A stretch of DNA of 64,000 bases from Candidatus Kaiserbacteria bacterium. Lineage in GTDB: Bacteria; Patescibacteriota; Minisyncoccia; Phycocordibacterales; UBA2100. Numbering within the stretch: position 1 is the first letter of the stretch; the number at the start of each line of letters is the position of its first letter. The stretch is from assembly GCA_023267655.1 (NCBI GenBank), contig JAHFMV010000002.1, positions 7,228-71,227 on the forward strand, in the 5' to 3' direction. The notes below the pieces were generated by a model, which did no database searches, had not been told where the DNA came from, and was given only the letters and a program-made list of their open reading frames with translations. Positions 1 to 64,000 of the stretch are shown here, in pieces. The translations under genes and the position numbers were made by a program.

Positions 1-745
1 CGGTGTTATTGTGGAAATTATTATTGGTAATCGCAAGATTCTTGTGCGCACCGGGAAGTGACGCGAGCGTCGCTTGCATGTTGATCGGATTATCCACGGT
101 GTCATTTTTGAATTCATTGTTGTTGATGGTGAGACCGGTCGTTGCGTCAGCGCTAATACTATGTGTTCCCGCGCCAGTGCCGGCTTTGTTATTTCCGTCA
201 AAAAGATTTGCCTGGATGAGACAATTCCCCCCGCACTCTGCCCATATGCCGAACGCATTTGCGGTGATGATGTTGTTTCGGATGATTGAGTCTTGGGTGC
301 CGGCCTGACTCCATATACCGGAGTCAAATCCCCCGTTCGAGCCATTTTTAATTGTAAAGCCGTCGATCGTGACATTATTGGCCGTAATGGCGAATGGTGC
401 GTCGGTATCTGTACCATCGACAATAGATTCCGCACCGCGGGCTACATTGCCGGCGACACCCACATTGGCACCGTTAATAGTCAGACTTTTGTTGACCGCC
501 ACATGCTCCGCATACGTCCCCGCCGCGACCGTGATGGTATCTCCCGCAACCGCTTTATTGACGGCTGCCTGGATTGTTTTGCAAGCGGTCCCTGCTCCCG
601 CAGCGAGACATGTGTTGGCGTCATTTCCGGCCGGATCAACAAACCACGGCCCGGCGGCTTGAGCAGGATTACTAAAGGCAAACAATGATACAAGGGCGAT
701 GCCAAGGATGGCCGCAATCGAGAATATTTTTTTAAGTGAGTACAT
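1..745 (-). CDS. Secreted parallel beta-helix (PbH1 / pectate-lyase-fold) repeat protein, N-terminal 247 codons. The C-terminus runs off the window edge.
   Basis: ATG at 745 on the minus strand. Signal peptide MYSLKKIFSIAAILGIALVSLFAFSNPAQA is followed by repeated TIxG/NNxI/NGxN beta-helix-type motifs. The frame stays open to position 1. It is absent from the ORF track because no stop occurs in the window. Confidence 0.55.
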   Translation of the reverse strand, partial: MYSLKKIFSIAAILGIALVSLFAFSNPAQAAGPWFVDPAGNDANTCLAAGAGTACKTIQAAVNKAVAGDTITVAAGTYAEHVAVNKSLTINGANVGVAGNVARGAESIVDGTDTDAPFAITANNVTIDGFTIKNGSNGGFDSGIWSQAGTQDSIIRNNIITANAFGIWAECGGNCLIQANLFDGNNKAGTGAGTHSISADATTGLTINNNEFKNDTVDNPINMQATLASLPGAHKNLAITNNNFHNNT

Positions 746-1121
746 AAGGTAAAAATAAAGATGATAATCGCGATCCCCCGACGATATGAATCGTTGTACG
801 ACAGCCGACCGATGCCTCAACGAAGCGCAAACAAAAAAGTGCCGCCTCGCGTGACGATGTGCGCCAATGCAAAACGACTCAACATTGTTCGTGAGTTACT
901 TTCCCTAGTAATATGTGCCGTCCCTAACAGCATGTGCGGAGTGTCTTCCCCGCAAGACACTGTGATGATACTCGCACACCGGACATGACGCCACTGTGAA
1001 CAGTGGACAACTTTTCCGTGGAAAACTATGCGTACAACCTGACAACAATTCGATATAACGCCTTAAAACGATTTGTGGACAGCGTGGAGATATGTTTGGG
1101 GATAAAAAACTTTTTTACCGT

Positions 1122-1170
1122 GTAAAAAATAAAAAATAATTGGGCGGCGGCTCCGTAGGAAGCCGCCGCC
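1122..1170 (-). terminator. Rho-independent terminator for the 1180..1557 gene.
   Basis: On the minus strand: GGCGGCGGCTTCC-TACG-GAGCCGCCGCC hairpin followed by CAATTATTTTTTATTTTTT. Confidence 0.6.
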
Positions 1171-1179
1171 TTTGCCAAT

Positions 1180-1557
1180 TCACGTGTTGAGCGATTGCCA
1201 ATATTTTACGGCGGCTCCCAACAAGAACGGGACGAGAACGAATGACACGAAATTTATATCACCTGAAGTTACGCCCCCGACATGGCTGACGAGTTCGCAC
1301 TGAAGCGCCGTCACGAGTACGAGTGCGAGAACCGTGAGAAATGCCGGCAACATCAGGTAACCAATCATTAGTGCCGCGACCATAGCAGGAATGCCCGCCG
1401 GCCAATGTTGCTTGAACACGATGACGCACATCTGCATAAACGTGACCTCGAGAATTTCCGTGGTCTCTTGCATGGTAGTACCCTCCGGTGCAATGAAAGC
1501 TAATGCGACACTACCATGCACCAATACAAAGAGAAAGGGCGACCGTGGGTCGCCCAA
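1180..1557 (-). CDS. Small hydrophobic membrane protein (hypothetical).
   Basis: 125-aa ORF with two or three predicted TM helices. A terminator lies immediately downstream. The internal start MQETTEILEV is also possible. Confidence 0.4.
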   Translation of the reverse strand: MGDPRSPFLFVLVHGSVALAFIAPEGTTMQETTEILEVTFMQMCVIVFKQHWPAGIPAMVAALMIGYLMLPAFLTVLALVLVTALQCELVSHVGGVTSGDINFVSFVLVPFLLGAAVKYWQSLNT

Positions 1558-1575
1558 ACTGAACGAGTGAGGTGA

Positions 1576-1806
1576 TCAACTCGTCGATACGCCGATGACA
1601 TGTTCGAGCACCGCTTCATGCACGATTCGAGGCAGCGTCTTTGAATCTCTGCTGAATTCGGCGAACCTGTCGAGCGCGACGTCCGAGGCGAGCCCCTGCA
1701 GATCGCACAAGTGAAGAAACGCGGCTCGGTTGTCGTCCAATCCAAACTGCTTTCGAGCGCGCCGCAAAAGCGTATCGGGCGTCAGGTCGATTTGTTGATG
1801 TGTCAC
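1576..1806 (-). CDS. Hypothetical protein.
   Basis: 76-aa ORF directly upstream of, and co-oriented with, the membrane protein gene. Confidence 0.3.
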   Translation of the reverse strand: MTHQQIDLTPDTLLRRARKQFGLDDNRAAFLHLCDLQGLASDVALDRFAEFSRDSKTLPRIVHEAVLEHVIGVSTS

Positions 1807-1931
1807 CTTATTACTCCTTCTCTCTGGAGGCTCCTAAAAATATAAGTATAAAGTATCGATACATGCCTTCCTTGAACATATGTGTGTATAAGAGGGGCGG
1901 CAAAGTCCCTGGGACTTTGCCGCCTGTAATC

Positions 1932-3035
1932 CTAAATGTGCGTTTGCCACCCATAAGCATCGTGGTCGCCGCTGATGGATCGCGCAACGCTGTCTTTGTC
2001 CGTCTCGTTCAATCGTTCAGCACGTGCAAGCTTGCCAAGCACATTGTCATCGTAGTATCGCAAACTTGATGCGAGAACATCGATTTCACGCGAGAGCAGG
2101 ACGTCATACGGCCGCGGCATGAACAGATCATTAATGTTGTCAGTGCCGAGGCGCACTTCGATGCCGGCAAGGATCAATTCACGCACGCGAGCCACTGAAT
2201 TGTGTATCGGTGCGGTCTTGTTGCGCATTTGCCGCATTGAAATCGCCGCGTGCGGACACACGACGACACCGATATTGGTCTCGCGCAGTCCATCGAGAAG
2301 ACGCTTGAACCGGTTTTCGTCGTACGACGACGGCGAAACCATGTGGACGGCCCAGATTTGCGGCCTATCGGCCGAAGTAAGCCGACTGTTTACCAACCAC
2401 CGCGTTGCCTGCACGAGCTTTTTTGTGCCGTCTTCTTCTGCAGTGTTGGTCTGGTCGACATGCACCTGGAGTGGAATCTTCAGCTCGATCGCAAGTTCGA
2501 TGAGAATCGCAAGGTGACCATTGAATCCCACAGTGTGATCCGACCGCTCATCGCGTTCTGGCAGTCCGACAAGAAACTGCGCGCGTGAAGCCAATTCTTT
2601 CAAATGTAGGTGTCGATCCGACCCGCGATCTTTGAAACCGAAGATTGGGTACGCACCGACATTGATCGTGATCTGCTTCTCGTATTTCTTGCGCAACTCA
2701 AGCGCCACTTCGAAAGCACGGCCCTTGATATCGGGCGAGCAGTCGACAACCGCGTTTACTACCTTCTCTCCTGCGGAGATTTTCGCCTCGAAAAGCAATG
2801 TCATCCTATCGACAAGACTCGTGCGGCCGTATGCTTTACCGCGATGCAAAATACCGGTGATGATCTGCTTGCGCGGAAGCGGAGCGTCGATGAACGCCTG
2901 CAAACCTCCCTCGTGCTCGAAGAATTCCGGCTTGAACGTCATTGCCCGATCAGCATGACAATGGAAATCGACATTCCCCTCCGACGGTGACGGCTGTTGT
3001 TCCGATGCCTGAGTATCTGCTTCTCTCTTTGCCAC
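1932..3035 (-). CDS. Amidohydrolase-superfamily metal-dependent hydrolase (cytosine-deaminase-like).
   Basis: N-terminal FHCHAD metal-binding motif. Later motifs QVHVDQ, VVCPHA and GTDNIND are typical of TIM-barrel amidohydrolases. Confidence 0.5.
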   Translation of the reverse strand: MAKREADTQASEQQPSPSEGNVDFHCHADRAMTFKPEFFEHEGGLQAFIDAPLPRKQIITGILHRGKAYGRTSLVDRMTLLFEAKISAGEKVVNAVVDCSPDIKGRAFEVALELRKKYEKQITINVGAYPIFGFKDRGSDRHLHLKELASRAQFLVGLPERDERSDHTVGFNGHLAILIELAIELKIPLQVHVDQTNTAEEDGTKKLVQATRWLVNSRLTSADRPQIWAVHMVSPSSYDENRFKRLLDGLRETNIGVVVCPHAAISMRQMRNKTAPIHNSVARVRELILAGIEVRLGTDNINDLFMPRPYDVLLSREIDVLASSLRYYDDNVLGKLARAERLNETDKDSVARSISGDHDAYGWQTHI

Positions 3036-3104
3036 GGCTCTTCTCCCTTTCTGGAGTGGAAACGAATGTACTGTGTAGCCTAAAAATACAGGGTACCAGA
3101 TCAG

Positions 3105-3148
3105 TAATAAAAAGAAAGCGGCGGTTTTCCCCGTAGGAAAACCCGCCG
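3105..3148 (-). terminator. Rho-independent terminator for the pyrD-like gene.
   Basis: Minus strand: GCGGCGGGTTTTCC-TACG-GGGAAAACCGCCGC followed by TTTCTTTTTATT. The loop sequence CGTAGG is shared with the 1122..1170 terminator. Confidence 0.6.
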
Positions 3149-3158
3149 CTGTGTGCTC

Positions 3159-4043
3159 CTAGAGCCCTTGCAAAAGCTCCCCAAAGATCTTGGGTCCGTA
3201 TTCGAGATACGCGGTCGCCACTTGAATTCCGTCTGCACCGTCGGCTAGATAATCGGCAACATCGTCCGACGTAAAGATGCCGCCGACGCCAATGATGCCG
3301 AATCCATCGCCAAATTCTTTCTTGAACCCGCGCACGACACGGAGCCCGTGTACCTTGAGCGGAGCGCCAGCAAGACCGCCGGTATCGTATTTCTTGCCGT
3401 CTTCTCCAGTGTAATTGAGCGCTGACGTTCCATCCGGCATTTGCAGTCGTTGGTTCGGGATCGTGTTGACCGCTTCGATTCCCCTTACGATCTTGTGCTT
3501 TCTGATCACTGCCGCGAGCGGCGGAATCAATGCATTGTCGACCGGCGAAAGTTTCAGCTCGATATAATTGGTACCGATGTAGTTGCCAACAATAGCAAGA
3601 ATTTCGTCGAGTTCGCCCGGATTGTATGACGGGATCGATTTGCCACCGATCGCGCGGATATTCGGACAGCCCACGTTGAGCACCACACGGTGCACACCGC
3701 ACTCATACGCGAGCGCGGCCATGCGCCCGTATTCGTGCGGCCCATTGAACGCCGCTGCGCTGAAACGAAGTTGTTTGTGCTCTCGCTCCGCAACTTCCAC
3801 CATTTTCGGTAGGACGATTTTCCACCCCTCCGCACCGTTCGCATCGGGTATGCCGAATGCGTTTGCGGATGTACGTGTATCGCCATTGAAGCCATACATC
3901 ACGCCGCTGTTGCCGTCGCGTTTGTGCTCACCTCCCGATCCAACGGTAATTGCCATAACCGCTGTTCGCGCAAGCAATTGGACTTGATCCAAACGCTTTG
4001 CCGTTCCGGCAGCGTTCCCAATTGAAAAGTCGTGCGTTTCCAC
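3159..4043 (-). CDS. pyrD: Dihydroorotate dehydrogenase (class 1, PyrD-like).
   Basis: Motifs LNVGCPN, GGLAGAPL and IIGVGGI are typical of the DHOD/DHPD FMN TIM-barrel. Confidence 0.7.
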   Translation of the reverse strand: METHDFSIGNAAGTAKRLDQVQLLARTAVMAITVGSGGEHKRDGNSGVMYGFNGDTRTSANAFGIPDANGAEGWKIVLPKMVEVAEREHKQLRFSAAAFNGPHEYGRMAALAYECGVHRVVLNVGCPNIRAIGGKSIPSYNPGELDEILAIVGNYIGTNYIELKLSPVDNALIPPLAAVIRKHKIVRGIEAVNTIPNQRLQMPDGTSALNYTGEDGKKYDTGGLAGAPLKVHGLRVVRGFKKEFGDGFGIIGVGGIFTSDDVADYLADGADGIQVATAYLEYGPKIFGELLQGL

Positions 4044-4153
4044 TGGTGTTCTCCATCGTGCTGTGCAGTCTCTCTGTTAGTCTCTCTTGTCCGTCGCGGA
4101 TAGTAGCACGTCGCGAGAACGGCTCAAATGGCGTCATTTGAGCCGATCACGTT

Positions 4154-4360
4154 TTAAAAGTTGTTAATGTCGAGGCCGTTCAATTGGGTTGTGTAGGTTG
4201 AGATGAACTGCGGAAGTGCAAAGACGAGGCCGATCGCGGGGAGGACAACAAGCAATATCGTGACGACGGCAGTCCAGAAAATATATTTGCGTGTCTTCTC
4301 GACGCTCGCATAGATGGCGTCAATTTTCTTTTCCAGTGCGTCAATTCTGTCTTCGGGCAT
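4154..4360 (-). CDS. Small single-pass membrane protein (hypothetical).
   Basis: 68-aa ORF with a central TM helix. It is the last gene of a co-directional cluster of four small genes. Confidence 0.35.
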   Translation of the reverse strand: MPEDRIDALEKKIDAIYASVEKTRKYIFWTAVVTILLVVLPAIGLVFALPQFISTYTTQLNGLDINNF

Positions 4361-4366
4361 AGGTGT

Positions 4367-4639
4367 TTATTGCGCGAGAGCGCGAGACAGCATTGGTGTA
4401 ATGAGGGAGTTCACCGTGCGCTCGAGCACGTCTTGTGTTCCCTCTTCGCGCGCCAAGACAAGAGCGCGTTCCATAAGTAACCCCTCATCGTATGCCTCCG
4501 GTCGGTCGCACGTGCGAAGTAATTGCAGCGTCCGTGCCACGCGTTGCATGCTGGCGTCATACGCGGCATCAGTCGCACGAGCCGCGCGTATGATATCGGC
4601 TCCCAAATTTCCAAAATAAAATGTTGCATTGCGGGTCAT
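4367..4639 (-). CDS. Hypothetical protein.
   Basis: 90-aa ORF. Its start overlaps the stop of the upstream gene by 4 nt, suggesting translational coupling. Confidence 0.35.
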   Translation of the reverse strand: MTRNATFYFGNLGADIIRAARATDAAYDASMQRVARTLQLLRTCDRPEAYDEGLLMERALVLAREEGTQDVLERTVNSLITPMLSRALAQ

Positions 4640-5040
4640 ACGAAAAGTTCAGGGACAAGCCTCTCCACTATCGCATGGATTTGCGCACGTGTCGCCTCAT
4701 CTTTAAGCTCCATTTCGCGATTCCCCTGCGCGGGGCGGATATTAATCAGAGAAATATACTCAATGGCCGCATCATTTCTTTGGTCGACGTATATATTAAA
4801 CCCCCACAAATCGGGCTGCTGCGAACCATGCTTCACAAGTTCGTTATTCGCATCCATGTGCCACTCCCCACCGAGCGCGATAATCTCCTGTCGCACATCA
4901 GCGACCCCCTTGACCATGTCGCGGTATAGCTCCTTAGCAATTTCGCGCACGTCGTCTAAGGCGATCGGTTCGTTGATTATCTTGATGTTCATACAGTATG
5001 GACCGTACCGGTAACGATCCGGTTGCCTTCCGCATGCCAT
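4636..5040 (-). CDS. Hypothetical protein; the likely start is the internal MNIKIINEP.
   Basis: 134-aa ORF. The N-terminal extension looks non-native. The gene is coupled to the downstream gene. Confidence 0.4.
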   Translation of the reverse strand: MACGRQPDRYRYGPYCMNIKIINEPIALDDVREIAKELYRDMVKGVADVRQEIIALGGEWHMDANNELVKHGSQQPDLWGFNIYVDQRNDAAIEYISLINIRPAQGNREMELKDEATRAQIHAIVERLVPELFV

Positions 5041-5095
5041 GCGGACGCTCTACCATTTGAGCTAACGGCCCTCGCACCCAATTTTAACAAAGTGC

Positions 5096-5575
5096 TCATT
5101 GCACTTCCAAGCGGTCAGGCACTGAAGTTTCTTGTGGAGGATTTGCAAGACAGGCTTTCAACCACGCCGTTTGTGTCCAGCCGCATTTTCCGTCGGTTTG
5201 TGGTTCGCAAACGGCTTCCTTGTAGCACCCGTATTCGGCACGATACACGCAATCGGTTATGATGGTCGTTGCTTCGTCCGCAGAAACGCAAAGCTGGGCG
5301 CTGCAGCCGGCGACGGCGCAACCGTTTGCAGACATCGCGCTCGTCGACGTTGCTTGATCGGGGATTTCCTCAACGAACAGTCGTCCGTCTTTGGTGCGAC
5401 ACTGCCGTGGATAACTCTCCATCACCGGATTCCCCGCTGCCGCGCACTCTTCGAAATTGGAAATAATCGGTGTCGTTGCAGGCTGGATATGCGGAGCGAC
5501 TTTCAAGAGAACAAGAGCGATGACGGCGAGAATGCACGCGAGTAAGAGGAGGCCAATTATCTTGAGTGCTTGCAT
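5096..5575 (-). CDS. Secreted cysteine-rich protein (hypothetical).
   Basis: Signal peptide MQALKIIGLLLLACILAVIALVLL followed by about 14 Cys residues in the mature part. Confidence 0.5.
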   Translation of the reverse strand: MQALKIIGLLLLACILAVIALVLLKVAPHIQPATTPIISNFEECAAAGNPVMESYPRQCRTKDGRLFVEEIPDQATSTSAMSANGCAVAGCSAQLCVSADEATTIITDCVYRAEYGCYKEAVCEPQTDGKCGWTQTAWLKACLANPPQETSVPDRLEVQ

Positions 5576-5605
5576 ATCGAATTATTGTATCAAATAACTT
5601 CCCTT

Positions 5606-5676
5606 TGGACTCACCGGGAATCGGACCCGGGCCTCGGCAATGCGAATGCCGCGTAATGCCACTTTACTATGAGCCC
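5606..5676 (-). tRNA. tRNA-Ala (anticodon CGC).
   Basis: Hand-folded cloverleaf: 7-bp acceptor stem with the G3:U70 Ala identity pair; anticodon loop TTCGCAT; T-loop TCCGATT. CCA is not encoded. Confidence 0.8.
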
Positions 5677-5815
5677 TAGCGAGGATCGAAAGAACATGCT
5701 CGCATGTTTTTTCTCCGAGTGACGGGCTCATACGGCTTTCGTGTATGAACCCTAGCTCTGAGCAAAATGAATATATCATATTCATTTTACCGGGGCGACA
5801 AGTTATACTTCGTCC

Positions 5816-6397
5816 ATGGAAGATCTTTTGCAGGCGCTCATCGCCGCTGTCGCGATCGCAGGAATGCTGCTCTATTTCCTCACCAACAGAATCCACGCGC
5901 CGAGCACGTGGTTCTTTCAGGACACATGGCTCGACAAATACATACCACTCGTTCCGTATTTCATCATCGCGTACGTGTGTTTGTATCCGTACATTCTCAT
6001 CACCATCGTACTCATGTGGGACACGCCGCTCTCGACGCAATTTTTCACGTGCTTTTCGATCGCGGCGTGGACGGCCGCACTCATGTGGTATGTGGCACCC
6101 GCCGGCATCGTGCGCCATCGCCGACTCGGTCCTGATTTCTTTTCACAAATGATCGTGTGGCTGTACGAACATGACCAGGAGAACAACACTATTCCGAGCT
6201 CACATGTGTTTTATTCGCTCATTTGTTCATACTTCCTAATGCTCGCGTATCCGCATGTCCAACTTCTCTTTGTCGTGGTCGGCATCCTCATTTCGATCTC
6301 GACGGTTTTCGTTAAACAACACCATCTCGCAGACATCCTCGGCGGCATCGTGTGGGCGGCCGGCTCAATCGCGATCGCAAGCTATCTCGTCGGATAA
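5816..6397 (+). CDS. PAP2-family phosphatase (membrane).
   Basis: Polytopic membrane protein with the PAP2 signature motifs PSSH and KQHHLADILGG. Confidence 0.6.
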   Translation: MEDLLQALIAAVAIAGMLLYFLTNRIHAPSTWFFQDTWLDKYIPLVPYFIIAYVCLYPYILITIVLMWDTPLSTQFFTCFSIAAWTAALMWYVAPAGIVRHRRLGPDFFSQMIVWLYEHDQENNTIPSSHVFYSLICSYFLMLAYPHVQLLFVVVGILISISTVFVKQHHLADILGGIVWAAGSIAIASYLVG

Positions 6398-6419
6398 ATC
6401 GTGCTACGCTAGCGTTCTC

Positions 6420-6491
6420 GCTCTCATAGTTTAATGGATAGAACGCAGGATTCCGGATCCTGTAATGTCAGTTCGATTCTGGCTGGGAGCA
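6420..6491 (+). tRNA. tRNA-Arg (anticodon CCG).
   Basis: Hand-folded: acceptor GCTCTCA/TGGGAGC; D-stem GTTT/GAAC; anticodon loop TTCCGGA; T-arm GTCAG-TTCGATT-CTGGC; discriminator A. Confidence 0.8.
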
Positions 6492-6532
6492 AACGTTGAA
6501 TTTTTATAATTTCAGAGTACTGTTGCTTCCAG

Positions 6533-7378
6533 TTGTTCGACCGTGCGATTGCAATCCTGCAACGCGGGTCTTTGACAATGGAGAGAATTATGACTGCTAA
6601 TAGGTCTCCCGCGGTACAAAATCAACTTCCGTCGCGTAAAGATGTGCTCACCGCCCTGCAGTGTGCGTTCGTGGCCATTACGGTGGTCACGGGTCTTTTC
6701 AAGACAAATGCGCTGCCCCTCGCGATACTTGCTGTGGGCGGACTCGTTTTCGGGATCGCACATATACTATCCGATTCCGGAAAATGGTTCAGGATCAGCG
6801 AGCAGCATCGAGCTTATTCCCCCAGTGGATACTTCCCGAATCGCGCACAATACTTCGTCGCAATCGGTTGGATGCCAATCGTGATGATCGCCGGTTGGTT
6901 GTATCTCATACCGTTTCCGTGGCCGATGCAAGTGATTGAGCGCGGCGATGGAACGCTACTGTACGAGCAGTGGCCATCCATGACACGCTTCAACACCTTT
7001 ACCGATAGCGTGTACAACTACACGACAGATCAATCGGTGGCATTTGAATCAGGCCATCCTCTGATTTGCTCGGCCACAACAAAGGATGGTTTCGGCGTCA
7101 AAGCACGAATTGGTGCGACACTGAATTTGTCTTTTGACGGCTTGCGCGCGGCGTACGCTGTTGGTGGAAACAAACGAGCCCTGGAGGCTGCTGTCCGGAA
7201 TGAGCTTTGCACTCGTTTTGCAAGCACCATTCACACCTACATGATCACCGAAGTGCCAATGCAGCTGGTCGTTGAGGCTAAGACTTCGGAAGAAAAGCGT
7301 GGCATGAATGCGCTCGGCGTGAAATACTCGGGAATCTTCCAAGTCGGTCGACTCGAGGTACATGCAACGCAACCGTAG
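6533..7378 (+). CDS. Membrane protein with an N-terminal TM segment and a possible SPFH/band-7-like C-terminal domain (hypothetical).
   Basis: 281-aa ORF. The true start is probably MERIM or MTANRSP. A strong terminator follows. Confidence 0.45.
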   Translation: MFDRAIAILQRGSLTMERIMTANRSPAVQNQLPSRKDVLTALQCAFVAITVVTGLFKTNALPLAILAVGGLVFGIAHILSDSGKWFRISEQHRAYSPSGYFPNRAQYFVAIGWMPIVMIAGWLYLIPFPWPMQVIERGDGTLLYEQWPSMTRFNTFTDSVYNYTTDQSVAFESGHPLICSATTKDGFGVKARIGATLNLSFDGLRAAYAVGGNKRALEAAVRNELCTRFASTIHTYMITEVPMQLVVEAKTSEEKRGMNALGVKYSGIFQVGRLEVHATQP

Positions 7379-7388
7379 TTGCGATGTC

Positions 7389-7426
7389 GGCGGCGCGCCC
7401 CCCAAAGGCGCGCCGCTTTCTTTTCT
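7389..7426 (+). terminator. Rho-independent terminator.
   Basis: GGCGGCGCGCC-CCCCCAAA-GGCGCGCCGC followed by TTTCTTTTCT. Confidence 0.65.
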
Positions 7427-7460
7427 ACCCCAGGCCGTTGAAAATCAGTCACTAAAGAAC

Positions 7461-7510
7461 GCGCTCGCTTCCCGAAGGTTGCGAGCGAGGTTCGATTCCT
7501 CGTCGAGGCA
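7461..7510 (+). other. tRNA-like 3' fragment: stem-loop, canonical T-arm and acceptor 3' strand, with no 5' half.
   Basis: CGAGG-TTCGATT-CCTCG T-arm followed by TCGAGGC-A. It is preceded by a CGCTCGC...GCGAGCG hairpin. No complementary 5' acceptor strand (GCCTCGA) lies upstream. Confidence 0.35.
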
Positions 7511-7604
7511 CTGCAAAGAAGAAAAATATCGCTGACCATCCTATATTGCAAATGTAAGCATAATCAGTAGAGTGATCTGTGGGTTGCAACGGTGAGGTGT
7601 ACCA

Positions 7605-8048
7605 ATGGCGAGAATACCTTTGTACTGCATAGAAAGCGTGATGCGGAAGATTTACGAGGGAATCCAACAAGGACTTGTTGCCCACACGATAGCACTGACC
7701 ATCAGCGAAAAAGAGGCTGGCAAAATCGTAACCGGGAAAGACATTACGTCATTGTGGATGCATTTTCAGGGCAAGGCAGCGTTCAAGACAGAGATGCGGA
7801 GCCGTTCGCTTACCGATAAGCCCCTTGCTGATCCGTTGCCGATTATTCGAGAAAAACTATTTTCCGAAGCCGAATTACGCGCGTTGTGTCTGCATTTGGC
7901 ACGTGGAAAAAGCTGGCCAGAGGTGCTTCGAACCATTGGACGAATTGAAGTCAATCAAGATCGAGCCCGCTCGTATATCGTGAGACGCTTCGACAGCGTC
8001 GCGGATTTCATCATCAAGTACAGACATGAATCCGCGAAACGGGCGTAG
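7605..8048 (+). CDS. Hypothetical protein with a possible C-terminal HTH.
   Basis: 147-aa ORF. A terminator lies at 8059..8086 (AGCGCCGC-ATTTCC-GCGGCGCT-TTT). Confidence 0.45.
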   Translation: MARIPLYCIESVMRKIYEGIQQGLVAHTIALTISEKEAGKIVTGKDITSLWMHFQGKAAFKTEMRSRSLTDKPLADPLPIIREKLFSEAELRALCLHLARGKSWPEVLRTIGRIEVNQDRARSYIVRRFDSVADFIIKYRHESAKRA

Positions 8049-8155
8049 TCCAAGCCAAGCGCCGCATTTCCGCGGCGCTTTTATATAACGAAAGGGCGAC
8101 GTCTGTGATACGCCGCCCTCTACATGATGTCACTGCTGCTTGTTCACTGCAGAAG

Positions 8156-8587
8156 CTAAAGATACTCCGGATGCGAGCTGTGGCACGATGAGTACCGACT
8201 ACCGGTAATTCTCACAAACTCCTGCAATGCCCTGCTTACATGCTCATTGTGCGTCGCTTCGGTCGCTGGCCAGAGATAACACAGGTTGAATTTCACCTGC
8301 ATTGTCCGATCAAACTCGCGCTCCGGATACGTATGTATCGCAGCATCGGACGACGTCAAAATTGCCGTTGCCGTGTATCCGAAATTCTTGCCGAACGGAT
8401 GACATTGCACGCGCAGTTCACCTGCCTCGTCCTTCGGAATCTCAAATCCCGATTTTTCGAGTGCTTCGATAAACATTTTTTTGATTTCTGCTTCTCCGAG
8501 TTGTGATAGCAGCATACGCAACTTGCGACATTTCTTGAAGACAAGCGTATGCGTCTGCGTGTAGGGTCGAAACGATTCCGTTTTCAT
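8156..8587 (-). CDS. speH: S-adenosylmethionine decarboxylase proenzyme (SpeH-type).
   Basis: Length about 140 aa, and an AIHTYPE-like motif resembling the pyruvoyl-enzyme signature ESHISIHTWPE. Confidence 0.5.
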   Translation of the reverse strand: MKTESFRPYTQTHTLVFKKCRKLRMLLSQLGEAEIKKMFIEALEKSGFEIPKDEAGELRVQCHPFGKNFGYTATAILTSSDAAIHTYPEREFDRTMQVKFNLCYLWPATEATHNEHVSRALQEFVRITGSRYSSCHSSHPEYL

Positions 8588-8756
8588 CGAACCTTCCTCC
8601 GGTTAAGAACTTTTCAGCAGTCTGCGCGTAGTATACAAACCATGACTCTAAGCACAAGAGTTTTTTTGAAATATGTGCATAACTTTTTTATGCTTGCGTC
8701 TCTGAAAATATTGTATATCGTGCTCTTGGGCTCCAGGACAACAGCAGGAGCAAACA

Positions 8757-8999
8757 ATGGGTGATGATCTTCTATCTGATGAAAATTTGAGATTTGCGAG
8801 GACCGTGTTTGACTTTACCGCAGAGAAAGATCTTTCTGCGCATGATATCGCGAACAAAATTAACGCATTAAAGTTCATGGATCCAGTGACGACTGCTGAT
8901 GTCGAAGAGTTTTGGGAGCGTTACGGTGGTCGTAAAAAATTCCGGCGACGTTTCCGCAATGAGCTCAAGAGCCGCAAAAAAGCCAATGCTGGCTCATAA
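8757..8999 (+). CDS. Hypothetical protein.
   Basis: 80-aa ORF. A bidirectional terminator follows at about 9008..9040 (AGGCGCCGCATTGCATGCGGCGCCTGTTTTTT). Confidence 0.35.
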   Translation: MGDDLLSDENLRFARTVFDFTAEKDLSAHDIANKINALKFMDPVTTADVEEFWERYGGRKKFRRRFRNELKSRKKANAGS

Positions 9000-9037
9000 C
9001 CGAAGAAAGGCGCCGCATTGCATGCGGCGCCTGTTTT

Positions 9038-9907
9038 TTAAATCGTCCGCGCAAGAAAGATGACACCGACAAACGCGATGATGGCGCCGAGGATCTGGTG
9101 GCGGTTCAGTTTTTCGCGGCCGAAGAAATAGCCGAGGAGTGCGGCGAGCGCGATGTAACTTTCGCTGATGGAGACGGTAAGAGAAATCGGGATCAGGCTC
9201 GTGGCGAATGCATAACCGATCCAGGCGGAATTGTCGAAGATACTCTGTGCGACAATGGGGCCGGTATGTTTTTTGAGGTCCGATGCGAGCGAGCGAAGCT
9301 CGCCGCGATACACAATGTACGCACCGCACAGAACGGCGAGCATCGAGTGCGTCGCCCAGATCACGAAGAGGGGTGACATGTGCTGTGAATACGTGCCGAC
9401 ATAAAAGTTGGTAAGGGCGGAGAGAAACGCCGCACCGAATGCCCAGATGACGCCTTTTTCGAAAATGCGTCTGTGTAGGTGTAAGTGGTCGAGTTTCGAC
9501 GCGGCGGCAAGTGCGATACCAACGAAAATTATGATGAAGAGGAGAAATTGTTTAAGCGTGAGTGTTTCGCCGCCAACAAACACACCGAGCATCACTGTAA
9601 GCGGCAATTCAAATGCGATGACCGATTCGACAACTGATAGCTTCCCTTTCTCGAACGCGTGAAAGATAACGAGCGCGTAGAAAAAGATGATCAGGCTTAA
9701 GATAACGATCGATTGATAGTCCGCGCGCGTGTACGAGGCGATCTCGTGAAAGACGAATGGAAATAAGACAACGGTCGCGCCGATGCAGATAAAAAACAGC
9801 GTCTTGTATACGCCGATAATGCGCGTCGTTTTCTGTATGAAAAAATCCCCGAATCCCCAGCCGACGAGCGCGATAAACGCAAACAAGAGCCCCAACTGCG
9901 CATGCAT
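9038..9907 (-). CDS. DMT-superfamily (EamA-like) transporter.
   Basis: 289 aa with ten predicted TM helices in two EamA-like halves. Confidence 0.6.
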   Translation of the reverse strand: MHAQLGLLFAFIALVGWGFGDFFIQKTTRIIGVYKTLFFICIGATVVLFPFVFHEIASYTRADYQSIVILSLIIFFYALVIFHAFEKGKLSVVESVIAFELPLTVMLGVFVGGETLTLKQFLLFIIIFVGIALAAASKLDHLHLHRRIFEKGVIWAFGAAFLSALTNFYVGTYSQHMSPLFVIWATHSMLAVLCGAYIVYRGELRSLASDLKKHTGPIVAQSIFDNSAWIGYAFATSLIPISLTVSISESYIALAALLGYFFGREKLNRHQILGAIIAFVGVIFLARTI

Positions 9908-9959
9908 GCGATCATTCTAACTTGAGAAATCTTAACTTTTGCGCAATACTCACAGTCAC

Positions 9960-10031
9960 GCATCTTTAGCTCAGTGGTAGAGCGTTCCGTTCACATCGGA
10001 AAGGCCGTTGGTCCGATCCCAACAAGGTGCA
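9960..10031 (+). tRNA. tRNA-Val (anticodon CAC).
   Basis: Hand-folded: acceptor GCATCTT/AAGGTGC; D-arm GCTC-AGTGGTA-GAGC; anticodon stem TTCCG/CGGAA with loop TTCACAT; T-arm GTTGG-TCCGATC-CCAAC. A terminator hairpin CATCTGCC-CTGC-GGCAGAT-TTTCT follows. Confidence 0.8.
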
Positions 10032-10269
10032 CAAAGACAGAAACATCTGCCCTGCGGCAGATTTTCTGCTCTGTGCACGGGCGGAGCGATGTTTCGCGAG
10101 CACGCGAAACCGCGAGCCGGGGTCGCGGAAATTTTCGAGCGTAGGCGAGGAAATTATCCGTGACGCACGAGCGTGTGATATAAAGACACGCTACGGGCCG
10201 TAGTATACCGGTAGTACGCACGATTCGGGTTCGTGTAGAGTGAGTTCGAGTCACGTGTCGTTTTCAGCT

Positions 10270-10335
10270 GAAATCGCACGCGACCCCGCCTCGGCGCCAA
10301 GCGCCTCCGGCCTTGCGACGGGGCCCCAACCCCGT
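10270..10335. repeat. Copy of a 62-66-bp GC-rich palindrome-containing repeat (REP/MITE-like). The second copy is at 54291..54352.
   Basis: The reverse complement is nearly identical to 54291-54352: GTGAGACGGGGKTGGGGCCCCGTCGCAAGGCCGGAGGCGC...GGCGCCGAGGCGGGG. Confidence 0.5.
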
Positions 10336-10398
10336 CTCACTCGCCGGCCCGATCAAAAAACAAGGGCGTCGCCAAACACGCTGGCGACGCCCTTCGAC

Positions 10399-10896
10399 CT
10401 ACCGAAATCTCCACGTCCATCCTTTTGAGCGCGTAGATTCGAGGTGCGTTTTACATGCATCAAGGTCGACGATAAATACCACGTTGGGTAATGTTATCCA
10501 TCGCCGATTGTCGCTAACACCAAAAGATGCAAAAAAAGAGCCGGCTCGGTGACCTGGATATTCAGCTATGGTTGGTGGACGTGGTTTGCACTTTTCCGTG
10601 GGAATCCGTACGGTGTAATTTCCCTGTGGTACATTTTCAAGGATAATCACAGCATCTGCGTAAACATCTCGTACGTACGTCGTATTGAATCGCGTCCCAT
10701 GCATCGAATCGTGCTTGATTTCAACCTCCGTCTTAGTTCCGTGCGACACTCCCCTCAAATCAACATAGAGCGTATCAATCGTATGCGAGACCTCGACAAG
10801 CACGTACATTGCGACCATCAACCCCGTTCCAAGCGCGACACACATGCAAATGAGCATTTTCATCGTCCTGTCCATCAGACATCTCCCGAAGACCAT
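10399..10896 (-). CDS. Membrane-anchored hypothetical protein.
   Basis: 165-aa ORF with an N-terminal TM helix (MKMLICMCVALGTGLMV). A minus-strand terminator lies at 10364..10394. Confidence 0.4.
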   Translation of the reverse strand: MVFGRCLMDRTMKMLICMCVALGTGLMVAMYVLVEVSHTIDTLYVDLRGVSHGTKTEVEIKHDSMHGTRFNTTYVRDVYADAVIILENVPQGNYTVRIPTEKCKPRPPTIAEYPGHRAGSFFASFGVSDNRRWITLPNVVFIVDLDACKTHLESTRSKGWTWRFR

Positions 10897-10939
10897 TGCA
10901 CTGACGCAAGCCTAACAGAATGCTCTGTCTTCGCAATCG

Positions 10940-11410
10940 TTATTTAAGCCCAACAATCTTGTACTTCTGTGCGCCTTTGGGCGTTTGAAATGCAAATGCT
11001 TCCCCTTTCTTTTTGCCCATGAGCGCACTGCCGAGCGGCGAGAGGTGTGAGATTTTGTGCTCCTGCATGTTTGCTTCTGCGCTGCCGACGACTTCGTACG
11101 TGAGTTCTCCTTTCTCGCCAACTTTCTGGATCGTTACAAATGAGCCGAGTGACACGGCATTACCTTTGTGATGCTCGATGATGCGGGCACGGGCAAGTTG
11201 CTCTTCGATCTGGCGAATTCGATCCTCGGTCGCTGCCTGCAAATTACGCGCCTCCTCGTATTCGGCGTTTTCAGAAAGGTCGCCGAGCGAGCGGGCATAT
11301 TCGAGTTGCTCTGCTATCTCGCGCCTGCGCACGGTCTTTAAATGTTCGAGCTCCTTCGTGAGCTCGTCAAATTTCTCTTGCGAGAGATACGTATTGTCGT
11401 CTTGAATCAT
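10940..11410 (-). CDS. greA: Transcription elongation factor GreA.
   Basis: An N-terminal coiled coil plus an FKBP-like C-terminal domain; the family match is clear. Confidence 0.85.
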   Translation of the reverse strand: MIQDDNTYLSQEKFDELTKELEHLKTVRRREIAEQLEYARSLGDLSENAEYEEARNLQAATEDRIRQIEEQLARARIIEHHKGNAVSLGSFVTIQKVGEKGELTYEVVGSAEANMQEHKISHLSPLGSALMGKKKGEAFAFQTPKGAQKYKIVGLK

Positions 11411-11557
11411 ATAGGTCTAGGCCAAGCGCACGTATTGTACCTTGTATGGATTTCGGTGCAAGGGTCGCGTGTAGTGCGCGATCAAGCCACTAGCCACTAG
11501 GGTTGAGCCAATTGGGAAATGCGGAAGTGCATGTTTGAATTCCCTAGTCGCAATTGG

Positions 11558-13369
11558 CTAGTGGCTAACATACTCGGGTTTCGTGTCTCGCAGCCAGTAG
11601 AAGAAATTCGTCATTGCGGGCGCGGCGCCAGAGAGCGTCCCCGCCGGGCCTTTTTCGAGGACGACCGCAAATGCGTATTTCGGATTTTCGTACGGCCAAA
11701 AGCCGATCGCCCATGAATTCATGTTTTCGTTGTGCACGCCGATCTGCGCCGTGCCAGTCTTTCCCGCGATGTCGATGCCGTCCATGTCGAGCGCGCGTTC
11801 GGTGCGATCCGTATATTGCGAATGTACCGCCATGCGCATGCCTTCACGCACGACTTGCAAATTGGCATCGGAAATACCCACGCTCTTTGATGCGCTCGGA
11901 CCATCGGCGACAATTTGTGGCGTCATCAAGCGGCCGCCATTTGCAATCGCCGCGACATAGCGCACCACCTGCAGCGGCGTTACTTGAAATCCGTACTGCC
12001 CTATCGCCGTGTGGTACGTATCCCCGATGCGCCACGGATCGCCGTTGAAAACTTTTGCTTTCCATTCCGGAGTCGGGATCGTACCGTCGGCTTCGTTTTC
12101 CACGCGAAATCCGGTCGCAGAGCCGAGGCCAAATTTGCGCGCGTACTCGTCAATCTTAGCGATGCCGAGACCTTTTTGCGCGCCAAACCCGCCGCCGACT
12201 TCGTAGAAATACACGTCAGACGAAACCGCGATCGCGTGCCGTAAATCCATGAGGCCGTGCGCTTTCCAGTCTTTAAAAATTGAGGGGTTATTCGGATCAT
12301 ACGGATTCGGCAATTCCAACTGCCCTGACGAAAAAATCTGCGTCTCCGGCGTGATGATGCCCTCTTGCAAACCTGCAGCGGCAAAAATCGGCTTCACGAT
12401 AGATCCCGGCGCGTACACACCGGCGACCGCGCGATCAAGGAGCGGCTTTGCGGGGTTCGCGTTTGCAGCCGCGATCGCGTCGCTGTCACCATTACCAAAT
12501 GCCGCGTTATCGTATTCCGGAAAACTCACGAGCGAGAGCAACTCTCCCGTGTGCACATCCATAATCACGCCCGCGCCGCCTTGGAAGCCTTGTGACTTTG
12601 CGTGATTTGCAAGCGTCTCTTCGAGCTTCGTTTGGAGCGACGCGTCGATCGAGAGCTTGAGCGTGTCGCCATTTTTGGGCGGATCAACAATGTCTTCACG
12701 CACTAATTTCCCTCGCGCGTCTGTCTCTGACATCAAGCTCCCATTTTGACCCGCGAGAATATCGTTAAAGAAATGCTCCGCTCCCGCGACGCCCGTGTAC
12801 TCTTCGCGCCACCATTCGCCGCTCGCGTCGGCTTTGGGGTAGCGGATAAAGCCGAGGAGATGTGAGAAACCTGCAGCGCCCGTGTAGCTGCGGAGCGCAA
12901 AGGGCGTCGTCGACGACGCCACATCTTCTTGCGGTTCGTTCCATGCGAGTTCCGTGCCGCTACGATCAGTGATAATGCCGCGCGTCGCAAAGAGGACCGA
13001 GCGATCGAGGCGATTGTTGCGCGAAATGTCGGCGTAGGCTTTGCCTTTCAGTATTTGCAAATTAAACGCTTGACCGGCGTACACAAGCGCCACGAACGCG
13101 AACAAAACGCCGACAAACACAATCGCAAATGTCGAAACTGGCCGCTCGATGCGCCCTTCGAGCTGCTGCGCATTGAGGCGCGCCATGTTGCTGGAATCCA
13201 AGAAAATATCCTCCGGGTCAATCTCCCGCCCGCGCAACTGATTCTTACCCCACCATGATGCCATTGCCTTAGGGTACTTTATTTGTCTCGCTCTGCAACC
13301 GCCCGCTTGCGGTACGCAGTTGTGATGTCGCCCTAATTCACTCGCGGCACCACAAGGTATTCCTCCCAC
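11558..13369 (-). CDS. mrdA: Penicillin-binding protein 2 / peptidoglycan D,D-transpeptidase. The true start is probably MASWWGKN, near 13264.
   Basis: An N-terminal TM segment, a dimerisation domain, and a transpeptidase domain with the SIVKP (SxxK) motif. Confidence 0.8.
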   Translation of the reverse strand: MGGIPCGAASELGRHHNCVPQAGGCRARQIKYPKAMASWWGKNQLRGREIDPEDIFLDSSNMARLNAQQLEGRIERPVSTFAIVFVGVLFAFVALVYAGQAFNLQILKGKAYADISRNNRLDRSVLFATRGIITDRSGTELAWNEPQEDVASSTTPFALRSYTGAAGFSHLLGFIRYPKADASGEWWREEYTGVAGAEHFFNDILAGQNGSLMSETDARGKLVREDIVDPPKNGDTLKLSIDASLQTKLEETLANHAKSQGFQGGAGVIMDVHTGELLSLVSFPEYDNAAFGNGDSDAIAAANANPAKPLLDRAVAGVYAPGSIVKPIFAAAGLQEGIITPETQIFSSGQLELPNPYDPNNPSIFKDWKAHGLMDLRHAIAVSSDVYFYEVGGGFGAQKGLGIAKIDEYARKFGLGSATGFRVENEADGTIPTPEWKAKVFNGDPWRIGDTYHTAIGQYGFQVTPLQVVRYVAAIANGGRLMTPQIVADGPSASKSVGISDANLQVVREGMRMAVHSQYTDRTERALDMDGIDIAGKTGTAQIGVHNENMNSWAIGFWPYENPKYAFAVVLEKGPAGTLSGAAPAMTNFFYWLRDTKPEYVSH

Positions 13370-13537
13370 CCGTACGCGAACTGATCAACGGATCGAACAT
13401 AACATCTACTGCTGTATGTCTCTACGCGCGGCTATTCGCTGCGCGATGTACTCTGGGAGGAACACCTTGCGTTGCCGTCTCGTTCATTTGAAGGGGCGAC
13501 ATCACAACTGCTTCCCGTCTCGCTCCGCATGAAGCCA

Positions 13538-14545
13538 AACCCGTCAAATAGCGGTATAGGGGTATCCCCATGACACCACCTGTATACAGTGGTAGCCTGA
13601 AAGACAATGAAGCACTATCCGGTGAATGTGATCGACTTCCAAGATATGTTTCCGACCGAGAAAGCATGTGAGTCGTATCTCACCGCGGTTCGCTGGCCGG
13701 AGGGATTTGTGTGTCCGCGGTGTATGCACACGGAGAACTGGGAACTTGGCTCGAGTCTTTTGCGCTGCAAGAAATGCAGACGAGATGTGTCACTCACTGC
13801 GGGAACAATTTTCCAAGACTCGCATCTGCCGCTGCGACTGTGGTTCCAAGCGCTCTGGTATGTGGTCTGCCAGAAACAAGGCGTGAGTGCACTTGCGCTC
13901 AAGAGCATCCTCGGACTCGGCAGCTACGAGACGGCATGGACACAGCTCCACAAACTCCGTCGTGCCATGGTGAGACCGGGACGAGATCGGCTTTCCGGGA
14001 TTGTTGAAGTCGACGAAATCCTCGTTGGCGGTCTGCACAAGGGCGCGAAAGGACGCGGCACCTTCAAAAAGGCTCTGGGACTCGTGGCTGTCGAAGGAAA
14101 GGAAGAAAATATCGGTCGCATCCGACTTGCCCGCATCAAAAACGGATCACATGCCCACATCGTGCATGCGCTCAAAGACATGGTTGAACCGGGCAGCAGT
14201 ATCCGCACGGACATGTGGCAAGGATATGCAGGGCTCAAGGGTGATGGGTACCGGCATATCCGCATCGAGAGAACAGGGGGCAGGGACGAAAATCTCACAC
14301 CTCTCGTACATCGTGTCGCATCGCTCCTCAAACGCTGGCTTTTAAACACTCATCAAGGCGGTGTGCAACACACGCATCTGCCGTACTATCTCGACGAGTT
14401 CGTGTTTCGCTTCAATCGACGCACCTCCCGTTCGCGCGGTCTTCTATTCTACCGACTCGTTCAAAATGCACTTGCGATTGATCCTGTACCCGCTTCTGAG
14501 TTGGTGGCGTGAAGGAGATACCCCTATACCGGTATTTGACGGGTT
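13538..14545 (+). mobile_element. IS1595-family insertion sequence.
   Basis: Terminal inverted repeats AACCCGTCAAATAGCGGTATAGGGGTATC at 13538.. and its reverse complement ending at 14545, flanking a single transposase gene. Confidence 0.65.
13607..14512 (+). CDS. IS1595-family (ISXO2-like) DDE transposase.
   Basis: An N-terminal zinc-ribbon (CPRC...CKKC) followed by a DDE domain characteristic of IS1595. Confidence 0.75.
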   Translation: MKHYPVNVIDFQDMFPTEKACESYLTAVRWPEGFVCPRCMHTENWELGSSLLRCKKCRRDVSLTAGTIFQDSHLPLRLWFQALWYVVCQKQGVSALALKSILGLGSYETAWTQLHKLRRAMVRPGRDRLSGIVEVDEILVGGLHKGAKGRGTFKKALGLVAVEGKEENIGRIRLARIKNGSHAHIVHALKDMVEPGSSIRTDMWQGYAGLKGDGYRHIRIERTGGRDENLTPLVHRVASLLKRWLLNTHQGGVQHTHLPYYLDEFVFRFNRRTSRSRGLLFYRLVQNALAIDPVPASELVA

Positions 14546-14589
14546 CGTATAAACGGTACCTGACGCTCGTTTTCTTATCCTCAATAACG

Positions 14590-14889
14590 TCATTGCTTGA
14601 GGTTAATGAGCCTGTTTAGTGGAAATTTTCGTGTAGTAAGTTCGTCTCCCGGAACCCAAACCACGCCTATTTTACTGCCGTTCGCATCCTCTTCAATTGC
14701 TCTAAGCTCATATGCAATAGCTTCTCCGGGGTCAGTCATAACGCCGTGAGAGTTAACTCCAACAACATCGCCAACTTTCAGTTCTGCCTCCTTACCTGTT
14801 TCAAACTTTTCTATCATAATAAATGACTCATTGAGTATTGAGTGCTGCCTTGTTAATGAAAACACTATAGCATGTGAGAGTCTGACCAA
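14590..14889 (-). CDS. Hypothetical protein; the likely start is the internal MIEKFETGK.
   Basis: 99-aa ORF, with no recognisable family. Confidence 0.3.
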   Translation of the reverse strand: MVRLSHAIVFSLTRQHSILNESFIMIEKFETGKEAELKVGDVVGVNSHGVMTDPGEAIAYELRAIEEDANGSKIGVVWVPGDELTTRKFPLNRLINLKQ

Positions 14890-14928
14890 ATGGAGTCGCG
14901 AGACGACGCTGAGCGGTTGGAAAACGAT

Positions 14929-15285
14929 CTACAAAATCTGTGGGCCGAGGAGAAGTTGGCGGCGGAGGGGTTCGAGACCGAAGACAAGGACGATGGCGAT
15001 GATGGTGCACAACGGGAGGGAGTGGAATGAAAGAAACGAAAACGACGCTGGCATCCAGAGAAAATCCATGAGCATCCCCGCCGCGACGACTTCCCACGCA
15101 CGCCAGCGCGCGGCGAGTGCACAGGCAAAAATGGCCGCGAGCCACGGTGGCGCAAAGATAACGCTTGCAAACAGCGCGATATCGAGCATGACGCGGAATT
15201 TATTTGATGACATACACGAATTGCAAGGTGTCGAGATTGACCGGAAGTCGAATGAAAAGTGTTTGCGTTGCGCTCGATGAGGCAC
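14929..15285 (-). CDS. mreD: Putative MreD (rod shape-determining membrane protein); the likely start is MLDIALF, near 15189.
   Basis: A small polytopic membrane protein immediately downstream of mreB-mreC in the same orientation. Confidence 0.4.
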   Translation of the reverse strand: MPHRAQRKHFSFDFRSISTPCNSCMSSNKFRVMLDIALFASVIFAPPWLAAIFACALAARWRAWEVVAAGMLMDFLWMPASFSFLSFHSLPLCTIIAIVLVFGLEPLRRQLLLGPQIL

Positions 15286-15988
15286 TTTCGATGGAGCCGA
15301 TGACGCCCGCGGGCATGCCGCCCAGCTCGTGCGCTTTCACCACATCACCGACTGCGACTTTCGCATCACGAGGGATTTCTGCGCGTGCGTTTCCTCCGCC
15401 GCGCCCGTCGGCAGCGAAGGCAACATTTTCTGCGGTGAGCTGCACCGTATTTGATGGCGCAAATAGTTCCTTCACTGTCGCGGTGTGTGCATCTGCGTCA
15501 CTCACCATACCGATGATAAATCCGCCTGGCGAAAGCACAGCATTACCGATCGCGAGTCCGTCGCTTTTCCCTGCTTGGATTACGAATGTTCCATACGGCG
15601 AGGCACGGAATGATGAGAGGACGCGAACCGTGATACCCCCTTGGTGCACATCCGCGAGATGCGCCATGTCTTGCAGTGCGGTGTTCTCGTCTTGGAGCGA
15701 TTGGAACCGAGCCGCAGCCTCATCGCGCTGTGCAATTTCAGATTTCAATGACGCGATCTCATTGGTGAGCGACCGACGCGAGCTTAAAAAACCGCCGACA
15801 TCGAGTGTCGTCACTGTTGCCGACGCTGCACGCATGGCGACCGAGGAAACCGTCCGCACATACGAGCGCACGATGCCGCCAGAGAGTGTGTCGAAGCCGA
15901 ATGCCGCTACGGAAACGAGGAGTGCAAATAAAAGGATGCCGAAAAGCGGCACGGTTGTTTGACGACGACTAGAAAATTGTCCTCTCAT
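15200..15988 (-). CDS. mreC: Rod shape-determining protein MreC.
   Basis: An N-terminal TM segment, a coiled coil, and a beta-rich C-terminal domain. It lies between mreB and mreD. Confidence 0.75.
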   Translation of the reverse strand: MRGQFSSRRQTTVPLFGILLFALLVSVAAFGFDTLSGGIVRSYVRTVSSVAMRAASATVTTLDVGGFLSSRRSLTNEIASLKSEIAQRDEAAARFQSLQDENTALQDMAHLADVHQGGITVRVLSSFRASPYGTFVIQAGKSDGLAIGNAVLSPGGFIIGMVSDADAHTATVKELFAPSNTVQLTAENVAFAADGRGGGNARAEIPRDAKVAVGDVVKAHELGGMPAGVIGSIESASSSATQTLFIRLPVNLDTLQFVYVIK

Positions 15989-16000
15989 ATCGCAGCACGC

Positions 16001-17071
16001 TCATTCCGTGGGGACCAATTCATCTTCGTTCGTGAGAAGCGTACTGCGATACGCATCCATATTATCCAAAATAATCGCCGTTCCCCGCACAACTGCCGTC
16101 ATCGGATCCGTCGCAACAAACACCGGGACGCCAAGCGCGCTCGTGAGAAATTCCGGGATGCCACGGATAAGTGCGCCACCGCCCGCAAGATGAATGCCGC
16201 GCTGCATCACGTCGGCCAAAATTTCCGGCGGTGTGGTTTCAAGAATATCTTTCGTCTGCTCGACCAAATCATCAACGCTGTGTCCGATTGCATTCCGAAT
16301 ATCTTCGTCGGTTACCACGATTTCGCGCGGAAGTCCCGAGACGAGGTCGCGGCCGCGCACCGAAACGGCAATCGGCTCCGGCCCTCGCACGACCGCAGCA
16401 GCAGCAATTTTTAAATCTTCTGCGGTCTTGTCGCCGATCAGCACTTTGTTTTCATTGCGAACATGGCTCACGATGTCTTGGTTGAATTTATCGCCCGCAA
16501 TGCGAATGTTGCGTGCGACGACAAGACCGCCGAGCGACACGATACCGATATCGGTCGTGCCACCGCCGATGTCGATGACCATGCTGCCGACAGGCTCATG
16601 CACCGGAAGCTCAATGCCGATTGCGGCTGCCATCGGCTCGTCCACAATATGTACTTCGCGCGCGCCGGCTGCGTGCGCGGCATCACGCACGGCGCGCACT
16701 TCGACCGAGGTAATCCCTGATGGAACGCCGATGACGACGCGCGGTCCCAACATTTTCGTATGCCCTGCCTGTGCTTTATTAATTAAATATCCGAGCATCT
16801 CGCTCGTAATTTCGAAATCGGAAATCACGCCGTCAATCACCGGCTGGATTGGCACGATATGCGGCGGTGTGCGCCCGAGCATGTTTTTTGCTTCCTGTCC
16901 GACAGCAACGACTTGCCCTGTCTTTTGATTCACCGCGACAATCGACGGTTCGTTGATCACGATACCGCGCCCTTTCACATACACGAGCGTGTTGGCTGTG
17001 CCCAAATCAATTCCAATATCATTCGAGAACCACCCGAGTATCGTATCCTTCCACTTCCGAATTGTATCCAT
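16001..17071 (-). CDS. mreB: Rod shape-determining protein MreB.
   Basis: Actin-fold motifs DLGTANTLVY and DIGGGTTD, plus a C-terminal amphipathic region. Confidence 0.9.
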   Translation of the reverse strand: MDTIRKWKDTILGWFSNDIGIDLGTANTLVYVKGRGIVINEPSIVAVNQKTGQVVAVGQEAKNMLGRTPPHIVPIQPVIDGVISDFEITSEMLGYLINKAQAGHTKMLGPRVVIGVPSGITSVEVRAVRDAAHAAGAREVHIVDEPMAAAIGIELPVHEPVGSMVIDIGGGTTDIGIVSLGGLVVARNIRIAGDKFNQDIVSHVRNENKVLIGDKTAEDLKIAAAAVVRGPEPIAVSVRGRDLVSGLPREIVVTDEDIRNAIGHSVDDLVEQTKDILETTPPEILADVMQRGIHLAGGGALIRGIPEFLTSALGVPVFVATDPMTAVVRGTAIILDNMDAYRSTLLTNEDELVPTE

Positions 17072-17085
17072 GGTGATCCTGGTGG

Positions 17086-18345
17086 TTATTTTTTCGCATG
17101 CAGTTTGTCGATAATGTCGCTTTCAGCGACGAGTGTTCCCTTGCCATTCGTACGCAGCGCCATCTCGACGCCACCTGCTTCGATCGTCTTTTCGGAAACT
17201 ACGAGCCGCACCGGTATGCCAATGAGGTCGCTGTCCGCAAATTTCTCGCCGGCGCGTGCATCGCGATCATCGTAGAGAACTTCGATACCGTTTTCCTGCA
17301 GCATTTCGTATGTGCGATCTGCTTCTTTTTCAATCTCGACATTCCCGCCGGTAATCGAAACGAGATGCACATCAAACGGCGCTACTTCTTTCGGCCAGAC
17401 AATGCCTTTTTTATCCGCGAGTGCTTCCACGACCGCGCCCATGAGACGACCCGGGCCGATGCCGTAGGAGCCCATGATGACCGGCATATCTTTTCCGTCT
17501 TCGTCTTTATATTTGAGGCCGAGTGAATCCGAAAAGCGCGTGCCTAATGGAAAAATGTTGCCGACTTCGATCGCTTTCTCCTCTTTGAGTTCTGATTTCT
17601 CAATGCCGAGGTCTTTCAGCACGTCATCTTTGTAGACTTCTTTGTTCACCGCGATGCGTTTCTTTTCGTGTACATAGATGACATCCTCGCCCGCATCGCA
17701 GAGCATCTGGTATTCGTCGCTGAATTTCGAAAACGAACCACCACTCGCAAAGGTGCGGTACGTGCGATCGCCAATACCGACGCGCTTGAAGATTTTCTCG
17801 TACGCTTTCGCACATTTTTCGTAGAAGTCGCGGAACTCGGCTTCGCTTTTTGAAAACGAGTACAAATCTTTCATCACGAATTCGCGCACGCGCATGATGC
17901 CGCTTTTTGCGCGAAGCTCGTTGCGGAACTTCGTCTGAAATTGGTACACATACGCAGGGAGATCTTTGTACGACGAAATATATTCCGACATGAGCGCAGT
18001 GAGCGGTTCCTCATGCGTCGGTGCGAGACCGAGTTCGCCACCGCTCTTTAAGGCGGTCTTAAACCACACATCAATTGCTGCGTCGTCCCAGCGGTTTGTT
18101 TTCTCCCATACTTTCGGATCTTGCAACGCCGAGAGCGTGATTTCTTGTCCGCCGATCGCATTCATTTCTTCGCGGATGATCTGTTCTATTTTTTTGAAGG
18201 TTCGAAGCCCGAGTGGCAAAAAAGAATACACGCCCGCCATTTCTTTGTGAATGAACCCTGCGCGGATCAACAGTTGCGCATTCAACGACACCTCGTCCTT
18301 CGGCGCGTCTTTGCGAGTTCGGGTGAATAATTGAGATTGGCGCAT
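17086..18345 (-). CDS. proS: Prolyl-tRNA synthetase, short form lacking the INS editing domain.
   Basis: 419 aa with class II aaRS motifs and a ProRS anticodon-binding domain. It is too short to include the bacterial editing insertion. Confidence 0.85.
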   Translation of the reverse strand: MRQSQLFTRTRKDAPKDEVSLNAQLLIRAGFIHKEMAGVYSFLPLGLRTFKKIEQIIREEMNAIGGQEITLSALQDPKVWEKTNRWDDAAIDVWFKTALKSGGELGLAPTHEEPLTALMSEYISSYKDLPAYVYQFQTKFRNELRAKSGIMRVREFVMKDLYSFSKSEAEFRDFYEKCAKAYEKIFKRVGIGDRTYRTFASGGSFSKFSDEYQMLCDAGEDVIYVHEKKRIAVNKEVYKDDVLKDLGIEKSELKEEKAIEVGNIFPLGTRFSDSLGLKYKDEDGKDMPVIMGSYGIGPGRLMGAVVEALADKKGIVWPKEVAPFDVHLVSITGGNVEIEKEADRTYEMLQENGIEVLYDDRDARAGEKFADSDLIGIPVRLVVSEKTIEAGGVEMALRTNGKGTLVAESDIIDKLHAKK

Positions 18346-18669
18346 ATTTCCTGCATTGTACGCGCGTTTTGCAATTCACCAAACTTGACATCTGTATCAC
18401 GTGTGATATTGTGCATTTGGACTTATCCTCCGGTTAGCAAAGGAAAATCCGTGGACAAAGCAGAGCGCAGAGAGGCAAGCGAGGCTCTTGAGGCATTGAT
18501 TGTCATCCTAGAAAAGGTCGCGGAGAAGGAGAATTCGAGTCGAATCAGTGTAACCTTGCATTGTACGACGCGCTACGATCTCGAGGTCAGCTTATCGGCT
18601 TACGAGGATCATGGGCAGCGAGGGTTCGAAGTGGTCGAGCTGAAAGTTGTATCAAGAGATGACGATTGA
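18331..18669 (+). CDS. Small hypothetical protein, possibly starting at the GTG near 18452.
   Basis: The ORF ends just before the strong terminator GGCGGCGGCAAGCAATTGCCGCCGTTTTGTGTTT at about 18690..18722. Confidence 0.3.
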   Translation: MRLAHISCIVRAFCNSPNLTSVSRVILCIWTYPPVSKGKSVDKAERREASEALEALIVILEKVAEKENSSRISVTLHCTTRYDLEVSLSAYEDHGQRGFEVVELKVVSRDDD

Positions 18670-18719
18670 CGTAATGACGGGTGGGTTGGCGGCGGCAAGC
18701 AATTGCCGCCGTTTTGTGT

Positions 18720-19808
18720 TTATACCAAAAGCCGGACGATATCGTGGTACGTCACCGTCACCATGAGCAGCACGATCAACCCAACACCAATAAAATTCAT
18801 AACTTGCACCGTAAATTTATGCGGCGGGCGGCGGATGATGGCTTCGACAATTAAGAGAAAGAGGCGACCGCCGTCGAGCGCGGGGATCGGGACGAGATTG
18901 ATGACGGCAAGGTTGATTGAAATGAACGCCGCGAGCGCGAGCACGTGACCGAGGCCGTGCTTTGATGCATTGCCGACAAAATCCACAAGGCCGACGGGCC
19001 CGACAACATTTTGTAAATTCGGTTGCCCTGCCGCCGCAGCGCGTAGGAGCGTCCAGAGACCCGCTGCGGTATCTTTGAGCGCTTGCATCGTCGACGGAAA
19101 CGCATCTTTGAGCGCCGGCCCCCATGCGAGCGACTGGTCGGTCACGAGTACAAGCCCAATGCCGATCGCCGGCCTATTGGCACTCTCTTCCACGACCGCG
19201 TGCGCAGGTGTGACGGGCACTGTCGTGACAACATCATTCCTTTTATACGTGACTTCTAGTTGCTTGCCACCGCGCGAGCCGATAAATTGCACGACCTTTG
19301 ACGGTTTTAACTCGGCAGGCTGCCCTGTCGACGCATCTTCCACGCGGATGACCTCATCCCCCGATTGGAGTCCGGCGACTGCCGCAGGAGATCCGTCGAC
19401 AACGGTATTGATGAACAATTGTATGTTCGGCGTTATCGCCTTTCCTTCGGGGATCACGCGCGGAATGCCGACATGGAGTGCTCCAGCAAACAAAAACCAT
19501 GCGACGAGCGCGTTCATCGTGACGCCGGCAACCAGGATGATTGCCTGCGCGTATTTCGGCGCGGCAGCGAAGCTGCCGCGTTGGTGCGTCTCGCCATGCT
19601 CACCCATGAGACGCACGAAGCCGCCAAACGGCAGCCAATTAATGGTGTATTCGGTGCCTCCCCACGTGCCAAAGGTAAAGCCACGCGGCGGATACCCAAT
19701 CCCAAACTCTTCGACTTTCACTCGGAAAATTTTGGATGCGATGAAATGCCCGAGCTCGTGCGCAACGATGAGAAAAACTAATATGCCGAGGACGAGAAGA
19801 ATTGTCAT
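18720..19808 (-). CDS. rseP: RseP-like site-2 protease (M50 zinc metalloprotease with a PDZ domain).
   Basis: HELGHFIAS (HExxH) motif in the first TM helix, a central PDZ domain, and a C-terminal TM region. Confidence 0.8.
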   Translation of the reverse strand: MTILLVLGILVFLIVAHELGHFIASKIFRVKVEEFGIGYPPRGFTFGTWGGTEYTINWLPFGGFVRLMGEHGETHQRGSFAAAPKYAQAIILVAGVTMNALVAWFLFAGALHVGIPRVIPEGKAITPNIQLFINTVVDGSPAAVAGLQSGDEVIRVEDASTGQPAELKPSKVVQFIGSRGGKQLEVTYKRNDVVTTVPVTPAHAVVEESANRPAIGIGLVLVTDQSLAWGPALKDAFPSTMQALKDTAAGLWTLLRAAAAGQPNLQNVVGPVGLVDFVGNASKHGLGHVLALAAFISINLAVINLVPIPALDGGRLFLLIVEAIIRRPPHKFTVQVMNFIGVGLIVLLMVTVTYHDIVRLLV

Positions 19809-19918
19809 GTAGAGATAATTTTCAATTTACAATTCTCAATTTCAAATGAATTTTCAATGATCCGATGTTTGAAAATTGATTCATTGCGATTTGATTGAAT
19901 GGTGAAATTAATAATTGA
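19809..19918. repeat. AT-rich imperfect palindrome built from TTTCAAT/ATTGAAA heptamers.
   Basis: About 8 heptamer copies in both orientations, centred near 19865, in the frr-rseP intergenic region. Confidence 0.5.
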
Positions 19919-19921
19919 AAA

Positions 19922-20473
19922 TTAACTTTTCATTTCATCTTCCTTCTTATTGAAAAGTTTTTCTAGCTCTTCATTACACGTATCCACCTTCTTCTGCATC
20001 TCGTCTTTGAGGCGGAATTTATCATCTTCTGAAATTGTTTTTTCTTTTTCCTGATCCTGGATTTCTTTCCAACATTCATCACGAGCCCCGCGCACGGTCG
20101 TGCGTGCATCTTCTAATTTTCCTTTTGCGAGCTTGATGAGTTGTTCACGTCTCTCGCCCGTCAATTCCGGAAACGTGACGCGTACGCCTGATGCGTCCGA
20201 GCCGACGCCAACGCCGAGGTCTGCGGACGCAATTCCCTTTTCGATGTCTTTAATGATCGACGGATCGAACGCCTGCACCATCAGTGAGCGCGCATCCTCA
20301 ATCCTGATCGTCCCGACTTGGTTGAGCGCCATCATCGATCCATACGCGCTCACTTTCACGCCGTCCAATATCGACGGCGTCGCACGACCGGTGCGCAAGC
20401 CTTGGTATTCACGCGAGAGCCACTCTTTGGATCCGGAAAGTTTCGTATCGAGTGGTTTAAAATCGTATGCCAT
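19922..20473 (-). CDS. frr: Ribosome recycling factor.
   Basis: 183 aa with a characteristic coiled-coil and RRF pattern. Confidence 0.9.
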   Translation of the reverse strand: MAYDFKPLDTKLSGSKEWLSREYQGLRTGRATPSILDGVKVSAYGSMMALNQVGTIRIEDARSLMVQAFDPSIIKDIEKGIASADLGVGVGSDASGVRVTFPELTGERREQLIKLAKGKLEDARTTVRGARDECWKEIQDQEKEKTISEDDKFRLKDEMQKKVDTCNEELEKLFNKKEDEMKS

Positions 20474-20474
20474 A

Positions 20475-20738
20475 TTATTTTCCGAATACTTTCTCCTCTA
20501 ATTTCGATATGCGTGACGTTAGATACTGCACGTCCAAGCGATGCATTTTATTTTCATCACGCTGGCGATACATACCAACCACTTTCATCTCCAAAGCACT
20601 GACGCGACGGTCTAAATTTTGCAACAGGGACTTGACGTCTTTAAATTCGCCACGCATCTCCTCAAATCCTTCGTGTACGGCGATCGCCAATCCTTCGATG
20701 GTCGTTATCTTCTTCCTTGTGGAATGCTTTTTAGCCAT
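20475..20738 (-). CDS. Small coiled-coil protein (hypothetical).
   Basis: 87-aa ORF located between frr and the holB-like gene. Confidence 0.4.
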   Translation of the reverse strand: MAKKHSTRKKITTIEGLAIAVHEGFEEMRGEFKDVKSLLQNLDRRVSALEMKVVGMYRQRDENKMHRLDVQYLTSRISKLEEKVFGK

Positions 20739-20750
20739 GCGTGAATTTTA

Positions 20751-21422
20751 TCACAATTTGGACGCGAGGAGCGCGACTTGCTCGAGGAGCGCTTTGAGCA
20801 GTGACCCCTTGTCGGTAGCATACTTTCGCGCGCGGTAGATAGCATGAACGCCCGCATCACGCTCCGGCGTCATCTTTTCCTTCGCAAAGCGCTCCTCGAG
20901 TGATTGCAAAAATGCGAGTACCACGCCAATGTCGCGACCTTCGTCTTCGTCGTGTTCGTACAACGGCTTGAGCAACGTCAGGCGTTTTTCAGCAGACGCG
21001 GCGAGAAAATCATCGGTATCGACAACCATGTCAAGGCGACGCCTTGACGTGTCAGTTTCCAGATTGAGCGTTTGCACCCGCGAGCGGATTGTGGGGAGCA
21101 GCGTCTCCGGCGACGGGACGATAAGAAAAAAGAGTGCGCCCGCTGAAGGCTCTTCGAGTGTTTTGAGGAGTGCATTTTGCGCCTCGGTCGTCATGGAAGG
21201 TACAAACAGCGCAAAGACACGGTGTGCTCCGGAGATGGGTTTTGAGCGTGCGCGAGAGCGGAGATCTTCTGCTTCTTCGACGCCAAACGCGCGATACGAT
21301 TTTCGGAACAGATCGGGACTGTTGCGCGCTATGACTTTTTCTTTTTCGAGCTTGTCGAGCAGCGTCTCCAGCGACTCGGTGGAACCGCGGATAAGGTAAG
21401 CTCCGACGTACTGCATGTACAT
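20751..21422 (-). CDS. holB: DNA polymerase III delta-prime-like clamp-loader subunit.
   Basis: An AAA+-like fold with the clamp-loader motif NALLKTLEEP. Confidence 0.5.
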   Translation of the reverse strand: MYMQYVGAYLIRGSTESLETLLDKLEKEKVIARNSPDLFRKSYRAFGVEEAEDLRSRARSKPISGAHRVFALFVPSMTTEAQNALLKTLEEPSAGALFFLIVPSPETLLPTIRSRVQTLNLETDTSRRRLDMVVDTDDFLAASAEKRLTLLKPLYEHDEDEGRDIGVVLAFLQSLEERFAKEKMTPERDAGVHAIYRARKYATDKGSLLKALLEQVALLASKL

Positions 21423-21436
21423 AGTATACTTGCGCT

Positions 21437-21943
21437 ATGTCAGATCCGCGAGACATCGAGAAAACCGCACTTGCTATAACAAAAGCAGTTGGATCGCCAA
21501 AATCTATCATCGTCCATACAATACTTTTTGCACTTAGTTTCTTTGCGGCGTTTTCCGGGTACATCACCTTTGACCGTATGTTGCTCATCCTCACGACCAT
21601 CGTGTCACTTGAGGCAATCTATCTTGCAATATTCATCCAAATGACGATCAACTATCAGGGTCAGGACATTGCCGAAGTGCAGGAAGATATCGACGAAATT
21701 CAAGAGGATGTCGAGGAAATTAGTGAGGATGTCGGAGAATTGCAGGAAGATCTCGAAGAAATTAGTGAAGATGTCGAGGAAATGAATGTTGAAGAAGAAA
21801 CGGAAGAAGCCGCAGAAGAGCGGCGCAAGGTTGAGCAGCGCGAAACACTCGAGGACATCCAATCAGATCTGCGGAAATTACTTGAAGATGTTGAGCGCCT
21901 GAAGTCGAATCATAAATCGGACGATATGAAGCCGCTCTTATAA
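21437..21943 (+). CDS. DUF1003-like membrane protein with an acidic repeat tail.
   Basis: Two TM helices, followed by repeats of the DIxEIQEDVEEISEDV type. Confidence 0.45.
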   Translation: MSDPRDIEKTALAITKAVGSPKSIIVHTILFALSFFAAFSGYITFDRMLLILTTIVSLEAIYLAIFIQMTINYQGQDIAEVQEDIDEIQEDVEEISEDVGELQEDLEEISEDVEEMNVEEETEEAAEERRKVEQRETLEDIQSDLRKLLEDVERLKSNHKSDDMKPLL

Positions 21944-21983
21944 AAGGTGCGAGACGGCGGGTATTTCCGGCCGTCTCGGGGTG

Positions 21984-22253
21984 TCAGAGTTTGGGATGGC
22001 ATTTTCGTTTCATCAGTGCGATGCACACCATGCACACGATTATGATGGCGAGCACCACAATGCCTGTCGCAAGTCCGTTTCCCAACCGCGCCTCAAATGT
22101 TTTCTGGTGGAACGGCTCTGTTAAGAACGGAAATGATGCCCACGCAAATGCCATAAGCACCATCGAGCACAGGTACACATCAGTCCAGGTAATCTTGAGC
22201 TTTGTCATGACTTCCTCCCAGAAGCTCTTTTCGTCCAGTATTAAAGCACACAT
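21984..22253 (-). CDS. Small membrane protein (hypothetical).
   Basis: 89-aa ORF with two TM helices. Confidence 0.3.
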   Translation of the reverse strand: MCALILDEKSFWEEVMTKLKITWTDVYLCSMVLMAFAWASFPFLTEPFHQKTFEARLGNGLATGIVVLAIIIVCMVCIALMKRKCHPKL

Positions 22254-22265
22254 ATGAGTCCGTGA

Positions 22266-23348
22266 CTACCGCTTGCTGGTGATGGCTTTTTTGTACACAT
22301 CGAGGTGTTTGAGTGCTTCTCCTGTTCCCTTTGCGACGCAAAATTGCGGGTCTTTTGCCATTTGCGCTTTCACACCCGTGCGGCGGAAAATGAGTTCCGG
22401 TAGATTGCGCAGCTGCGACGATCCGCCGGTCATAATGATGCCGTTATCGATAATATCGCTCGCGAGTTCCGGCGGCGTCTCTTGCAGCACGTCTTTGATC
22501 GCGCCTACCATCGTTCGCAATTCTTTTGCCATCGCGCGGACGATTTCGTTTGACGAAAGTTCGACGGAACGTGGCAATCCTGTCAGATAATCGCGGCCTT
22601 TGATTGTCATCGAGAGTTCGTCTTCAATCGGTACCGCAGAGCCGATGCGGATTTTGATTTGCTCTGCCATCTTGTCGCCAACCGCGAGATTGTGATTCTT
22701 TTTTACATAATCGACGATCGAGCGGTCGAGTGAATTTCCCGCACATTTGACCGATGTCGATGCGACGATGCCGCCGAGTGAAATCACCGCGACGTCGGTC
22801 GTGCCACCGCCGATGTCGACGACCATGTGTCCGCGCGCTTCGTAAATGGGAATGCCCGCGCCTATCGCCGCTAGGATCGGTTCTTTGACGACGTACGCGT
22901 GACGCGCTCCTGCTTTTGTCGCAGCTTCCACAACTGCGCGACGCTCTGTCGACGTAACTCCCGCCGGCACGCTCACCATGACTTCCGGCCGAAAGAGATT
23001 CCACTTCCCCAGTGCTTTCCTAATGTAATATCGCAACATCGCTTCGGTCACACGGTAATCGGCGATGACGCCGTCTTTCATCGGGCGATAGGCTTTGATC
23101 GCATCCGGCGTGCGGCCGACCATTTCTTTTGCTTCGTTGCCAATCGCGAGGATACGGTTGTCTTCGACGGAAATTGCGACAACCGAGGGTTCATTTAAGA
23201 CAATGCCGCGCTTGGGGACGAATACGAGGACAGTCGTGGTGCCGAGGTCGATACCGAGTTTGGGAGAAAAGAAAGACATACGAAAGGTGTCAGGTTTTAA
23301 GGACAAGGTTCTAGGGAAATACAAAGACGGCTTCGCTATTGTATGCAT
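22266..23348 (-). CDS. Second MreB/Mbl-like actin homolog; the likely start is MSFFSPKLGIDLGT, near 23279.
   Basis: Motifs DLGTTTV and DIGGGTTD. It is a paralog of the MreB at 16001..17071. A terminator lies at 23357..23390. Confidence 0.8.
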   Translation of the reverse strand: MHTIAKPSLYFPRTLSLKPDTFRMSFFSPKLGIDLGTTTVLVFVPKRGIVLNEPSVVAISVEDNRILAIGNEAKEMVGRTPDAIKAYRPMKDGVIADYRVTEAMLRYYIRKALGKWNLFRPEVMVSVPAGVTSTERRAVVEAATKAGARHAYVVKEPILAAIGAGIPIYEARGHMVVDIGGGTTDVAVISLGGIVASTSVKCAGNSLDRSIVDYVKKNHNLAVGDKMAEQIKIRIGSAVPIEDELSMTIKGRDYLTGLPRSVELSSNEIVRAMAKELRTMVGAIKDVLQETPPELASDIIDNGIIMTGGSSQLRNLPELIFRRTGVKAQMAKDPQFCVAKGTGEALKHLDVYKKAITSKR

Positions 23349-23414
23349 TTGCGGGGAAAAGAAAAGCGCCGCACAAAATGGCGGCGCTTCGATAGCTTCT
23401 CGTGTTCCGCTGCC

Positions 23415-23735
23415 CTACTTCGGTCGGCACAACATCGCTTTTGCAAGCGACGGACGATTATCCGTGCTTCGCGCCTTACGACCAATTACAACGGCTTGCC
23501 TCTCTCGCTCTGCTTTTGCATCCGCGAGACGCTGATAGTGTTCCACCTGTTCGGTGTGGTATTGAAGTGACAACTGACAATACGGCACCATCGCCGGCTT
23601 ATAGAATGGCGCGTTTGTGATTCGTGCTTGCGCCCTCGCTGCCCGGATGCGATGCCACTCGGCACGTTCAGTCAGATCGAGCTTCATCAAATCTTCTGAC
23701 TCTTGCATTCGTTCCTCCGTCTTCTTACAGAGCAC
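23415..23735 (-). CDS. Hypothetical protein.
   Basis: 106-aa ORF followed by a terminator. Confidence 0.35.
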   Translation of the reverse strand: MLCKKTEERMQESEDLMKLDLTERAEWHRIRAARAQARITNAPFYKPAMVPYCQLSLQYHTEQVEHYQRLADAKAERERQAVVIGRKARSTDNRPSLAKAMLCRPK

Positions 23736-23786
23736 CTATGTACTCCTAACGCGACACCATACCGTAAAGGGCACAAGAGCGCAATT

Positions 23787-24065
23787 TTATTTTACCACAG
23801 ATTCTTTGTGCTTGCCGGGATTTAATTCGTAAAAAAAGCGCTTGGAAAAATTCCCCGAATCGTCGCACACCCGCTTTAAATAGTACAAATCTTTGGTCGG
23901 GATTTGTTCAAGGATTTTCCCCATCCGCGGCATCGTGATTTTCGGCAATCCATCGCGCATGCGACCCGGATTGATGCGGTCGATGAAATACCGCATCAGC
24001 TCGCCCCGTTCGGTCTCACGGATCCGGGCTTTGGTTTGCTTAAGGTTGAGGGCGATGTGCTTCAT
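23787..24065 (-). CDS. Hypothetical protein.
   Basis: 92-aa ORF. Confidence 0.35.
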   Translation of the reverse strand: MKHIALNLKQTKARIRETERGELMRYFIDRINPGRMRDGLPKITMPRMGKILEQIPTKDLYYLKRVCDDSGNFSKRFFYELNPGKHKESVVK

Positions 24066-24627
24066 ACCCGGTTAGTACAATTTCGAATTGTTCGTGCCGT
24101 TGCAACATGCGATTACATCGAATGCGGCAGCGCGATTAACAAAGTTTACATTCTCGATAATAGGCCACAGTAAAGGTGATTCGAAATTGTCCTACCGGGC
24201 ATGGGGACATTGTACATTATATCGGGGTGTGTTATAAATGTACGAAGAGATTGAATATTGATTTGGAATCGGACGGGTCGGTATTGCTGCCTCCCCGCCC
24301 GTCCGGTGCTACGCAGACCGCTGCCTGCCCGAAGGAATTGCTGGCCAGCACCTTGGCGCGGAAAGCGTAGGAGGCGAGTGGAAGTGAACTACAATAGCAG
24401 TCGAAGGTATTTGATCGTCCCTTCGGCTCAACGAAGCCAACTTCGCTCGCCTCTTTTTATTCAGCGACCTGACCTCCGCGTCAGGTCGCTTTCTTCTTGA
24501 TAGAATATCTTTGGTACAAGAGACGGCGGTTTGCCGACGGGTTAAACGACAGCCGGCTCGGGCGAGTACCGTTTTACGCGGGCTCGCCCTTCCCTTTTTC
24601 TGGCTGTACTCGTATGATTCGACGATG

Positions 24628-25179
24628 CGTTCAATAGTACAGACTGGCGATCCGGTGTTGCGGGCAATCGCGAAAGAAATTCCACTCGATCAGATCGGGT
24701 CATCTCGTATTCGCAGCATTATTGCTGATATGAAATTGCTCCTCGGGAAAGAAGAATTTGGTGTTGCGATCGCCGCGCCGCAAGTGGGAGAAAGTCTGCG
24801 GATGTTTGTCGTTGCAGGTTCGGCTGCGCTCAAGCGAAAATATTCGGAGAAAAAGCGTGAGAAAGGAGAAACGGAGGACTACGAAAAGTTCGAAGGGCAT
24901 CCCACAGACGACGAAGCCTACATCAATCCCATTCTCATCAAAACATCCCGCGGAAAAAAAGACAAACACGAGGGCTGCCTCTCGGTGCGCGGCAAGTGGG
25001 GTGAAGTTCCCCGTGCGGAAAAGGCGACGGTACGTGCATATAATGAGCGCGGCGAAAAGTTTGAGCGTGGTGCCTCGGGATTCCTCGCGCATATTTTCCA
25101 ACACGAGATGGATCATCTTGACGGCATTTTATATATCGACAAAGCGACCTCTGTATATGATGATGCAGACAAAAAATAA
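24628..25179 (+). CDS. def: Peptide deformylase.
   Basis: Motifs GCLSV and QHEMDHLDG. The ORF-track start at 24511 is too far upstream because it would cover terminator-like hairpins; MRSIVQTGDPVLR is the likely start. Confidence 0.8.
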   Translation, partial: RSIVQTGDPVLRAIAKEIPLDQIGSSRIRSIIADMKLLLGKEEFGVAIAAPQVGESLRMFVVAGSAALKRKYSEKKREKGETEDYEKFEGHPTDDEAYINPILIKTSRGKKDKHEGCLSVRGKWGEVPRAEKATVRAYNERGEKFERGASGFLAHIFQHEMDHLDGILYIDKATSVYDDADKK

Positions 25180-25195
25180 GGATGAGGGACAAGGG

Positions 25196-26059
25196 ATGAG
25201 AGATAAGAGGAATGCATTTGCATTCTTTGGAACTCCGGAGCTTGCTGTCGAAATCCTCGATGAACTTGAGGGAGCCGGTTACGTGCCTTCGCTTGTCGTC
25301 ACGATGCCCGATCGAGCGCGTGGGCGCGGTATGGCATTGCGAGAAACGCCTGTGGGTGCGTGGGCGAAAAAGCGAGGTATCGAAGCTCTCAAGCCCGAGA
25401 AATTGGACGATGCGTTTGTCGCAGAGGTTGCCAAGCGCGATCTCCAGTTCGCGATCGTTGTAGCGTATGGGAAAATCATGCCGAAATCGCTGCTCGAGAT
25501 CCTAGTTATGTACAACATTCATTATTCTCTCCTGCCACGATGGCGTGGTGCGACGCCGGTAGAAGCCGCTATCCTCGCAGGAGATGTGGAAACCGGCGTC
25601 GTGATACAGAAAATCGTGCACGAACTCGACGCGGGGCCTATCGTTGCGGTTGAGAAAACTGAAATTGGTGCGGATGAGACCGGCGTTGCGTTGCGTAGCC
25701 GTTTAAACTATATTGCAAAAAAATTACTCGTTCGCATTCTGCCGGAAATACTCGCGGGCAACATGAAACTTGTCGAACAAGACAAAACACGCGCAACGTT
25801 TTGCGGAAAGATTTCAAAAGAGGATGGACTCTTGGATTTTTCCGACGGAGGTGAATTAAATTATCGGAAATTCCGCGCATATTTCGGCTGGCCGGGCGTC
25901 TGCACTTTTTTTGAACGAAGCGGAAAACGGATCCGTACGATCATCGTGAAAGCGCACAAGGACGGCGCACAATTCGTCATCGACATAGTAAAACCCGAAG
26001 GCAAAGGCGAGATGCCGTATGAGGATTTTGTACGTTCTGGAGCAAAAGTTGCACGTTAA
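25196..26059 (+). CDS. fmt: Methionyl-tRNA formyltransferase.
   Basis: A formyltransferase N-terminal domain (HYSLLPRWRGATP) and C-terminal domain. It lies immediately downstream of def. Confidence 0.8.
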   Translation: MRDKRNAFAFFGTPELAVEILDELEGAGYVPSLVVTMPDRARGRGMALRETPVGAWAKKRGIEALKPEKLDDAFVAEVAKRDLQFAIVVAYGKIMPKSLLEILVMYNIHYSLLPRWRGATPVEAAILAGDVETGVVIQKIVHELDAGPIVAVEKTEIGADETGVALRSRLNYIAKKLLVRILPEILAGNMKLVEQDKTRATFCGKISKEDGLLDFSDGGELNYRKFRAYFGWPGVCTFFERSGKRIRTIIVKAHKDGAQFVIDIVKPEGKGEMPYEDFVRSGAKVAR

Positions 26060-26184
26060 CGAATTGTACGTTATCGTTGCCGAGGAATGCAAAGTCCGGG
26101 AAGACACCCCGTATTCCCGACGGGACACCAACTCTCCCGGCAAAATCCCAAGGCGTTGCCTCTCGCGCGCCTTGGGGTTCTTTT

Positions 26185-26553
26185 TTAATAACTCCGTATA
26201 TCGCCACGCCGCGCCCATCGTTTGAGACGAGCACCGAGTCGCCGCGCAATTGACGTATGTTTACCTTTATCTTTCCGCAACTGCTGCAGCATTTCATCTT
26301 TGGCGATATCTATCGCTGCATTCACGCTTTCTTCCTGCGCAACAGCATATAGGCGCTCGCCGAAATTCGTGATCACGATTTCTGCTTTCCACACGTCGCC
26401 CTGCTGCGAATGCCCGACCGCGCGGCCGATCTCCACTTCGCAGCGCGCGGCGCTATCGTGCACCAGCCGCTCGAGCGTCGCGATTTTCTCGTCGAGGTAG
26501 GCGGCGGTTTCCGGCGTCATCTCGTAATCACTCGCTTTGATGCGGATTTCCAT
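26185..26553 (-). CDS. hpf: Ribosome hibernation promoting factor (HPF/RaiA family).
   Basis: About 120 aa with a sigma-54-modulation/YfiA-like pattern. Confidence 0.6.
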   Translation of the reverse strand: MEIRIKASDYEMTPETAAYLDEKIATLERLVHDSAARCEVEIGRAVGHSQQGDVWKAEIVITNFGERLYAVAQEESVNAAIDIAKDEMLQQLRKDKGKHTSIARRLGARLKRWARRGDIRSY

Positions 26554-26557
26554 GGTG

Positions 26558-26872
26558 TCATTGTACCACCTCGAACAGTTTTGTCCGCGCGCGCATGCCG
26601 GTGAGAAATTTCACCGATGTCACAGGCACATTGAAATGCTGTGCCACGAGCACCTGCACACGGTCGTTTGCTTCGCTCCTTTCGGCCCGCTCCTTCACCG
26701 CCGCGGTGAATTGGTTTTCGCCCGTCTTCTCAAACCTCTCCTTCTTTGCCTTCGGCGTCACGCGCACTTTGATCCGCATTGCTCCAGTATACAGAATTTC
26801 ATTAAACTGCGCTGAAATATTGACCCCGTTAGAAAACCTCACGATCGACGGTCTGAAGTAAAGTTCGTGCAC
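26558..26872 (-). CDS. DUF167 (YggU-like) protein; the likely start is MRIKVRVTPKAKK.
   Basis: KVRVTPKAKK...GKANxAL-like pattern. Confidence 0.5.
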   Translation of the reverse strand: MHELYFRPSIVRFSNGVNISAQFNEILYTGAMRIKVRVTPKAKKERFEKTGENQFTAAVKERAERSEANDRVQVLVAQHFNVPVTSVKFLTGMRARTKLFEVVQ

Positions 26873-26952
26873 TTATAGGGTCTTACTCCGGCAAAAAAGT
26901 GGCTTCTTTTTCTAACGGGGTTGACACGAGTTATTTTTAATTCGCGGTATTT

Positions 26953-29900
26953 TTGCTCTTGCACGGGTGGTGGATACGAGGTATAGATGTGGGCGTTCCC
27001 GGTTTTCTATCGAAGATTCTTGCTCCTGTAGCAAGAATTTTTTGTTTTAGATCTTTTCGTGCATGGTCTTTATTAGAACATTATTCAGTCCATAGCGCAA
27101 ATCATATGCACAACGTATCGCGCGTGCTCTCAGGTACTTTAAATAAAAGTCGCGTCATTCTCATAACATTCTCGCTCTTCGCGATGCTCTCCCTCGGCAT
27201 TCCGGCAGGGACAGTATTCGCATCGCTCTCCGGCGTCACCATTTCCGGCCAGTCGCCGAATCCGGTTACCCAGGCCAGCACCGCCACTTTTACGGCAAAC
27301 GTCACGAACAGTAGCGGCTCAACCGGCCGCGCCGTATCGATTACCGCTGCAACGAGCCTTCCGACAGGTGCTGCCCTCGCGTCGTCACAATGTATTGTCG
27401 TTCCGGGTGATGGCGTCGCACACGCGGTCACGTTCACCGTGAGTACGACCGGCTCGACGCCGGTGGGTTCCGACACGTTTACCGTAACGGCGACTCGATG
27501 GAATAATACGACTGCAAATTGTAGCGGCGGCGTGAGCGATACCGAGACAAGTCCAAACGGGACTATTGTCGTCTCGTCCGCAAAAGTAAATAGCACAACT
27601 TCTATCACCTCCGATACGCCGGACCCGTCCACGATCGACCAAGCATACGCGGTCGGCGTCAGCGTCACCCGTGCATCCGGCAGCAACACTCCAAGCGGAA
27701 CCGTCACGGTGTCAGATGGAACTGATAGTTGCGTGGACTCCACCGCATCGGGTAGCGGCGCGACGGTAACCTATTCCTGTAATCTCACGTCAACAACGAG
27801 CGGCGCAAAAACGCTGACGGCCACCTACGCCGGCGATTCAAATTTCAACGGAAGCAATGGCACGACCGCGCACACAGTGCTTGCAAACCAGACGATCACG
27901 GTAAATACACACGCACCGGCATCAGCAACATACGGAAATACGTTCGCTGTCGCCGCGACGGCAAGCTCGGGACTCACCGTTGCGATCACGACAACCGGCG
28001 GCTGCTCGATTGCGGGCGGTACGGTCACGATGACATCGGGCACCAGTAATTGTGTCGTGCACTACAACCAGTCAGGCAACGCTTCGTATAACGCCGCAGC
28101 AGAAGTCACGGAAACGGCAACCGCCGCAAAGCGCGCGATTACCGCAACAGCAGATAACAAATCGAAAACCTACGGCGCGGCTGATCCTGCGCTCACGTAC
28201 CAACTCACATCAGGCACGCTTGTCGGCGCTGATACACTTTCCGGTTCGATCGCGCGCGTCGCGGGAGAAAATGTCGGCAGCTACGCAATCAATCAAGGAA
28301 CTCTCGCAGCGAGCTCTAACTACACGCTTTCGTTTGTTGCAGGTACGTTCTCGATCGGTAAAGCAAACGCAACGGTAAACGTAAATGGTTTCAGTGGTAC
28401 CTACGACGGTGCACAGCATGGAGCAAGTGGCACCGCAACGGGAGTGAATGCAGAGAATCTAAGTGCAAACCTTTCGCTCGGCTCGACCTACACCGATGTC
28501 CCTGGCGGCACTGCGCACTGGACCTTCACCGGCGGCACCAATTACAACGATGCGTCCGGCGATGTCGCGATCGATATTACGGCAGCCTCGGCGAATATTT
28601 CGCTCTCCGATCTCACGCATACGTACAATGGTACGGCACAATCGGCAGTGGTCACTGCGAATTATTCGTACGACGTCACCTACAACGGCTCGGCAACTGC
28701 ACCGACAAACGCGGGTGGCTATCCAGTCGTCGCAACCATCAATGACGGCAACCACACCGGTACCGCATCTGACACACTCTCGATTAGCAAAGCGCCACTT
28801 ACGGTGACCGTACCAAGCCAGACGATTCCGTTTGGCACTGCACCCGCGGCATTCATTGCGACGATCGACGGATATGTTAACGGCGAGAGTGCAGACGTAC
28901 TCGACACCGGACCGACATGCGCCATTGATGGCGAACACGCGGCGGTCGGTACCTACGAAATTGTTTGTGCGGACGGAGCGGACAATAACTACGATTTCAA
29001 TTACACGAGCGGCACGCTGACCATCACCGATTCCGCGCCAATTATTGGTGAACATGGCAACGTCACCGCGGAAGCAACGTCTGGCGGTGGTGCAGTCGTC
29101 TCCTACGATCTTCCTTCAGTCACCGATGACATCGACATACTGACTGCCGTTTGCCTCCCTGCTTCCGGTTCGACATTCGCGATCGGCGACACGACCGTGA
29201 CTTGCAGCGCAGGTCCGGATACGGGCGGCAACGACGCAGCGCCAACATCATTTACGGTCACCGTCAAAGACACAACAAACCCGACAATTACTGTCACGGG
29301 CACCGATAGTGATGCCGCATATGGTTCGGATTACACCGATCTCGGCGCAACCGCAAGCGATACCGTGAGTGGCGACCTCACGAACAGCATTGTAACGACG
29401 GGACTTCCTGTTGATACGACGGTACTTGGCGCACATACGGTGAGCTATGATGTTGCGGATGCCGCGGGAAATTCTGCACACGCATCTCGTACGGTAACAG
29501 TCGTTCCTGCGTCAGGCGAAATTTCGCTTTCTGATCTCGACTACGCATACGATGGGACTGCGAAATCGGCGACGGTTATCTCTGCGTACAGCTACGATGT
29601 GACCTACGACGGCTCGAATACGGCGCCGACGAATGCCGGATCATATGACGTTGTCGCGACAATTACCGATCCTAATCACACGGGGTCCGCTTCAGGCACC
29701 CTAGTGATCCACAAAGTACCGCTTGCAGTCACTGCACAAAGCCAGTCGATCGCGTTTGGTGGATCACCCTCAGAATTCGCGGCCAACTTTGACGGCTATG
29801 TAAACGGCGAAGATGCATCCGTGCTCGATGCACCGATCCTCTGCGATGTCTCCGGCGCCCATACGGCGATCGGCTCGTACCCAATCAGCTGCTCGGGAGG

Positions 29901-31548
29901 TACGGACAACAACTACGACGTGTCGTTTACTGATGGCACACTCTCGATTTCGAGCAATCCTGACAACGTGACACCGACAGCCGCTGATCAAAGCGTAACG
30001 GTCAATCAGAATTCGACAAACAACTCGATCACCCTCGGTGCAACCGATCCGGAAGCAGCACCACTCACATGGACGGTGGGCTCGCCCTCGCACGGATCGC
30101 TCGTAGGTGACGCACCAAATCTCTCGTACACGCCGACTGCAGGTTACTTCGGCGCGGATTCATTTACCTTTTCGGCGAATGACGGCAACAGCGATAGCAA
30201 CACCGCAAGCGTATCCATCACCGTAAATCTTCTCGCGACATGTGAGGCGGGTACGCTTGTCGAAGGACAGTGTGTACACGCGCCAGTTTCGGCGTGCCCC
30301 GCTGGATTCGCGTACGACAGCGAAAGCCATATGTGCAAACCACAAACACAAGCACCATCATGCACAGAAGGCACTCTCAATCTCGCGACGGGACAGTGTG
30401 AATTTGCCGAAACTCCGGTCGGTGACCCGTCGTGCCCTGACGGTGGTGTCTACGTTGCAGACGCCAATAAGTGCATGATCATTAATCCTCCGCCGACAGA
30501 TACGCCGGTTGTTTTCTACACACCAACGTGCGACGCCGGAACCTTAAATACGGTTACGGATACATGTGAGACAGTTCCACCCCCAGTTTCTGCATGTCCC
30601 GCAAATTTCACCTACAACTCTGATTCGCAAAAATGCGTCTCGACAGCATCTGATGTCGCGCCAAGCTGCGAGGCAGGGACTCTCGACGGCGGGGAGTGCA
30701 CGCCAAATCCGACGTCGCCAACGTGCCCTGCCGGATATGCGGTGAGCGGAAATATCTGTCTCCCGGTCACCACGTTCTCGCTCAATGTAACGGCATCAGG
30801 ACCGGGGACGGTGTCGTGTGATCCGGGTGCCTGTGTTTCGACGCCGGCGACAGGAACTCTCGTTACGATTACTGCACATCCTGCAACGAATGCATCGCTC
30901 AGCGCGTGGTCCCATGACGGTTGTACCGGCAACACCTGCGCGGTCACGGTAAATGCGGATACTTCTGTCACCGCAACATTCGCATGCAATAGCGGCTTCC
31001 ATCTTGATTCAAACACCTGCGTTGCAGATTCGACAGGAGGTGGTGGCGGATCTTCAGGCGGAGGTTCTTCTGGTGGTGGCGGCTCGAGCGGTGGTGGGGG
31101 TGGAGGCGGTGGTAACTCCGGCGGTGGAGGTGGTGGCGGAGGTTCAGGTGGCACAAACGGCGGCACTACGCCTCCACAAGGCCAAGTCCTCGGTGCATCA
31201 ACTGGCGGTAGTGGCGCGGGATGCTATCTCTTTACGCGCAATCTCTCGATCGGCATGACCGGCGCGGATGTCAAAGAATTGCAGAAAATCCTGATCGGCA
31301 AAGGCTTTCTCAAAGTCGCAGCGCCGACGACATACTTTGGCCAGGCAACGAAGGCAGCCGTCAAAGCATTCCAAAAAGCAAACGGTCTCGCCCAAATCGG
31401 CATCGTCGGTCCGCAGACACGCGCGCTCCTCAATTCCTGCGGCACGTCACCACAAAGCGACAAGGACGCAAAAATCAAGGCGCTCCAAGATCAACTCGCA
31501 GCGCTTCTCGAACAAATCAAGAAACTTCTCGCCGCGCAGGGACATTAA
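26953..31548 (+). CDS. Giant secreted multidomain surface / adhesin-like protein; the likely start is the Met at 27106.
   Basis: The protein has a signal peptide. Repeated Ig-like/MBG-type modules contain YSYDVTYNGS...APTNAG. Other modules are HYR-like and cadherin-like. Five cysteine-rich CEAGTL...C repeats follow. A poly-Gly/Ser linker leads to a C-terminal peptidoglycan-binding-like domain and a coiled coil. Confidence 0.8.
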   Translation: MLLHGWWIRGIDVGVPGFLSKILAPVARIFCFRSFRAWSLLEHYSVHSANHMHNVSRVLSGTLNKSRVILITFSLFAMLSLGIPAGTVFASLSGVTISGQSPNPVTQASTATFTANVTNSSGSTGRAVSITAATSLPTGAALASSQCIVVPGDGVAHAVTFTVSTTGSTPVGSDTFTVTATRWNNTTANCSGGVSDTETSPNGTIVVSSAKVNSTTSITSDTPDPSTIDQAYAVGVSVTRASGSNTPSGTVTVSDGTDSCVDSTASGSGATVTYSCNLTSTTSGAKTLTATYAGDSNFNGSNGTTAHTVLANQTITVNTHAPASATYGNTFAVAATASSGLTVAITTTGGCSIAGGTVTMTSGTSNCVVHYNQSGNASYNAAAEVTETATAAKRAITATADNKSKTYGAADPALTYQLTSGTLVGADTLSGSIARVAGENVGSYAINQGTLAASSNYTLSFVAGTFSIGKANATVNVNGFSGTYDGAQHGASGTATGVNAENLSANLSLGSTYTDVPGGTAHWTFTGGTNYNDASGDVAIDITAASANISLSDLTHTYNGTAQSAVVTANYSYDVTYNGSATAPTNAGGYPVVATINDGNHTGTASDTLSISKAPLTVTVPSQTIPFGTAPAAFIATIDGYVNGESADVLDTGPTCAIDGEHAAVGTYEIVCADGADNNYDFNYTSGTLTITDSAPIIGEHGNVTAEATSGGGAVVSYDLPSVTDDIDILTAVCLPASGSTFAIGDTTVTCSAGPDTGGNDAAPTSFTVTVKDTTNPTITVTGTDSDAAYGSDYTDLGATASDTVSGDLTNSIVTTGLPVDTTVLGAHTVSYDVADAAGNSAHASRTVTVVPASGEISLSDLDYAYDGTAKSATVISAYSYDVTYDGSNTAPTNAGSYDVVATITDPNHTGSASGTLVIHKVPLAVTAQSQSIAFGGSPSEFAANFDGYVNGEDASVLDAPILCDVSGAHTAIGSYPISCSGGTDNNYDVSFTDGTLSISSNPDNVTPTAADQSVTVNQNSTNNSITLGATDPEAAPLTWTVGSPSHGSLVGDAPNLSYTPTAGYFGADSFTFSANDGNSDSNTASVSITVNLLATCEAGTLVEGQCVHAPVSACPAGFAYDSESHMCKPQTQAPSCTEGTLNLATGQCEFAETPVGDPSCPDGGVYVADANKCMIINPPPTDTPVVFYTPTCDAGTLNTVTDTCETVPPPVSACPANFTYNSDSQKCVSTASDVAPSCEAGTLDGGECTPNPTSPTCPAGYAVSGNICLPVTTFSLNVTASGPGTVSCDPGACVSTPATGTLVTITAHPATNASLSAWSHDGCTGNTCAVTVNADTSVTATFACNSGFHLDSNTCVADSTGGGGGSSGGGSSGGGGSSGGGGGGGGNSGGGGGGGGSGGTNGGTTPPQGQVLGASTGGSGAGCYLFTRNLSIGMTGADVKELQKILIGKGFLKVAAPTTYFGQATKAAVKAFQKANGLAQIGIVGPQTRALLNSCGTSPQSDKDAKIKALQDQLAALLEQIKKLLAAQGH

Positions 31549-31567
31549 TTTTTCTCGCGAGTTACAC

Positions 31568-31605
31568 AGCACGAAAAATTCGCCTTGAGGCGGATTTTTC
31601 GTGCT
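31568..31605. terminator. Bidirectional terminator between convergent genes.
   Basis: 17-bp stem AGCACGAAAAATTCGCC-TTGA-GGCGGATTTTTCGTGCT. Confidence 0.55.
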
Positions 31606-32282
31606 TATGCTCTCCTTTTCAAAACACTTTTCGCCACCACAATTCCTGCCGTGGTGCCGATGATGGCGCCAGCGATAAAATCGGAAAACCAATGGATGGT
31701 GACCGAGACGCCGATGCCGATGTAGAGCGCGTAAATACATGCGGCAATGATGAGCGCGCGTCGCTTTGGAAACAGTGTTGCGAGTACTGCGGCGCCGGCA
31801 AAGGCGACGGTGGTGTGCGATGACGGCCAGCCCCAGAAAACGCCCTTCTCTAAAAGTCCGAAATGAAATTCCCTGCTGATATCGGTAAACGGACCGTTGT
31901 TGAAAAGCACCGGATGCGCACGACCGCTCACCGCTTTGTAAATAAAACTCACCAGCACGCCGACAATTTCCGCTTGTGCGAGCGCAAAAGCCGCCCTTCT
32001 CCAATCCGGATGCCGATGCAGATACCCCATCACGTACAAACCAACCGGCACCAAAACCGGCACAAGAAAACCAAAAAGTGCCGCGGGAAATAAAAATGCG
32101 ATCAAAGCGGAAGACCGTGTCGCCTCGAAATAATGCCAGTCAAATCCGGAAACAACGAGCACGTAGGTGAGAAGAATCGCCGCCGCCTGCGCAAAAAAAG
32201 CATACCCCAAAAAGCAATCGGCGATGTTGCGCAGAATACTCAAGAACATTTTCCCTATCATCCGCAAACTATAACAGATCAA
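31605..32282 (-). CDS. PAP2-family phosphatase (membrane).
   Basis: Motifs KAVSGRAHP, PSSHT and TIHWFSD, corresponding to the three PAP2 signature motifs. Confidence 0.6.
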   Translation of the reverse strand: MICYSLRMIGKMFLSILRNIADCFLGYAFFAQAAAILLTYVLVVSGFDWHYFEATRSSALIAFLFPAALFGFLVPVLVPVGLYVMGYLHRHPDWRRAAFALAQAEIVGVLVSFIYKAVSGRAHPVLFNNGPFTDISREFHFGLLEKGVFWGWPSSHTTVAFAGAAVLATLFPKRRALIIAACIYALYIGIGVSVTIHWFSDFIAGAIIGTTAGIVVAKSVLKRRA

Positions 32283-32350
32283 GGCTATCTGATTGCAATC
32301 GCTCTATTTCGCGCTAGAATGGCGCCAGCCTTCAATTTTTGAAGGTATAT

Positions 32351-32658
32351 TCCGCGGTGGCGCAACGGTAGCGCAGCTCGCTGTCGAAGGCAGCTTCTTA
32401 GAGGAATCTAAGAATGCAAACGAGGAGAATTGCTGGAAGCCCGAACTTGAAATAGTGGGTAATCAGCAGCCGAGCTCACGAAAGTGAGAAGGTTCAGAGA
32501 CTATCCGAAAGGAGTAGTCCCATGAGATAGGCACAGCCGCCATCTCACGGGACGAAGCACCTCGCACCCAGAACGGGTGATGATATAGTCCACCCCCTTT
32601 GGAAACATTGGGACAAAGTGTAACGAGTTGGTTGTAGGTTCGAATCCTACCCGCGGAG
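32351..32658 (+). tRNA. tRNA-Asn (anticodon GUU) interrupted by a group I intron in the anticodon loop.
   Basis: 5' exon 32351-32384: TCCGCGG acceptor, D-arm GCGC-AACGGTA-GCGC, anticodon stem GCTCG, loop CTGT. 3' exon 32621-32658: TAA, CGAGT, variable TGGTT, T-arm GTAGG-TTCGAAT-CCTAC, acceptor CCGCGGA, discriminator G. The spliced anticodon loop is CTGTTAA. Confidence 0.7.
32385..32620 (+). ncRNA. Group I self-splicing intron within tRNA-Asn.
   Basis: P-like AATTGCTGGAA, Q-like AATCAGCAGCC, R-like GGTTCAGAGACTA and S-like GATATAGTCC elements are present. The IGS GCAGC sits 6 nt into the intron and can pair with the exon end GCUGU. The intron ends in G. Confidence 0.7.
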
Positions 32659-34245
32659 CTCGGTTGGATGATGTGCGAATGCAAGTACCGTGTCAAACGG
32701 TTTTCGCAGCGTAAACTCTAGCGTTTTTTCGTTTACGGTCGGGTTCTGAAGTAAATACCCCAAAATTGTCCTTTTCTCATCAGGTTCAGAACTTTCGAAG
32801 ATTTCACCCATGCGGCGGGACAAGTCGAGGACAGTGCCAACGTGGGTGTGATACTGATGATCCGCCTTTGTGTATGCTTCTAATTCCGCGTTCAAACGGT
32901 ACTGTTCTTCCTTCAATTCCTGCAACTTATTGTCGTAGTCTTCCTGTGTAATACCCATGTCGAGACGCATATCAAGCAGTGCGTTGACCTTGCGCTGCGC
33001 TCTATCGTATTCGCCACGAATGCGTGCTATTTGCCGCTCATGGTACACAGCTTCGTGCTCATTGAGCTCACGAAGTTCTGCCACCAGCCTTTCCTGCACC
33101 TCATGCGGAATCATCTTGAAAGCATCAAATACGGCGTGTACTGGTTCCAAAAGCTTTTTCTCTGGGACATAGTCTCGCTTGCATATCCCTTTCGCATTTG
33201 TACAGGAATAATAAATGAATTTACCTTTCTTTATTTCGGGACTCAGCATGCAACCGCAGTTGTTGCAGCGCAAAAGACCTTTCAACACATATGGCTTTGA
33301 AAGAAGCTTTGAGCGACGGGTGCTTCTACCGCGAAGCACGTCCCGACATTCTTGGAACAAATCAGGTGTAATGAGCTTCGGGTACTTGTGAGGATATTCG
33401 CCATATTTTTTTGATACCGCCATGCCGCACAAAAACGTGTCTTTAAGCATCAGCTCTATATTGCTTCGTGATAACTTTTGCCCCTTAAGACCGCGTAAAC
33501 CCATGCGATCAGCCTCTTTCCACAACGTTGTTATGGAATAGCCACCTGTAGCGTACATTTCAAACAATTTACGTATGATAGGAGCGCGTACCTCATCGAG
33601 AATAATATCGGTTTCGATTACCTCGCCCTTCTCGTTTCGCCGCTGCTTTCGGACGTAGCCGATGCGGGGGTTTCCTGTCCACTCACCAACTCGCCGCTTC
33701 TGCTCGAATGCTCGTTTTACATTATCGCTGATCGCGTTCGAATAATACTCAGCAAGGTTCAGACTGATGCCGAATTGGAATTTACTATTTGCGGTTCCAT
33801 CGCCGTTTATAACTTGATTGTCCGAGGCGAAATGTAATTCGATTTTCCCACTTCTCGCCAATTCGCACAGTAACGCCACCCGTTTATCGAAGACGTTGCG
33901 TGAAAAACGATCTACCTTATCGAAGCACACAGCGACCTTTTCGAACTTCGCCCTTGCCTGTATATACAGCAAAGCTTCGTCGAACACGTCTCTCTTTTCC
34001 TTGTACGCACTTTCGTCAAAACTAAACACTTTCTCGACCTCAAACCCCTTACGTCGACAGTGATTTTTCATTCGCTCGATCTGTGCCGGCAAAGAATTAC
34101 CTGCTTCCTGCTGCTCTGCCGTGGACACTCTGGCGATATTGATTGATTTCATTGTGTTTTCTTTAATTTTACCCCATATCCGCGACGCGAAGTCACGTAA
34201 AATGGCTGATAACTTTTCAAGGATGCTGTCATTTTTTTGAACCAC
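32647..34245 (-). CDS. Large serine recombinase (integrase); the likely start is MKSINIARVST, near 34152.
   Basis: An N-terminal resolvase domain with catalytic Ser (ARVST) and DRFSRN, followed by a recombinase domain, a zinc ribbon (CNNCGC...CTNAKGIC) and a coiled coil. The last codons and stop overlap the tRNA-Asn 3' end. Confidence 0.85.
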   Translation of the reverse strand: MVQKNDSILEKLSAILRDFASRIWGKIKENTMKSINIARVSTAEQQEAGNSLPAQIERMKNHCRRKGFEVEKVFSFDESAYKEKRDVFDEALLYIQARAKFEKVAVCFDKVDRFSRNVFDKRVALLCELARSGKIELHFASDNQVINGDGTANSKFQFGISLNLAEYYSNAISDNVKRAFEQKRRVGEWTGNPRIGYVRKQRRNEKGEVIETDIILDEVRAPIIRKLFEMYATGGYSITTLWKEADRMGLRGLKGQKLSRSNIELMLKDTFLCGMAVSKKYGEYPHKYPKLITPDLFQECRDVLRGRSTRRSKLLSKPYVLKGLLRCNNCGCMLSPEIKKGKFIYYSCTNAKGICKRDYVPEKKLLEPVHAVFDAFKMIPHEVQERLVAELRELNEHEAVYHERQIARIRGEYDRAQRKVNALLDMRLDMGITQEDYDNKLQELKEEQYRLNAELEAYTKADHQYHTHVGTVLDLSRRMGEIFESSEPDEKRTILGYLLQNPTVNEKTLEFTLRKPFDTVLAFAHHPTELRG

Positions 34246-35291
34246 TCATCTGCTCTCATGCCTCTTAAGCGCGGCGCTGTCGTATTGAATTTACGTGCAA
34301 AGCGAGACCACGTTCGCGCGTTCACGAAGGCATCAAGCACGATGCGGAGCTCACGCATACCACCGCAATTACGCGCAAGCATGATGAGACCAACGAGCTC
34401 TATAGCTTCTGCCGCTTTTGCTGGATGCGTCGCCAGTACTTTATACAGCACGTGCTTTGCAGATCTTTTAGGTCCGAATATGACGCCGCGCCAGTTTAAT
34501 GTCGCCGCATCCCAGTAATCGCGAAGGATCGTTTGGCTCTTTTGCGATGAAAAGACATCGGAAAACGCGGGATTCATCCCGAAACCGTGCCGCGCGAATA
34601 CAGCGTTTAACTTTACCCTAGCCGTGAGTTGTACCTCAAAGCGAAGGATATTTTGCCCGCGCAATCTGGCGGCAAGTCTTGTCTGTGCCTGTTGCCACTT
34701 TTTGCCTCTGCCCGTTTTTTTTGATAGTTCAGCCACCTTGTCATAGAACGTGAACGAATGCTGACTCGCCGTCGCCTTGAGACCCTGACCACCATTGCGA
34801 TAGTGCGTGTATGACACATCAACACCTCGGCGGACCATCAGCTTTTCCAGCTCTTTCATGACCCCCGTAATGGGTGCGCGTTTCCCAAGCAAGACATTTT
34901 TGGAATAATCTACCCGCATGATCTTCGCATTTCGAATCTCTTTTGCCGTGAGGTCGATCCCCATCATGCTTAGCCGAGATTGCAGAACCGAAAGAACCAC
35001 GTCGAAATCCGCATCAACCACTTCGTCCACATTATTGCCGTAAAGCAGCTTCGGAACAGAGAACTGGATCTTAATCCTTGATGTCACCCCATGCTTCTTA
35101 CTCATGTTGTTTACCCCTGTAATTTGCGGGAAATAGTGCTCGCTTCCACGCTCTTCCTTGGAGGGATCACGATAAAAGGTCTCATATCCTTTCCCTCGCG
35201 TACCGCCATCCCACATCGGTCTGCCTTTGGTGTCCACATCGCGTGCCGTTAAATTTCCTTGCGACACCGCGAGAATAACAGTGTCGATCAT
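34149..35291 (-). CDS. Putative rolling-circle replication initiator (Rep_trans / phage gene II-like).
   Basis: RVDYSKN and FTFYDKVAE motifs resemble the Rep_trans RxD..D and YDK signatures. It is adjacent to iteron-like repeats. Confidence 0.4.
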   Translation of the reverse strand: MIDTVILAVSQGNLTARDVDTKGRPMWDGGTRGKGYETFYRDPSKEERGSEHYFPQITGVNNMSKKHGVTSRIKIQFSVPKLLYGNNVDEVVDADFDVVLSVLQSRLSMMGIDLTAKEIRNAKIMRVDYSKNVLLGKRAPITGVMKELEKLMVRRGVDVSYTHYRNGGQGLKATASQHSFTFYDKVAELSKKTGRGKKWQQAQTRLAARLRGQNILRFEVQLTARVKLNAVFARHGFGMNPAFSDVFSSQKSQTILRDYWDAATLNWRGVIFGPKRSAKHVLYKVLATHPAKAAEAIELVGLIMLARNCGGMRELRIVLDAFVNARTWSRFARKFNTTAPRLRGMRADEWFKKMTASLKSYQPFYVTSRRGYGVKLKKTQ

Positions 35292-35482
35292 ACGGGCTGT
35301 CGCTCTGTATACAGATGCGAATTAACCCGCCTATCAATTCGGAGAAGCAGATCGTAGAGGCGTACAAGATTTCTCTCGCCGCTAAAATCATCTAATAACG
35401 CAGCAATGGCTGCACTTTTCTCGATTCCGCGCGGCTGCGGATCGCGGGACGCATTGTGCATCCCGATTTCTTTCTCGCTCAT
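35288..35482 (-). CDS. Small hypothetical protein upstream of rep.
   Basis: 64-aa ORF overlapping the rep start by 4 nt. Confidence 0.25.
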   Translation of the reverse strand: MSEKEIGMHNASRDPQPRGIEKSAAIAALLDDFSGERNLVRLYDLLLRIDRRVNSHLYTERQPV

Positions 35483-35600
35483 AGTGAGCTCTGTCGTTTA
35501 CACCCACAGGATCGCGTAAAACGCGCCCTACAGGTTGCGAGATAGGAAGTGGCGGGTCGGACTAGACCCCATCACGCCAAATAATGGCTTTAGACATCAT

Positions 35601-35701
35601 TTGACTACGTTGTGCCGCTTATTCGTACACCACTTCGGTACGAAATACATATTGAAACGCTTTGTTGCGGGATTTTCCCCGCCTTTGTGCCGCTTTATTC
35701 A
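35601..35701. repeat. Iteron-like direct repeats TTGTGCCGCTT(T)ATTC, followed by an AT-rich stretch; candidate origin.
   Basis: Two copies 85 bp apart (35601.. and 35686..), then the AT-rich run caatttatttttatttacttattcc at about 35780. Confidence 0.35.
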
Positions 35702-36015
35702 AACTTATACAGCGTAAACCACTTAACTTACCGAGAAGTATATTCGAGATTAACGAAAAGTCAATACCATTTTGTGTCGCAATTTATTTTTATTTACTTA
35801 TTCCATGCCGCGAGGGCATTTTTTCTCTGAAATCGGAGTGTATGTCCTCGGACTTACTACAAACTCTTGAAATGGCTCAAGAGAGCCGTTTCTATTTTTG
35901 TCGCGACCACGTGCGTGTGTCTCTTTGAATCTTCGCCGCAATTGCCAACATCCATATCGAAACACTGCATACACCCCTCACGACTTGGAAAGGGTTATTA
36001 ATAACTATTTGCACC

Positions 36016-36207
36016 ATGAAAATGTATATTGAGCCGCTGTACCGCCTCGTGTGGGACGAGGCGCAGGGCGCGTACGTCGAGACGGGGGAGCTTCTGGGCT
36101 ACAAAGCTGTGGATTGGCTCGGGCAGATCATCGCATTCGGCGAGAGCCGCGAGGCGGCGTACGAGAATGCGCTGGACGCGGCAGCAGACGTCCTCGGGGG
36201 TGTGTAG
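36016..36207 (+). CDS. HicB-like (UPF0150) small protein.
   Basis: 63 aa. YVETGELLGY...GESREAAYENALDA resembles the HicB_lk antitoxin fold. Confidence 0.4.
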   Translation: MKMYIEPLYRLVWDEAQGAYVETGELLGYKAVDWLGQIIAFGESREAAYENALDAAADVLGGV

Positions 36208-36212
36208 CTGAC

Positions 36213-37352
36213 CTATTCTTTGTGTTCGACGATAAATTTTGCTCGCTGATACAGCTCGTCAAAAGTGAGAATGTCGATGCCATGAATCGACTTGCGAAAT
36301 CGTTGAAAAGTCTCCCGCTTGCTCCGGCTGTCGAGCTGCGAGAGCGAGCCAACCACGATGATTCCTTTCGGCTGAACCGTATAAACGCCTCTACCTTCCA
36401 GCTCGTCTCTGTTGTCCGGCTGCTCTGACCCCGACTTGTCCCACGTCGCCATGTTAGCTTCGATTTGGGACACCGCATCAGTTAACTCTTTCGACAAGCT
36501 CCATGCCCCCGCTCTGATTTCCACGCTACCCTGCAACAGCGGGGTTGCCGGCGTCTTTATTTCAACGAGGACTGTGAAATCTATGTCGCCCGTCGTGGAG
36601 GTAAGGTAATCGCCCTTCTGTCCTCCTTTACCATCCACGCGCGTGCCACCATAATGAGGCTGCGCCTGTTCCTGTTTGAGGATTTGGTAGTTAAGACCAT
36701 AGCCAAAAATCCATTTGTTTTTCTCAAAAAAGCCCTGCCACTCACTCTCCGCGCGGGGAAGCGTTTCGAGCGCTTTTTCAAATCGCTCAAGCACGTCGCG
36801 CCGTTTGAGAAGCTGGTTTATATCCTCATCCGACAACTTTACCTCCGCTGCAGACGAGAGTTTCTTGATGATGCTCACCACGCTCTCCGTATCGCGACCA
36901 CGCAAAGCGGCGACAATCTCCGCTTCGCCCTGCGATATGAGCGAAAAAGCGCCCTGCGGTATCTCTATATCGCGCAAGGATTGCAGGAATGAAATGAGTT
37001 GCCAAAAATTCTCGTGGCATTCCTCCAAACTAACGTTCGCTTTGAGCACGTAAGTGTTTTCCTCGATAGCCCCGCTTTCTTCGAAGATCTTTTGACTTTT
37101 GTCTCGTATGGAGAACGCGAGGCGCGGGGTGAATTTTTCGCCCTTCTTGATGAGGGACACTTTGCAGACGTAGCTCACGCGCGGGCGTTCGTGCAGCACA
37201 AACTGCGTAATCAGCCGTCTTTGCTGGGTGTGGTAGAAGTAGTAAAAGTTATCGACTGCCGGCGCAGAGTTGATCTGGAGGTGGGCAAAGTCATGTTTAC
37301 CAATGACGAAATCCTCGCCATCGCTCCACCCAATAAGCTCGCTGAATTTCAT
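36213..37352 (-). CDS. Shedu-like DUF4263 PD-(D/E)xK nuclease-domain protein.
   Basis: C-terminal GDIDFTVLVEIKTP (D...EIK PD-ExK motif) and GIIVVGS. The size of about 380 aa matches SduA. Confidence 0.5.
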   Translation of the reverse strand: MKFSELIGWSDGEDFVIGKHDFAHLQINSAPAVDNFYYFYHTQQRRLITQFVLHERPRVSYVCKVSLIKKGEKFTPRLAFSIRDKSQKIFEESGAIEENTYVLKANVSLEECHENFWQLISFLQSLRDIEIPQGAFSLISQGEAEIVAALRGRDTESVVSIIKKLSSAAEVKLSDEDINQLLKRRDVLERFEKALETLPRAESEWQGFFEKNKWIFGYGLNYQILKQEQAQPHYGGTRVDGKGGQKGDYLTSTTGDIDFTVLVEIKTPATPLLQGSVEIRAGAWSLSKELTDAVSQIEANMATWDKSGSEQPDNRDELEGRGVYTVQPKGIIVVGSLSQLDSRSKRETFQRFRKSIHGIDILTFDELYQRAKFIVEHKE

Positions 37353-37354
37353 AC

Positions 37355-37885
37355 GTGAGGGCTTTCAACATAGCACTTCCCGCCCTTGCAATAAAGCAAG
37401 GAGACAGAGGGCTCCCGTGCTATATTGTGCGGCATATGAAGACGACGGGCGTCGTGCTGGCAGGCCTATTCTCGATTTTGCTCGTCTTGATTATCCTCAA
37501 ATTGATGGGCTACAGCTTCAATAAAGACTACTTCAGCTTTGATAAGCAGCAGTGCATCGCGAGCGAGGATGAGACCCGCGCAGGCCATTCAGGTATACAG
37601 GGGTGCATATTTTGGATGAGAAACGATTACTTGGAAAAAACGCAGTCGTGGAAAGACGAGTTTGCAAAAGACACAGACTACTGCAATGAAAAATACGGAG
37701 GAGATACCACAAAGGCCGCAAGCTATGCGGGGTTCAAATCACTGAGCGACCCAAGATGCAACTATGGTCCATTTACGAACCAAAAACGGCAAGAAAACTG
37801 GGCATACCTCGTTTCAAAAGAACAAGACGGATTTTACGCATATTGTGTCGAACAAATCTGTCCCGACCAACGCCTTTTCAAATAA
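37355..37885 (+). CDS. Membrane-anchored cysteine-containing hypothetical protein; the likely start is MKTTGVVLAG.
   Basis: An N-terminal TM helix, then a Cys-containing extracytoplasmic domain. Confidence 0.4.
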   Translation: MRAFNIALPALAIKQGDRGLPCYIVRHMKTTGVVLAGLFSILLVLIILKLMGYSFNKDYFSFDKQQCIASEDETRAGHSGIQGCIFWMRNDYLEKTQSWKDEFAKDTDYCNEKYGGDTTKAASYAGFKSLSDPRCNYGPFTNQKRQENWAYLVSKEQDGFYAYCVEQICPDQRLFK

Positions 37886-37943
37886 AGGGAATGCCGCAGT
37901 TGCCACGAATAGCCAGTAAACTGCCGAGTGCTATGATAATGGT

Positions 37944-38288
37944 ATGAAATTAGAAACATTTTTTGGATTGCAGAAAGAAGTACAAGAGTGCGTGGAAAAG
38001 TTTAATTTCAACTGGACTAACTATGTGCAATACATCCACCTTGTTGAAGAGGTAGCGGAATTGGGGGAAGCGCTCACAGTGCATCAGGGAGACAGAAAAG
38101 CTGGTTCTGGTGAAAATGCATTAGCCGACCACCACGACACAAGGGAAGAATTGGGGGATGTTTTATTTAATGTGATACAGATAGCAAATCAGTTAAATCT
38201 CAATCTTGATGAGGTAATGGAGGAAACTTTTGCACGATACGAGGAAAAGTTAAAAAGGCTTAAGAATCAGGCTGAGACGTCCGCATAA
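37944..38288 (+). CDS. MazG-like nucleotide pyrophosphohydrolase.
   Basis: EEVAELGEA and EELGDVLFNV, the all-alpha NTP-PPase motifs. Confidence 0.65.
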   Translation: MKLETFFGLQKEVQECVEKFNFNWTNYVQYIHLVEEVAELGEALTVHQGDRKAGSGENALADHHDTREELGDVLFNVIQIANQLNLNLDEVMEETFARYEEKLKRLKNQAETSA

Positions 38289-39931
38289 AGCACAGACGCG
38301 GGGAGTACGTGGACGAAGGTGCGATAATCCCCTATACAATCAGCACAGTCATGAAGGAGGATAGTGCCGGAATGTAAGCCAGCTCCTTCACCGCTGCTGC
38401 CCACGCTTGAGTTCTGAACTCGTCCAGCCTGGGGAGCCCAGACTTGGATTGACTTGAATTCGCCGGTTATCGAATCGGGATTTTGGCGCGCGGCGCGAAG
38501 CGCCGCGTAGAGAGGATGCGCCGTGCCGGAGATTTTTTGATTGTAGAGTTGCAGGTTCGAGCCGAAGATTTTTTGAATTGCGGATTTTTTGGCGGGGAGA
38601 GAGGGGTTGCTTGGGATTTCAGCAAGGTTTTCTGCCTCCTTTATCCACTCACGCATGGGTTCGAGCCACGCGCTGCCGTCCCGCTCCAAACGCACAATTT
38701 GTTCCAATAACGTCCGCTTGTGGGACAACAGTGCGCGACGCTTCGCCAAGTATGCGTCGCGCTCAATTTCCTGCGCAATATAGAGATCCAAAACGCGGTC
38801 GAGTTTGCGGTCTATTTCGTTCATTTCGTCCCGTAAGCCAGAAATTGTCTGCGCGCTTGTGCGCTCCGCATCGCGTTCATCCACTTGCGTTCTGCGCCCG
38901 AAGTCGTGCGCCCATTCGGGCGGCAGGACAAAGAGCGAAAGCAGATTCGAAATATCAGTAACGAGATTTTCTTCACGCACGTAGGATTGCGTGCAGTGAA
39001 TCGACTTTTTTGTGCAGCGATAGTAAACATATCGGTGAAAATTGCCGTTCTTTTGGTGTTTCTCACGCACCTCGGCCGTGATAGCCATGCCACATTCACC
39101 ACACGACATGAGACCGCAAAATACTTGCGGCTGTGTCGTCGCGGCTTGCGGATGCCCTCGTTCGACAACTACTTTTTGTACTTTATCGAACAGCCGCTTG
39201 TCCACGATTGGCGTATGACGTCCCTCATATAGTTCGCCCATGTAGAGAAAAAGACCGCAATAAAACGGATTGGTGAGAATGAATTTCACGCGGTCGTCGT
39301 GGATACGATTACCGTATAAACTGCGCACTCCATTGTCGTAAAGAAACTTACCAATGTCTTCTACTCGCGAATTGCCTTTAGAATATTTCTCAAACGCGGC
39401 CTGAATTATTTTCGATTTCTTCTTATCAAGCATGATTGTTTTAGTGCGCGGATCGTTTCGATACCCCACCGGCGCAGTACCCGGGAAATCACCGCGCCGC
39501 GCTTTCGCGCGAAGCCCTCGCGCAGTGTTCGCGCTCAATTGTCGGATATATTCATTTGCCATGCCGAATTCAACCGACATGATGAGCACATTGTCCTGCG
39601 GCAAATACGTCCGATCGTGGGTTCGTATTTGCTGGATGATTCCCTGTTGCAATAGCCAGCTAATTTGTCCACTGTCCACGGGATTGCGCGAAAGTCGATC
39701 TATCTTCCAACACAAAATGCCCTGCGCCTCGCCCTTTTGGAGTCGCGCCATCATCTCGCTGAACACGGGGCGGCCGGGCATCTTCGCCGAGCGCTTTTCT
39801 ACAAACTGCTCGACTATTTCTAGCCCCTCCCGCAGCGCGAGCGCGTACAACTCTGACAACTGCGCCTCGATAGATAGGACTTGCTTGTCCTCGACATCAG
39901 TGCTTTTGCGGGCGTAGAGGAAATATTTCAT
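38267..39931 (-). CDS. Large serine recombinase (second copy, with a different sequence).
   Basis: YARKSTD...DRLSRN resolvase domain, a recombinase domain, a zinc ribbon and a coiled coil. Its C-terminal coding region (38444-38616) is one arm of a 173-bp inverted repeat. Confidence 0.85.
   Translation of the reverse strand: MKYFLYARKSTDVEDKQVLSIEAQLSELYALALREGLEIVEQFVEKRSAKMPGRPVFSEMMARLQKGEAQGILCWKIDRLSRNPVDSGQISWLLQQGIIQQIRTHDRTYLPQDNVLIMSVEFGMANEYIRQLSANTARGLRAKARRGDFPGTAPVGYRNDPRTKTIMLDKKKSKIIQAAFEKYSKGNSRVEDIGKFLYDNGVRSLYGNRIHDDRVKFILTNPFYCGLFLYMGELYEGRHTPIVDKRLFDKVQKVVVERGHPQAATTQPQVFCGLMSCGECGMAITAEVREKHQKNGNFHRYVYYRCTKKSIHCTQSYVREENLVTDISNLLSLFVLPPEWAHDFGRRTQVDERDAERTSAQTISGLRDEMNEIDRKLDRVLDLYIAQEIERDAYLAKRRALLSHKRTLLEQIVRLERDGSAWLEPMREWIKEAENLAEIPSNPSLPAKKSAIQKIFGSNLQLYNQKISGTAHPLYAALRAARQNPDSITGEFKSIQVWAPQAGRVQNSSVGSSGEGAGLHSGTILLHDCADCIGDYRTFVHVLPASVLYADVSA
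38444..38616. repeat. Inverted repeat IR1, copy 1, inside the recombinase 3' coding region.
   Basis: Near-identical to the reverse complement of 40929-41113. The two copies are confirmed by shared peptides PSLPAKKSAIQKIFGSNLQLYNQK... on opposite strands. Confidence 0.7.
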
Positions 39932-40080
39932 CGTTATTTGAAGGTTACCCTAGAATTTTGTTATCCACATTCATTTGAAATTCACCTGTTGACATGCTAA
40001 TATGATGCTAATCCATTCATTTGGAGGTGGATAGTCCGAATGGGCTAGCGTGAGGGAGTCCCGCAAGGGGCTTTTTCATT

Positions 40081-40884
40081 TTAAGTGAGAAATATCTTTC
40101 CATATCCATCAATTCTCCCGTTATAGAGGTGGCGATTATATTTTTCCGCTACGGCCTTGCAAAGTTGTTGACCATAACTACCCCCCGGACTATCGACTTT
40201 TCCTTTTGCGTGTAGAAGTTCCATGCGGCATGGATAAGCAAGAATGTCGGCAATTTGTAATCCCGTAACATTCGCACTTTTCGGCTGGATCTTTATTTCT
40301 TTCGTAGTTAGAGAATTTTGAAAGAATTCCGGCTTACGAAAATTTGTACCGCTCTCCCACACGTTTTGGTATGCTTCTTTGAGCTGCATATCTTCACGAC
40401 CGCCGCGACTTTCCGCCATCACATCACCCTTAGCATTGTAATAATTGAGAAATCCGCAGTAGCGCTCGAGTAGTGCAACAACGCAATAGTGATATGGATG
40501 TAAGGCTATATTGCCGTACCTTTTCACATGAGCATTTTTATCAATTACAACCGTCAACAGCTTAAAGTCGTACTTTTTCAGAGTGACTAAAAAATCGTCG
40601 TTAAAAGCTCTTTCTTTTGCCGGATCTAGTAGTCGCCAAAACGGGCCTTTTTTATTGATGAGCTCTTTACGATGAAGAATGACGGGTTCGTCCGGATTAT
40701 GCGGAAAATGTCGCTCTTTAAATTCTGTGAAGTCAGGATGGATGACTTTTTTATAGTAGTCGTTTTCAACAATAACACCTGTGATGCCCAAATACCGACT
40801 TACCACGTTATCTTCATTGCGCGAATACACGTGATCTCCGGCCTCATCGAGATAAAGTCGATAGCGTTTTACATCCATGGGCAA
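40081..40884 (-). CDS. DUF3800-family protein.
   Basis: N-terminal YRLYLDEAGD (DEAG/DESG-type motif) and a length of about 270 aa. Confidence 0.5.
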   Translation of the reverse strand: MPMDVKRYRLYLDEAGDHVYSRNEDNVVSRYLGITGVIVENDYYKKVIHPDFTEFKERHFPHNPDEPVILHRKELINKKGPFWRLLDPAKERAFNDDFLVTLKKYDFKLLTVVIDKNAHVKRYGNIALHPYHYCVVALLERYCGFLNYYNAKGDVMAESRGGREDMQLKEAYQNVWESGTNFRKPEFFQNSLTTKEIKIQPKSANVTGLQIADILAYPCRMELLHAKGKVDSPGGSYGQQLCKAVAEKYNRHLYNGRIDGYGKIFLT

Positions 40885-40928
40885 ATAATACCAAATTATG
40901 AGGGACTAAGTGACTCTCGTGGCCGCGC

Positions 40929-41113
40929 GCATGGATTCCGTATCCCCTCTCTCCCCGCCAAAAAATCTGCAATTCAAAAAATCTTCGGCTCGAACCTGCA
41001 ACTCTACAATCAAAAAGTCTCCGGCACGGCGCATCCTCTCTACGCGGCGCTTCGCGCCGCGCTCCAAAATCCCGATTCGATAACCGGCGAATTCAAATCA
41101 ATCCAAGTCTGGG
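40929..41113. repeat. Inverted repeat IR1, copy 2.
   Basis: Reverse complement of 38444-38616 with a few mismatches. Read on the plus strand it continues into IR2 and would give an alternative recombinase C-terminus, ...QVWAQLYQIARTYFSKHDE*. Confidence 0.7.
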
Positions 41114-41382
41114 CTCAACTATACCAAATAGCTCGAACCTATTTTAGCAAACATGATGAGTGATCGGACACGCGCCGCGTGAGTGGTGACGTGTCCCAAC
41201 AAGGTACGCTCCGCGTCCGTGCCAACTCTGACGCCGCCCGCCGCAGCAAAGCTGCGGCAACCCCGAAAGAAACCGCTTCCCATGCATCTCTGTTCGGCGG
41301 GGGTGGGATGCGTATTGAAATGGAATGGGCGGTTTCTTTCGGGGTTCTGCCCTGTGGGCAGGGGGCGACAAACCCCTCAATC
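41113..41382. repeat. Inverted repeat IR2, copy A (about 250 bp), followed by a 14-bp-stem palindromic hairpin at 41383-41415.
   Basis: Identical 80-aa translations on opposite strands (41139..41384 minus and 44817..45059 plus) show this is a DNA inverted repeat. The hairpin is AAACCCCTCAATCA-CCCAG-TGATTGAGGGGTTT. Confidence 0.7.
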
Positions 41383-41467
41383 ACCCAGTGATTGAGGGGT
41401 TTGAATTACTGCGAGTTAGCTAGAGCGCGTATTTGTAAAAAGTCTCGAACGTTGTTAGATTAGGGAA

Positions 41468-42025
41468 ATGTCTCCAAATATGAATACTCGCTTAGGTATT
41501 CTCAACATTGTCCCGATAAAAGAGCGCCCGGAATTGCTCGCGGAGCCAGTGGCCAAAGCCATTTCAAACTTGTCGGACGCTGACACAATTGGAGTAACAG
41601 AAATCGATCCACGGTTATCTGATACCACCGCATTTTGTGCGCAATATCAAGTTGATATGAATCGAACCGTTAATTGCGTCGTACTTGAGGCAAAACGAGG
41701 CGATCGCACATGGTTTGCGACGGCCGTTATTTTCGGTGACACTCGTGCTGACGTGAATGGTCTTGCACGGCGCACTCTTGAAGCTCGCAAGGTATCATTT
41801 GCGCCCATGGATCAAGCTGTGGCACAAACAGGAATGGAGTACGGAGGAATTAGTCCTATCGGCATTCCAGCTGACTGGCCTATTCTCATTGATAAGGCAG
41901 TTGCTGATTCGGAATATGTGATTGTTGGCAGCGGTATACGGAAATCCAAGCTCGTGATTCCAGGTAAGATTCTTGCTGCTTTACCAAATGCGAAAGTACT
42001 GGAAAGCCTCGGTCAGAAAAAATAA
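41468..42025 (+). CDS. YbaK/ProX-family aminoacyl-tRNA deacylase (free-standing editing domain).
   Basis: EYGGISPIGIP matches the YbaK GGxSPxG motif. About 185 aa. Confidence 0.55.
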   Translation: MSPNMNTRLGILNIVPIKERPELLAEPVAKAISNLSDADTIGVTEIDPRLSDTTAFCAQYQVDMNRTVNCVVLEAKRGDRTWFATAVIFGDTRADVNGLARRTLEARKVSFAPMDQAVAQTGMEYGGISPIGIPADWPILIDKAVADSEYVIVGSGIRKSKLVIPGKILAALPNAKVLESLGQKK

Positions 42026-42066
42026 GGGCCAGCGAAGTGTTCGCCAGCCCTTCTGCACGCGACCGA

Positions 42067-42855
42067 TCATCGTGTCAAGAGATTCTCCGATTCTACACTG
42101 AGTCTCTTCGCCGCACTTTCGCCGTTCACCACTAACTCCAGCCAACGATGAGTGCCGAAACCAGAACTTCCGACAACCCAACTTAGATTTTTGGGAGTGA
42201 CGTCCGCGAGTTGCTCGGAAAAATCGAGATCTGCGAAACGTGTCAGATTTCTTTCTCCTTTCAAGACAGTCGTCTTGCAGTTGCCGAAAGGATCGTCGAC
42301 ATACCAGACGGCAAGTGGTGCATCGGGCACGACATCTCGTACCTGCATCTTTTGCCCAGGCACTTTCCATCGTGCCGCAATCCACAGAGCAACGCGAGGC
42401 AAGAATTCATAACTCCTAAACTGCGTTGTAGTTACATTCTCTGCTTCAGAGGAAGAAATAAGACGTTTCTTCACCGCCCACTTCATCACCGTCGGAATAT
42501 CGAGAACATGCATTGTCTCTGCGAGTTGAAGTTTTTTTACAAGCGAGAGCGTTTGGCCAGCGACGGTTGACACGAGGAGTGTCTTACCGATGTAGATATA
42601 ACAAAACGGCGTGCCGTTCGGCCATTTTTCTCGCAAGCCATTACGAGGCGCCACGTTCGCAAGCAAAATTCCTTCGCCACCATTACAACGCGCTGCGTCA
42701 AGTGCGTCGACGATATGTCCCGCAGCTTCGAGGTCGTTACGCGCCCCAATGACTTGCGGCAAGAGACCGCAAAGAGACTGAACGCGAAGCGACTGTCGCC
42801 CTGCGGCGTTTCGGCAATCACAATCTGTCACAATGCCAAAGAACTGTATCTTCAT
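42067..42855 (-). CDS. DUF62 / SAM hydroxide adenosyltransferase-like protein (SAM hydrolase family), divergent N-terminus.
   Basis: C-terminal VWYVDDPFGNCKTTV matches the IDxFGNxxTN motif, and GSSGFGTHRWLELVVNGESAAKRL matches the DUF62 C-terminal domain. N-terminal motifs are weak. Confidence 0.45.
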   Translation of the reverse strand: MKIQFFGIVTDCDCRNAAGRQSLRVQSLCGLLPQVIGARNDLEAAGHIVDALDAARCNGGEGILLANVAPRNGLREKWPNGTPFCYIYIGKTLLVSTVAGQTLSLVKKLQLAETMHVLDIPTVMKWAVKKRLISSSEAENVTTTQFRSYEFLPRVALWIAARWKVPGQKMQVRDVVPDAPLAVWYVDDPFGNCKTTVLKGERNLTRFADLDFSEQLADVTPKNLSWVVGSSGFGTHRWLELVVNGESAAKRLSVESENLLTR

Positions 42856-42922
42856 GACCTATCCTTTCGGGCCACTTGCTGCCGAGGACCATTCCTCGAC
42901 AGGATAACGACCCCAAAAAAGA

Positions 42923-42950
42923 AAACCCTCCGCGTTTGCGGAGGGTTTTC
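42923..42950. terminator. Strong bidirectional rho-independent terminator AAAACCCTCCGC-GTTT-GCGGAGGGTTTT.
   Basis: A perfect 12-bp stem flanked by A- and T-tracts. It lies between the Met-rich leader ORF and the DUF62 gene start. Confidence 0.65.
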
Positions 42951-42976
42951 GTGAGATTCTTTTTTTCAAAATTACA

Positions 42977-43048
42977 TCATACGAAATGTTCCTCCGCGCG
43001 AAGGGTCATCATGGCCATCATCATTGCTGCGCGAAGATGCGTATGCAT
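42977..43048 (-). CDS. Candidate Met-codon-rich leader peptide MHTHLRAAMMMAMMTLRAEEHFV.
   Basis: 23 codons with 6 ATG codons clustered at positions 9-14, followed 27 nt later by the terminator. Codons 18-20 (GCGGAGG) duplicate the terminator 3' arm and could form an antiterminator. Confidence 0.35.
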   Translation of the reverse strand: MHTHLRAAMMMAMMTLRAEEHFV

Positions 43049-43165
43049 ATGTCGATGATATCGAGATTTGGAGAGCTGTCAATAGCGGGAGGGCGAACAA
43101 GGACTCTGCATGTTGAATAATGCTACCCTTATGGGTGTGGCGGGAACGTTGTACTATGAGCAGTC

Positions 43166-43678
43166 ATGATTAGAACGGCTAAAATAAGTGACATCGCTCG
43201 GCTTGTTGATATTGATTCTGCAGCCTATGGTTCGTACGGAGCTGACAGGGGCTACTTCGAAGAAAAGTTTGCTTCCGATAATGTGGGCATTCTTGTCGTC
43301 GAAGAAGCTGGGGATGTTAGCGGTTTTTGCGTTTTTGAGATTCTGAGATCGAATCAAATTCCGCCTGATTTTTGCGATTTGAAATTGAGAAAACCACTGG
43401 AAGATACGTGGACACATATTATTGCGTTTACAACGTCAACCAACTATATCGACCTTGAGTCGGATGGTCAGCTGGTTCGAGCCGTAGAAGAAAAAGCGAA
43501 AATCATGGGATCTGATATCTTTTGTGTCCCATTAAGTGTAGAACATCCTTTTGAAAAAAATGACGTCTTCGGCTTTTGGAAGAAGAATGGCTATGAGCGT
43601 GCGGGAACTATCAAGTGGAAAGCCAGTTCGAATGAACTCATTGAGTGTTATTTTTATTGCAAACTCGGCGCTAGATGA
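43166..43678 (+). CDS. GNAT-family N-acetyltransferase.
   Basis: About 170 aa with an acetyl-CoA binding-like core (VVEEAGDVSGFCVFE). Confidence 0.55.
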   Translation: MIRTAKISDIARLVDIDSAAYGSYGADRGYFEEKFASDNVGILVVEEAGDVSGFCVFEILRSNQIPPDFCDLKLRKPLEDTWTHIIAFTTSTNYIDLESDGQLVRAVEEKAKIMGSDIFCVPLSVEHPFEKNDVFGFWKKNGYERAGTIKWKASSNELIECYFYCKLGAR

Positions 43679-43717
43679 TCGAAAACATATCGCCCATAGA
43701 TAGGCTAAAATACGGTA

Positions 43718-44227
43718 ATGGCAGATGACCCAGTCCCACAACCCGTTGAAAGCCCTCAAACACCGGTATCTGACGGGTTAGCGAATGTGCTGATTCCAGA
43801 GCCAGTTTCGGAGCCGACGTCGGAAGCGTCGGCGAGCGCTCCGAGCGAACCGGCGCAGCCGGTGAGCGATGCTGCGGAGGTCGCGGCGGAGCCGCAGAGT
43901 GAACCACCAACGCCAGAAGCAAAACCACAAACGCAATCAGCGACGTCAGCCGCGTCTGCGCCAAGCCTGATTTCCGATAAGACACCCGAGCACGACCGTG
44001 AACTCCTGAAAATCGCGAGAGCGAAAATTCAGACAAAGAAGAGCGAGAAACTGGAGAAAATCATGATGCTGTTTGAGAAGAAAAAGGAAGTCACGAATGA
44101 TGACGTTGAGAAATTGTTGCGTTGCTCCGACGCGACAGCGCGGAGGTATTTGAACGAACTCGTGAAGCAAGGAAAACTCAAGCGCGTTGGTGAGACTGGT
44201 GCAGGCGTCGCGTATATCAAAGCGTGA
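43718..44227 (+). CDS. Acidic/Pro-rich protein with a C-terminal winged-helix HTH.
   Basis: C-terminal DDVEKLLRCSDATARRYLNELVKQGKLKRVG. Confidence 0.4.
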   Translation: MADDPVPQPVESPQTPVSDGLANVLIPEPVSEPTSEASASAPSEPAQPVSDAAEVAAEPQSEPPTPEAKPQTQSATSAASAPSLISDKTPEHDRELLKIARAKIQTKKSEKLEKIMMLFEKKKEVTNDDVEKLLRCSDATARRYLNELVKQGKLKRVGETGAGVAYIKA

Positions 44228-44334
44228 GCTTTGAAATTGAATTTGCATCTAGAGAGTGCCGCGAGCATGTGCAACTTGCTCGCGGCGAGATATGTGCGCG
44301 CATGGGGGGGGGTTGGGGCAAGCACGGGGATTCG

Positions 44335-44704
44335 GGCCTCGGGCATTTCCGCTAGGGCAAGGCCCTTCGGTGAGCGCCGCCGAAATCTTGGAATGGAGAA
44401 GTGTTAGAAGCGGAAGCGACACCACGAAAGCAATCTTGGAAACGAGGAGAGGGGTTGTGCGATGGGCGGACTCCGAAGGCCCGTTAATGCGAGCCATACA
44501 AGTCTGTATCACCATGACCAGAGGACACAACGATAGTGGTTGTGTTACAGCTGCGAGGAGGAGACCGAGCTGGGGAGAGGATTCCTTCCTCTCCCCAATC
44601 AGAAACGGCGCCCGAGCCAGAGAGCCCGCAGGCGATACTGGCGAGGAGAAGCGCCGTACCGAGGCATCTAGGCGCGAGCAGCCCTAGCGGAAATGCCCGA
44701 GGCC
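44335..44704. mobile_element. MITE-like non-autonomous element with 24-bp perfect terminal inverted repeats.
   Basis: TIR GGCCTCGGGCATTTCCGCTAGGGC at 44335-44358 and its reverse complement at 44681-44704. The 322-bp interior is structured and non-coding, for example the GGGGAGAGGA-TTCC-TTCCTCTCCCC hairpin. Confidence 0.45.
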
Positions 44705-44799
44705 GGATGGCCGAGTGGTGCACCCCGTTGGACTTTGCCCTAACCGATAGCGATGACTGAGGCTCAATATGCATTTGCATTCCGTATTTGCATTGAACC

Positions 44800-45076
44800 A
44801 ATCAAATACCGGGTAAATGATTGGTTCCCGCCGCCCCCTGCCCTTGGGCAGAACCCCGAAAGAAACCGCCCATTCCATTTCAATACGCATCCCACCCCCG
44901 CCGAACAGAGATGCATGGGAAGCGGTTTCTTTCGGGGTTGCCGCAGCTTTGCTGCGGCGGGCGGCGTCAGAGTTGGCACGGACGCGGAGCGTACCTTGTT
45001 GGGACACGTCACCACTCACGCGGCGCGTGTCCGATCACTCATCATGTTTGCTAAAATAGGTTCGAGCTATTTGGTA
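44800..45076. repeat. Inverted repeat IR2, copy B, with an inner-side 10-bp-stem palindrome at 44794-44824.
   Basis: Reverse complement of 41113-41382. The hairpin is GAACCAATCA-TTTACCCGGTATT-TGATTGGTTC. Confidence 0.7.
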
Positions 45077-45152
45077 TAGTTGAGCAGATTTCTTAGCTTT
45101 ATCTTGCAAGGCATTTTTAGGTCCCCTTGTTGGACGCTCGAACCTAAATTTG

Positions 45153-45190
45153 ACATTCTATATATTTTGTGTATTATACTTTTGGCAAAG
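45153..45190 (+). promoter_or_regulatory. Sigma70-like promoter (TTGACA, 17 nt, TATTAT) for the small ORF at 45228.
   Basis: A consensus -35 and near-consensus -10, followed by the RBS AAGAGGAA 8 nt before the ATG. Confidence 0.4.
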
Positions 45191-45227
45191 TTGAGCCAAG
45201 TTACATTCGAAAAAGAGGAACTTCTCA

Positions 45228-45416
45228 ATGATTAGCAGCGGACGGTATCTCTACCACCTTCAGGACATCGCCGAAATCAAGGCAATGCCTCAGCCCGTGA
45301 ACTCGATTCAGCAGATGCGTCTCCGCAATATGGAGAGCGAAGTTGCCGAGTTCGAGAAGGCAAACCCCGAAGAAGCGACGCGCCTCCAGGCCCGTGCCAA
45401 GGAACTCGCTTCCTGA
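45228..45416 (+). CDS. Small hypothetical protein.
   Basis: 62-aa ORF with a good promoter and RBS. Confidence 0.4.
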   Translation: MISSGRYLYHLQDIAEIKAMPQPVNSIQQMRLRNMESEVAEFEKANPEEATRLQARAKELAS

Positions 45417-45540
45417 TTCAGCTCACCAGCGGAAAGTCCGCTTCGGTGGGCTTTCTGTTTTAGTAACTCGGAATGTGTAGGTATGGATTATTCTGGAAAT
45501 AGGTTCTAACGTCGTCCACGACGCGGACTTGAATTAGCAC

Positions 45541-46543
45541 CCTAATTGCAACCGGTGCGCCTTCGCCAAAACACACGCCTCGGACTCACAAAGCCGAGGC
45601 GCTTTCTTTGTCGATCGTTGAGACGACGAACAATGTGTGCGAGTTCTGCTGGGGTGATCAGATTGAAGTCGAGTGTCTTCGGAAAGTACTGTCGGAGAAG
45701 TCCATTCGTATTCTCGTTGGTACCGCGCTCCCACGCATGGTACGGGTAGGCGAAGTACACGGTCATGCCGGTCTTCTTCTCAAGGCGCTCCCAATCGCTG
45801 AATTCGATGCCGTTGTCGAGTGTGAAGATCCTGCGTTTCTTCTTTGGAATATGTCGGAAGTGTTCTAGTGCGAGTGAGGTGAGAAGTCGCGACCTCATTT
45901 TGGGAAGCACGAACGCAATGAGGTATCCGCTCCTTCGGTCGACGAAAGAAACGATACGCACGCGCTTGTCTCTTCCCATTAAGGTATCTCCTTCCCAGTC
46001 TCCGATCCTTCCGCGTTTTTGGACGATCGCTGGACGTTCGTCAATGCGTCGTTTCTTCCCTTGTTCTCGGGCTTTTTCACGTATCTTCGTACCGCGCTTT
46101 CTGCGGTATTTGCCCTTTGATGATCGGAGGTACTGCTTCAGGTGTGGTGCACGTTCTTTGAGGTAGCGGTATATCGTACTTGCAACAAGTGACCCACCAC
46201 GCTTTCTCAGAACACCAGCAATCTGCTCGGGCGACTTGTGGAGCTTCAATTCTTTCGTCATGAACCGCAGCAGGGAGCCACGGATCACACGAATGCCCTG
46301 CATTGCATCGACACGCTTCATGTGCTTCCTTCGTCGCACCTCTCGCACGTCGTATCCGTTTCTTCCTCCGTAATCCTTCACGTGCCTCCCCAGTGAACTT
46401 TTGTCTTTGCCGATGGTCCGGGCAATCTCGCTCAGCGAATGACCAGCTCGCAGCATCCGTGCAATGCACGACCAATCCTCCTTCCCAATGTGTGTATGTG
46501 CCATCTTGGCACTGTGAATGCCTCGCGGGGGGTTGCAATTAGC
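45541..46543 (-). mobile_element. IS30-family insertion sequence.
   Basis: Terminal inverted repeats CCTAATTGCAACC (45541-45553) and GGTTGCAATTAGC (46531-46543), flanking a single IS30 transposase gene. Confidence 0.65.
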
Positions 46544-46549
46544 CTGCAA
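45542..46549 (-). CDS. IS30-family DDE transposase; the likely start is MAHTHIGKEDW, near 46504.
   Basis: An N-terminal HTH, plus the catalytic motifs DNGxEF and NTNGLLRQYFPK. Confidence 0.8.
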   Translation of the reverse strand: MQANCNPPRGIHSAKMAHTHIGKEDWSCIARMLRAGHSLSEIARTIGKDKSSLGRHVKDYGGRNGYDVREVRRRKHMKRVDAMQGIRVIRGSLLRFMTKELKLHKSPEQIAGVLRKRGGSLVASTIYRYLKERAPHLKQYLRSSKGKYRRKRGTKIREKAREQGKKRRIDERPAIVQKRGRIGDWEGDTLMGRDKRVRIVSFVDRRSGYLIAFVLPKMRSRLLTSLALEHFRHIPKKKRRIFTLDNGIEFSDWERLEKKTGMTVYFAYPYHAWERGTNENTNGLLRQYFPKTLDFNLITPAELAHIVRRLNDRQRKRLGFVSPRRVFWRRRTGCN

Positions 46550-46677
46550 ACTTCGGTGCAGTTAGCGTGCGAATTCACCGGAGAAAGTTTGACTATTTAC
46601 CGCAGATATGTTATATACATTCCTAGAAGCAGATTTCTAGCTTCTGATGTTTTTCTGTTGACCCAGGAGATCACACG

Positions 46678-47067
46678 ATGAACAGCAAGTCTGGTGTATA
46701 TGTACCACATGAAGATAAGGCTCAGGCCGACAAGGCTTCCGATAAGCCCAACTTTTCGGGTGCGTCACCCCGTTTCATCTTGCAGCAAGAGGCTGGCGCA
46801 CAGCGTGCTGTTGCCGAAAGCGAGAAGTGGCTGATTGCTCGAAAAACGAATCCTCGAGGCGACAGTCGACAAGCATTGGAGAAGCTCGGCTTTACGGTCA
46901 AGGGCGAACACGACGACCTCTTCTACGAGGTTGAACCGCCCGCAGGATGGACAAAGTCGACAAGCGGTTACTGGACAACTGTCTGCGATGAGACCAGCGT
47001 CGAACGCTTCAATCAGTTCTTCAAAGGCGCGTTCTACGACCGCGACGCATTCGCCAATATTGGATGA
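46678..47067 (+). CDS. Hypothetical protein.
   Basis: 129-aa ORF. Confidence 0.4.
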   Translation: MNSKSGVYVPHEDKAQADKASDKPNFSGASPRFILQQEAGAQRAVAESEKWLIARKTNPRGDSRQALEKLGFTVKGEHDDLFYEVEPPAGWTKSTSGYWTTVCDETSVERFNQFFKGAFYDRDAFANIG

Positions 47068-47245
47068 CACGACCAAATGGTCATATAGGAGCCGCTCTTG
47101 TTCAGGGTGGCTCCTTCTATATAAGAATTGTTCCAATTTCGTCCAAAGCTGCGAGCCATCAGAATCACGTTTGGTTGTATGGGTATTTTAGACACCCGCG
47201 TTGGACATCAGAACTGTTTGCTATATTTTCATATAAAAAGTAATC

Positions 47246-48028
47246 TTGTACTGGGGGGAAAAGGTTCAACATCAGCACGAAAGGACGAAGACGATGCACC
47301 CCATCACCGCTTTGGCTAAGAAGAACTTCTCTAATCTTGGAACCAATCCGTATCCTGGCAGAGGTATTGTCGCTGGCCTCGACCAGAGCGGCGAATACTT
47401 GGTCCAGATCTACTGGATCATGGGTCGAAGCGGAAACAGCAGAAATCGCGTCTTCAGGGCCGATGACGACACGGGCCGACTCTATACCGAAGCGGCAGAT
47501 GCATCGAAAGTGCGCGATCCGTCGCTCATCATCTACAACGCGATGCTTGAAAGGACACCGCATTTTATCGTCAGCAACGGCAACCAGACGGACATAGTTG
47601 CTGAGGCTTCCGCTCCGCTTCTTCTGAATGTCGCCCTAGGCGGGGCTGCATACGAACCAGACGAACCGAACTTTACTCAGCGAATCACTGCTGTAAGTTC
47701 GCTCAGCAAGGGCCGACCGTATATTCAAATGTCGATTCTGCGAAAATCTATGCTTGATGACGTATACGATCGGGCTCTGTTTATGTACGTGCCGTATCCC
47801 GGTTTTGGGCGTTGTATCACAACGTACGCAGGTGATGGCGATCCCCTGCCGCCGTTCTATGGTGACCCGCTGCTTATGCCGCTTAGCGGTGGAATGAAAG
47901 AGATTGCACACGCCTATTGGGCCGCGCTAAACGAAGAAAATCGAGTGTCGCTTGCCGTGAAGTTCATCGAGACCGGCAACGGACGATCGGATGTTTACGT
48001 GATCAACAAGTATGCGCAGATTGGATAG
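47246..48028 (+). CDS. PurO-like (archaeal-type IMP cyclohydrolase family) protein; the likely start is MHPITALAK at 47294.
   Basis: NPYPGRGIVAGLDQSGEYLVQIYWIMGRS resembles the N-terminus of PurO (IMP_cyclohyd). Confidence 0.45.
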   Translation: MYWGEKVQHQHERTKTMHPITALAKKNFSNLGTNPYPGRGIVAGLDQSGEYLVQIYWIMGRSGNSRNRVFRADDDTGRLYTEAADASKVRDPSLIIYNAMLERTPHFIVSNGNQTDIVAEASAPLLLNVALGGAAYEPDEPNFTQRITAVSSLSKGRPYIQMSILRKSMLDDVYDRALFMYVPYPGFGRCITTYAGDGDPLPPFYGDPLLMPLSGGMKEIAHAYWAALNEENRVSLAVKFIETGNGRSDVYVINKYAQIG

Positions 48029-48190
48029 AAGATCTTTGACAATGTCTTCGAGGCCGCATGGTTCGTCCAGCGGCCTCTTTTTATGCGAGAGCAAAATAGT
48101 ACCTTACCCGAAAGAATTAAAAGACTGGTTGTTGTCTCAATAAAATAATGGTATAAGTCTGGCAGTCCGTCTCACGGCGACTGTTCAGTA

Positions 48191-48559
48191 ATGACAGAGG
48201 AAGAGGAGATACACGTGGCTACGGAAGAGAAGGCTACCCTGTATTGCTCGTTCTGCGCAAGGTCGCAGCACGAGGTAAAGAAACTCATCGCAGGACCGAC
48301 GGGGTCCATCTGCGGTGAGTGCACGATCCTATGTCTCGACATCCTGGTCGAGGAAAACTTCCACGACAGAAAGGACATTTCAAGAGAGCAACAGGTGCTC
48401 ATGCGCGAGAAGCGTGTAAATGAGTTGATAACGCTACTCGAAGCTATTATTGCAACAGAGGAAGCACGGAGCCGCCCGTACCTTGCGCTTAAAAAGAAAA
48501 TGTACGAGTTCAAACTCTTGCACGGGCCACTAGAAAAGCAAAAACCTGCTCAACAATGA
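48191..48559 (+). CDS. Stand-alone ClpX-type C4 zinc-finger domain protein.
   Basis: [36 protein letters not shown] matches the ClpX N-terminal zinc-binding domain. No AAA+ module follows. Confidence 0.55.
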
Positions 48560-48641
48560 GCGTTCGCCATCCGACCGCCGCGGTCTTCCCCAGACCCGGC
48601 GGTTCTTTTATTGCAACCGGCGGGTCTGCTAAAATACCAGC

Positions 48642-48887
48642 ATGACTGCCATAGCATCTGGCACCGTCCACAAACTCCCGGACGATTTTCGGAAGGCAAT
48701 TACAGGGACGCCGAAGGTGCTCGCACTCTGGCAGGACATCACACCGCTTGCGCGCAATGAATGGATCTGCTGGGTCACGAGCGGCGTCAAGGCAGAAACG
48801 CGCGGAATCCGCATCGGGAAAGCCATCTCAAAAATGAAAGGCGGCATGCGCCGGCCGTGCTGCTGGGCGGGGTGCGCACACAGATAA
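48642..48887 (+). CDS. YdeI/OmpD-associated family protein.
   Basis: P.DFRKAI...LALW..ITPLARNEWICWVTSGVKAETRGIRI matches the YdeI pattern. Confidence 0.45.
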   Translation: MTAIASGTVHKLPDDFRKAITGTPKVLALWQDITPLARNEWICWVTSGVKAETRGIRIGKAISKMKGGMRRPCCWAGCAHR

Positions 48888-48928
48888 GAAGCGCCCGGAC
48901 CATGCGGTCCGGGCGTCATGCTTTCAGT

Positions 48929-50101
48929 TCATTTTGCGGCTTTCTGACCCCGCTGCATTAGCGCAAGCACTTCGGCTGACGTCCTGTGCTTCTTGTCGCG
49001 AATGGCACCGAGTGTTCGCAGGATGCTGAGAAACACGTCGCCTCCTGCTTTTATCTCTTTCATTGCGGCATCAACTTCTTCATGAGTAGAATTCGCGTAT
49101 AACCTTTCGAGCTCTTGTGACGGCCATAATGCGACTTGCGACTCAACAACCTGTCGAACAAATGTCGAGAGAATATCCTTTCGTCTGGCGGGTTGGTGCT
49201 TCTCTGCACTTTCCGAGTCGTGCCTCGATGCGCCCCTTTTCTTCACGACAAAGATGAGTGACTTCGTGCGGAAAAACTCCGCTGCACACACCGCATTCAA
49301 TCGCTTCTTTCGCATTACAGCGACGAGCAATTTTTGTTCAGCAAACCGGCGTTCATCATCATTCAGTGCATCGTACGACTCGTGACCCGTTGCACCGATA
49401 GGATCGACTATCGACACAAACTTCGAAGATAATTCATCGAGCTCCTGCGCTGTTGGCACCTTTAACCCACCAAGGATTCCCCCAGCGGTTATCGAAAGAA
49501 CGCGCTTTTCGGCCTTATCCTTGATAAGCAATCTGTGGAGATCGGGATGGAGACGTGTTAGGTGTATACGACCGTGAACCTGTTGCTCGTTAATTCCCCA
49601 TGCACTTCTAATTTGACGATACGTAGCGCCAGTGCTCCGAAGACGTACAAACTCGAAACCCTGCTCGAGCTCGTTCAGATCATCCCGTCCTGCATTGAGG
49701 AGTCCAGCTTCGGTTCGATACGCATTTTCGTTTGGATAGATTGCAATCCGCACCGGTACTGCACCAAGCTTCGCGCGGAGTGCATTGCGTCTGCGACGAT
49801 GTCCGCTGACGACCAGATGAAAGAGCCCTTCGTGCTCTTTTGCAACACGTGCCCAGGGAGCGAGCGTGCGAGGCGTAATAACAAGATAATCCAGAACGCC
49901 TTTCTCTGAAATACTTTGAAAATTTACATCAAGCTTGCCCGGATCCATGTCTTTGCGCGGTTGGTCCAGGTCGGGCGCCAGAAGCGCTGGATCAAGATAG
50001 CCAGTCGCACCGTGCACGGTCCACCATGACTCTTCTGTGTCACAAACAGTAACCCTCTTGTCATCAGGAAGCACGACAGTTCGCTTGATGAGCTTCAGCA
50101 T
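48929..50101 (-). CDS. ParB/sulfiredoxin-fold (ParB-like nuclease domain) protein.
   Basis: HLVVSGHRRRRNAL resembles the ParB box GERRxRA. The C-terminal half is helical. Confidence 0.5.
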   Translation of the reverse strand: MLKLIKRTVVLPDDKRVTVCDTEESWWTVHGATGYLDPALLAPDLDQPRKDMDPGKLDVNFQSISEKGVLDYLVITPRTLAPWARVAKEHEGLFHLVVSGHRRRRNALRAKLGAVPVRIAIYPNENAYRTEAGLLNAGRDDLNELEQGFEFVRLRSTGATYRQIRSAWGINEQQVHGRIHLTRLHPDLHRLLIKDKAEKRVLSITAGGILGGLKVPTAQELDELSSKFVSIVDPIGATGHESYDALNDDERRFAEQKLLVAVMRKKRLNAVCAAEFFRTKSLIFVVKKRGASRHDSESAEKHQPARRKDILSTFVRQVVESQVALWPSQELERLYANSTHEEVDAAMKEIKAGGDVFLSILRTLGAIRDKKHRTSAEVLALMQRGQKAAK

Positions 50102-50289
50102 GGTTCTCTCTCCTTCTCTATGGCTACAAGAAACCTGTTAAGAACAGGGCTGCACACAGCATATCGTGAAAATAGACAAAATCCATCTTGAAAGAAAGCG
50201 CTGGAACATTCACCGTGACATGCGGTCCATGCTGCTGGGTCGGCTGTATACATCGATGAAAACGACTGGCTATGGTATACTGAAAATCC

Positions 50290-50520
50290 ATGTCCAACAT
50301 CACTTCAGATAACGCAATACGCTTCGGCACGCCTTGCATCGCGGGAACGCGCATTAGTGTCGCCGACGTCTTGGGATATATTTCGGCTGGCGATTCGCTC
50401 GAGACGATTATCGCCAATTTCCCGGAATTGACCGAGGAAAAAATTCGCGCGGCGCTCAAATATGCTTCGGACGTTTTGGGCTCGACGTCCAGCGCCGTGC
50501 ATGAAATTCCTGCTCGATAA
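50290..50520 (+). CDS. DUF433-family protein (antitoxin-like).
   Basis: GTPCIAGTRISVADVLGYISAGDSLETIIANFPELTEEKIRAALKYA matches the DUF433 consensus. Confidence 0.55.
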   Translation: MSNITSDNAIRFGTPCIAGTRISVADVLGYISAGDSLETIIANFPELTEEKIRAALKYASDVLGSTSSAVHEIPAR

Positions 50521-50821
50521 CCATATCCCGCGGCGGGTGACGGAAGTGCTGGCTGATTCCGCTACTGTGCGCGACGTCCTCTCCGCCGATGCATCCGACA
50601 CGCGTATTTACGAATGGTGCCGTGAGAGCAAAGTCGCGGTTTTTGTTACGAAAGACAAGCAATTCGCCTGGAGAATCGCAGCCGATGGAACTAATCTCAA
50701 GTGCATTTTGTGCATGTATGGCAACATATCTCTGCAAGAAACCGTCGATCTTTTCGCCGCCAACAAATCGCGGATCGAGTATTTCGCGAAATCTCCGCTG
50801 AAAGTCCTCGAGTTGTTGTAA
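50462..50821 (+). CDS. DUF5615-family PIN-like protein (toxin-like); the likely start is MKFLLDNHIP at 50501, overlapping the DUF433 stop.
   Basis: MKFLLDxxLP N-terminus. The two genes are arranged as an overlapping pair. Confidence 0.5.
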   Translation: MLRTFWARRPAPCMKFLLDNHIPRRVTEVLADSATVRDVLSADASDTRIYEWCRESKVAVFVTKDKQFAWRIAADGTNLKCILCMYGNISLQETVDLFAANKSRIEYFAKSPLKVLELL

Positions 50822-50853
50822 CTGCTGCTGTGAACGCAGCAGGACGAGGGGCA

Positions 50854-51063
50854 TCATCCGGTGAGCATCCTTCGCGCAGCAACAAATTCCCGCAACGCGT
50901 CAGCAAGATTTTCTTTTGCCTCGGCTTTTGTTGTTCCTTGGGTATTCACACCCGGGATTTCCTCAACCCACGCAACATACCCAGAGCGTACCTTTTTGTA
51001 TACGGCCGTTAACATATGCGGACAGCATAGCATACGTGATACAATCTCCGCATGATCGCACAC
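50854..51063 (-). CDS. HicB-family antitoxin-like protein; the likely start is MLTAVYKK.
   Basis: YVAWVEEIPGVNTQGTTKAEAKENLADAL matches the UPF0150/HicB core. No HicA partner was seen. Confidence 0.5.
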   Translation of the reverse strand: MCDHAEIVSRMLCCPHMLTAVYKKVRSGYVAWVEEIPGVNTQGTTKAEAKENLADALREFVAARRMLTG

Positions 51064-51447
51064 ACAGGACTTAATGTGACTCGGTACGCGCGTTCGAAGA
51101 AATTTTATGCGCAGTCGCTCAAGCCGCTCGGTTATAGCGTGCGGATGGATTTGCCGAAATGGAAAGCAGCCGGATTTTCAGACGGGAAAAATCTCGATTT
51201 TTGGATCGGAGAAAAGAAACGTGTTACTCCCATTCACGTTGCGTTTGAAGCGAAGAGTAAGAAACTGGTAGATGCGTGGTACAAAGCAGCACTTAAAGCC
51301 GGCGCGAAAGACAATGGCGCTCCCGGATATCGCGCCGATTATTGGGCAGGATATTATGCGGCGTTTGTCTATGATTTCGACGGCAACAATATCGAAGCGG
51401 TGTACTGGAATTACGCGAAAGCAGGAGAAAAGAAACCTAGGAGTTAG
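51052..51447 (+). CDS. VOC (glyoxalase/bleomycin-resistance) family protein.
   Basis: A single VOC-like domain of about 130 aa. Confidence 0.5.
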   Translation: MIAHTGLNVTRYARSKKFYAQSLKPLGYSVRMDLPKWKAAGFSDGKNLDFWIGEKKRVTPIHVAFEAKSKKLVDAWYKAALKAGAKDNGAPGYRADYWAGYYAAFVYDFDGNNIEAVYWNYAKAGEKKPRS

Positions 51448-51548
51448 GTGAAAATCGCGACGGCACATCTTTGTTCGTCGTGGGTTGACAAGAGCTATTT
51501 CAATGCTAAAGTACGTACGGTGCAACGCTAACAACGTTAGAGGTTCTG

Positions 51549-51836
51549 ATGCATGTTTCCCAAGATCAGCTCGCTGCCCTTTTCGCACTCAGCAATGGTT
51601 TTATGGTCGTCGCATTCTGGTATTTGCGAGCGAAGAACTTGGCCGAGACAGTGCGTATTGTCCTCGGCTGCTTGATGTTCGGTTCGATCCTCGCGGCGAC
51701 GACGCTGCTTGGCAAACCGGATTTTTCCCAGATGCAAATCGCTGAGATCATCACGACTGCAAAGTGGTGGACGAGCTTCAGCGAGTTTCTAATCGCCATC
51801 ACTGGCCTTTACGCGTGGACGTTCCCGAAGACGTAG
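51549..51836 (+). CDS. Small membrane protein (hypothetical).
   Basis: 95 aa with three TM helices. An upstream promoter-like element TTGACA-N17-TAAAGT is present. Confidence 0.35.
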   Translation: MHVSQDQLAALFALSNGFMVVAFWYLRAKNLAETVRIVLGCLMFGSILAATTLLGKPDFSQMQIAEIITTAKWWTSFSEFLIAITGLYAWTFPKT

Positions 51837-51902
51837 ACCGCAACTCGGTGTGTACATGTGCCGCCCTTCCAAAAGGCGGCTTTTCTTTTTTGCATTCGCG
51901 TT

Positions 51903-52532
51903 TTACAAATCCTTCAGCGGAAGCTCGCCAGTGTAATCCGACTTGCCGAGTTGGACGCCGTTTTTGCGCAGAATCGCGTAGGCCGTGGTGACGTGGAAGT
52001 AGAAGTTTGGGATAAGGTAGTTCGTCACATACTCGAAGCCTGTCATGGATTTACCACCCCAGTACGTGAGCGTAATCTTCACGCCTTCCTTGCCGATCAC
52101 TTGTTCCGGCTTGATTGTATCGAGAAACGCGACTGTTTTGTCGATGCGGGCTTTCAATTCGGCGACTGTTTTTTCGTTGTCTTCGTATTTCGGCATTTCA
52201 ACTTCCGCGAGACGTGCTGCAGCCCCTTTTGCGTTATCGCAGGCAACCTGAACTTGGCGCACAAACGGAAACTGGTCGGAAATAAGACGGCTCTGCAGAA
52301 GCGCATCTTCCTGCATTCCAGCGGGATGCCAATCGAGCTGCTTCCCTTTTGCGTGCGATGCGAGCTTGTCGAGAATCCCCGAGAGCGCCACGAGTGTCTT
52401 TTTCATCGGCGGAATAGTAACGGTGTACAAATTTGTTTCGTTCATACGATGTTGATGAGTAATTGGTAATGAGATGGATAGTGTACCGCAATTATCCACA
52501 GATGTCGCGCCCAGCCGTCTCGTATGGAGCAT
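51903..52532 (-). CDS. DUF1993-family protein; the likely start is MNETNLYTVTIPP, near 52448.
   Basis: The NLYTVTIPP N-terminus is typical of DUF1993. Confidence 0.45.
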   Translation of the reverse strand: MLHTRRLGATSVDNCGTLSISLPITHQHRMNETNLYTVTIPPMKKTLVALSGILDKLASHAKGKQLDWHPAGMQEDALLQSRLISDQFPFVRQVQVACDNAKGAAARLAEVEMPKYEDNEKTVAELKARIDKTVAFLDTIKPEQVIGKEGVKITLTYWGGKSMTGFEYVTNYLIPNFYFHVTTAYAILRKNGVQLGKSDYTGELPLKDL

Positions 52533-52551
52533 TTAATGCGATGATGTCGGT

Positions 52552-52929
52552 GTGAACAAGAATGCTTTGACAGTTCTTCGCATCGGCCTCGCCGCAGTCT
52601 TTTTGGCGAATGGCCTCACGGCTTTTTTCATGCCGGAAGAGTTTTCTGATCTTTTGTCGGGATCTTTCGTATCGTTACTCATCCCCCTTCCGATTGCAAC
52701 AATGGTGTTTCTCATTGGAGTTCACGATACGTTGATGTGCATTTTGATGCTGTGCAATGTCGCCAAAAAGTACGTGTTCGGCTGGGCAATTATCTGGCTC
52801 ATCGGCGTTATGATCGTCATTGCAGAACCTCTCGATATCTTGGAACACGTAGGATTCCTGACCATGGCGATCGCTCTCTGGATAAATGCGGTTCCGAATT
52901 TCAGAGGAATTGCCTCATTGATGCGATAG
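52552..52929 (+). CDS. DoxX-like small membrane protein.
   Basis: LRIGLAAVFLANGL and four TM helices. Confidence 0.4.
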   Translation: MNKNALTVLRIGLAAVFLANGLTAFFMPEEFSDLLSGSFVSLLIPLPIATMVFLIGVHDTLMCILMLCNVAKKYVFGWAIIWLIGVMIVIAEPLDILEHVGFLTMAIALWINAVPNFRGIASLMR

Positions 52930-53254
52930 TCGAGAATAGTTACCGGCACTAGAAGTGGAAATACCAAACCGGGAACATGCCGGCGAGGACGAGGAATATT
53001 TGAACGGCGAGGATGAAAGATGCTTCTTTCGGCATGCGCGGAAGCCAGGTGAGCGCGAAAATGGGATCAGCAACGCTTCGATGACGAGCCATACTGGAAC
53101 AAATGCGCCGCGACGCCTTCGTCGTGTGCTGGCTCGGATGGAGCGTCAGTAAATATGAGGAAACCCGCGAGCATCGCGATAATGCCGAGTGAGAGCACAA
53201 AAGGAATCCATGCGCTGGGGCGTTTTATGAGAGTAATCATGATCCAACTATACT

Positions 53255-54103
53255 ATGAAATACCCGCGCGCGTTGCACCCTCAAAGCACCACAATGGTCA
53301 AATCGTACGTATCTGCTAGCATGTGGCCTATGCTTGGAACGTCCGTAGCCCGCCAAATGTTGAACAAAGTACCCGAAGTCACGGTCTTCTTTTGGATCAT
53401 CAAAGTCCTCTGCACGACCGTCGGTGAGACTGCCGCGGATTTCTTAAATACGACACTGAACCTCGGCCTCACGGGCACCAGTGTCGTCATCGGCATGCTT
53501 CTCATCGCGGCACTGGTGTACCAATTTTGGACGCGAAAATATGTCCCGTGGATCTATTGGCTTTCAGTGGTCCTCATCAGCATCGTTGGGACGCTCATCA
53601 CCGACAATCTCACGGATAATTTTGGCGTCTCGCTCGAAGCGACCACGATCGTCTTTGCGATTATCCTCGCGATTGTCTTTGCCGTGTGGTACAAAGCCGA
53701 GAAGACGCTCTCGATTCACAGCATTGTAACGACACGGCGCGAAAGCTTTTATTGGCTCGCGATCCTCTTTACCTTTGCACTTGGCACGGCGGCGGGCGAC
53801 CTTGCCTCAGAAAGCCTCAACCTCGGATTCTTTATTTCGGCGCTTATTTTTGCCGGCTGCATCGCGGCAATTACCCTCTCGTATTATCGTTTCGGGCTGA
53901 ATGCAGTGCTTGCCTTCTGGCTCGCCTATATTCTCACACGCCCGCTCGGCGCTTCGATTGGCGATTTGCTTTCGCAATCGCGAGATGACGGTGGCCTCGG
54001 ATTTGGAGCAACCTTCACCAGTATTCTTTTTCTCGCTGCCATTCTTGCGACGGTCATATACCTGACGAGAACCAAAAAGGACGTCGTGGAATTAGAACAG
54101 TGA
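53255..54103 (+). CDS. Polytopic membrane protein with an internal duplication (COG4705-like).
   Basis: Two homologous halves: VFFWIIKVLCTTVGETAADFL and SFYWLAILFTFALGTAAGDLA. Confidence 0.45.
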   Translation: MKYPRALHPQSTTMVKSYVSASMWPMLGTSVARQMLNKVPEVTVFFWIIKVLCTTVGETAADFLNTTLNLGLTGTSVVIGMLLIAALVYQFWTRKYVPWIYWLSVVLISIVGTLITDNLTDNFGVSLEATTIVFAIILAIVFAVWYKAEKTLSIHSIVTTRRESFYWLAILFTFALGTAAGDLASESLNLGFFISALIFAGCIAAITLSYYRFGLNAVLAFWLAYILTRPLGASIGDLLSQSRDDGGLGFGATFTSILFLAAILATVIYLTRTKKDVVELEQ

Positions 54104-54176
54104 TGCGAACCGAGAAATGCTATACTGCCCGTATTATCCCTATTGGCTAGTGGCTAATCACTAGTGGCTATATTAT

Positions 54177-54665
54177 ATGAATCCCGTCGTACATTTTGAA
54201 ATGCCGTTTGAAGACCGCGACCGCGCGGCGAAATTTTATTCGACTGCCTTTGGCTGGAAGCCGCAGATGATGGGACCCGAAATGGGTGAGACGGGGGTGG
54301 GGCCCCGTCGCAAGGCCGGAGGCGCGTCCGGCGCCGAGGCGGGGCCGAGCACTTCGCCAGCAGGCGAAGATGCGTGGCAATATCTCGTCATGCAGACCTC
54401 CGAGACCGATGACAAGGGCATGATCAAGGAAATTGGCCACATTAACGGCGGCATGTTTAAGAAAACGACGGACAATCCTCATCCATCGATCGTGATCTCG
54501 GTGCCCGATATCAAGGCCGCGATGGAAAAAGTGAAAGCTGCGGGCGGAACTGTTTCCTTTACCGAAAACGGCGAACCGATGAATATCCCCGGCATCGGCC
54601 TCTATGTCGGCATTACGGACACCGAAGGCAACCGCGTCTCGATGCTCCAGCCGATGGGGATGTAA
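54177..54665 (+). CDS. VOC/glyoxalase-family protein carrying an in-frame low-complexity insertion encoded by the GC-rich repeat.
   Basis: MNPVVHFEMPFEDRDRAAKFY... is a VOC fold. The insertion GETGVGPRRKAGGASGAEAGPSTSPAGED is encoded by repeat 54291-54352. Confidence 0.55.
   Translation: MNPVVHFEMPFEDRDRAAKFYSTAFGWKPQMMGPEMGETGVGPRRKAGGASGAEAGPSTSPAGEDAWQYLVMQTSETDDKGMIKEIGHINGGMFKKTTDNPHPSIVISVPDIKAAMEKVKAAGGTVSFTENGEPMNIPGIGLYVGITDTEGNRVSMLQPMGM
54291..54352. repeat. Second copy of the 62-bp GC-rich repeat (REP/MITE-like), located inside a CDS.
   Basis: Near-identical to the reverse complement of 10270-10335. Confidence 0.5.
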
Positions 54666-54697
54666 GCTTTCATGAACGATGTCATATCGTATGCTCT

Positions 54698-55369
54698 ATG
54701 ATTGATAAAGATTTTAAGACAGAAACCGGGGAAGCGTTCATGCCGGAACTCGATTCGAAACTCCTCGAACGCGCAGGACTTAGCGCAGCAGAAGTGGCAA
54801 ATATACTAGGCGTCTCGAGACAAGCGATCTACCAAGGATTGTCGAGCGGAAAGCGGTATTTCGGCCTTAGCGAATTAGTTGCAATAGTCAACACAACAAT
54901 TGCGTCAGATTCGCCGCGCATCGATTCGCTCCTTGCTTTCATTGAGGCTAATTATCCTTCACGTGAGTGCAACCTCCTTTTACCTGATCGTGTTTCGCTT
55001 GAGCAACTGACACGCGCCACCGAAGATTGCGAACGTGTGATATTTGGATTCAACGGAAATATTGAGCACATCTCACAAGCCTCATTATTTGTGCGTGCAT
55101 TCACGAAAATGTATACTGAGCATCTTTCAAAAGTATGTATTGTCACCCGACAAACATGGCTGCAAGAATGTCTTACACAACAGTATGGGTTGAGCGAAAA
55201 ATATCCCTGCGTCGTCAGCCAAGAATATCAGAATCCGCTCTCGTTTGTTATTGTTAAAAGCAGTACAAAACCTTCACGAGTGTTTTACTTTGGGCAACGC
55301 GCTCTTGCAGAGGCCGATACGTTCAACGCACATTTATTATCGCTCCAAATCGAACGATTGGTAAAATAG
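54698..55369 (+). CDS. HTH-containing hypothetical regulator.
   Basis: LSAAEVANILGVSRQAIYQ helix-turn-helix near the N-terminus. Confidence 0.4.
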   Translation: MIDKDFKTETGEAFMPELDSKLLERAGLSAAEVANILGVSRQAIYQGLSSGKRYFGLSELVAIVNTTIASDSPRIDSLLAFIEANYPSRECNLLLPDRVSLEQLTRATEDCERVIFGFNGNIEHISQASLFVRAFTKMYTEHLSKVCIVTRQTWLQECLTQQYGLSEKYPCVVSQEYQNPLSFVIVKSSTKPSRVFYFGQRALAEADTFNAHLLSLQIERLVK

Positions 55370-55473
55370 CTACGGTGCCAAGTACGCCTTCCAAATATCT
55401 CCTTTCCAGTGCCACGACATACCCATCGCGCCGAAAACTTTAATGACGATTTCTCTGCGGTATACTTCCCCAC

Positions 55474-56244
55474 ATGCATATTTTTGACGCCGCACTACTT
55501 GGCATTGTTGAAGGCATCACAGAATTCCTTCCTATTTCCTCGACCGGCCACATGATCCTGGCCAGTCAGCTCCTTCACGTGACGCAAAACGAACTCTTAA
55601 AAAACTTTGAGATCATCATCCAGCTCGGCGCGATTTGCGCCGTCGTTGTTTTGTATTGGCGCTCATTTCTTAACATCGAAATCCTCAAGCGCCTCATCGT
55701 CGGCTTTATCCCAACCGGCATCATCGGCCTCGCGCTTTACAAAATCGTGAAGACCTATTTCCTCGGCAACGATTATCTTGTCCTTACGATGCTCGTCCTC
55801 GGCGGCATCGCGCTCATCGCCTTTGAATATTTCCATCGCGAACAGGACACCGCGACGCGGGAAAGCGAAAACATCACCTATCGACAAGCACTCGGCATTG
55901 GTCTCTTCCAGTCGCTCGCCGTTGTCCCCGGTATCTCACGCTCGGCAGCGACAATCATCGGCGGCATGCTCCTTGGCCTCTCGCGCCCAGCTATCGTCGA
56001 GTTCTCATTCCTGCTTGCAGTACCCACGCTTGGCGCGGCAACCGCGCTCGATCTTCTTAAAAGCTACTCGACATTTTCTGCAAACGATATCCGCGTCCTC
56101 GCCGTCGGCTTCATCGCGGCATTCCTCTCGGCGCTCTTTGTGATTCGCCTTTTGTTGCAGTATGTCCGCACACGCACCTTTATTCCCTTCGGCATCTACC
56201 GCATCGTCGCAGCCATTTTGTTCTGGCTGATCATTCTCCGCTAA
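55474..56244 (+). CDS. uppP: Undecaprenyl-diphosphatase.
   Basis: VEGITEFLPISSTGH motif and an eight-TM profile. Confidence 0.85.
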   Translation: MHIFDAALLGIVEGITEFLPISSTGHMILASQLLHVTQNELLKNFEIIIQLGAICAVVVLYWRSFLNIEILKRLIVGFIPTGIIGLALYKIVKTYFLGNDYLVLTMLVLGGIALIAFEYFHREQDTATRESENITYRQALGIGLFQSLAVVPGISRSAATIIGGMLLGLSRPAIVEFSFLLAVPTLGAATALDLLKSYSTFSANDIRVLAVGFIAAFLSALFVIRLLLQYVRTRTFIPFGIYRIVAAILFWLIILR

Positions 56245-56424
56245 GTAGCATTTCCGCTAAACACGCGCTATACTGCATCCTATGAGTATTGGACGAATCC
56301 CACCGATTTCCCCGCGCAAATCACATTCGCGCAAGACAAAAAAGCGTCTCGCCATCAAAGCCGCGATGCTTGCAAGCCGTGCAGCGAAGAGAAGCAAGAG
56401 AAGTTAAGGTCTACCCCTGAATAT

Positions 56425-56964
56425 CTAGAGTGAATACTCGGTGAATGTTCCACCCGGTCGCCCCTGTGCGTCGTAGCGACGATATCGTGCGCGGTGAGGG
56501 ACAAGTTTAATATACACATACGCCCCTTTTTCCAACTGACCGACAGGTGGTATCCGCAACCGCTCGCCGATCTTTGATGCATCCCCCACGGGACCTGATT
56601 CCACTCGATTGGCCATTTCCTTCCCTGTGATACTGCGCAGTGACGCTCTGATATCCTGTATATCTGTGGCATCTGATACGACCGAGGCCAATGCTTGCAT
56701 TTGCACCGTTTCGAGAGTCGCCTGGTTAAAAAAGGTTACTGCGACAGCCGGGTGCTCCGTGAGGTCGCGCGCCTTTTGTGTATCATCACGGGTCTCAAAA
56801 TAACACGTGAGATCAGTCCGCATACTGACGTAAATAACAGCGCCCGAGGGGACCTTGCCGGAAATAGTACTAAGAACAGCGACAGGGTTATGCACTACAA
56901 AATCGAAAATCGCGCTGCGTGCGTTTCCCTCATCCGGAGAATCCATGCGCGTAGTATATCGCAC
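56425..56964 (-). CDS. PNPOx-like FMN-binding split-barrel family protein.
   Basis: The AVLSTISGKVPSGAVIYVSMRTDLTCYFET pattern is typical of the pyridoxamine 5'-phosphate oxidase-like fold. Confidence 0.45.
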   Translation of the reverse strand: MRYTTRMDSPDEGNARSAIFDFVVHNPVAVLSTISGKVPSGAVIYVSMRTDLTCYFETRDDTQKARDLTEHPAVAVTFFNQATLETVQMQALASVVSDATDIQDIRASLRSITGKEMANRVESGPVGDASKIGERLRIPPVGQLEKGAYVYIKLVPHRARYRRYDAQGRPGGTFTEYSL

Positions 56965-57155
56965 TGCGTACCAAAGAAGAGACGGTAATCGCCTCGCCTA
57001 GGTTCGTACTCATTGCATGGTGAGCCAGAATGTGCTTATATTCAGCCATTATTTGGTTATTTGATTCGTCATGAATCCCGTTAGAAATAGCGGACTCGGT
57101 TCATATATATTCAAAATGACAAATAATGCCATTTATAAAAGTAGCAAAATAGGGT

Positions 57156-57953
57156 GTGCTGACACAGCGTCCGCGTCCTATTTCTAACGGGATGAATGCA
57201 AAAATTCTAGTTTCCGCGATCGTCGTCTTGGTGGTAGCAGTTGGCGCGTGGTTCCTTTTGAAAAATTATCAGGCACCGGTTTCTGACGCACCATCGGACG
57301 CGTCACAGGACATGGGCTCGTATGCGTACAGCTGCGACAACGGTTCAGAGTTTACGATGGCGCCGGCAAATGACGTCTCGTCGGTTACGATCTCGGCGGG
57401 CTCGCAAGGTATGTTTACCGGCACCGTGACACTGACGGGCGACAACACCGGCACACACTTTGAAGGCACACTCGGTACACAGAAAATAACGTTTGATGGC
57501 GCAGGCGAAGAAGTACGTCTCATGGTTGGTAGCAATGCAACAATCTGTTCACCGGTTGCAAATGCCGACGCAGCACCGTGGAATTGGGGCGATGCGGGCG
57601 AAGGCGCCGGTAGTGTAAAGCAAGACGCATCGCTCATCGTGAGCGAGAGCATCGTCGGCAAATGGCAGAGCGCGGATGACGCAAAATATGTCCGCGAATT
57701 CCAAACGGGCGGCAAAGTGCAAGATTGGTACGACGGCAAAGTCGTCTCGAGCGGCACGTTTACGGCATTTACGAGCGTGAACCCGATTAAGGTTTCGTTC
57801 CCACTCCAAGCGGGTACCGTCTATCTGCAGTTGAAAATGTCGGGCTCACAAGCAGACACGTTGAACTTCAAACTCAACACGCTCTCACCCGAAGCGCTCG
57901 AACTTACGTATATGGATCGCGGTGGTGTGCTGAAGTTTACGGCGGTGAAATAA
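57156..57953 (+). CDS. Membrane-anchored or secreted hypothetical protein; the likely start is MNAKILVSAIVVL at 57189.
   Basis: An N-terminal TM/signal anchor, then a Gly/Thr-rich beta-rich domain. Confidence 0.45.
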   Translation: MLTQRPRPISNGMNAKILVSAIVVLVVAVGAWFLLKNYQAPVSDAPSDASQDMGSYAYSCDNGSEFTMAPANDVSSVTISAGSQGMFTGTVTLTGDNTGTHFEGTLGTQKITFDGAGEEVRLMVGSNATICSPVANADAAPWNWGDAGEGAGSVKQDASLIVSESIVGKWQSADDAKYVREFQTGGKVQDWYDGKVVSSGTFTAFTSVNPIKVSFPLQAGTVYLQLKMSGSQADTLNFKLNTLSPEALELTYMDRGGVLKFTAVK

Positions 57954-58031
57954 TTTCACTGCACGATTGAAAACAGCCGCGGGCGCCATAGGCGCCCGCG
58001 GCTGTTTTCACGCTCGCTCCACCTCCCTTTC

Positions 58032-58817
58032 TTGTATACTAACGGGATGCGATCCGTCGTCGGGTTTGCGATTTTTTCTGCAATCCTTATTCTCGGTTTC
58101 ATTTTTATCAGGTATTCTTCATCGCAAGAAAGTCATATGTCTACCCAACAACAATCCGGAATCCACGTAACACCGATCAGCCACGCGTCCGGGATCCTCT
58201 CTTGGGGCGGGACCACTATCTATTTTGATCCGGTCGGTGACCAGTCAGTTTTTGCTGGAAAACCAACAGCCGACATCGTACTCATAACACACGAGCACGG
58301 TGACCATTTCTCAACATCAACGCTAGAAAATGTCGTCACCCCGCAAACGACACTCATCGTCACACAAACTGCACGCGACCTGCTTCCGGCCGATCTCGCC
58401 GCACGTGCAAAAATAATGGCAAACGGCGACACACTGCGGGAACGTGGTATTACAATTACCGCGATCCCGGCGTACAACCTTCCCGGCGTGAGCGAGAAAT
58501 ATCACCCGAAAGGCGTCGGGAACGGCTACGTTCTTGACAAGGATGGCACACGCGTCTACATCGCCGGTGACTCGGCGGGCACACCGGAGATGCGCGCGCT
58601 CGTCGGCATCGACATCGCCTTTGTCCCCATGAATCTTCCCTACACGATGTCGGTCGAGGAAGCAGCTGACGCGGTCCTCGCCTTCAAGCCAAAGACTATA
58701 TATCCGTACCACTATCGCGGACCTGACGGTCTCAGCGATGTCGCGAAATTCAAACAGCTCATAAACGCTGGCGACCCTTCAATTAATGTCGTCCTTCTGA
58801 ACTGGTATCCAAAATAG
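58032..58817 (+). CDS. MBL-fold metallo-hydrolase.
   Basis: LITHEHGDH (HxHxDH) motif, and an N-terminal TM/signal. Confidence 0.6.
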   Translation: MYTNGMRSVVGFAIFSAILILGFIFIRYSSSQESHMSTQQQSGIHVTPISHASGILSWGGTTIYFDPVGDQSVFAGKPTADIVLITHEHGDHFSTSTLENVVTPQTTLIVTQTARDLLPADLAARAKIMANGDTLRERGITITAIPAYNLPGVSEKYHPKGVGNGYVLDKDGTRVYIAGDSAGTPEMRALVGIDIAFVPMNLPYTMSVEEAADAVLAFKPKTIYPYHYRGPDGLSDVAKFKQLINAGDPSINVVLLNWYPK

Positions 58818-58884
58818 GATTGATGACCAAACGGCGCGGGCGCTCCCAAGGGAGCGCCCGCACGCACGAAGGCGATACTATCAA

Positions 58885-60039
58885 TTAGTCATCACGCCCG
58901 TTTCTCCCATTTTCGCCGTGGTTCCCATCTTTTCCATTCTCACCGTTTTTTCCGTTCTTGCCATTCTCGCCGTGATTTCCCATCATCAGAGGAGTTGATG
59001 TCGCGTTCGGATTAAACGGAAACGCATCTTGCGCGTCCGGCGTACCGTCGTTATCGTCGTCGTAGTCCTGCGCGTTTGGAATGCCGTCGTGGTCGTTATC
59101 TCCGTTTCCACACATCGCGGCAAAATGCGCGCGCGAACGAGGGCCGAAGAATCCCGTGCCACTCACATCGATGCCAAAGCGTCTCTGTAACATCTTAAGC
59201 GCAGCCTCGGTCTTCGGGCCAAAGAACCCCGAAATCAAACCCGGCGGGAAAAGCGTCGGATCGTTGTGCGCGAGCTCTTGCTGCAATTCCTTCACATCAT
59301 CTCCCTGGTCGCCATGCTTCAAGTCTCTCCCGAAGTTAAAGCAGCCCGGTGTCGATGTTGCTGTTCCTCCACTGCCGCCGCTACCACTGCCGACTTGTCC
59401 CGCAATCAACTGCACAATCTGCGCCTGCAGCGCTTTGATCTGTGCAAGGAGCGCCTGGATTTGTGCAGAAACGCCCGATCCGGAGCCCGTTGATGTTGCC
59501 GTCACGGTGACCATGGCATTCGCCGTTGTGATGCCGCCTGGATTCACTGCCGTGAGCGTGTACAGCGTCGTTGCCGTCGGCGAGACCGTTGCCGATGTGC
59601 CTGAAACGGTTCCGACGCCATTATTGATGCTCGTCGAGCTGGCGTTCGAGACGACCCACGAGAGGACCGCGCTCTGCCCGGTCGTGATTGACGTCGGCAG
59701 TGCCGTAAACGATGTAATTGTCGGCGCCGCTTGATTCACCGTCGCGCTACAGGTCGTCGTCGCCACCGTCGATGATGCGTCAGTCGCCTGCAGCGTCATT
59801 GCATAGGTGCCCGGCGACACAACAACTGTTTGCGACGACGTCGTCGCACCGTTGCCCCACAAGAGCAGAACCGGATCAACGCCTCCAGCTGTGGATGCCG
59901 TCCACGTAATGTTCGTGGCAGATGGCGCCCCGACACATGTCGCGGTAAGCGCCGACGCCGCGCCGGTGAACGAAAACAAAACAAAAAAGGCAGCCACAAG
60001 CGCGGCAGCCCCGAATGATAAAGACTTATTCTGAGTCAT
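58885..60039 (-). CDS. Secreted protein with a peptidoglycan-binding-like domain and a collagen-like G-x-N-G tail.
   Basis: The protein has a signal peptide and a Thr/Ser-rich region. A coiled coil IQALLAQIKALQAQIVQLIA is followed by the PG_binding_1-like segment GDDVKELQQELAH...FGPKTEAALKMLQ. It ends in GKNGKNGENGKDGNHGENG repeats. Confidence 0.5.
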   Translation of the reverse strand: MTQNKSLSFGAAALVAAFFVLFSFTGAASALTATCVGAPSATNITWTASTAGGVDPVLLLWGNGATTSSQTVVVSPGTYAMTLQATDASSTVATTTCSATVNQAAPTITSFTALPTSITTGQSAVLSWVVSNASSTSINNGVGTVSGTSATVSPTATTLYTLTAVNPGGITTANAMVTVTATSTGSGSGVSAQIQALLAQIKALQAQIVQLIAGQVGSGSGGSGGTATSTPGCFNFGRDLKHGDQGDDVKELQQELAHNDPTLFPPGLISGFFGPKTEAALKMLQRRFGIDVSGTGFFGPRSRAHFAAMCGNGDNDHDGIPNAQDYDDDNDGTPDAQDAFPFNPNATSTPLMMGNHGENGKNGKNGENGKDGNHGENGRNGRDD

Positions 60040-60210
60040 AGGTACATTTTTTAATTCCTAATAATGCGAGTGTCAGTATACCAAACCCGCAACTGCCCCC
60101 GGCAGCTCTGTATGTAGACGCCCCGCGATCCTCGACATTACCTAGACATGCAACGATGGTTGTGTCCTTTTAAAAAGTGTACCCCGCAGACCAAATCTGC
60201 GGGGTGCATC

Positions 60211-60525
60211 TCAATCGCTAACGGTAAAATACCCGATTTTTCTAACGTGGCTAAACTCGATGCGACACGGCCGCGGTCCGTAGATGGTAAATGCCGTGCC
60301 CTTCAGCGAAATCCACCCCGTGAGAGCTTCCGATACGACGGTCACATGCGCGTCGAAACCGTCGTCGAGTCGGCGGCTTTTCGGCGCATGATCGCCAGAA
60401 TAGCGTGGTACCGTGAACGATACATAATTGAGCGGTTCGCACGCTTCAGCTGCGCACCGCTGTATGGCCGCAAGATCGGGCCCATCATTGATACACAAGG
60501 TGAACCATGCCATTTCTCTCTCCAC
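60211..60525 (-). CDS. Hypothetical protein.
   Basis: 104-aa ORF; the start may be the internal MAWFTL. Confidence 0.3.
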   Translation of the reverse strand: MEREMAWFTLCINDGPDLAAIQRCAAEACEPLNYVSFTVPRYSGDHAPKSRRLDDGFDAHVTVVSEALTGWISLKGTAFTIYGPRPCRIEFSHVRKIGYFTVSD

Positions 60526-60582
60526 TCGTTGCGGATCCTGCCTGCAGGATGCAAAAAAACCTCTGCACTGTCAATGGTTATA

Positions 60583-60918
60583 TTACCCCCGATAGACTTT
60601 GTTATGTACCGTCGCAAACGCGTAACCCACTCCATACCCAATACATGACGCGACGATGATGAGCGTTATTGCGGCGGTCATATTGAACGACGCAAGGGTG
60701 ACCGGTGCGGTCTTGAGCATGTGTGCCCACGATGAAAAATTAACCAACCCCTGCGCCCAGCCTAATAACACAAACACCGACCAGAGCACGTGCACACCCC
60801 CGAGCATCGTTGCCCCCACAACCCCCGACTTATGCGTATTTATTTTCATACGATGAAAAAAGAACGAGTAAGCCGTTAGTGTACCAGCCACAGAGAAGGT
60901 AACGCGACTTATGCACAC
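60583..60918 (-). CDS. Membrane protein (hypothetical).
   Basis: 111 aa with three TM helices. Confidence 0.35.
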   Translation of the reverse strand: MCISRVTFSVAGTLTAYSFFFHRMKINTHKSGVVGATMLGGVHVLWSVFVLLGWAQGLVNFSSWAHMLKTAPVTLASFNMTAAITLIIVASCIGYGVGYAFATVHNKVYRG

Positions 60919-60957
60919 CGACTTTGAGTCGATGGTATTCGCAAGCGCGGACTTCTT

Positions 60958-61611
60958 TTACGGCGTCACGACGAGCGAGCGACGGATTTTGTCGAACGCC
61001 GCAAAGAGCGCGGTTCGGTCATATGCTGTCACCGTACCCGGCGGATAGTTTGCAATCTGCGTCGAGTGGATGAAATACCTCACCGCGGTGCACGGCGAGC
61101 TGCCATCGAGCGCGAAGACCGCTTCTTCGTACAAGTTCCCCGCTCCCGCATCGCTGGAGGTCGCGACAGAATACGTAACAGTGCCGTCGGTAATTTTCTG
61201 CGGCTTTACATTCGCGGCGAGGTAAATATCGCCAGTACATGCCTTGGCGCGTGGAAGTTGTTCCACCGAGATTCCGCTATCTTGCGAAAGATTTGTCCCC
61301 GTCGCCATCGTGAGCGGGATAGTCAATTTCACGCCAAGGATCGGCTTGTTCGGGTTGACCGACGTATTCGTATACGATGCGTTGAGCGTAAAATCCTTCG
61401 GATACGTAAGTGAGATCTTCATCGTCGAGGATGCGTACGTCAATGGCTCATCGACCGGCGGCATTTGCGTGACCGGCGGCGTCTCCGGAGTGGGGGTGCT
61501 CGTAAAATTCTTAAAGAGGTAAAAGCCGCCAACTATGATAAGGGCTACAACTATGACGCCGGCAGCGAGCGTCATGCTCGGTCGCTTACGATTCGGATTT
61601 TGTTCGGGCAT
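60958..61611 (-). CDS. Membrane-anchored extracytoplasmic protein (hypothetical).
   Basis: An N-terminal TM anchor (MTLAAGVIVVALIIVGGFYLF), followed by a Pro/Thr-rich linker. Confidence 0.45.
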   Translation of the reverse strand: MPEQNPNRKRPSMTLAAGVIVVALIIVGGFYLFKNFTSTPTPETPPVTQMPPVDEPLTYASSTMKISLTYPKDFTLNASYTNTSVNPNKPILGVKLTIPLTMATGTNLSQDSGISVEQLPRAKACTGDIYLAANVKPQKITDGTVTYSVATSSDAGAGNLYEEAVFALDGSSPCTAVRYFIHSTQIANYPPGTVTAYDRTALFAAFDKIRRSLVVTP

Positions 61612-61712
61612 ACCGAAAGTATCTCAATAATTACATATGATGCAAATGAAGACTGTGGTAGAAAAAATGCGGCGCCGGAGGACCGGCGCCGCGCATTCCA
61701 CCCTCTATGACC

Positions 61713-62333
61713 TTACGAACTCGTCTGCCTTGTCACATATACGGCGACATCGCGAACCAGATCGTCCGCCCACTGTTGGCCTTTGTACAATACGAAGATC
61801 GGATTTTTCTCAAGTTCGTCGAGCCATTTCTCGACGTCATGCCGGACGCCGTCGTCCTTGAGAGCGTACTGGATACGGAAGACATAGCAATTCATCAGCA
61901 CGCGCATCGTGCGCCCATGATCCTCGTCGCTTTGTGTTGTCGTGACGAGTTCTTTTGCCTTCACGCACAACATTTCAATCATGTGAATCCCCTCTTGCGG
62001 CCGTCCCATCGCCGGGAAAAGATGCCCTGCGATATTCATCGTGGCGAAAAGCGCACCAACAGGATCTTTTCCGCGATTCGCTTCACGTACCGATTGGTGT
62101 GCAAGTGTCAGCGACTCGCTCACATCTCCCTGCTGCCAGGCCGCCATATGGCGCTCGTACGAAACCTTGCTACGCCACCGCCACGCTTGCTCAGAGATAT
62201 CGTCGTCGAGTCTTGCCAAGAGCGAATTACACTCGCTCTCCATGTCCTTATAGAGCTTTTGCCGCCGAGCAGTTTCAATGCTGCGCAGCACGGTACGCAC
62301 GTGAGCAGGTTCCATCATTGGCCAGTCCTCCAA
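61713..62333 (-). CDS. Hypothetical protein.
   Basis: 206-aa ORF with no recognisable family. Confidence 0.4.
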   Translation of the reverse strand: MEDWPMMEPAHVRTVLRSIETARRQKLYKDMESECNSLLARLDDDISEQAWRWRSKVSYERHMAAWQQGDVSESLTLAHQSVREANRGKDPVGALFATMNIAGHLFPAMGRPQEGIHMIEMLCVKAKELVTTTQSDEDHGRTMRVLMNCYVFRIQYALKDDGVRHDVEKWLDELEKNPIFVLYKGQQWADDLVRDVAVYVTRQTSS

Positions 62334-62492
62334 AGGTTGACGTCCGCAAGCATACTGCCAGAAATGCCGCCATTTGACAAGGAAAGCAGGGCATGCTATC
62401 CTCTCGCTATCACTTCAGGGCTGATCCAGAGTCTAGGGATCGACCTTACCTCCAGCGCACTGCAGTTGATTTAACCACTTCTTCCAATTGCT

Positions 62493-62693
62493 ATGCAAAC
62501 AGGAACAATCGCCCGTCTCACTGACAAAGGTTTCGGGTTCATCAAAGTTGAAGGCCGCGAAAAAGACCTCTTTTTCCACTCCAACGAGCTCATCGGAGTT
62601 TCCTTCGATTCGCTCCGCGAAGGCGACACGTTGAGCTTTGAAATCGCCGAAAGCCCGAAAGGCCCGAACGCGATCAAGGTCTCGAAGGTCTAA
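62493..62693 (+). CDS. cspA: Cold-shock protein (CspA family).
   Basis: GTIARLTDKGFGFIKVEG...DLFFH with the RNP1/RNP2 motifs. Confidence 0.85.
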   Translation: MQTGTIARLTDKGFGFIKVEGREKDLFFHSNELIGVSFDSLREGDTLSFEIAESPKGPNAIKVSKV

Positions 62694-62752
62694 CCGACGC
62701 TTCAGCAAAAAAGCCTCCACTCTGGAGGCTTTTTTGTTGGTACGAAATGTCT

Positions 62753-63946
62753 TTAGTGAATCAGGTCAAGGAGTTTTCGGAGGCCTCCTTCGAGTGCCAC
62801 TAGGACACTGGCGAGTTGTGCGCTCTTGTCGCCGCTCGATGCACCCGAGCAACCGCCGGCTCCACAATACGATCCTTGGCTGTAATAGCTTGCCTGCGCG
62901 TAGTACGCGCCCTGTCCATAATAGGTCGCTTGCGAATAGTACGTTCCTTGGCTGTAGTAGCTGCCCTGTGCATACCCTGGAGGAAGGCCGCTGCCTCCTC
63001 CGCCATCGTATGACCCTTGGCTGTAATAAGTGCCCTGCCCGTAGTAGCTGGCCTGCGAATAGTAACTGGCTTGGGCATAATAGCTTCCCTGCGCGTATCC
63101 CGCGCCACTTGCGTTGGTGATGTAGCACGTTGCCGTCTGGTTTGCGACGACCGCCACACTCGTGCACGTATTTGAGGTCATTGTGTAGCCGGACGGCGCT
63201 GTTTCAGAAACCGAGTAATTTCCCGGCGCGAGATTAATCATTTTGTTCCCGAATCCGCCCGATGTCGTTATAGAGAATGAACCAGCAGAACCGGTAAAGT
63301 TAAATGTCGTGTCAGCTGCCCCGCTCACGATTTTCACTATTTGCAGGGTTCCGGTTACTAGCGATGGCGCACACGTTTTGTTCCAGATAATGACGGACTT
63401 GTCGTTCGCGAGAGAACCGAGAAGCGTGATGCCTGTTGCAGGTGCCTGTCCCTGCGCATCGGCGAGTGTGTTGCCGCTCGAGTACCCAAGGGCCGCGAAA
63501 GGCTTCCCTGCATTGCAATCCGCGCCGACCACCGTGTCGCCGGTGAATTCAAGCCCCGCAAAAAGGCCTCCGATCGGGATTGCTTGCGATGTGGCTTGGT
63601 ATGGCGCTGGTGAAGACGATGGACCAAGCGTAAAGACGGTTCCGGTAAGCGGTGGCGAAATACTCGACATGACCGCGATAATATTGAATGCAGAGTTATT
63701 CGCGCTCGCGGCAGTTGCGAGCACACCATCGATAAACTTGAAGAGGTGCACAAAGACATTCGTGATCGGCGGCGTCGGATCGAAGTCGAAGGTCGTTACC
63801 GTAGAAGCGGTGCCAAACACGAATTTGTCGAGATTTTCGGTGTAGCCATCAGCATACGGTTCACCCACGCGCATGCCGAGCCATGAATCAGTAACGCGGA
63901 TGCGGACGTTTGGATAATCAGCAAGGATTTGGTTCCAGGTGCGCAA
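62753..63946 (-). CDS. Secreted protein with a C-terminal Tyr-rich (Q/S-x-Y-Y) repeat region; the N-terminus may extend beyond the window.
   Basis: Repeats YAQGSYYAQASYYSQASYYGQGTYYSQGSY, with a beta-rich N-terminal region. Confidence 0.5.
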   Translation of the reverse strand: MRTWNQILADYPNVRIRVTDSWLGMRVGEPYADGYTENLDKFVFGTASTVTTFDFDPTPPITNVFVHLFKFIDGVLATAASANNSAFNIIAVMSSISPPLTGTVFTLGPSSSPAPYQATSQAIPIGGLFAGLEFTGDTVVGADCNAGKPFAALGYSSGNTLADAQGQAPATGITLLGSLANDKSVIIWNKTCAPSLVTGTLQIVKIVSGAADTTFNFTGSAGSFSITTSGGFGNKMINLAPGNYSVSETAPSGYTMTSNTCTSVAVVANQTATCYITNASGAGYAQGSYYAQASYYSQASYYGQGTYYSQGSYDGGGGSGLPPGYAQGSYYSQGTYYSQATYYGQGAYYAQASYYSQGSYCGAGGCSGASSGDKSAQLASVLVALEGGLRKLLDLIH

Positions 63947-64000
63947 GGTCGTGCCCGATACGCCGGAGAGGCCAGCATCAGGACCGGTCGAGGTAACCGG

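What the first reader, a model, noticed from the sequence alone, without database searches (positions are those of the whole stretch)
38267..41420. A 173-bp inverted repeat bracketing a serine recombinase and DUF3800 is a candidate self-inverting switch that would swap the recombinase C-terminus.
The last third of the large serine recombinase coding region (38444-38616) is duplicated in inverted orientation at 40929-41113. The segment between the copies holds the recombinase N-terminal three quarters and the DUF3800 gene. Homologous or site-specific inversion would re-attach the recombinase to a different, shorter tail, read through copy 2 into IR2 as ...QVWAQLYQIARTYFSKHDE*. Inversion would also flip DUF3800 so that it becomes co-directional with, and downstream of, the MazG-like gene. 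A recombinase carrying part of its own gene inside an inverted repeat recalls Hin/Gin-type invertible segments. Here, though, the enzyme is a large serine recombinase and the repeats are long and coding. I do not recognise this from any described system.
Basis: partly seen in the sequence, partly recalled or inferred. Interest (0 to 1): 0.75.

Follow-up and report, generated by a model that had tools for sequence, protein, structure and literature searches.

The report
Integrative element with inverted second attP
The repeat is real: it is an inverted spare copy of the attachment site that sits inside the 3' end of a serine integrase gene in a small mobile element of uncultured Patescibacteria. 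Most relatives share this layout, so it is a conserved design, but no tool here could show the predicted flipping actually happening.

Summary
The 173-nt inverted repeat is real (38434-38606 / 40944-41116, 169/173 identical) and abuts a second perfect 240-nt inverted repeat (41113-41352 / 44846-45085). All three junctions share the core GCTC.

Homologue comparison shows that this Patescibacteria large-serine-recombinase family carries its attP inside its own 3' end. The conserved body ends at "...WA". After that come either a conserved native tail (xLYxxxRTYF..., which is the "short tail" read through copy 2) or read-through into a tRNA gene.

The window holds an integrated 6.65-kb element (38434-45085): attL, segment N, an inverted intact attP copy, DUF3800 plus recombinase, then attR. 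A later element (32660-38433, a different recombinase) inserted between it and an intron-split tRNA-Asn. That insertion explains the odd long tail.

The inverted attP copy is not a fossil. 40 of 43 assessable genomes have it, and its core-proximal 100-170 nt evolves in concert with the gene.

Almost all loci, including the complete-chromosome and other probable long-read assemblies, are in the window's orientation. Active switching is therefore plausible but unproven. I found no published description.

The parts
38434..45085 (-). Integrated element E1 (6.65 kb), core to core: attR - M - inverted attP - N - attL (written along the + strand).
   Evidence: Three junctions share the core GCTC. Site 1 = A|X, site 2 = A'|B, site 3 = Y|B', so site 2 is the recombinant of the arms of sites 1 and 3. 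The same layout occurs in 11 fully resolved related loci of 5.4-10.4 kb.
38267..39931 (-). Large serine recombinase gene as it stands in the integrated state (554 aa). The conserved body is residues 1-499; residues 500-554 are junction read-through.
   Evidence: Pfam Resolvase, Recombinase and Zn_ribbon_recom. 3532 homologues at E<=1e-20, aligned only up to '...IQVWA'. Catalytic R8/S10 are invariant.
38434..38606 (-). Repeat copy A: the P arm of the attachment site plus the core, inside the recombinase 3' end. The core reads GAGC on the + strand at 38434-38437.
   Evidence: In relatives the inverted repeat ends exactly at the boundary with the target tRNA.
38267..38433 (-). X arm: the P' arm and native-tail coding end of the neighbouring element E2. 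The E1 recombinase reads it out of frame as its 55-aa 'long tail'.
   Evidence: In the frame of LSR#1, X encodes PRLDEFRTQAWAAAVKELAYIPALSSFMTVLIV*. This matches native tails of LSR#1 homologues, e.g. P0253 PELDGFRTAEWRKALQEIGLIPILSRLVAV and P0207 PTLDEFRTIDW.... No tRNA is found here by ARAGORN or Rfam. The TTCAGA motif lies at P'-type spacing, N15 from the core (read).
40081..40884 (-). DUF3800 gene, the variable cargo of segment M.
   Evidence: Pfam PF12686. Relatives carry other cargo in this position, or none at all in L078/L082.
40944..41116 (+). Repeat copy A': inverted partial copy of the recombinase 3' end (57 codons, no start, no N-terminal body). Core GCTC at 41113-41116.
   Evidence: It is homologous to the equivalent copies in L004-L007, with a shared left flank (gcgcgcatggattc...) that the gene lacks. 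Present in 40 of 43 assessable GTDB loci.
41116..41163 (+). Native C-terminal tail coding sequence (QLYQIARTYFSKHDE*), which is the start of the P' arm.
   Evidence: The tail motif xLYxxxRTYF is conserved in native-tail homologues and in nearly all site-2 copies. The codon pattern shows synonymous variation.
41113..41352 (+). Repeat copy B: core plus P' arm plus a hairpin-rich non-coding segment. Weaker similarity continues to about 41401.
   Evidence: 240-nt, 100% inverted repeat with 44846-45085; 94.5% over 291 nt. RNA fold z-score -8.6. A B/B' pair recurs in at least 9 relatives at 148-304 nt and 97.5-100% identity.
41353..44845 (.). Segment N, the second cargo segment: tRNA_edit/YbaK-like 41468-42025 (+), SAM_HAT-like 42067-42855 (-), a 170-aa ORF 43166-43678 (+), and a wHTH protein 43718-44227 (+).
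   Evidence: Pfam. The wHTH family recurs next to the attL end, in the same orientation, in 4 of 11 resolved loci. N's orientation between perfect 240-nt repeats is not verifiable from the sequence alone.
44846..45085 (-). Repeat copy B' with the core at 45082-45085: the attL junction (Y|B'). Flank Y starts at 45086.
   Evidence: The reverse complement reads ...aagaaatct|gctc|aactataccaaatagctcgaacc...
32660..38433 (-). Neighbouring element E2, which arrived later: a different large serine recombinase (32647-34245), Phage_CRI-type Rep (34149-35291), Shedu SduA (36213-37352), a 176-aa ORF, and MazG-like (37944-38288).
   Evidence: Pfam. LSR#1 reads across the same GCTC core into tRNA-Asn. X is its far end. 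It has no internal inverted att copy.
32351..32659 (+). tRNA-Asn(GTT) split by a group I intron (32374-32612): the chromosomal target (attB B' arm) for the tandem array.
   Evidence: Rfam RF00028, 62 bits. The exon sequences are read and match the tRNA-Asn targeted by the closest homologues.

Best explanation
The finding is one end (attR) and the internal inverted attachment site of an integrated 6.65-kb mobile element (38434-45085). The element belongs to a large Patescibacteria family mobilised by a large serine recombinase (LSR).

Shown:
- The family's attP lies inside the recombinase gene. The crossover core (GCTC here) follows the last conserved codon (...WA), so the last 13-16 residues (xLYxxxRTYF...) are encoded on the far side of the crossover.
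- Integration into the 3' end of a tRNA gene on the opposite strand therefore replaces this tail with read-through.
- Each element also carries a second, inverted copy of the whole attP region. It comprises about 110-170 nt of the gene's 3' end, the core, and 150-300 nt of the hairpin-rich P' side.
- This copy divides the element into two segments, M (cargo plus recombinase) and N (more cargo), each bracketed by inverted repeats. The internal joint is an inverted copy of the fused termini.
- In the window, a second element with a different LSR later inserted between the first element and tRNA-Asn. The first recombinase now reads into that neighbour's end.

Inferred:
- The internal copy is a functional second att site.
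- Recombination between it and the junction at the gene's 3' end inverts M and re-attaches the recombinase to its native tail. This could occur either by the LSR at the core, or by RecA-type homologous recombination across the repeat, which would also explain the concerted evolution. Integration of the free circle through the second copy would give the same product.
- The common orientation, with the tail replaced, would be the quiescent state. The rare flipped orientation would be the one with a fully native enzyme.
For: Att-site logic: site 2 (A'|B) combines the left arm of site 1 and the right arm of site 3 around a shared GCTC. The window attP shows dyad symmetry, TTCAAA-N15-G|CT|C-N15-CTCGAA, and the tRNA arm carries TTCGAA at N11 (read).

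Tail classes: among 120 homologues the sequence after '...WA' is either diverse tRNA-derived or xLYxxxRTYF. The recombinase 3' end overlaps a complementary-strand tRNA (Asn, Gln, Leu, Glu, Val, Ser, Thr, Tyr, Arg, Ile, Ala) in 38 of 57 GTDB loci.

Activity: within single 90% clusters, the same body is fused to different tRNAs and to the native tail.

The native tail is translated and selected: Arg uses CGA/AGA/CGT, Thr ACC/ACG/ACT, Phe TTT/TTC, Leu CTA/TTA/CTC.

Inverted copy: present in 40 GTDB loci and absent in only 3 with at least 4 kb upstream. Median is 162 nt at 91% identity, and it ends exactly at the core. It has a shared left flank and lineage-specific indels shared by A and A' within a locus. 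The core-proximal part stays in frame and identical, while the distal part decays.

Second repeat pair: B/B' recurs.

Alternative configuration: L008/L009 have tRNA-Asn|rcA' - cargo - LSR - A|B. L030 has two intact, diverged (84-88%) inverted attP copies and no tRNA. L053 has B...rcB bracketing N after a native-tail gene.

Specificity: the neighbouring LSR family uses the same in-gene attP and tRNA-Asn strategy but has no inverted copy, so the copy is a specific feature.

Robustness: an independent contig confirms the window's linkage.
Against: - No read-level evidence of inversion was available.
- Orientation is strongly biased. Essentially all resolvable loci are in the window's state: the complete-chromosome record L016 and the other MFD-series records with the repeat (L013, L015, L029, L083), which I take to be long-read assemblies from their naming only, and all junctions of the window's own lineage in JGI metagenomes (4 A|tRNA, at least 12 A'|B, 0 full-gene A|B).
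- The conserved wHTH gene in N has the same orientation in 4 of 4 loci, so N is not flipping freely either.
- Canonical LSRs recombine only attP x attB without a directionality factor and are inactive on attL x attR (PMC12286644). An attP x attR inversion would be non-canonical.
- The flipped example (L008/L009) and several native-tail contigs (L136, L137) come from short-read assemblies in which the repeat is perfect and close to k. Flank mis-pairing could create them.
- Whether loss of the 13-16-residue tail affects activity is unknown.
Confidence: 0.55

Rival explanations
1. The element is a dual-attP circle with flip-flop isomers, and inversion has no regulatory meaning. The element's free form is a circle with two inverted ~300-450-bp repeats, each holding an attP, like the yeast 2-micron plasmid or chloroplast and herpesvirus inverted repeats. 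The repeats would serve the free form, for example for replication-coupled amplification or dimer handling. Integration simply happens through the copy at the gene's 3' end.
For: L030 has both copies intact on one 12.3-kb contig without a tRNA. The layout 'internal joint = inverted fused termini' holds in 11 resolved loci. Orientation is nearly fixed once integrated.
Against: No replication gene was recognised in M or N of the window or of L030; the cargo is of defence or toxin-antitoxin type. L030 could not be shown to be circular, because 191 nt of the contig are not held. If both copies were equivalent for integration, about half of integrated elements should be in the flipped state, but almost none are.
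Confidence: 0.12
2. The inverted copy is kept for a non-recombinational reason. It could be an operator where the recombinase binds to regulate the adjacent genes. Or it could be an RNA-level element: 110-170 nt of near-perfect complementarity between an upstream leader and the recombinase 3' end, plus the hairpin-rich B segment.
For: In the window the copy lies about 60 nt upstream of the DUF3800-recombinase gene pair, and in L078/L082 about 110 nt upstream of the recombinase. B is extremely structured (z -8.6; family median -2.2).
Against: The repeat always ends exactly at the crossover core and always keeps the complete P' arm with an in-frame native tail and stop. A recombination site needs this; an antisense or operator element does not. 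In many loci the cargo between the copy and the recombinase is on the other strand (L004, L008, L011), so no common transcript links them.
Confidence: 0.1
3. The copy is an ancient neutral relic. A partial inverted duplication of the attP region arose once in the family's ancestor and persists only because gene conversion from the functional copy keeps refreshing it. It does nothing.
For: The distal 50-60 nt of the copy often carries frameshifts or stops. Orientation is nearly invariant. Degenerate remnants and scars exist (L003, L100, L091/L107).
Against: The copy is retained in 40 of 43 assessable species-level genomes whose recombinases are only 53-77% identical to the query, in elements that turn over their cargo completely. 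The neighbouring family, with the same in-gene attP, never acquired one. Where the element is trapped (L003) the copy has decayed, which suggests it is otherwise maintained.
Confidence: 0.15
4. The inverted repeat is an assembly artefact, for example a chimeric or hairpin mis-join in a metagenome assembly.
For: The window comes from a metagenome-assembled contig. Perfect repeats (B/B', 240 nt) do break short-read assemblies: L001 ends exactly 141 nt into B.
Against: A and A' differ at 4 positions, and an independent assembly reproduces both copies with the same linkage. The same architecture appears in dozens of assemblies from different studies and assemblers, including a complete single-contig chromosome (L016, OY970382.1).
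Confidence: 0.02

Closest known systems
Large serine integrases of phages and integrative elements (phiC31, Bxb1, A118/LI, TP901-1; TnpX/TndX; CcrAB)
   Same: Same domain architecture: Resolvase, Recombinase and zinc ribbon. Short att sites with a small common core and dyad-symmetric half-sites. P-type and B-type half-sites carry the same outer motif at different spacing (N15 vs N11 here). This agrees with the RD/ZD half-site model as I recall it from Rutherford et al. 2013 and Van Duyne & Rutherford 2013; those two papers are only listed as references in PMC12286644 and I did not read them.
   Different: At most 27% identity to any recombinase in annotated phages or plasmids. Targets the 3' ends of many different tRNA genes. 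attP lies inside the enzyme's own coding sequence, so integration swaps its C-terminal tail. Carries a second, inverted attP copy. The elements are 5-10 kb and have no phage or conjugation genes recognised.
Archaeal 'suicidal' (SSV1-type) integrases
   Same: The att site lies within the integrase gene, the target is a tRNA gene, and integration changes the integrase product. The review notes that excision may then need an intact gene copy (PMC8371274).
   Different: Those are tyrosine recombinases, described as exclusive to archaea. Their gene is split into two large parts. Here the enzyme is a bacterial serine recombinase that loses only 13-16 residues. The element also carries a spare inverted copy of the missing end, which SSV-type elements do not.
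Integration-dependent immunity of mycobacteriophage BPs and relatives
   Same: attP sits inside an ORF's 3' end, so the integrated and free forms encode proteins with different C-termini. That difference acts as a genetic switch (PMC4557955).
   Different: There the gene is the repressor, the integrase is a tyrosine recombinase, and there is no inverted spare att site. A functional consequence of the tail swap here is untested.
Programmed inversion systems that swap gene 3' ends (Gin/Cin/Pin tail-fibre segments, R64 shufflon, phase-variable hsdS loci; intragenic invertons, PMC10028968)
   Same: An intact gene plus a silent truncated inverted copy of its 3' part. Inversion between repeats within coding sequence would exchange the C-terminus.
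   Different: Those use small serine invertases or tyrosine recombinases acting on short identical sites, and the variable gene is a surface or specificity protein. Here the gene that would be altered is the recombinase itself, the sites are att-type hybrids, and switching has not been observed.
Yeast 2-micron plasmid (FLP/FRT) and herpesvirus/chloroplast inverted-repeat isomerisation
   Same: Two inverted repeats of several hundred bp, each holding a recombination site, divide the genome into two unique segments. The internal joint equals the inverted fused termini.
   Different: A different recombinase class, and those are not integrative elements. No replication function was found here.

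Membership tests
Large serine recombinases (LSR / serine integrases) | N-terminal resolvase-type catalytic domain with the catalytic serine | tested here: met
   PF00239, E 6e-21, residues 4-148. R8 and S10 are invariant in a 27-sequence alignment.
Large serine recombinases (LSR / serine integrases) | Recombinase domain (RD) followed by a zinc beta-ribbon domain (ZD) | tested here: met
   PF07508, E 2.5e-12 (residues 171-256). PF13408, E 7e-8 (residues 271-323). Four conserved Cys are invariant.
Large serine recombinases (LSR / serine integrases) | Coiled-coil motif inserted in the ZD that controls directionality | not tested
   A long helical-looking region at residues ~340-440 is present in the sequence, but no structure was predicted.
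Large serine recombinases (LSR / serine integrases) | attP x attB recombination with a short common core, giving hybrid attL/attR without target duplication | tested here: met
   The three junctions share only GCTC, and their arms are recombinant. Identical recombinase bodies are joined to different tRNAs or to the native arm exactly at the core. The biochemistry was not testable.
Small serine DNA invertases (Hin/Gin/Cin/Pin) | ~190-aa enzyme: catalytic domain plus C-terminal HTH | tested here: not met
   A 499-aa conserved body with RD and ZD domains.
Small serine DNA invertases (Hin/Gin/Cin/Pin) | Two identical ~26-bp sites in inverted orientation, plus a Fis-bound enhancer | tested here: not met
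   The sites are att-type hybrids with different outer arms (A|X vs A'|B). No enhancer was examined.
Archaeal suicidal (SSV-type) integrases | att site inside the integrase ORF, so that integration alters the gene | tested here: met
   The core follows codon 499. The native tail is encoded beyond it.
Archaeal suicidal (SSV-type) integrases | Tyrosine recombinase fold; archaeal virus or plasmid host | tested here: not met
   The enzyme is a serine recombinase. The hosts are Patescibacteria MAGs.
2-micron-like inverted-repeat replicons | Free circular replicon with two inverted repeats, each carrying the recombinase target | tested here: inconclusive
   L030 carries two intact inverted attP regions. 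Circularity could not be tested, and no Rep gene was found.
tRNA-targeting integrative islands | Integration at the 3' end of a tRNA gene that is left intact; tandem accretion at the same tRNA | tested here: met
   tRNAs overlap the recombinase 3' end in relatives. The window has tRNA-Asn | E2 | E1 in tandem.

The most novel reading that the evidence does not exclude
This would be a self-resetting 'suicidal' serine integrase. Integration through the in-gene attP removes a conserved 13-16-residue C-terminal peptide and thereby disables, or re-directs, the enzyme, locking the element in place without a separate directionality factor. The inverted spare attP is a stored copy of the missing gene end. 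Occasional inversion of the recombinase-bearing segment (by homologous recombination across the 110-170-bp repeat, or by residual enzyme activity) restores the native enzyme and makes the element competent to excise. The orientation of a DNA segment would then encode the recombinase's own activity state. That would explain why the flipped state is rare in genomes, why the repeat is homogenised, and why the tail is under purifying selection.
Probability: 0.2. Interest if true: 0.85.

Novelty: new variant of a known kind. Interest (0 to 1): 0.68.

Why it matters
- **A new element family.** It defines a large family of compact integrative elements in Patescibacteria (CPR): thousands of homologues, and 590 matches in species-representative genomes. 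I could not find a description of it. CPR bacteria have hardly any characterised mobile genetics.
- **An unusual integrase design.** The enzymes are serine integrases that target tRNA 3' ends, with near-identical enzymes found on several different tRNAs. They carry their attP inside their own coding sequence. A published review describes that arrangement as exclusive to archaeal tyrosine integrases.
- **A conserved architecture awaiting a function.** The inverted second attP gives a two-segment, isomer-capable layout with no counterpart among characterised serine-integrase elements. If it is a switch on the enzyme's own C-terminus, it would be a new way to control recombination directionality.
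- **Practical uses.** The att sites can be read directly from the genomes, which makes this a ready source of new integrase/att pairs for genome engineering. The elements carry defence cargo (Shedu, restriction-modification, GmrSD, AbiE, DUF3800), so they matter for how CPR bacteria exchange immunity genes.
- **An assembly problem.** The paired repeats systematically break short-read assemblies at these loci.

Tried and rejected
- **X as a tRNA or tmRNA.** ARAGORN and Rfam (gathering threshold, and E<=5) find nothing at 38267-38433, and manual parsing fails at the T-arm. X was instead explained as the neighbour element's P' arm.
- **B as a known RNA family.** There is no meaningful Rfam hit; the only matches are snoU13 at 20 bits, E 0.9.
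- **A'|B as a stand-alone small ORF** (a C-terminal fragment protein). There is no conserved start codon, and the distal part has frameshifts or stops in many loci.
- **Circularity of native-tail contigs.** No terminal overlaps were found in L008-L010. L030 lacks 191 nt of its contig.
- **An inverted att copy in the neighbouring LSR#1 element.** None was found.
- **The alternative isoform of the window's own recombinase in the 5.8-billion-protein set.** It is absent; the next hit is 77% identical.
- **Both orientations of the window's lineage in JGI metagenomes** (P arm plus core pattern). Only state-1 junctions and scars were found.
- **Contexts of native-tail proteins P0098, P0124 and P0049.** Contigs end inside the perfect repeat or have no DNA on file, so they are uninformative and reveal the mis-pairing caveat.
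- **Conserved replication or RDF-like genes in M/N.** Only a small wHTH family recurs, in 4 of 11 loci.
- **Literature searches** for serine recombinase with Patescibacteria and tRNA, for LSR with inverted repeat, attP and inversion, and for attP within the integrase gene. None describes this layout.
- **Structure prediction of the tail.** Not attempted, because the tool reports no contacts and the alignment mixes tail types.

Full report
**1. The observation.** The inverted repeat exists. Its arms are 38434-38606 and 40944-41116: 173 nt, 98% complementary, 2337 nt apart. The next-best inverted match nearby is 34 nt at 74%, so this is not chance.

The repeat covers codons ~443-499 of a 554-codon ORF, not its last third. 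The ORF is a large serine recombinase (Resolvase, Recombinase, Zn_ribbon_recom), and the gene between the repeats is DUF3800.

The four differences between the copies are reproduced, with the same linkage, in an independently assembled contig from another ENA sample (L001).

**2. The junctions are att-type sites.** Read in the recombinase's sense, the three repeat boundaries are:
- ...aagtctgg|GCTC|cccaggctgg... (gene 3' end; A|X)
- ...aagtctgg|GCTC|aactataccaaatagctcgaacc... (copy 2; A'|B)
- ...aagaaatct|GCTC|aactataccaaatagctcgaacc... (far repeat; Y|B')

The middle site combines the left arm of the first with the right arm of the third around a 4-nt common core. That is the pattern left by conservative site-specific recombination: attR, attP and attL.

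The attP-like site has dyad symmetry, TTCAAA-N15-G|CT|C-N15-CTCGAA. This places the probable crossover dinucleotide at CT. That placement is my inference from symmetry.

**3. What homologues show.** The protein has 3532 homologues at E<=1e-20, and those that carry a source name are all named as Patescibacteria/CPR lineages or as unclassified bacteria. They align only as far as '...IQVWA'. Beyond that, the tails fall into two classes.
- Most are translations of reverse-complemented tRNA genes (PRVGFEPTTNSLTGSCSTIELPRN, AGLGFEPR, and so on).
- A minority read xLYxxxRTYFxxx.

In loci fetched for close relatives, the recombinase 3' end overlaps a complementary-strand tRNA-Asn.

Within single 90%-identity clusters, the same recombinase body is joined to different tRNAs and to the native tail exactly at this point. 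Recombination at this core is therefore recent, and it uses several targets.

Across 39 distinct P' arms, the conserved tail residues show synonymous codon variation: Arg CGA/AGA/CGT, Thr ACC/ACG/ACT, Phe TTT/TTC, Leu CTA/TTA/CTC. The tail is therefore a translated, selected part of the enzyme. In short, the family's attP lies inside its own coding sequence, and integration replaces the last 13-16 residues.

**4. The window's long tail.** X (38267-38433) is not a tRNA. At 32351-32659 there is a tRNA-Asn(GTT) split by a group I intron. A second, unrelated large serine recombinase (32647-34245) reads into this tRNA's 3' end across the same GCTC core.

Read in that enzyme's frame, X encodes PRLDEFRTQAWAAAVKELAYIPALSSFMTVLIV*. 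This matches the native tails of that enzyme's homologues, e.g. PELDGFRTAEWRKALQEIGLIPILSRLVAV.

X is therefore the far end of a second element (about 32660-38433: recombinase, Phage_CRI Rep, Shedu, MazG). That element inserted later between the first element and tRNA-Asn, using the first element's attR as its target. The 55-residue 'long tail' is out-of-frame read-through into a neighbour. MazG belongs to the neighbour.

**5. The inverted copy is a family hallmark.** blastn showed the inverted partial copy upstream of the recombinase in the first related loci. These copies share a left flank that is absent from the gene. Within each locus, A and A' share lineage-specific indels.

In 80 loci from GTDB species representatives, 57 have a readable 3' end:
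- 40 have the inverted copy (median 162 nt, 91% identity, 1.8-10.4 kb from the gene's core)
- 3 lack it despite at least 4 kb of upstream sequence
- 14 cannot be assessed

The repeat always ends at the core. Beyond the core, the copy continues into an in-frame native tail and a stop codon. Its core-proximal 100-115 nt is kept identical to the gene, while the distal part often has frameshifts. This points to conversion tracts that start at or near the core, which is an inference.

The second repeat pair (B/B', 148-304 nt, 97.5-100%) also recurs wherever enough flank is present. Many short-read contigs end about k nt into B.

The general layout is Y|B - N - rcB|rcA' - M(cargo, recombinase) - A|tRNA, 5.4-10.4 kb in all. 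In two loci M holds only the recombinase. Cargo is variable and largely of defence type. The neighbouring recombinase family has no such copy.

**6. Evidence on the alternative configuration.**
- L008/L009 (two samples) show tRNA-Asn|rcA' - cargo - recombinase - A|B, with the native tail. This is exactly the flipped state.
- L030 has two intact, diverged inverted attP regions and no tRNA.
- L053 has a native-tail gene followed by B...N...rcB.

Against frequent switching:
- All other resolvable loci are in the window's state. These include a complete chromosome (L016) and other MFD-series records that I take to be long-read assemblies from their naming.
- A scan of JGI metagenomes for the window lineage's P arm plus core found 4 full-gene A|tRNA junctions, at least 12 A'|B junctions, a few scars, and no full-gene A|B junction.
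- The wHTH gene in N has one orientation in 4 of 4 loci.

There is also a caveat. Where the repeat is perfect and about as long as k, short-read assemblers can mis-pair its flanks. L136 and L137 end inside the repeat. L008/L009, with a perfect 115-nt repeat, are not immune to this.

**7. Mechanism.**
- Shown: in-gene attP, the tail swap on integration, tRNA targets, the tandem array, and the conserved inverted second attP with concerted evolution.
- Inferred: the second site is functional. Inversion of M (site-specific, or homologous across the repeat) or integration through the second site yields the flipped isomer, in which the enzyme regains its native end. The common state is the quiescent one.

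Canonical serine integrases act only on attP x attB without a directionality factor and are inactive on attL x attR (PMC12286644). An enzyme-catalysed attP x attR inversion would therefore be unusual. Homologous recombination is an adequate alternative, and it fits the homogenisation of the repeats.

The rivals are listed separately with their weights: a 2-micron-like role in the free circle, an operator or RNA role, a neutral relic, and an assembly artefact.

**8. Comparison with known systems.** The enzyme is a bona fide large serine recombinase by domains, but it is at most 27% identical to any in annotated phages or plasmids. The closest published analogues are:
- **Archaeal 'suicidal' tyrosine integrases.** They also have an att site inside the integrase gene and target a tRNA, and are described as exclusive to archaea (PMC8371274).
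- **Integration-dependent immunity in mycobacteriophage BPs.** A C-terminal swap caused by an in-gene attP acts there as a switch (PMC4557955).
- **hsdS, shufflon and Gin-type systems, and intragenic invertons (PMC10028968).** They also pair an intact gene with a silent inverted 3' copy.
- **The 2-micron plasmid and herpesvirus isomers.** From my own knowledge, these share the two-segment inverted-repeat layout.

None combines a serine integrase, an in-gene attP, tRNA targets and an inverted spare attP. Four literature searches found no description. The library is incomplete, so absence is not proof.

**9. Verdict.**
The geometry is right, the short tail is the real one, and the copy is conserved. 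However, the structure is part of an integrated element in a tandem array, the long tail is junk, and switching is unproven and at best rare.
- This is a new variant of a known kind: a serine-integrase integrative element with an undescribed, conserved dual inverted-att architecture.
- Interest is 0.68.

Noticed in passing
window 32351-32659 (+): A tRNA-Asn(GTT) gene interrupted in the anticodon loop by a group I intron (Rfam RF00028, 32374-32612). ARAGORN does not call it. Several relatives' target tRNAs carry similar introns; their recombinase tails read ...HV(T/I)PMFPKGVDYII...
   Followed up: partly
window 32660-38433: A second integrative element with a different large serine recombinase (32647-34245), a Phage_CRI-type replication protein (34149-35291), Shedu SduA (36213-37352) and a MazG-like gene. 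It too has its attP inside the recombinase 3' end (native tail P-x-L-D-x-F-R-T-x-x-W...) and targets tRNA-Asn at the same GCTC core, but it has no internal inverted copy.
   Followed up: yes
window 41117-41410 and 44790-45081: The non-coding B segment next to the core is exceptionally hairpin-rich (RNA fold z = -8.6). Just beyond the identical 240 nt, the two copies each end in a perfect hairpin of different sequence (41369-41403; 44795-44827). B-type segments in relatives are also structured (median z -2.2, and eight loci at -4.3 or below). The two strands fold equally well, so RNA structure and DNA palindromes cannot be told apart. There is no Rfam match.
   Followed up: partly
window 43718-44227 (+); L006:865-1539, L036:1958-2533, L042:3861-4187: A small winged-helix protein (DeoR-like HTH / DUF977) recurs next to the attL end of segment N, in the same orientation each time. 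It is a candidate regulator or directionality factor.
   Followed up: partly
L003:1535-4507: A relative in which the recombinase segment sits between two convergent tRNA genes. tRNA-Ala abuts a degenerate inverted copy, tRNA-Asn abuts the gene end, and there is no B segment. This looks like the product of the internal attP recombining with a second tRNA (deletion or cassette exchange). L004/L005 carry the identical recombinase at the same tRNA-Asn with different cargo.
   Followed up: partly
L100:~820-930; L091:~4610-4830; L107; L104:~7480-7560: Short P-arm 'scars' (20-45 nt of the recombinase 3' end plus the core) lie next to tRNA-Asn genes or P' arms with no recombinase nearby. These look like remnants of lost elements, or minimal att sites.
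   Followed up: no
window 45542-46549 (-): An ORF that I take by eye to be an IS30-like transposase (no family scan was run), about 450 bp beyond the element's attL flank. A 62-aa ORF (45228-45416) lies between them.
   Followed up: no
window 10301-10340 and 54286-54325: A 40-nt GC-rich sequence (GCGCCTCCGGCCTTGCGACGGGGCCCCAACCCCGTCTCAC) occurs twice in inverted orientation, 44 kb apart, at 98% identity. The first copy lies about 270 nt after tRNA-Val (9960-10032).
   Followed up: no
window 21660-21785: An in-frame 21-nt tandem repeat, with 4 overlapping 63-nt copies at 63-78% identity to the reference copy. It encodes an acidic heptad-like repeat (…EDI/VxEIQ…).
   Followed up: no
window 13538-13580 / 14503-14545: A 43-nt inverted repeat (88%) brackets about 0.9 kb. 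This may be a small IS/MITE-like unit or another invertible segment.
   Followed up: no
window 42921-42950: A strong bidirectional terminator-like hairpin (13 bp, then a T-run) between convergent or divergent genes in segment N. It accounts for the weak Rfam 'leader' hits at 42846-43058.
   Followed up: no
L004, L019, L021, L023, L028, L040, L044, L047, L049, L072, L080 (left ends): Many public contigs carrying this family end 100-140 nt beyond the inverted copy, inside the B repeat. These elements systematically fragment short-read MAG assemblies.
   Followed up: partly

What the first reader, a model, noticed from the sequence alone, without database searches (positions are those of the whole stretch)
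41113..45076. A second 250-bp inverted repeat pair with terminal palindromic hairpins brackets a 3.4-kb cargo of housekeeping-like genes.
IR2 copy A (41113-41382) follows directly on IR1 copy 2, so IR1 and IR2 form one contiguous 440-bp block. The reverse complement of IR2 is found at 44800-45076. Each copy ends on the cargo side in a perfect palindrome: a 14-bp stem at 41383-41415 and a 10-bp stem at 44794-44824. Both stems contain CAATCA/TGATTG. The ORF track shows identical 80-aa mirror ORFs on opposite strands, which marks inverted DNA, not genes. The bracketed cargo encodes a YbaK deacylase, a DUF62 gene with a leader peptide, a GNAT gene and an HTH gene. It could be a composite, foldback-type or second invertible element.
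Basis: seen in the sequence. Interest (0 to 1): 0.55.

Follow-up and report, generated by a model that had tools for sequence, protein, structure and literature searches.

The report
Inverted attP copies in integrase island
The 250-bp inverted repeat is real. It is one half of a duplicated, inverted copy of the attachment site of a small serine-integrase mobile element sitting next to a tRNA gene, and the same layout recurs in dozens of related elements from ultra-small (CPR/Patescibacteria) bacteria and appears to be undescribed.

Summary
The repeat is confirmed: 41113-41352 and 44846-45085 are 240 nt and 100% complementary (255 nt at 98.8%), and arm A abuts IR1. It is not a transposon or a dispersed repeat.

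Window 38434-45085 is a 6.65-kb integrated element (E1) encoding a large serine recombinase (LSR). The LSR's attP crossover lies inside the 3' end of its own gene. IR1 (a) is the P side, covering rec codons 442-499. IR2 (b) is the P' side, covering the last 15 codons and a structured 3' region.

The outer arms a' (38434) and b' (45085) are the recombined junctions. The central block a|b (40944-41367) is an intact, inverted spare attP.

Relatives integrate at the 3' end of tRNA genes: 76 loci, with a 3-6 nt shared core and a P'/B half-site offset of 4 bp in 33/33 elements. Most relatives carry the same double inverted repeat: IR1 in 24/30 loci and an abutting IR2 in 15/18.

Cargo between the b arms is swapped among relatives. 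One part stays constant: a conserved ~375-nt structured RNA (44323-44717) with no Rfam match.

E1 lies in tandem with a second LSR element at an intron-containing tRNA-Asp.

The function of the spare is inferred, not shown. The most likely role is an inversion switch that restores the integrase's native C-terminus.

The parts
32352..32659 (+). Context: tRNA-Asp (anticodon GTC) interrupted by a group I intron. Its 3' end (core GAGC 32656-32659) is the integration site of the tandem array E2+E1.
   Evidence: Rfam Intron_gpI at 32374-32612, 62 bits. Exons, acceptor stem and T-arm read from the sequence. ARAGORN misses it because of the intron.
32656..38437 (-). Context: element E2. A second large serine recombinase (32647-34245, 26% identical to rec1), Phage_CRI, Shedu SduA and MazG. 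Its distal P' arm ends at 38437 and forms the left flank of E1.
   Evidence: Pfam hits and L001 gene table. Joining the rec2 body to the reverse complement of 38200-38433 restores a 563-aa ORF whose tail PRLDEFRTQAW matches homologues P0121 and P0123.
38434..38437 (.). Left junction core GAGC (E2 distal arm | E1 P arm).
   Evidence: Identity to the central block stops here. Contig L005 from another sample is 100% identical up to 38437 and then diverges.
38434..38606 (-). IR1 arm a': codons 442-499 of the recombinase (post-coiled-coil part of the zinc-ribbon domain). This is the P side of the recombined site.
38267..39931 (-). Large serine recombinase gene rec1. As integrated, the ORF is 554 aa: residues 1-499 are native, and the last 55 are read-through into E2 DNA.
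   Evidence: Resolvase + Recombinase + Zn_ribbon_recom domains. Translation. Homologues.
40081..40884 (-). DUF3800 gene, co-oriented with rec1 inside the IR1-bracketed module A.
   Evidence: Pfam PF12686.
40944..41116 (+). IR1 arm a: spare copy of rec1 codons 442-499 (4 mismatches), with no upstream part of the gene.
41113..41116 (.). Core (GCTC) of the intact internal attP. This is the boundary between IR1 and IR2.
41113..41367 (+). IR2 arm A (b): the P' half-site (GAACC at +19-23), the native last 15 codons and stop (41116-41163, QLYQIARTYFSKHDE*), and a strongly structured region.
   Evidence: z about -9 on both strands. The tail matches full-length homologues.
41276..41332 (+). Conserved hairpin-core motif inside IR2, enclosed by an 18-bp stem (41259-41276 / 41332-41349). 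Its inverted twin is at 44866-44922(-).
   Evidence: nhmmer E = 1.7e-9. Core conserved with variable but perfectly complementary stems across elements.
41370..41402 (.). Boundary palindrome on the cargo side of arm A (14-bp stem).
41468..42025 (+). Cargo: YbaK/ProX-like aminoacyl-tRNA editing domain protein.
   Evidence: PF04073.
42067..42855 (-). Cargo: protein with a SAM_HAT C-terminal domain. A promoter-like site and hairpin leader lie upstream (42921-43082).
43166..43678 (+). Cargo: 170-aa ORF, no family assigned.
43718..44227 (+). Cargo: 169-aa protein with a C-terminal DeoR-like winged HTH.
44323..44717 (+). Conserved ~375-nt structured RNA of the element backbone, transcribed toward IR2 arm B. 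The closing helix is 44332-44358 / 44681-44707.
   Evidence: 75-86% nt identity against a broken reading frame in relatives. 70 consensus pairs, 27 with compensatory changes, and G-U pairs on this strand. Found in 20 sources. No Rfam family.
44796..44828 (.). Boundary palindrome on the cargo side of arm B (10-bp stem). It is a diverged homologue of 41370-41402.
44832..45085 (-). IR2 arm B (b'): the P' side left at the distal junction of the integrated element.
45082..45085 (.). Right junction core GAGC (E1 P' arm | flank R).

Best explanation
Shown. Window 38434-45085 is an integrated 6.65-kb element (E1) of a Patescibacteria-wide family of large-serine-recombinase elements. The family inserts at the very 3' end of tRNA genes. 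Its attP crossover lies about 16 codons before the stop of its own integrase gene.

IR1 (a) and IR2 (b) are the two sides of that attP. The element carries the attP block twice, in inverted orientation. One copy was split by integration: a' at 38434-38606 is still attached to the integrase body, and b' at 44832-45085 sits at the far end. The other copy (40944-41367) is intact and separates a recombinase module A from a cargo bay B.

So IR2 'brackets the cargo' because the spare attP sits between A and B. The arms are kept near-identical within each element while they diverge between elements. The cargo between them is exchanged among relatives, apart from a conserved structured RNA next to the distal arm.

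Inferred. Integration replaces the conserved native C-terminal tail (..WA-x-LY-x-x-ART(Y/H)F..) with read-through sequence. Inversion of module A across a'/a would rejoin the integrase body to the spare a|b and restore the native gene. The inversion could be RecA-dependent or integrase-dependent. On this reading the double repeat is a built-in spare part, or switch, that toggles the integrase between a fused state (the commoner one, perhaps locked) and a native state (competent for movement).
For: Domains and tails.
- LSR domains.
- The a->b reading gives ..VWAQLYQIARTYFSKHDE*. Full-length homologues of about 503-521 aa end the same way (P0012, P0030, P0053, P0060, P0082, P0098, P0111, P0118).
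- Many other homologues diverge right after ..WA into PRVGFEPTT.., which is reverse-complemented tRNA.

Integration at tRNA genes.
- 76 non-redundant loci have the rec 3' end overlapping a convergent tRNA 3' end.
- attP, a|tRNA and flank|b share only a 3-6 nt core.
- The GAAC(C/T) motif lies at +20 in the P' arm and at +16 in the tRNA arm, a 4-nt offset in 33/33 elements. [quoted passage not shown]
- Clean insertion: in L028 the element separates tRNA-Thr(ggt) from tRNA-Thr(cgt), which are 18 nt apart in L055.

The double inverted repeat in relatives.
- IR1 is present in 24/30 loci with enough flank, and an abutting IR2 in 15/18.
- Every b arm's best match is its own partner (91-100% identity, against 78-98% between elements).

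Orientation states.
- Both orientations of A occur. The fused state is seen in 76 loci. The restored state next to a tRNA(+) is seen in L133, L090, L152, L128 and L134.
- L122 has both attP copies intact, as expected for the excised form. The ends of contigs L074 and L147 fit a circle with two inverted copies.

Cargo and assemblies.
- Cargo is swapped between otherwise homologous backbones.
- Independent assemblies reproduce the window's junctions.
Against: - No read-level data were available. For this element, neither excision, nor a circle junction, nor inversion has been seen directly.
- The left flank of E1 is not a tRNA but the distal arm of another LSR element, so its own integration event is reconstructed rather than observed. 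The only 'E1-absent' contig (L005) continues into DNA that differs from the window's right flank.
- In the Thr-targeting clade the a arms are only 83-93% identical, and orthologous arms are sometimes closer than paralogous ones. That is poor substrate for homologous inversion.
- The spare a copy carries frameshifts in several relatives, so after an inversion with a crossover near the outer end the restored gene would not always be intact.
- Canonical serine integrases do not recombine attP with attL/attR.
- The strong excess of the fused state (76 versus 5 or more) could reflect sampling as well as biology.
- The model does not explain why b is so long, why it holds a conserved hairpin, or what the RNA does.
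Confidence: 0.72

Rival explanations
1. Flip-flop repeats of a free circular element, like the yeast 2-micron plasmid. On this reading the two inverted attP-bearing repeats exist for the excised circle. Integrase-mediated inversion between them would serve copy-number amplification or isomerisation, and the integrated arrangement is only a by-product.
For: Excision would give a circle with two unique segments separated by two inverted repeats, each containing the recombinase's site. The recombinase gene runs into one repeat. L122 has both copies intact, and contigs L074 and L147 end inside the second copies as expected for such circles. A conserved large RNA adjoins one repeat and could be an RNA-based origin. 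RNA-based origins are reported for extrachromosomal prophages in the title and abstract of PMC7157519; that paper was not read.
Against: No replication gene is conserved, and the smallest elements (3.3 kb) hold little besides the integrase. No relatives were found in the viral collection, and the IR2-plus-RNA stretch has no match in the plasmid or phage collections. attP x attP is not a productive pairing for characterised serine integrases. Most copies are chromosomal.
Confidence: 0.12
2. IR2 arms are handles of an invertible or exchangeable cargo cassette. Recombination between b and b' flips or swaps segment B to change expression, as in a shufflon or phase-variation system.
For: The arms are long and perfectly identical. 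They evolve in concert. Cargo replacement breakpoints fall at or near the arms. Each arm ends in a hairpin on the cargo side.
Against: The orientation of B relative to the outer arms is identical in 12/12 elements where it can be read: the RNA is always next to the distal arm. No promoter or split gene at the arm boundaries would make orientation matter. The cargo genes have their own promoter-like sites and terminators.
Confidence: 0.1
3. Composite or foldback transposon: two inverted copies of a mobile repeat mobilise the DNA between them through a transposase.
For: Long terminal inverted repeats flank 3.5 kb. An IS30-like transposase gene lies 460 bp to the right.
Against: The arms contain no transposase gene or IS ends. 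They are the 3' coding end and downstream region of the serine integrase. There is no target-site duplication. The outer end of only one arm is a junction, and arm A continues seamlessly into IR1. The repeat is not dispersed. The IS30-like element is absent from an otherwise identical contig (L008) without affecting the arm.
Confidence: 0.02
4. Assembly artefact: a single-copy region that inverts in the population was written twice by the assembler.
For: The arms are 100% identical, and k141 contigs break inside them. Palindromic contigs such as L091 and L150 show that assemblers do mis-handle these repeats.
Against: Both ends of B connect to the same side of b in an independent assembly: L155 = 141 + 3493 + 141 nt. 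The IR1 arms differ at 4 positions yet sit in one 8-kb contig. In relatives the arms are diverged (91-99%) and assembled through, in many assemblies and studies.
Confidence: 0.02

Closest known systems
Phage-type large serine integrase systems (phiC31, Bxb1, A118/LI, SPbeta SprA)
   Same: Same enzyme architecture: resolvase, recombinase and zinc-ribbon domains with a coiled-coil insert. Short common core. attP and attB half-sites that differ by a 4-5 bp shift of the outer motif. The integrase gene lies at one end of the integrated element.
   Different: The crossover lies inside the integrase's own coding sequence. The target is the acceptor/CCA end of many different tRNA genes. No RDF gene is conserved. 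The element carries a second, inverted, intact attP block. None of these is part of the described systems, as far as my searches and my own knowledge go.
SSV-type 'suicidal' tyrosine integrases of archaeal viruses and plasmids (SSV1, pTN3, pT26-2)
   Same: The attachment site is inside the integrase gene, so integration into a tRNA gene alters the gene. The review argues that this precludes excision unless an intact gene is available (PMC8371274).
   Different: Those are tyrosine recombinases and are stated there to be exclusive to archaea. They split the gene into two large fragments. Here a bacterial serine recombinase loses only its last ~15 residues, and the element keeps a spare 3' end.
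Hin/Gin/Cin-type invertible segments
   Same: The recombinase gene lies within (Hin) or beside a segment bracketed by inverted repeats. Inversion changes what is fused or expressed.
   Different: Those use small serine invertases, 26-34-bp sites, Fis and an enhancer, and they switch host or phage surface genes. Here the repeats are 113-344 bp, the enzyme is a large serine integrase, and the thing switched would be the integrase's own C-terminus.
Yeast 2-micron plasmid (Flp/FRT in 599-bp inverted repeats)
   Same: The predicted excised circle has two unique regions separated by two inverted repeats, each holding the recombinase target.
   Different: Flp is a tyrosine recombinase in a eukaryotic plasmid with its own origin and partition system. 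No replication functions were found here.
Tycheposons and other tRNA-targeting islands
   Same: Small cargo-carrying integrative elements that accumulate in tandem at tRNA genes. The tycheposon preprint 10.1101/2020.12.28.424599 was seen only as a search hit and was not read.
   Different: No internal inverted attP duplication or associated structured RNA is known to me for them. The comparison rests on my own knowledge plus the abstract.

Membership tests
Large serine recombinase (serine integrase) integrative element | Recombinase with N-terminal resolvase catalytic domain, recombinase domain and zinc-ribbon domain | tested here: met
   PF00239, PF07508 and PF13408 on 38267-39931(-).
Large serine recombinase (serine integrase) integrative element | attP, attB, attL and attR related by exchange of half-sites around a short common core, without long direct repeats | tested here: met
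   Window: a|b, flank|a' and b'|flank share only GAGC/GCTC. The same holds, with 3-6 nt cores, in 14 relatives and 33 elements.
Large serine recombinase (serine integrase) integrative element | Outer (DBD2/zinc-ribbon) motif 4-5 bp closer to the centre in attB than in attP half-sites | tested here: met
   GAAC(C/T) is 4 nt closer to the core in the tRNA arm than in the P' arm in 33/33 elements (+20 and +16 in most). Criterion taken from PMC11722253.
Large serine recombinase (serine integrase) integrative element | Occupied versus empty site differing exactly by the element | tested here: inconclusive
   Relatives: L028 versus L055 fit a clean insertion between two tRNA-Thr genes. Window: L005 breaks exactly at 38437 but continues into DNA unlike the window's right flank.
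Large serine recombinase (serine integrase) integrative element | Recombination directionality factor, and demonstrated integration and excision | not testable with these tools
   No gene other than rec is conserved across elements. Activity needs experiments.
SSV-type suicidal integrase elements | Attachment site inside the integrase gene, altered by integration into a tRNA gene | tested here: met
SSV-type suicidal integrase elements | Tyrosine recombinase of archaeal viruses or plasmids | tested here: not met
   The enzyme is a serine recombinase. The hosts are Patescibacteria MAGs. So E1 works in part like this family but is not a member.
Composite / foldback transposon | Terminal inverted repeats that are IS copies or transposase-binding ends, with target-site duplication | tested here: not met
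   The arms are the integrase 3' end plus its downstream region. No duplication at 41113/45085. The repeat is not dispersed.
Site-specific invertible segment (Hin/Gin, shufflon) | Both orientations of the bracketed segment occur | tested here: inconclusive
   Module A (IR1) occurs in both orientations among relatives. Segment B (IR2) has one orientation in 12/12. Within-population flipping cannot be tested without reads.
2-micron-like inverted-repeat plasmid | Autonomous circle with two inverted repeats each carrying the recombinase site, plus replication functions | tested here: inconclusive
   L122, L074 and L147 are compatible with such circles. No replication gene is conserved. No relatives were found in the viral collection, and the IR2-plus-RNA stretch has no match in the plasmid or phage collections.
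Any Rfam RNA family (for IR2 and for the 375-nt RNA) | Covariance-model match at or near the gathering score | tested here: not met
   Nothing credible at E <= 5-10 in 37500-46500 or 44290-44770.

The most novel reading that the evidence does not exclude
A widespread bacterial counterpart of the archaeal 'suicidal integrase' strategy, built on serine integrases. Integration at the CCA end of a tRNA gene swaps the integrase's C-terminal tail. A built-in inverted spare of the attP/3'-end block then lets a single DNA inversion restore the native enzyme. That would give RDF-independent control of when the element can move. A previously undescribed ~375-nt structured RNA and a conserved hairpin module would be parts of the same integration module.
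Probability: 0.3. Interest if true: 0.82.

Novelty: new variant of a known kind. Interest (0 to 1): 0.68.

Why it matters
- Patescibacteria/CPR have tiny genomes, and few mobile elements have been characterised in them. This family appears to be a major vehicle of accessory and defence genes at their tRNA loci. The search found 3597 homologues with E <= 0.001 among the 8000 candidates scored.
- The review read states that recombinases which disrupt their own gene are exclusive to archaea. These bacterial serine integrases do the same in a milder form. They also add a structural solution, an inverted spare attP, that I found described nowhere.
- If the spare works as a switch, it is a new way to control serine-integrase directionality. 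Serine integrases are important genome-engineering tools.
- A family that recognises the universal T-arm/CCA end of tRNAs would offer many natural attB sites.
- The associated large structured RNA is a candidate new RNA class with clear covariation. Its fixed position next to attP makes its function directly testable.

Tried and rejected
- Rfam at gathering and at permissive thresholds found nothing for IR2 or for the 375-nt RNA. Only terminator-driven weak leader hits and a snoRNA-like chance hit appeared.
- I tested whether the spare copy encodes a small protein (the C-terminal integrase fragment). Rejected: several relatives have frameshifts or stops in the a part of the copy.
- I tested whether IR2 provides a promoter reading across the crossover toward rec and toward the flank. 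The consensus scan found none. An extended -10-like TGGTATAGT is present in the window, but the equivalent positions in relatives are weak. In L021 and L023 the genes next to the spare are divergent from rec. Not supported.
- MAFFT/RNAalifold on the IR2 hairpin motif mis-aligned the variable stems and returned only a 5-pair inner helix. I replaced this with an anchored count of exact complementary stems, and no covariance model was built.
- I looked for the window's cargo in other contexts. The YbaK-like protein is not on record, and the HTH protein occurs only on contigs of the same element.
- I looked for A-inverted or B-inverted contigs of this very element. Short-read contigs stop in the arms and carry no information.
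- The viral collection scan found no relatives. The plasmid and phage collections gave no match.
- I considered whether site-specific recombination alone could generate the duplication, by writing out all inversions and excisions. It cannot. The duplication is inherited, which fits the orthology signal between arms of different elements.

Full report
OBSERVATION.
The repeat is real. The repeat finder reports arms 41113-41352 and 44846-45085, 240 nt, 100% complementary, 3493 nt apart. It also reports IR1 (38434-38606 / 40944-41116, 173 nt, 98%), whose second arm overlaps IR2 arm A by four bases. blastn of the window against itself extends IR2 to 255 nt at 98.8% (41113-41367 / 44832-45085) and finds no further copy in 64 kb.

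The two 'terminal palindromes' exist at 41370-41402 and 44796-44828. Both fold as DNA hairpins. Read in the same orientation they are diverged copies of one hairpin with changes on both strands. The mirror ORFs are in the ORF list.

Independent k141 metagenome contigs are 100% identical to the window across every junction and stop exactly 141 nt into the IR2 arms. L001 equals 33238-41253. L155 has the length of B plus 141 nt of each arm (3775 = 3493 + 282). L006 and L008 run from 44945 into the right flank. The structure is therefore not an artefact of one assembly.

WHAT THE ARMS ARE.
The 554-aa ORF 38267-39931(-) is a large serine recombinase with Resolvase, Recombinase and Zn-ribbon domains. 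Its codons 442-499 are IR1 arm a'. Beyond the repeat it reads on into sequence that does not look like protein.

The other IR1 arm, read on the + strand and continued into IR2, gives ..SIQVWAQLYQIARTYFSKHDE* with the stop at 41163. Homologues are abundant in Patescibacteria. Those that cover the whole restored query are about 503-521 aa and end in the same ..(W/L)A-x-(L/V)Y-x-x-ART(Y/H)F-x(4-5)* tail. Many others diverge immediately after ..WA into PRVGFEPTTNSL..STIELPRN, which is a tRNA 3' half read on the opposite strand.

So the a|b boundary is a recombination crossover inside the gene's 3' end. The central block a|b is the unrecombined site (attP). a' and b' are the two halves of a recombined copy.

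THE FAMILY.
I fetched 64 genome loci and 80 metagenome loci that encode relatives, 34-79% identical.

In 76 non-redundant loci the rec 3' end overlaps the 3' end of a convergent tRNA gene by a few bases. More than a dozen tRNA specificities are used: Thr, Arg, Gly, Val, Glu, Lys, Leu, Trp, Ile, Asn, Phe, Tyr and others. For 14 elements I wrote out the three junctions: attP, a|tRNA and flank|b share only 3-6 nt. The shared bases correspond to the discriminator/CCA end of the tRNA.

In 33 distinct elements the motif GAAC(C/T) is 4 nt closer to the core in the tRNA arm than in the P' arm. It lies at +20 and at +16 (the T-arm) in most of them. That is the 4-5-bp shift of the zinc-ribbon/DBD2 motif which distinguishes attP-type from attB-type half-sites in serine integrases. 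The shift is 4 bp in SPbeta (PMC11722253).

In L028 the element sits between tRNA-Thr(ggt) and tRNA-Thr(cgt), which are 18 nt apart in L055. The elements are 3.3-11 kb.

THE DOUBLE INVERTED REPEAT IS A FAMILY TRAIT.
Self-comparison of each locus shows an inverted repeat of 113-173 bp (82-100% identity). It pairs the rec 3' end with a copy upstream of rec. Abutting that copy is a second inverted repeat, mostly 120-344 bp, whose partner lies 1.2-7.6 kb further away. Among loci with enough flank, IR1 is present in 24/30 and the abutting IR2 in 15/18. The window's layout a'-A-a|b-B-b' is therefore the normal anatomy of these elements.

Every b arm's best match is its own partner (91-100% identity, against 78-98% between elements). 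The a arms of the Thr-targeting clade are only 83-93% identical and sometimes resemble their orthologues more. The duplication is therefore old, and the b arms evolve in concert.

WHAT LIES BETWEEN THE ARMS.
No protein family other than the recombinase recurs. Closely related backbones carry unrelated B segments. These encode, for example, HaeII endonuclease, methyltransferases, a PD-(D/E)XK nuclease, GNAT, inositol-phosphate synthase, large surface-type proteins and type III restriction-modification systems. The window's cargo is a tRNA_edit/YbaK-like protein, a protein with a SAM_HAT C-terminal domain, an unassigned 170-aa ORF and a DeoR-like HTH protein.

One part of B is not cargo. Window 44323-44717 is conserved at 75-86% nucleotide identity in at least 17 elements, while its apparent 143-aa ORF breaks frame. 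RNAalifold on 17 sequences gives 70 pairs, 27 of them with compensatory double changes. G-U pairs place the RNA on the window's + strand. Rfam has no match.

In 12/12 elements with both arms this RNA lies just inside the distal b arm and points toward it. Segment B therefore has a fixed orientation.

IR2 itself contains a conserved ~50-nt core (TCTCCATGC-T-rich-CGCGGGGG-..TTGAAATTGAATGGGCGG). The core is enclosed by stems of 7-18 bp that differ in sequence between elements but are always exactly complementary. nhmmer finds the core in 34 of 147 sources, always as an inverted pair when both arms are present. The whole region folds far better than shuffles (z about -9).

ORIENTATION STATES.
In the common state, which includes the window, the rec body is attached to the arm that abuts the tRNA, so the native tail is lost. 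In L133, L090, L152, L128 and L134 a tRNA on the + strand is followed directly by the inverted a fragment and then by rec reading away from it. That is the same element with module A inverted, and there the contigs stop before the rec 3' end.

L122 has an intact b'a' copy upstream (preceded by the RNA) and an intact native rec 3' end downstream, as predicted for the excised form. L074 and L147 are contigs whose two ends stop inside second copies of the a-b block.

Written out, excision of the window's element (38434 joined to 45085) gives a circle in which b' and a' rejoin to restore the native gene. The circle then holds two inverted attP blocks. No combination of conservative recombination events can create the duplication, so it is inherited.

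CONTEXT IN THE WINDOW.
E1's left flank is not host DNA. At 32352-32659 there is a tRNA-Asp(GTC) interrupted by the group I intron that Rfam finds at 32374-32612. A second large serine recombinase (32647-34245(-), 26% identical) reads into its 3' end across the same core GAGC.

Joining that gene's body to the reverse complement of 38200-38433 restores a 563-aa ORF with the tail ..HHPTELPRLDEFRTQAW... Homologue fragments carry the same tail..HPTRLGDLDKFRTPYW.. and ..RPSGLHVMDEFRTLNW...

Hence 32656-38437 is another element, E2, carrying Phage_CRI, Shedu and MazG. E2 and E1 form a tandem array at tRNA-Asp, and junction 38434-38437 is E2's distal arm joined to E1's P arm. Contig L005 from another sample is identical up to 38437 and then continues into unrelated DNA. 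E1 is therefore absent there. L005 is not a simple empty site, however, because its continuation differs from the window's right flank.

HOW IT MOST LIKELY WORKS.
Shown: IR2 is the P' half of a duplicated attP block, and it brackets the cargo because the spare copy sits between the recombinase module and the cargo bay.

Inferred: the spare exists because integration alters the integrase. Archaeal SSV-type integrases also carry their site inside their own gene. The review argues that the fragmented gene cannot support excision without an intact copy, and it states that such recombinases are found only in archaea (PMC8371274).

Here one inversion across a'/a would re-attach the integrase body to an intact a|b and restore the native tail. 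The existence of both states next to tRNAs fits this. The excess of the fused state would follow if the fused enzyme is less able to move the element.

Weak points are several. The a arms are diverged in one clade. Some spares carry frameshifts. The enzyme of inversion is unknown. No read-level evidence exists. The roles of the long structured b region and of the RNA are unexplained.

Rivals are a 2-micron-like flip-flop of the free circle, an invertible or exchangeable cargo cassette, a composite transposon, and an assembly artefact. The last two are refuted by the anatomy and by the comparative data.

NOVELTY.
Full-text searches for serine recombinases with Patescibacteria/CPR, tRNA targets, inverted repeats, or attP inside the integrase gene found nothing describing this architecture or the RNA. 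The library is incomplete, so prior description cannot be excluded. I file it as a new variant of a known kind: a serine-integrase integrative element.

Noticed in passing
window 44323-44717 (+): A ~375-nt RNA-like element with strong covariation (70 pairs, 27 compensatory) and an optional insert domain. It has no Rfam family. It is conserved next to the distal attP arm in 20 sources and always points at the arm. Its function is unknown. A regulatory role for integrase or attP, or an RNA-based origin, are guesses.
   Followed up: partly
window 41276-41332 (+) and 44866-44922 (-): A conserved ~50-nt core inside IR2 (..CCATGC, T-rich run, CGCGGGGG, TTGAAATTGAATGGGCGG). It is enclosed by stems that vary in sequence but stay perfectly complementary across elements. 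It is present in 34/147 sources. More distant relatives have a different hairpin (GCGGGCAAAAA..TTTTTGCCCGC) at the same place.
   Followed up: partly
window 32352-32659 and 32647-38437: An intron-containing tRNA-Asp(GTC) missed by ARAGORN. A second, distantly related large serine recombinase is fused to its 3' end at the same GAGC core. The native tail of that recombinase is encoded 5.8 kb away at 38433 and downward, so a second element (Phage_CRI, Shedu SduA, MazG) lies in tandem with E1. This second family also has attP inside its own gene but no internal spare copy.
   Followed up: yes
window 45136-45145 and 45181-45200: The right flank holds att-like fragments. GCTCGAACCT is a 10/10 match to the P' motif. 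TTTGGCAAAGTTGAGCCAAG matches the reverse complement of the attP core 41109-41128 at 17/20. It lies just downstream of a strong promoter-like site (45150-45177). These may be remnants of older elements at this hotspot.
   Followed up: no
window 45462-46550; L008 518-581: An IS30-like transposase gene (rve + HTH_38, 45542-46549, minus strand). Contig L008 from another sample is identical up to 45461 and then differs, which suggests a recent IS insertion or a strain difference right of E1.
   Followed up: no
window 42860-43082 (-): A promoter-like site (TTGACA-16-TATCAT) and a strong hairpin/terminator (42921-42950) lie upstream of the SAM_HAT-domain gene. There are weak Rfam leader-type hits (E = 0.02-0.8). 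This may be an attenuator or an unknown cis-regulator.
   Followed up: no
L012 12264-21040; L025 3653-9795; L108 5873-6500; L087; L036 16771-18126: Several relatives show arrays. A second b-RNA-cargo-b' unit lies just beyond the tRNA. There are extra integrase 3' fragments next to a tRNA, or two integrases converging on one tRNA. So tRNA loci accumulate these elements.
   Followed up: no
L091 (1-1040 / 2754-3793) and L150 (1-1550 / 3102-4651): Short contigs with perfect 1.0-1.5-kb inverted repeats around an intact integrase gene. These are either assembler fold-backs at the repeats or elements with much longer inverted repeats.
   Followed up: no
L020 11481-12709: One relative has the integrase 3' end joined at the crossover to a 133-bp arm, not to a tRNA. 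The arm's inverted partner lies 1 kb downstream, and an intact spare lies upstream. This arrangement does not fit either of the two states.
   Followed up: no
rec1 codons ~470-480 (window 38490-38520) and relatives: The conserved peptide (Y/W)AAL(R/C)AA is encoded by a GC palindrome (GCGGCGC-TTC-GCGCCGC). Part of the 'protein' conservation in IR1 may therefore reflect a DNA or RNA hairpin.
   Followed up: no

What the first reader, a model, noticed from the sequence alone, without database searches (positions are those of the whole stretch)
42919..43060. A Met-codon-rich leader peptide with terminator/antiterminator sits upstream of the SAM-hydrolase-like gene, forming a candidate methionine-sensing attenuator.
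On the minus strand a 23-codon ORF, MHTHLRAAMMMAMMTLRAEEHFV, has six Met codons in a row at codons 9-14. It ends 27 nt before a perfect 12-bp-stem terminator, and the terminator lies only 67 nt upstream of the start of the DUF62 (SAM hydroxide adenosyltransferase family) gene. The leader coding sequence contains GCGGAGG at codons 18-20, identical to the terminator 3' arm, so it could pair with the 5' arm as an antiterminator when a ribosome stalls at the Met codons. This mirrors trp/his/leu leader-peptide attenuation. A Met-codon leader is unusual, because Met genes normally use S-box or T-box control. It would make sense for an enzyme that releases methionine from SAM.
Basis: partly seen in the sequence, partly recalled or inferred. 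Interest (0 to 1): 0.65.

Follow-up and report, generated by a model that had tools for sequence, protein, structure and literature searches.

The report
Methionine-sensing leader-peptide attenuator in Patescibacteria
A tiny upstream reading frame packed with methionine codons, followed by a transcription stop signal that it can disarm, sits in front of a SAM-cleaving-type enzyme gene in many ultra-small (CPR/Patescibacteria) bacteria; it looks like a classic trp/his-style attenuator tuned to methionine, a specificity I could not find described.

Summary
On the minus strand a near-consensus promoter (43082-43055) is followed after exactly 6 nt by a 23-codon ORF (43048-42977). Its codons 9-14 read MMMAMM: five Met codons, not six. 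A 13-bp terminator plus T6 follows (42950-42915), then the DUF62-fold gene (42855-42067).

The element is conserved. A Met-cluster ORF plus terminator lies upstream of the homologous gene in 32 of 80 species-level Patescibacteria loci. In 353 kb scanned on both strands, all 29 strict hits lie there and none elsewhere.

Only the Met codons are conserved in the peptide. The segment 7-15 nt after them covaries with the terminator's 5' arm (matched -12.4 vs mismatched -8.8 kcal/mol; 0 of 10,000 permutations).

With a modelled ribosome, the window's terminator probability is 0.00-0.03 when stalled at Met9-11 and 1.00 at the stop codon. In 25 of 35 loci it falls below 0.5 at some Met codon while staying above 0.5 at the stop codon.

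The -10-to-ATG spacing suggests leaderless translation. Rfam has no matching family and literature searches found no Met-codon attenuator.

There is no experimental proof, and the enzyme's function is inferred from fold only.

The parts
43077..43082 (-). -35 hexamer TTGACA of the leader promoter
   Evidence: TTGACA-16-TATCAT, 11 of 12 matches. A TTGACA-like hexamer is also seen in L001, L005, L009 and many other loci.
43055..43060 (-). -10 hexamer TATCAT. It is followed by a 6-nt spacer, so the predicted +1 is the A of the leader ATG (leaderless mRNA, inferred).
   Evidence: The -10-to-ATG distance is exactly 6 nt in 12 of 34 loci and 6-13 nt in 26 of 34. No transcription start site data exist.
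42977..43048 (-). Leader ORF of 23 codons plus stop, MHTHLRAAMMMAMMTLRAEEHFV
   Evidence: Conserved ORFs are present in L001, L005 and L009 and in about 30 more species.
43007..43024 (-). Met-codon cluster, codons 9-14 (ATG ATG ATG GCC ATG ATG): the proposed sensing codons
   Evidence: this is the only conserved peptide feature across 35 loci; a ribosome modelled with Met9-11 in the A site abolishes the terminator (P = 0.00-0.03).
43029..43037 (-). Region 1 (UCUUCGCGC). It pairs with region 2 in free RNA (anti-antiterminator) and is covered by a ribosome stalled at the Met codons.
   Evidence: a 9-bp helix between nt 12-20 and nt 50-58 in the minimum-free-energy fold of the full leader.
42981..42999 (-). 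Region 2, the antiterminator. GCGGAGG (42997-42991) pairs with CCUCCGC of the terminator 5' arm. UUUCGU (42986-42981) pairs with ACGAAA (42952-42947).
   Evidence: duplex of -15.1 kcal/mol, z = -4.1 against shuffles; the pairing forms in the nascent transcript unless a ribosome sits on the stop codon.
42915..42950 (-). Intrinsic terminator: 13-bp stem, loop AAAC, then T6 (42920-42915)
   Evidence: -23.4 kcal/mol. An equivalent terminator lies 10-46 nt after the leader stop codon in 35 loci.
42881..42900 (-). Hairpin GUCGAGGA-AUGG-UCCUCGGC in the read-through 5' UTR. Its role is unknown; it may be a second layer of control.
   Evidence: minimum-free-energy fold. It is kept, with changes, in L001 and L005. 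Not analysed further.
42067..42855 (-). Regulated gene: 262-aa divergent member of the DUF62 / SAM hydroxide adenosyltransferase (SAM hydrolase/halogenase) fold
   Evidence: Pfam SAM_HAT_C scores 26.2 bits against a cutoff of 25.5. A family profile hits PH0463 in PDB at E = 0.024. The AlphaFold2 model has pLDDT 91.5. The top 27 Foldseek PDB hits all have this fold, with TM 0.54-0.68.

Best explanation
This is a ribosome-mediated (leader-peptide) transcription attenuator that senses methionine through the supply of charged elongator Met-tRNA. It controls a monocistronic gene for a divergent DUF62-fold, SAM-cleaving-type enzyme.

Transcription starts at or next to the A of the leader AUG, so the mRNA is leaderless (inferred).

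When Met is plentiful:
- The ribosome runs through MMMAMM to the UGA stop codon and covers nt ~55-82 of the transcript.
- This masks the antiterminator (GCGGAGG...UUUCGU).
- The 13-bp terminator forms and RNA polymerase stops in the U tract (42920-42915).

When Met-tRNA is scarce:
- The ribosome stalls on the first Met codons of the cluster and covers region 1 (UCUUCGCGC).
- Region 2 is left free to pair with the terminator's 5' arm as soon as that arm is transcribed.
- The terminator cannot form, and the polymerase reads into the enzyme gene.

All characterised enzymes of this fold displace L-methionine from SAM. Induction under Met shortage would therefore release Met (and adenosine) from SAM; this step is inferred.

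Shown here: the anatomy, its conservation, the covariation, and the ribosome-position-dependent switch in thermodynamic models.

Inferred: the transcription start site, that the leader is translated, coupling of the ribosome to the polymerase, and the enzyme's chemistry.
For: Anatomy:
- Promoter, 6 nt, ATG, Met cluster, terminator and gene lie in that order.

Conservation:
- Close relatives keep the Met codons and the pairing segments, while other codons change mostly non-synonymously.
- Of 80 species-level homolog loci, 36 of 79 have an ORF of at most 60 aa with at least 3 Met in 6 codons within 300 nt upstream on the sense strand. Controls give 1, 5 and 2 of 79.
- With at least 4 Met in 6 codons the count is 30, against 0, 0 and 0 in the controls.
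- 32 of 80 loci have the Met ORF plus a terminator, against 0 and 1 in controls.
- In 353 kb x 2 strands, all 29 strict hits lie directly upstream of this gene family and none lie elsewhere.

Terminator and antiterminator:
- A terminator lies 10-46 nt after the leader stop codon in 35 loci.
- The leader segment pairs with its own terminator's 5' arm at a mean of -12.35 kcal/mol, against -8.75 for arms from other loci (0 of 10,000 permutations reach this). The median z against shuffles is -2.5.
- That segment starts 7-15 nt after the last Met codon in most loci (33 of 35; the other two start 20 and 22 nt after).
- The antiterminator is otherwise paired with sequence under or next to the Met cluster.

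Ribosome-position model:
- Window element: P(terminator) is 0.01, 0.00 and 0.03 with Met9, Met10 and Met11 in the A site, and 1.00 at the stop codon.
- Medians over 35 loci are 0.01 (best stalling Met codon) and 0.95 (stop codon). In 25 of 35 loci P(terminator) is below 0.5 at some Met codon and above 0.5 at the stop codon.
- The boundary between antiterminating and terminating stall positions falls at Met codons 1-3 of the cluster across loci.
- Nascent-transcript folds agree with this.

Leaderless geometry.

Gene product: it has the SAM hydrolase/halogenase fold. Characterised family members hydrolyse SAM to adenosine and Met (abstract of bioRxiv 10.1101/2025.08.29.672840).
Against: - There are no transcript, translation or reporter data. 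The transcription start site is inferred from a consensus scan only.
- Transcription-translation coupling has not been demonstrated in Patescibacteria, to my knowledge.
- The equilibrium model is imperfect. Free RNA in the window gives P(terminator) of only 0.58, and stalls at Met13 and Met14 predict termination (0.95-0.98).
- Stalling at any earlier codon also predicts antitermination.
- 10 of 35 loci show no switch in the model.
- The nascent transcript without a ribosome also forms the antiterminator, so the basal state is unclear.
- Met starvation also limits initiator tRNA charging, which would reduce translation of the leader itself (own reasoning).
- Column-based covariation on a MAFFT alignment is modest and blurred by register shifts.
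- About half of the homologs lack the leader.
- One leader (L146) has no such gene downstream.
- The enzyme is only 13-18% identical to characterised members, and its N-terminal half matches no Pfam model. 'Releases Met from SAM' is therefore an inference.
Confidence: 0.8

Rival explanations
1. Ligand-dependent nascent-peptide arrest. The MMMxMM(T) peptide inside the exit tunnel, possibly together with a small molecule such as SAM or Met, stalls the ribosome. The RNA switch is the same, but the signal is not Met-tRNA charging.
For: Thr follows the last Met codon in 18 of 35 leaders, encoded by ACC, ACT or ACG. This could hint at selection on the peptide. SAM-dependent nascent-peptide arrest is known in Arabidopsis CGS1 (PMC3083191, listed).
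Against: Apart from the Met codons and this Thr, the peptide is not conserved in sequence or length: 14-56 codons, with the x position being A, E, S, G, R, V, K or N. The ACC/ACU codon also forms the start of the local hairpin that mimics the terminator arm, which gives an RNA-level explanation. A run of a single rare amino acid is the hallmark of codon-level sensing (established knowledge of the trp, his and leu leaders).
Confidence: 0.08
2. Translation-independent RNA element. The AUG repeats would be a binding site for a protein (in the style of TRAP triplet repeats) or part of a metabolite aptamer that controls the terminator.
For: AUG triplets are the only strongly conserved sequence. No Shine-Dalgarno sequence precedes the leader ATG in any locus.
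Against: The cluster is always in frame with an ATG placed 6-13 nt after a -10 hexamer, and with a stop codon next to the antiterminator. The interrupting unit is always a whole codon. The leader upstream of the terminator is no more stable than shuffled sequence (z = 0.17), and no Rfam family matches. The main genes of these genomes mostly lack a Shine-Dalgarno sequence as well, so its absence is uninformative.
Confidence: 0.06
3. Unrelated small gene or small RNA. The promoter, short ORF and terminator would be a self-contained unit that merely lies next to the enzyme gene. The Met-rich peptide, or the ~130-nt RNA, would act in trans.
For: The unit has its own promoter and terminator. One copy (L146) occurs without the enzyme gene. 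Released attenuator RNAs and peptides can act in trans in Sinorhizobium (PMC6614838 and PMC7298713, listed).
Against: All 29 strict hits in 353 kb x 2 strands lie directly upstream of, and co-oriented with, this one gene family, although the other neighbours are not conserved. No separate promoter was found between the terminator and the gene in the window. The covarying antiterminator has no purpose in a stand-alone gene. A trans role could still exist in addition to attenuation.
Confidence: 0.05

Closest known systems
Classical leader-peptide transcription attenuators of enterobacterial amino-acid operons (trpL, hisL, leuL, thrL, pheL, ilvL; Rfam His_leader, Leu_leader, Phe_leader and others)
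   Same: Both have a short ORF with a run of codons for the sensed amino acid. Both have alternative helices: 1:2 (anti-antiterminator), 2:3 (antiterminator) and 3:4 (terminator plus U tract). In both, the ribosome's position decides which helix forms, and the gene is switched on when the amino acid is scarce.
   Different: The sensed codon is Met, and I found no described Met-codon attenuator. The host is Patescibacteria/CPR. The leader appears to be translated from a leaderless mRNA. The target is a single SAM-cleaving-type enzyme gene rather than a biosynthetic operon. There is no sequence membership: Rfam scores are 25.6-27.1 bits against gathering scores of 49-55, and come mostly from the terminator.
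Polycysteine-encoding leaderless short ORFs of mycobacteria (Canestrari et al., bioRxiv 10.1101/834739)
   Same: Both are leaderless short ORFs with a cluster of codons for one sulfur amino acid. In both, ribosomes stalled in the cluster remodel downstream RNA and raise expression of the downstream genes when that amino acid is limiting (abstract).
   Different: [quoted passage not shown] Here the regulated structure is a canonical intrinsic terminator. The amino acid is Cys rather than Met, the phylum differs, and six loci form a regulon there, whereas only one target family was seen here.
The usual Met/SAM regulators: S-box and other SAM riboswitches, and Met-specific T-box leaders
   Same: They occupy the same position (5' leader with a terminator/antiterminator expression platform) and act in the same metabolic area (own knowledge).
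   Different: They sense SAM or uncharged tRNA directly through structured RNA, with no ORF involved. No such family is detected in the window or in 40 leader-negative homolog loci.
DUF62 / SAM hydroxide adenosyltransferase, or (R)-SAM hydrolase (PH0463, MJ1651), and SAM-dependent chlorinases/fluorinases (SalL, ClA1/2). This entry concerns the regulated protein.
   Same: The two-domain fold matches over the full length (TM 0.54-0.68; the top 27 PDB hits all have this fold). The C-terminal motifs D-x-F-G-N and G-S...L-E align with PH0463.
   Different: Identity is only 13-18%. The N-terminal half matches no Pfam model, and the C-terminal domain barely passes its cutoff (26.2 vs 25.5 bits). It is a distinct Patescibacteria-wide subfamily of untested activity.

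Membership tests
Ribosome-mediated (leader-peptide) transcription attenuators | A short ORF in the 5' leader carrying a cluster of codons for the regulatory amino acid | tested here: met
   The 23-codon ORF has 5 Met in codons 9-14. It is the only such ORF in the window and is conserved in at least 32 of 80 homolog loci.
Ribosome-mediated (leader-peptide) transcription attenuators | An intrinsic terminator between the leader ORF and the structural gene, not serving an upstream gene | tested here: met
   A 13-bp stem plus T6 lies at 42950-42915, and the upstream neighbour is divergent. A terminator is present in 35 leader loci.
Ribosome-mediated (leader-peptide) transcription attenuators | An antiterminator helix mutually exclusive with the terminator | tested here: met
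   GCGGAGG pairs with CCUCCGC, and UUUCGU with ACGAAA. Matched versus mismatched loci give -12.35 vs -8.75 kcal/mol, with 0 of 10,000 permutations reaching this. Column-based counts are modest: 70.7% of cells paired against 64.7% in shuffles, with 0 of 500 shuffles as high.
Ribosome-mediated (leader-peptide) transcription attenuators | A ribosome stalled at the regulatory codons favours the antiterminator, and a ribosome at the stop codon favours the terminator | tested here: met
   This was tested in a thermodynamic model only. For the window, P(terminator) is 0.00-0.03 at Met9-11 and 1.00 at the stop codon. In 25 of 35 loci P(terminator) is below 0.5 at some Met codon and above 0.5 at the stop codon. 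Stalls at Met13 and Met14 do not antiterminate in the model.
Ribosome-mediated (leader-peptide) transcription attenuators | Read-through rises when the amino acid (charged tRNA) is limiting | not testable with these tools
   Needs a reporter assay, Term-seq or in vitro coupled transcription-translation.
Rfam leader families (His_leader RF00514, Phe_leader RF01859, Leu_leader RF00512, rnk leaders) | A score at or above the family's gathering threshold | tested here: not met
   The best scores are 32.1 against 55 (rnk_pseudo), 27.1 against 49 (His_leader) and 25.6 against 55 (Phe_leader). The alignments are driven by the terminator. Nothing reaches gathering score there in the whole-window scan.
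Leaderless sensory short ORFs (mycobacterial polycysteine type) | The mRNA begins with the start codon of the short ORF | tested here: inconclusive
   The -10 hexamer ends exactly 6 nt before the ATG in the window and in 12 of 34 loci, and 6-13 nt before it in 26 of 34. There is no transcription start site mapping.
Leaderless sensory short ORFs (mycobacterial polycysteine type) | [quoted passage not shown] | tested here: not met
   Here the regulated structure is an intrinsic terminator 65 nt upstream of the start codon. The mechanism is stated in the abstract of 10.1101/834739.
SAM riboswitches / T-box leaders | A match to the covariance model of the aptamer or of the specifier/T-box | tested here: not met
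   No hit, even at E <= 10 in 42700-43300. None in 40 leader-negative homolog loci.
DUF62 / SAM_HAT protein family (downstream gene) | Pfam domains SAM_HAT_N and SAM_HAT_C | tested here: inconclusive
   Only SAM_HAT_C matches, at 26.2 bits against a cutoff of 25.5. No N-terminal domain hit was found. A family profile hits PH0463 at E = 0.024 over the C-terminal domain only.
DUF62 / SAM_HAT protein family (downstream gene) | The two-domain fold of SAM hydrolases/halogenases | tested here: met
   The AlphaFold2 model has pLDDT 91.5 and pTM 0.90. Foldseek against PDB gives hits 1-27 exclusively from this fold, with E from 4.6e-11 to 4.9e-7 and TM 0.54-0.68.
DUF62 / SAM_HAT protein family (downstream gene) | Catalytic activity SAM + H2O -> adenosine + L-Met, and the residues responsible for it | not tested
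   Active-site residues were not mapped and there is no enzymology. The function is taken from characterised homologs.

The most novel reading that the evidence does not exclude
This may be the founding example of a methionine-sensing, leaderless-translated ribosomal attenuator. It is conserved across several Patescibacteria lineages (records named Komeili-, Falkow-, Magasanik-, Yanofsky-, Kaiser-, Wildermuth-, Lipton- and Moraniibacteria; a further copy seen by eye in a Nomurabacteria record, L072, that the scripted scans missed) and dedicated to one divergent SAM-cleaving enzyme. On this reading, these reduced symbionts couple transcription to translation and monitor Met-tRNA charging. They would also use SAM, made or imported, as a methionine (and adenosine) reserve that is tapped on demand.
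Probability: 0.35. Interest if true: 0.8.

Novelty: new variant of a known kind. Interest (0 to 1): 0.7.

Why it matters
1. Leader-peptide attenuation is textbook biology for Trp, His, Leu, Thr, Phe and Ile/Val, and more recently a related mechanism was shown for Cys. Methionine has been thought to be governed by SAM riboswitches, T-boxes and protein regulators (own knowledge). A conserved Met-codon attenuator would fill that gap.

2. Almost nothing is known about gene regulation in CPR/Patescibacteria. This element gives a concrete, testable cis-regulatory mechanism. It also implies that the ribosome and RNA polymerase are coupled, and that leaderless initiation occurs, in these organisms.

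3. The regulator gives a functional clue for a widespread, unannotated enzyme subfamily. Its expression is wired to methionine shortage, which fits a role in recovering Met from SAM.

4. The element is compact (~135 nt) and could serve as a Met-responsive genetic part.

Tried and rejected
- Rfam, at gathering thresholds and at E <= 10: no family matched. The sub-threshold leader hits come from the terminator.
- Rfam on 40 homolog loci that lack the leader: no riboswitch or T-box.
- Metagenome-wide pattern scan with ATGATGATGBNNATGATGAC, meant to find other downstream genes. Only one bona fide extra leader was found (L146). The regulon therefore remains undefined.
- Column-based covariation on a MAFFT alignment. 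Register shifts blur it: the terminator itself is 81% paired only at slide +1. I relied on the register-free matched/mismatched duplex test instead.
- Shine-Dalgarno analysis as a test for leaderless translation. It is uninformative, because most main genes in these genomes also lack a Shine-Dalgarno sequence.
- Gene-neighbourhood analysis. Neighbours are not conserved: 79 and 100 different Pfam families among 75 and 79 neighbours. MetRS is adjacent in only 3 cases.
- DNA for the closest homolog, P0002 (82% identity), was unavailable.
- A bidirectional or upstream-gene terminator was rejected, because the upstream gene is divergent.
- The idea that the 170-aa divergent ORF is the GNAT neighbour seen in L001 was rejected: no similarity and no Pfam hit.
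- Literature searches for a Met-codon attenuator or a CPR attenuator found nothing. The library lacks most subscription journals.
Full report
**What is in the sequence**

Read on the minus strand, the 310-nt gap between the divergent ORF 43166..43678 (+) and the gene 42855..42067 (-) holds, in order:
- A sigma-70-type promoter, TTGACA-16-TATCAT (43082-43055), matching 11 of 12 positions.
- Exactly 6 nt of spacer.
- A 23-codon ORF (43048-42977), MHTHLRAAMMMAMMTLRAEEHFV.
- 26 nt of spacer.
- A perfect 13-bp hairpin, GAAAACCCUCCGC-AAAC-GCGGAGGGUUUUC, followed by U6 (42950-42915; -23.4 kcal/mol).
- 59 nt more, then the start codon.

- The ORF has five Met codons in codons 9-14 (MMMAMM), not six in a row.
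- The stem is 13 bp, not 12.
- The distances are 26 and 65 nt, not 27 and 67.
- The word shared between the leader and the terminator 3' arm is CGCGGAGG.

This is the only ORF in any frame of the 64-kb window with at least 4 Met in 6 codons. Because the upstream gene is divergent, the terminator ends no upstream gene.

**Organism and regulated gene**

The gene product has close homologs named as Patescibacteria proteins. The related genomic loci are Patescibacteria/CPR metagenome-assembled genomes.

Evidence on the protein family:
- Pfam sees only the C-terminal SAM_HAT domain, just above its cutoff (26.2 vs 25.5 bits).
- A family profile hits PH0463 in PDB at E = 0.024.
- An AlphaFold2 model (pLDDT 91.5) matches, over its full length, only the SAM hydrolase/chlorinase/fluorinase fold. 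The top 27 PDB hits are of this fold, with TM 0.54-0.68 and 13-18% identity.

Characterised members cleave SAM, and the hydrolases are described as part of a SAM salvage pathway. The activity of this divergent subfamily is inferred, not shown.

**Conservation of the leader**

The three closest loci with available DNA carry the same arrangement:
- L001: MHPHLRAVMMMEMMTLRAEDYFV.
- L005: MHPHLRAAMMMEMMTLRAEECFV.
- L009 (enzyme 63% identical): MNRSSAMMMSMMRSRRETL. This locus has a different terminator (GGCUCCC-GCAA-GGGAGCU) and a matching change in the leader (CUCCCGCAGGGAG).

I then fetched 80 species-level loci encoding homologs; all but L010 (74%, the same lineage as L005) are 38-46% identical. 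Counts there:
- An ORF of at most 60 aa with at least 3 Met in 6 codons lies within 300 nt upstream on the sense strand in 36 of 79 loci. The antisense control gives 1 of 79, and two downstream controls give 5 and 2 of 79.
- With at least 4 Met in 6 codons the counts are 30 against 0, 0 and 0.
- Met ORF plus terminator: 32 of 80, against 0 and 1 in controls. At least one more (L072) was missed by the script.
- Scanning all 353 kb on both strands, the 29 strict hits all lie directly upstream of this gene family and none lie elsewhere.

Positive loci include records named Komeili-, Wildermuth-, Yanofsky-, Kaiser-, Falkow-, Magasanik-, Lipton- and Moraniibacteria (Nomurabacteria too, on the by-eye L072 leader). 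Levy-, Woese- and Microgenomates-type records are negative.

Flanking genes are not conserved. The leader therefore travels with this gene alone.

**What is conserved inside the leader**

Aligned on the last Met codon, only the Met positions are conserved, plus a Thr after them in 18 of 35 leaders. Leader length ranges from 14 to 56 codons, and the interrupting codon varies freely but is always a whole codon.

Among the closest relatives, changes outside the Met codons and the pairing segments are mostly non-synonymous. This is the pattern expected of a sensory leader ORF rather than of a functional peptide.

**RNA switch**

- A strong terminator lies 10-46 nt after the leader stop codon in 35 loci.
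- The segment from the last Met codon to just past the stop codon pairs with the 5' arm of its own terminator at a mean of -12.35 kcal/mol. Arms from other loci give -8.75 (0 of 10,000 permutations reach the observed mean). The median z against shuffles is -2.5.
- The pairing segment begins 7-15 nt after the last Met codon in most loci (33 of 35; 20 and 22 nt in the other two).
- In the leader alone, that segment is usually paired with sequence just after, within or before the Met cluster, that is, under a stalled ribosome.

For the window element (transcript positions counted from the A of the leader ATG):
- The full transcript folds into helix 1:2 (nt 12-20 with nt 50-58) plus the terminator (-44.7 kcal/mol).
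- The nascent transcript, lacking the 3' arm, forms the antiterminator: GCGGAGG with CCUCCGC, and UUUCGU with ACGAAA. This fails only if a ribosome sits on the stop codon.

With a 28-nt ribosome footprint imposed as unpaired:
- P(terminator) in the window is 0.01, 0.00 and 0.03 with Met9, Met10 and Met11 in the A site.
- It is 0.95 and 0.98 with Met13 and Met14, 1.00 at the stop codon, and 0.58 for free RNA.
- Over 35 loci the medians are 0.01 (best stalling Met codon) and 0.95 (stop codon). In 25 loci P(terminator) falls below 0.5 at some Met codon while staying above 0.5 at the stop codon.
- Across loci, the boundary between antiterminating and terminating stall positions falls at Met codons 1-3 of the cluster.

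Column-based pair counts on a MAFFT alignment support the antiterminator only modestly. They are blurred by register shifts.

**Leaderless start**

The best promoter-like site ends 6-13 nt before the leader ATG in 26 of 34 loci, and exactly 6 nt before it in 12, including the window, L001, L005 and L009. This places the predicted +1 on the A of the AUG.

No leader ATG has a Shine-Dalgarno sequence. Most main genes in these genomes lack one too, so that observation is uninformative. The start site is an inference.

**Mechanism proposed (confidence about 0.8)**

This is a trp/his-type attenuator tuned to Met-tRNA.
- Met replete: the ribosome reaches the stop codon and masks the antiterminator. 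The terminator forms and a ~130-nt RNA is released.
- Met limited: the ribosome stalls on the first Met codons and covers region 1. Region 2 captures the terminator's 5' arm, and the polymerase reads into the enzyme gene.

The direction of control (on when Met is scarce) matches an enzyme whose characterised relatives liberate L-Met from SAM.

Weak points:
- There are no experimental data.
- The basal, untranslated state is ambiguous in the models.
- Met starvation also affects initiation.
- Half of the homologs lack the leader.
- One orphan leader (L146) precedes no such gene.
- The enzyme's chemistry is inferred from fold.

**Rivals**

- Ligand- or peptide-dependent arrest (0.08).
- A translation-independent protein- or ligand-binding RNA (0.06).
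- An independent small gene or small RNA (0.05).

Each is argued against by the in-frame start/stop geometry, the lack of peptide and structural conservation beyond the Met codons, the covarying antiterminator, and the exclusive association with one gene family.

**Comparison with what is known**

The element works like the classical leader-peptide attenuators and meets their defining structural features. It is not a sequence member of any Rfam leader family.

It resembles the mycobacterial leaderless polycysteine short ORFs (bioRxiv 10.1101/834739) in its leaderless start and sulfur-amino-acid sensing. It differs in using an intrinsic terminator rather than occlusion of the ribosome-binding site.

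It is unrelated to SAM riboswitches or T-boxes.

Searches of the held literature found no Met-codon attenuator and no attenuator described for CPR bacteria. That library omits most subscription journals, so prior description cannot be excluded.

**Verdict**

I class it as a new variant of a known kind, with interest 0.7.

Noticed in passing
window 41113-41352 and 44846-45085: A perfect 240-nt inverted repeat brackets the 3.5-kb segment holding the ybaK-like gene, the DUF62-like gene with its leader, a 170-aa ORF with no Pfam hit, and a DeoR-HTH ORF. An IS30-like transposase (45542-46549, -) lies just outside. It could be an invertible or mobile segment, or an assembly artefact.
   Followed up: partly
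L146 9677-9795: An orphan Met leader, MQKTGAMMMAMMTSRAEDFCLHS, has a matching antiterminator and terminator but no DUF62-like gene. A shikimate-kinase gene lies upstream, and pyrF (OMP decarboxylase) starts ~300 nt downstream, followed by a phosphoribosyltransferase gene. It may be a remnant or a second target.
   Followed up: partly
window 42881-42900 (and U tract 42915-42920 with AAAGGA at 42862-42867): A hairpin, GUCGAGGA-AUGG-UCCUCGGC, lies in the read-through 5' UTR and is kept with changes in L001 and L005. In the minimum-free-energy fold, the U tract pairs with the purine-rich stretch just upstream of the start codon. This may be a second, translational layer of control.
   Followed up: no
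window 42972-42980: A mini-ORF, AUG AUG UAA, overlaps the leader stop codon in another frame. It is identical in L001 and L005. Its significance is unknown.
   Followed up: no
L005 1292-2737 (also L010, and two downstream neighbours in alignment A3): A methionyl-tRNA synthetase gene lies next to the DUF62-like gene in 3 of about 154 neighbouring ORFs. In L005 an EamA-family transporter gene sits beside the MetRS gene. This is a weak hint of a link to Met/SAM metabolism.
   Followed up: partly
L020, L043, L048, L052 (about 20-60 nt upstream of the homolog start): Some homolog loci without a Met leader still have a terminator-like hairpin plus T run just upstream of the gene. No Met ORF and no Rfam family is present. 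They may carry a different leader.
   Followed up: no
window 32374-32612 (+): A group I intron hit scores above the Rfam gathering threshold (62.2 bits). L052 also has one near its homolog.
   Followed up: no
L011, L015, L016 and many other genome-contig loci: Many records carrying this Patescibacteria-type gene and leader are titled 'uncultured Gammaproteobacteria' or 'Pseudomonadales'. These are probably wrong taxonomic labels in the source records.
   Followed up: no
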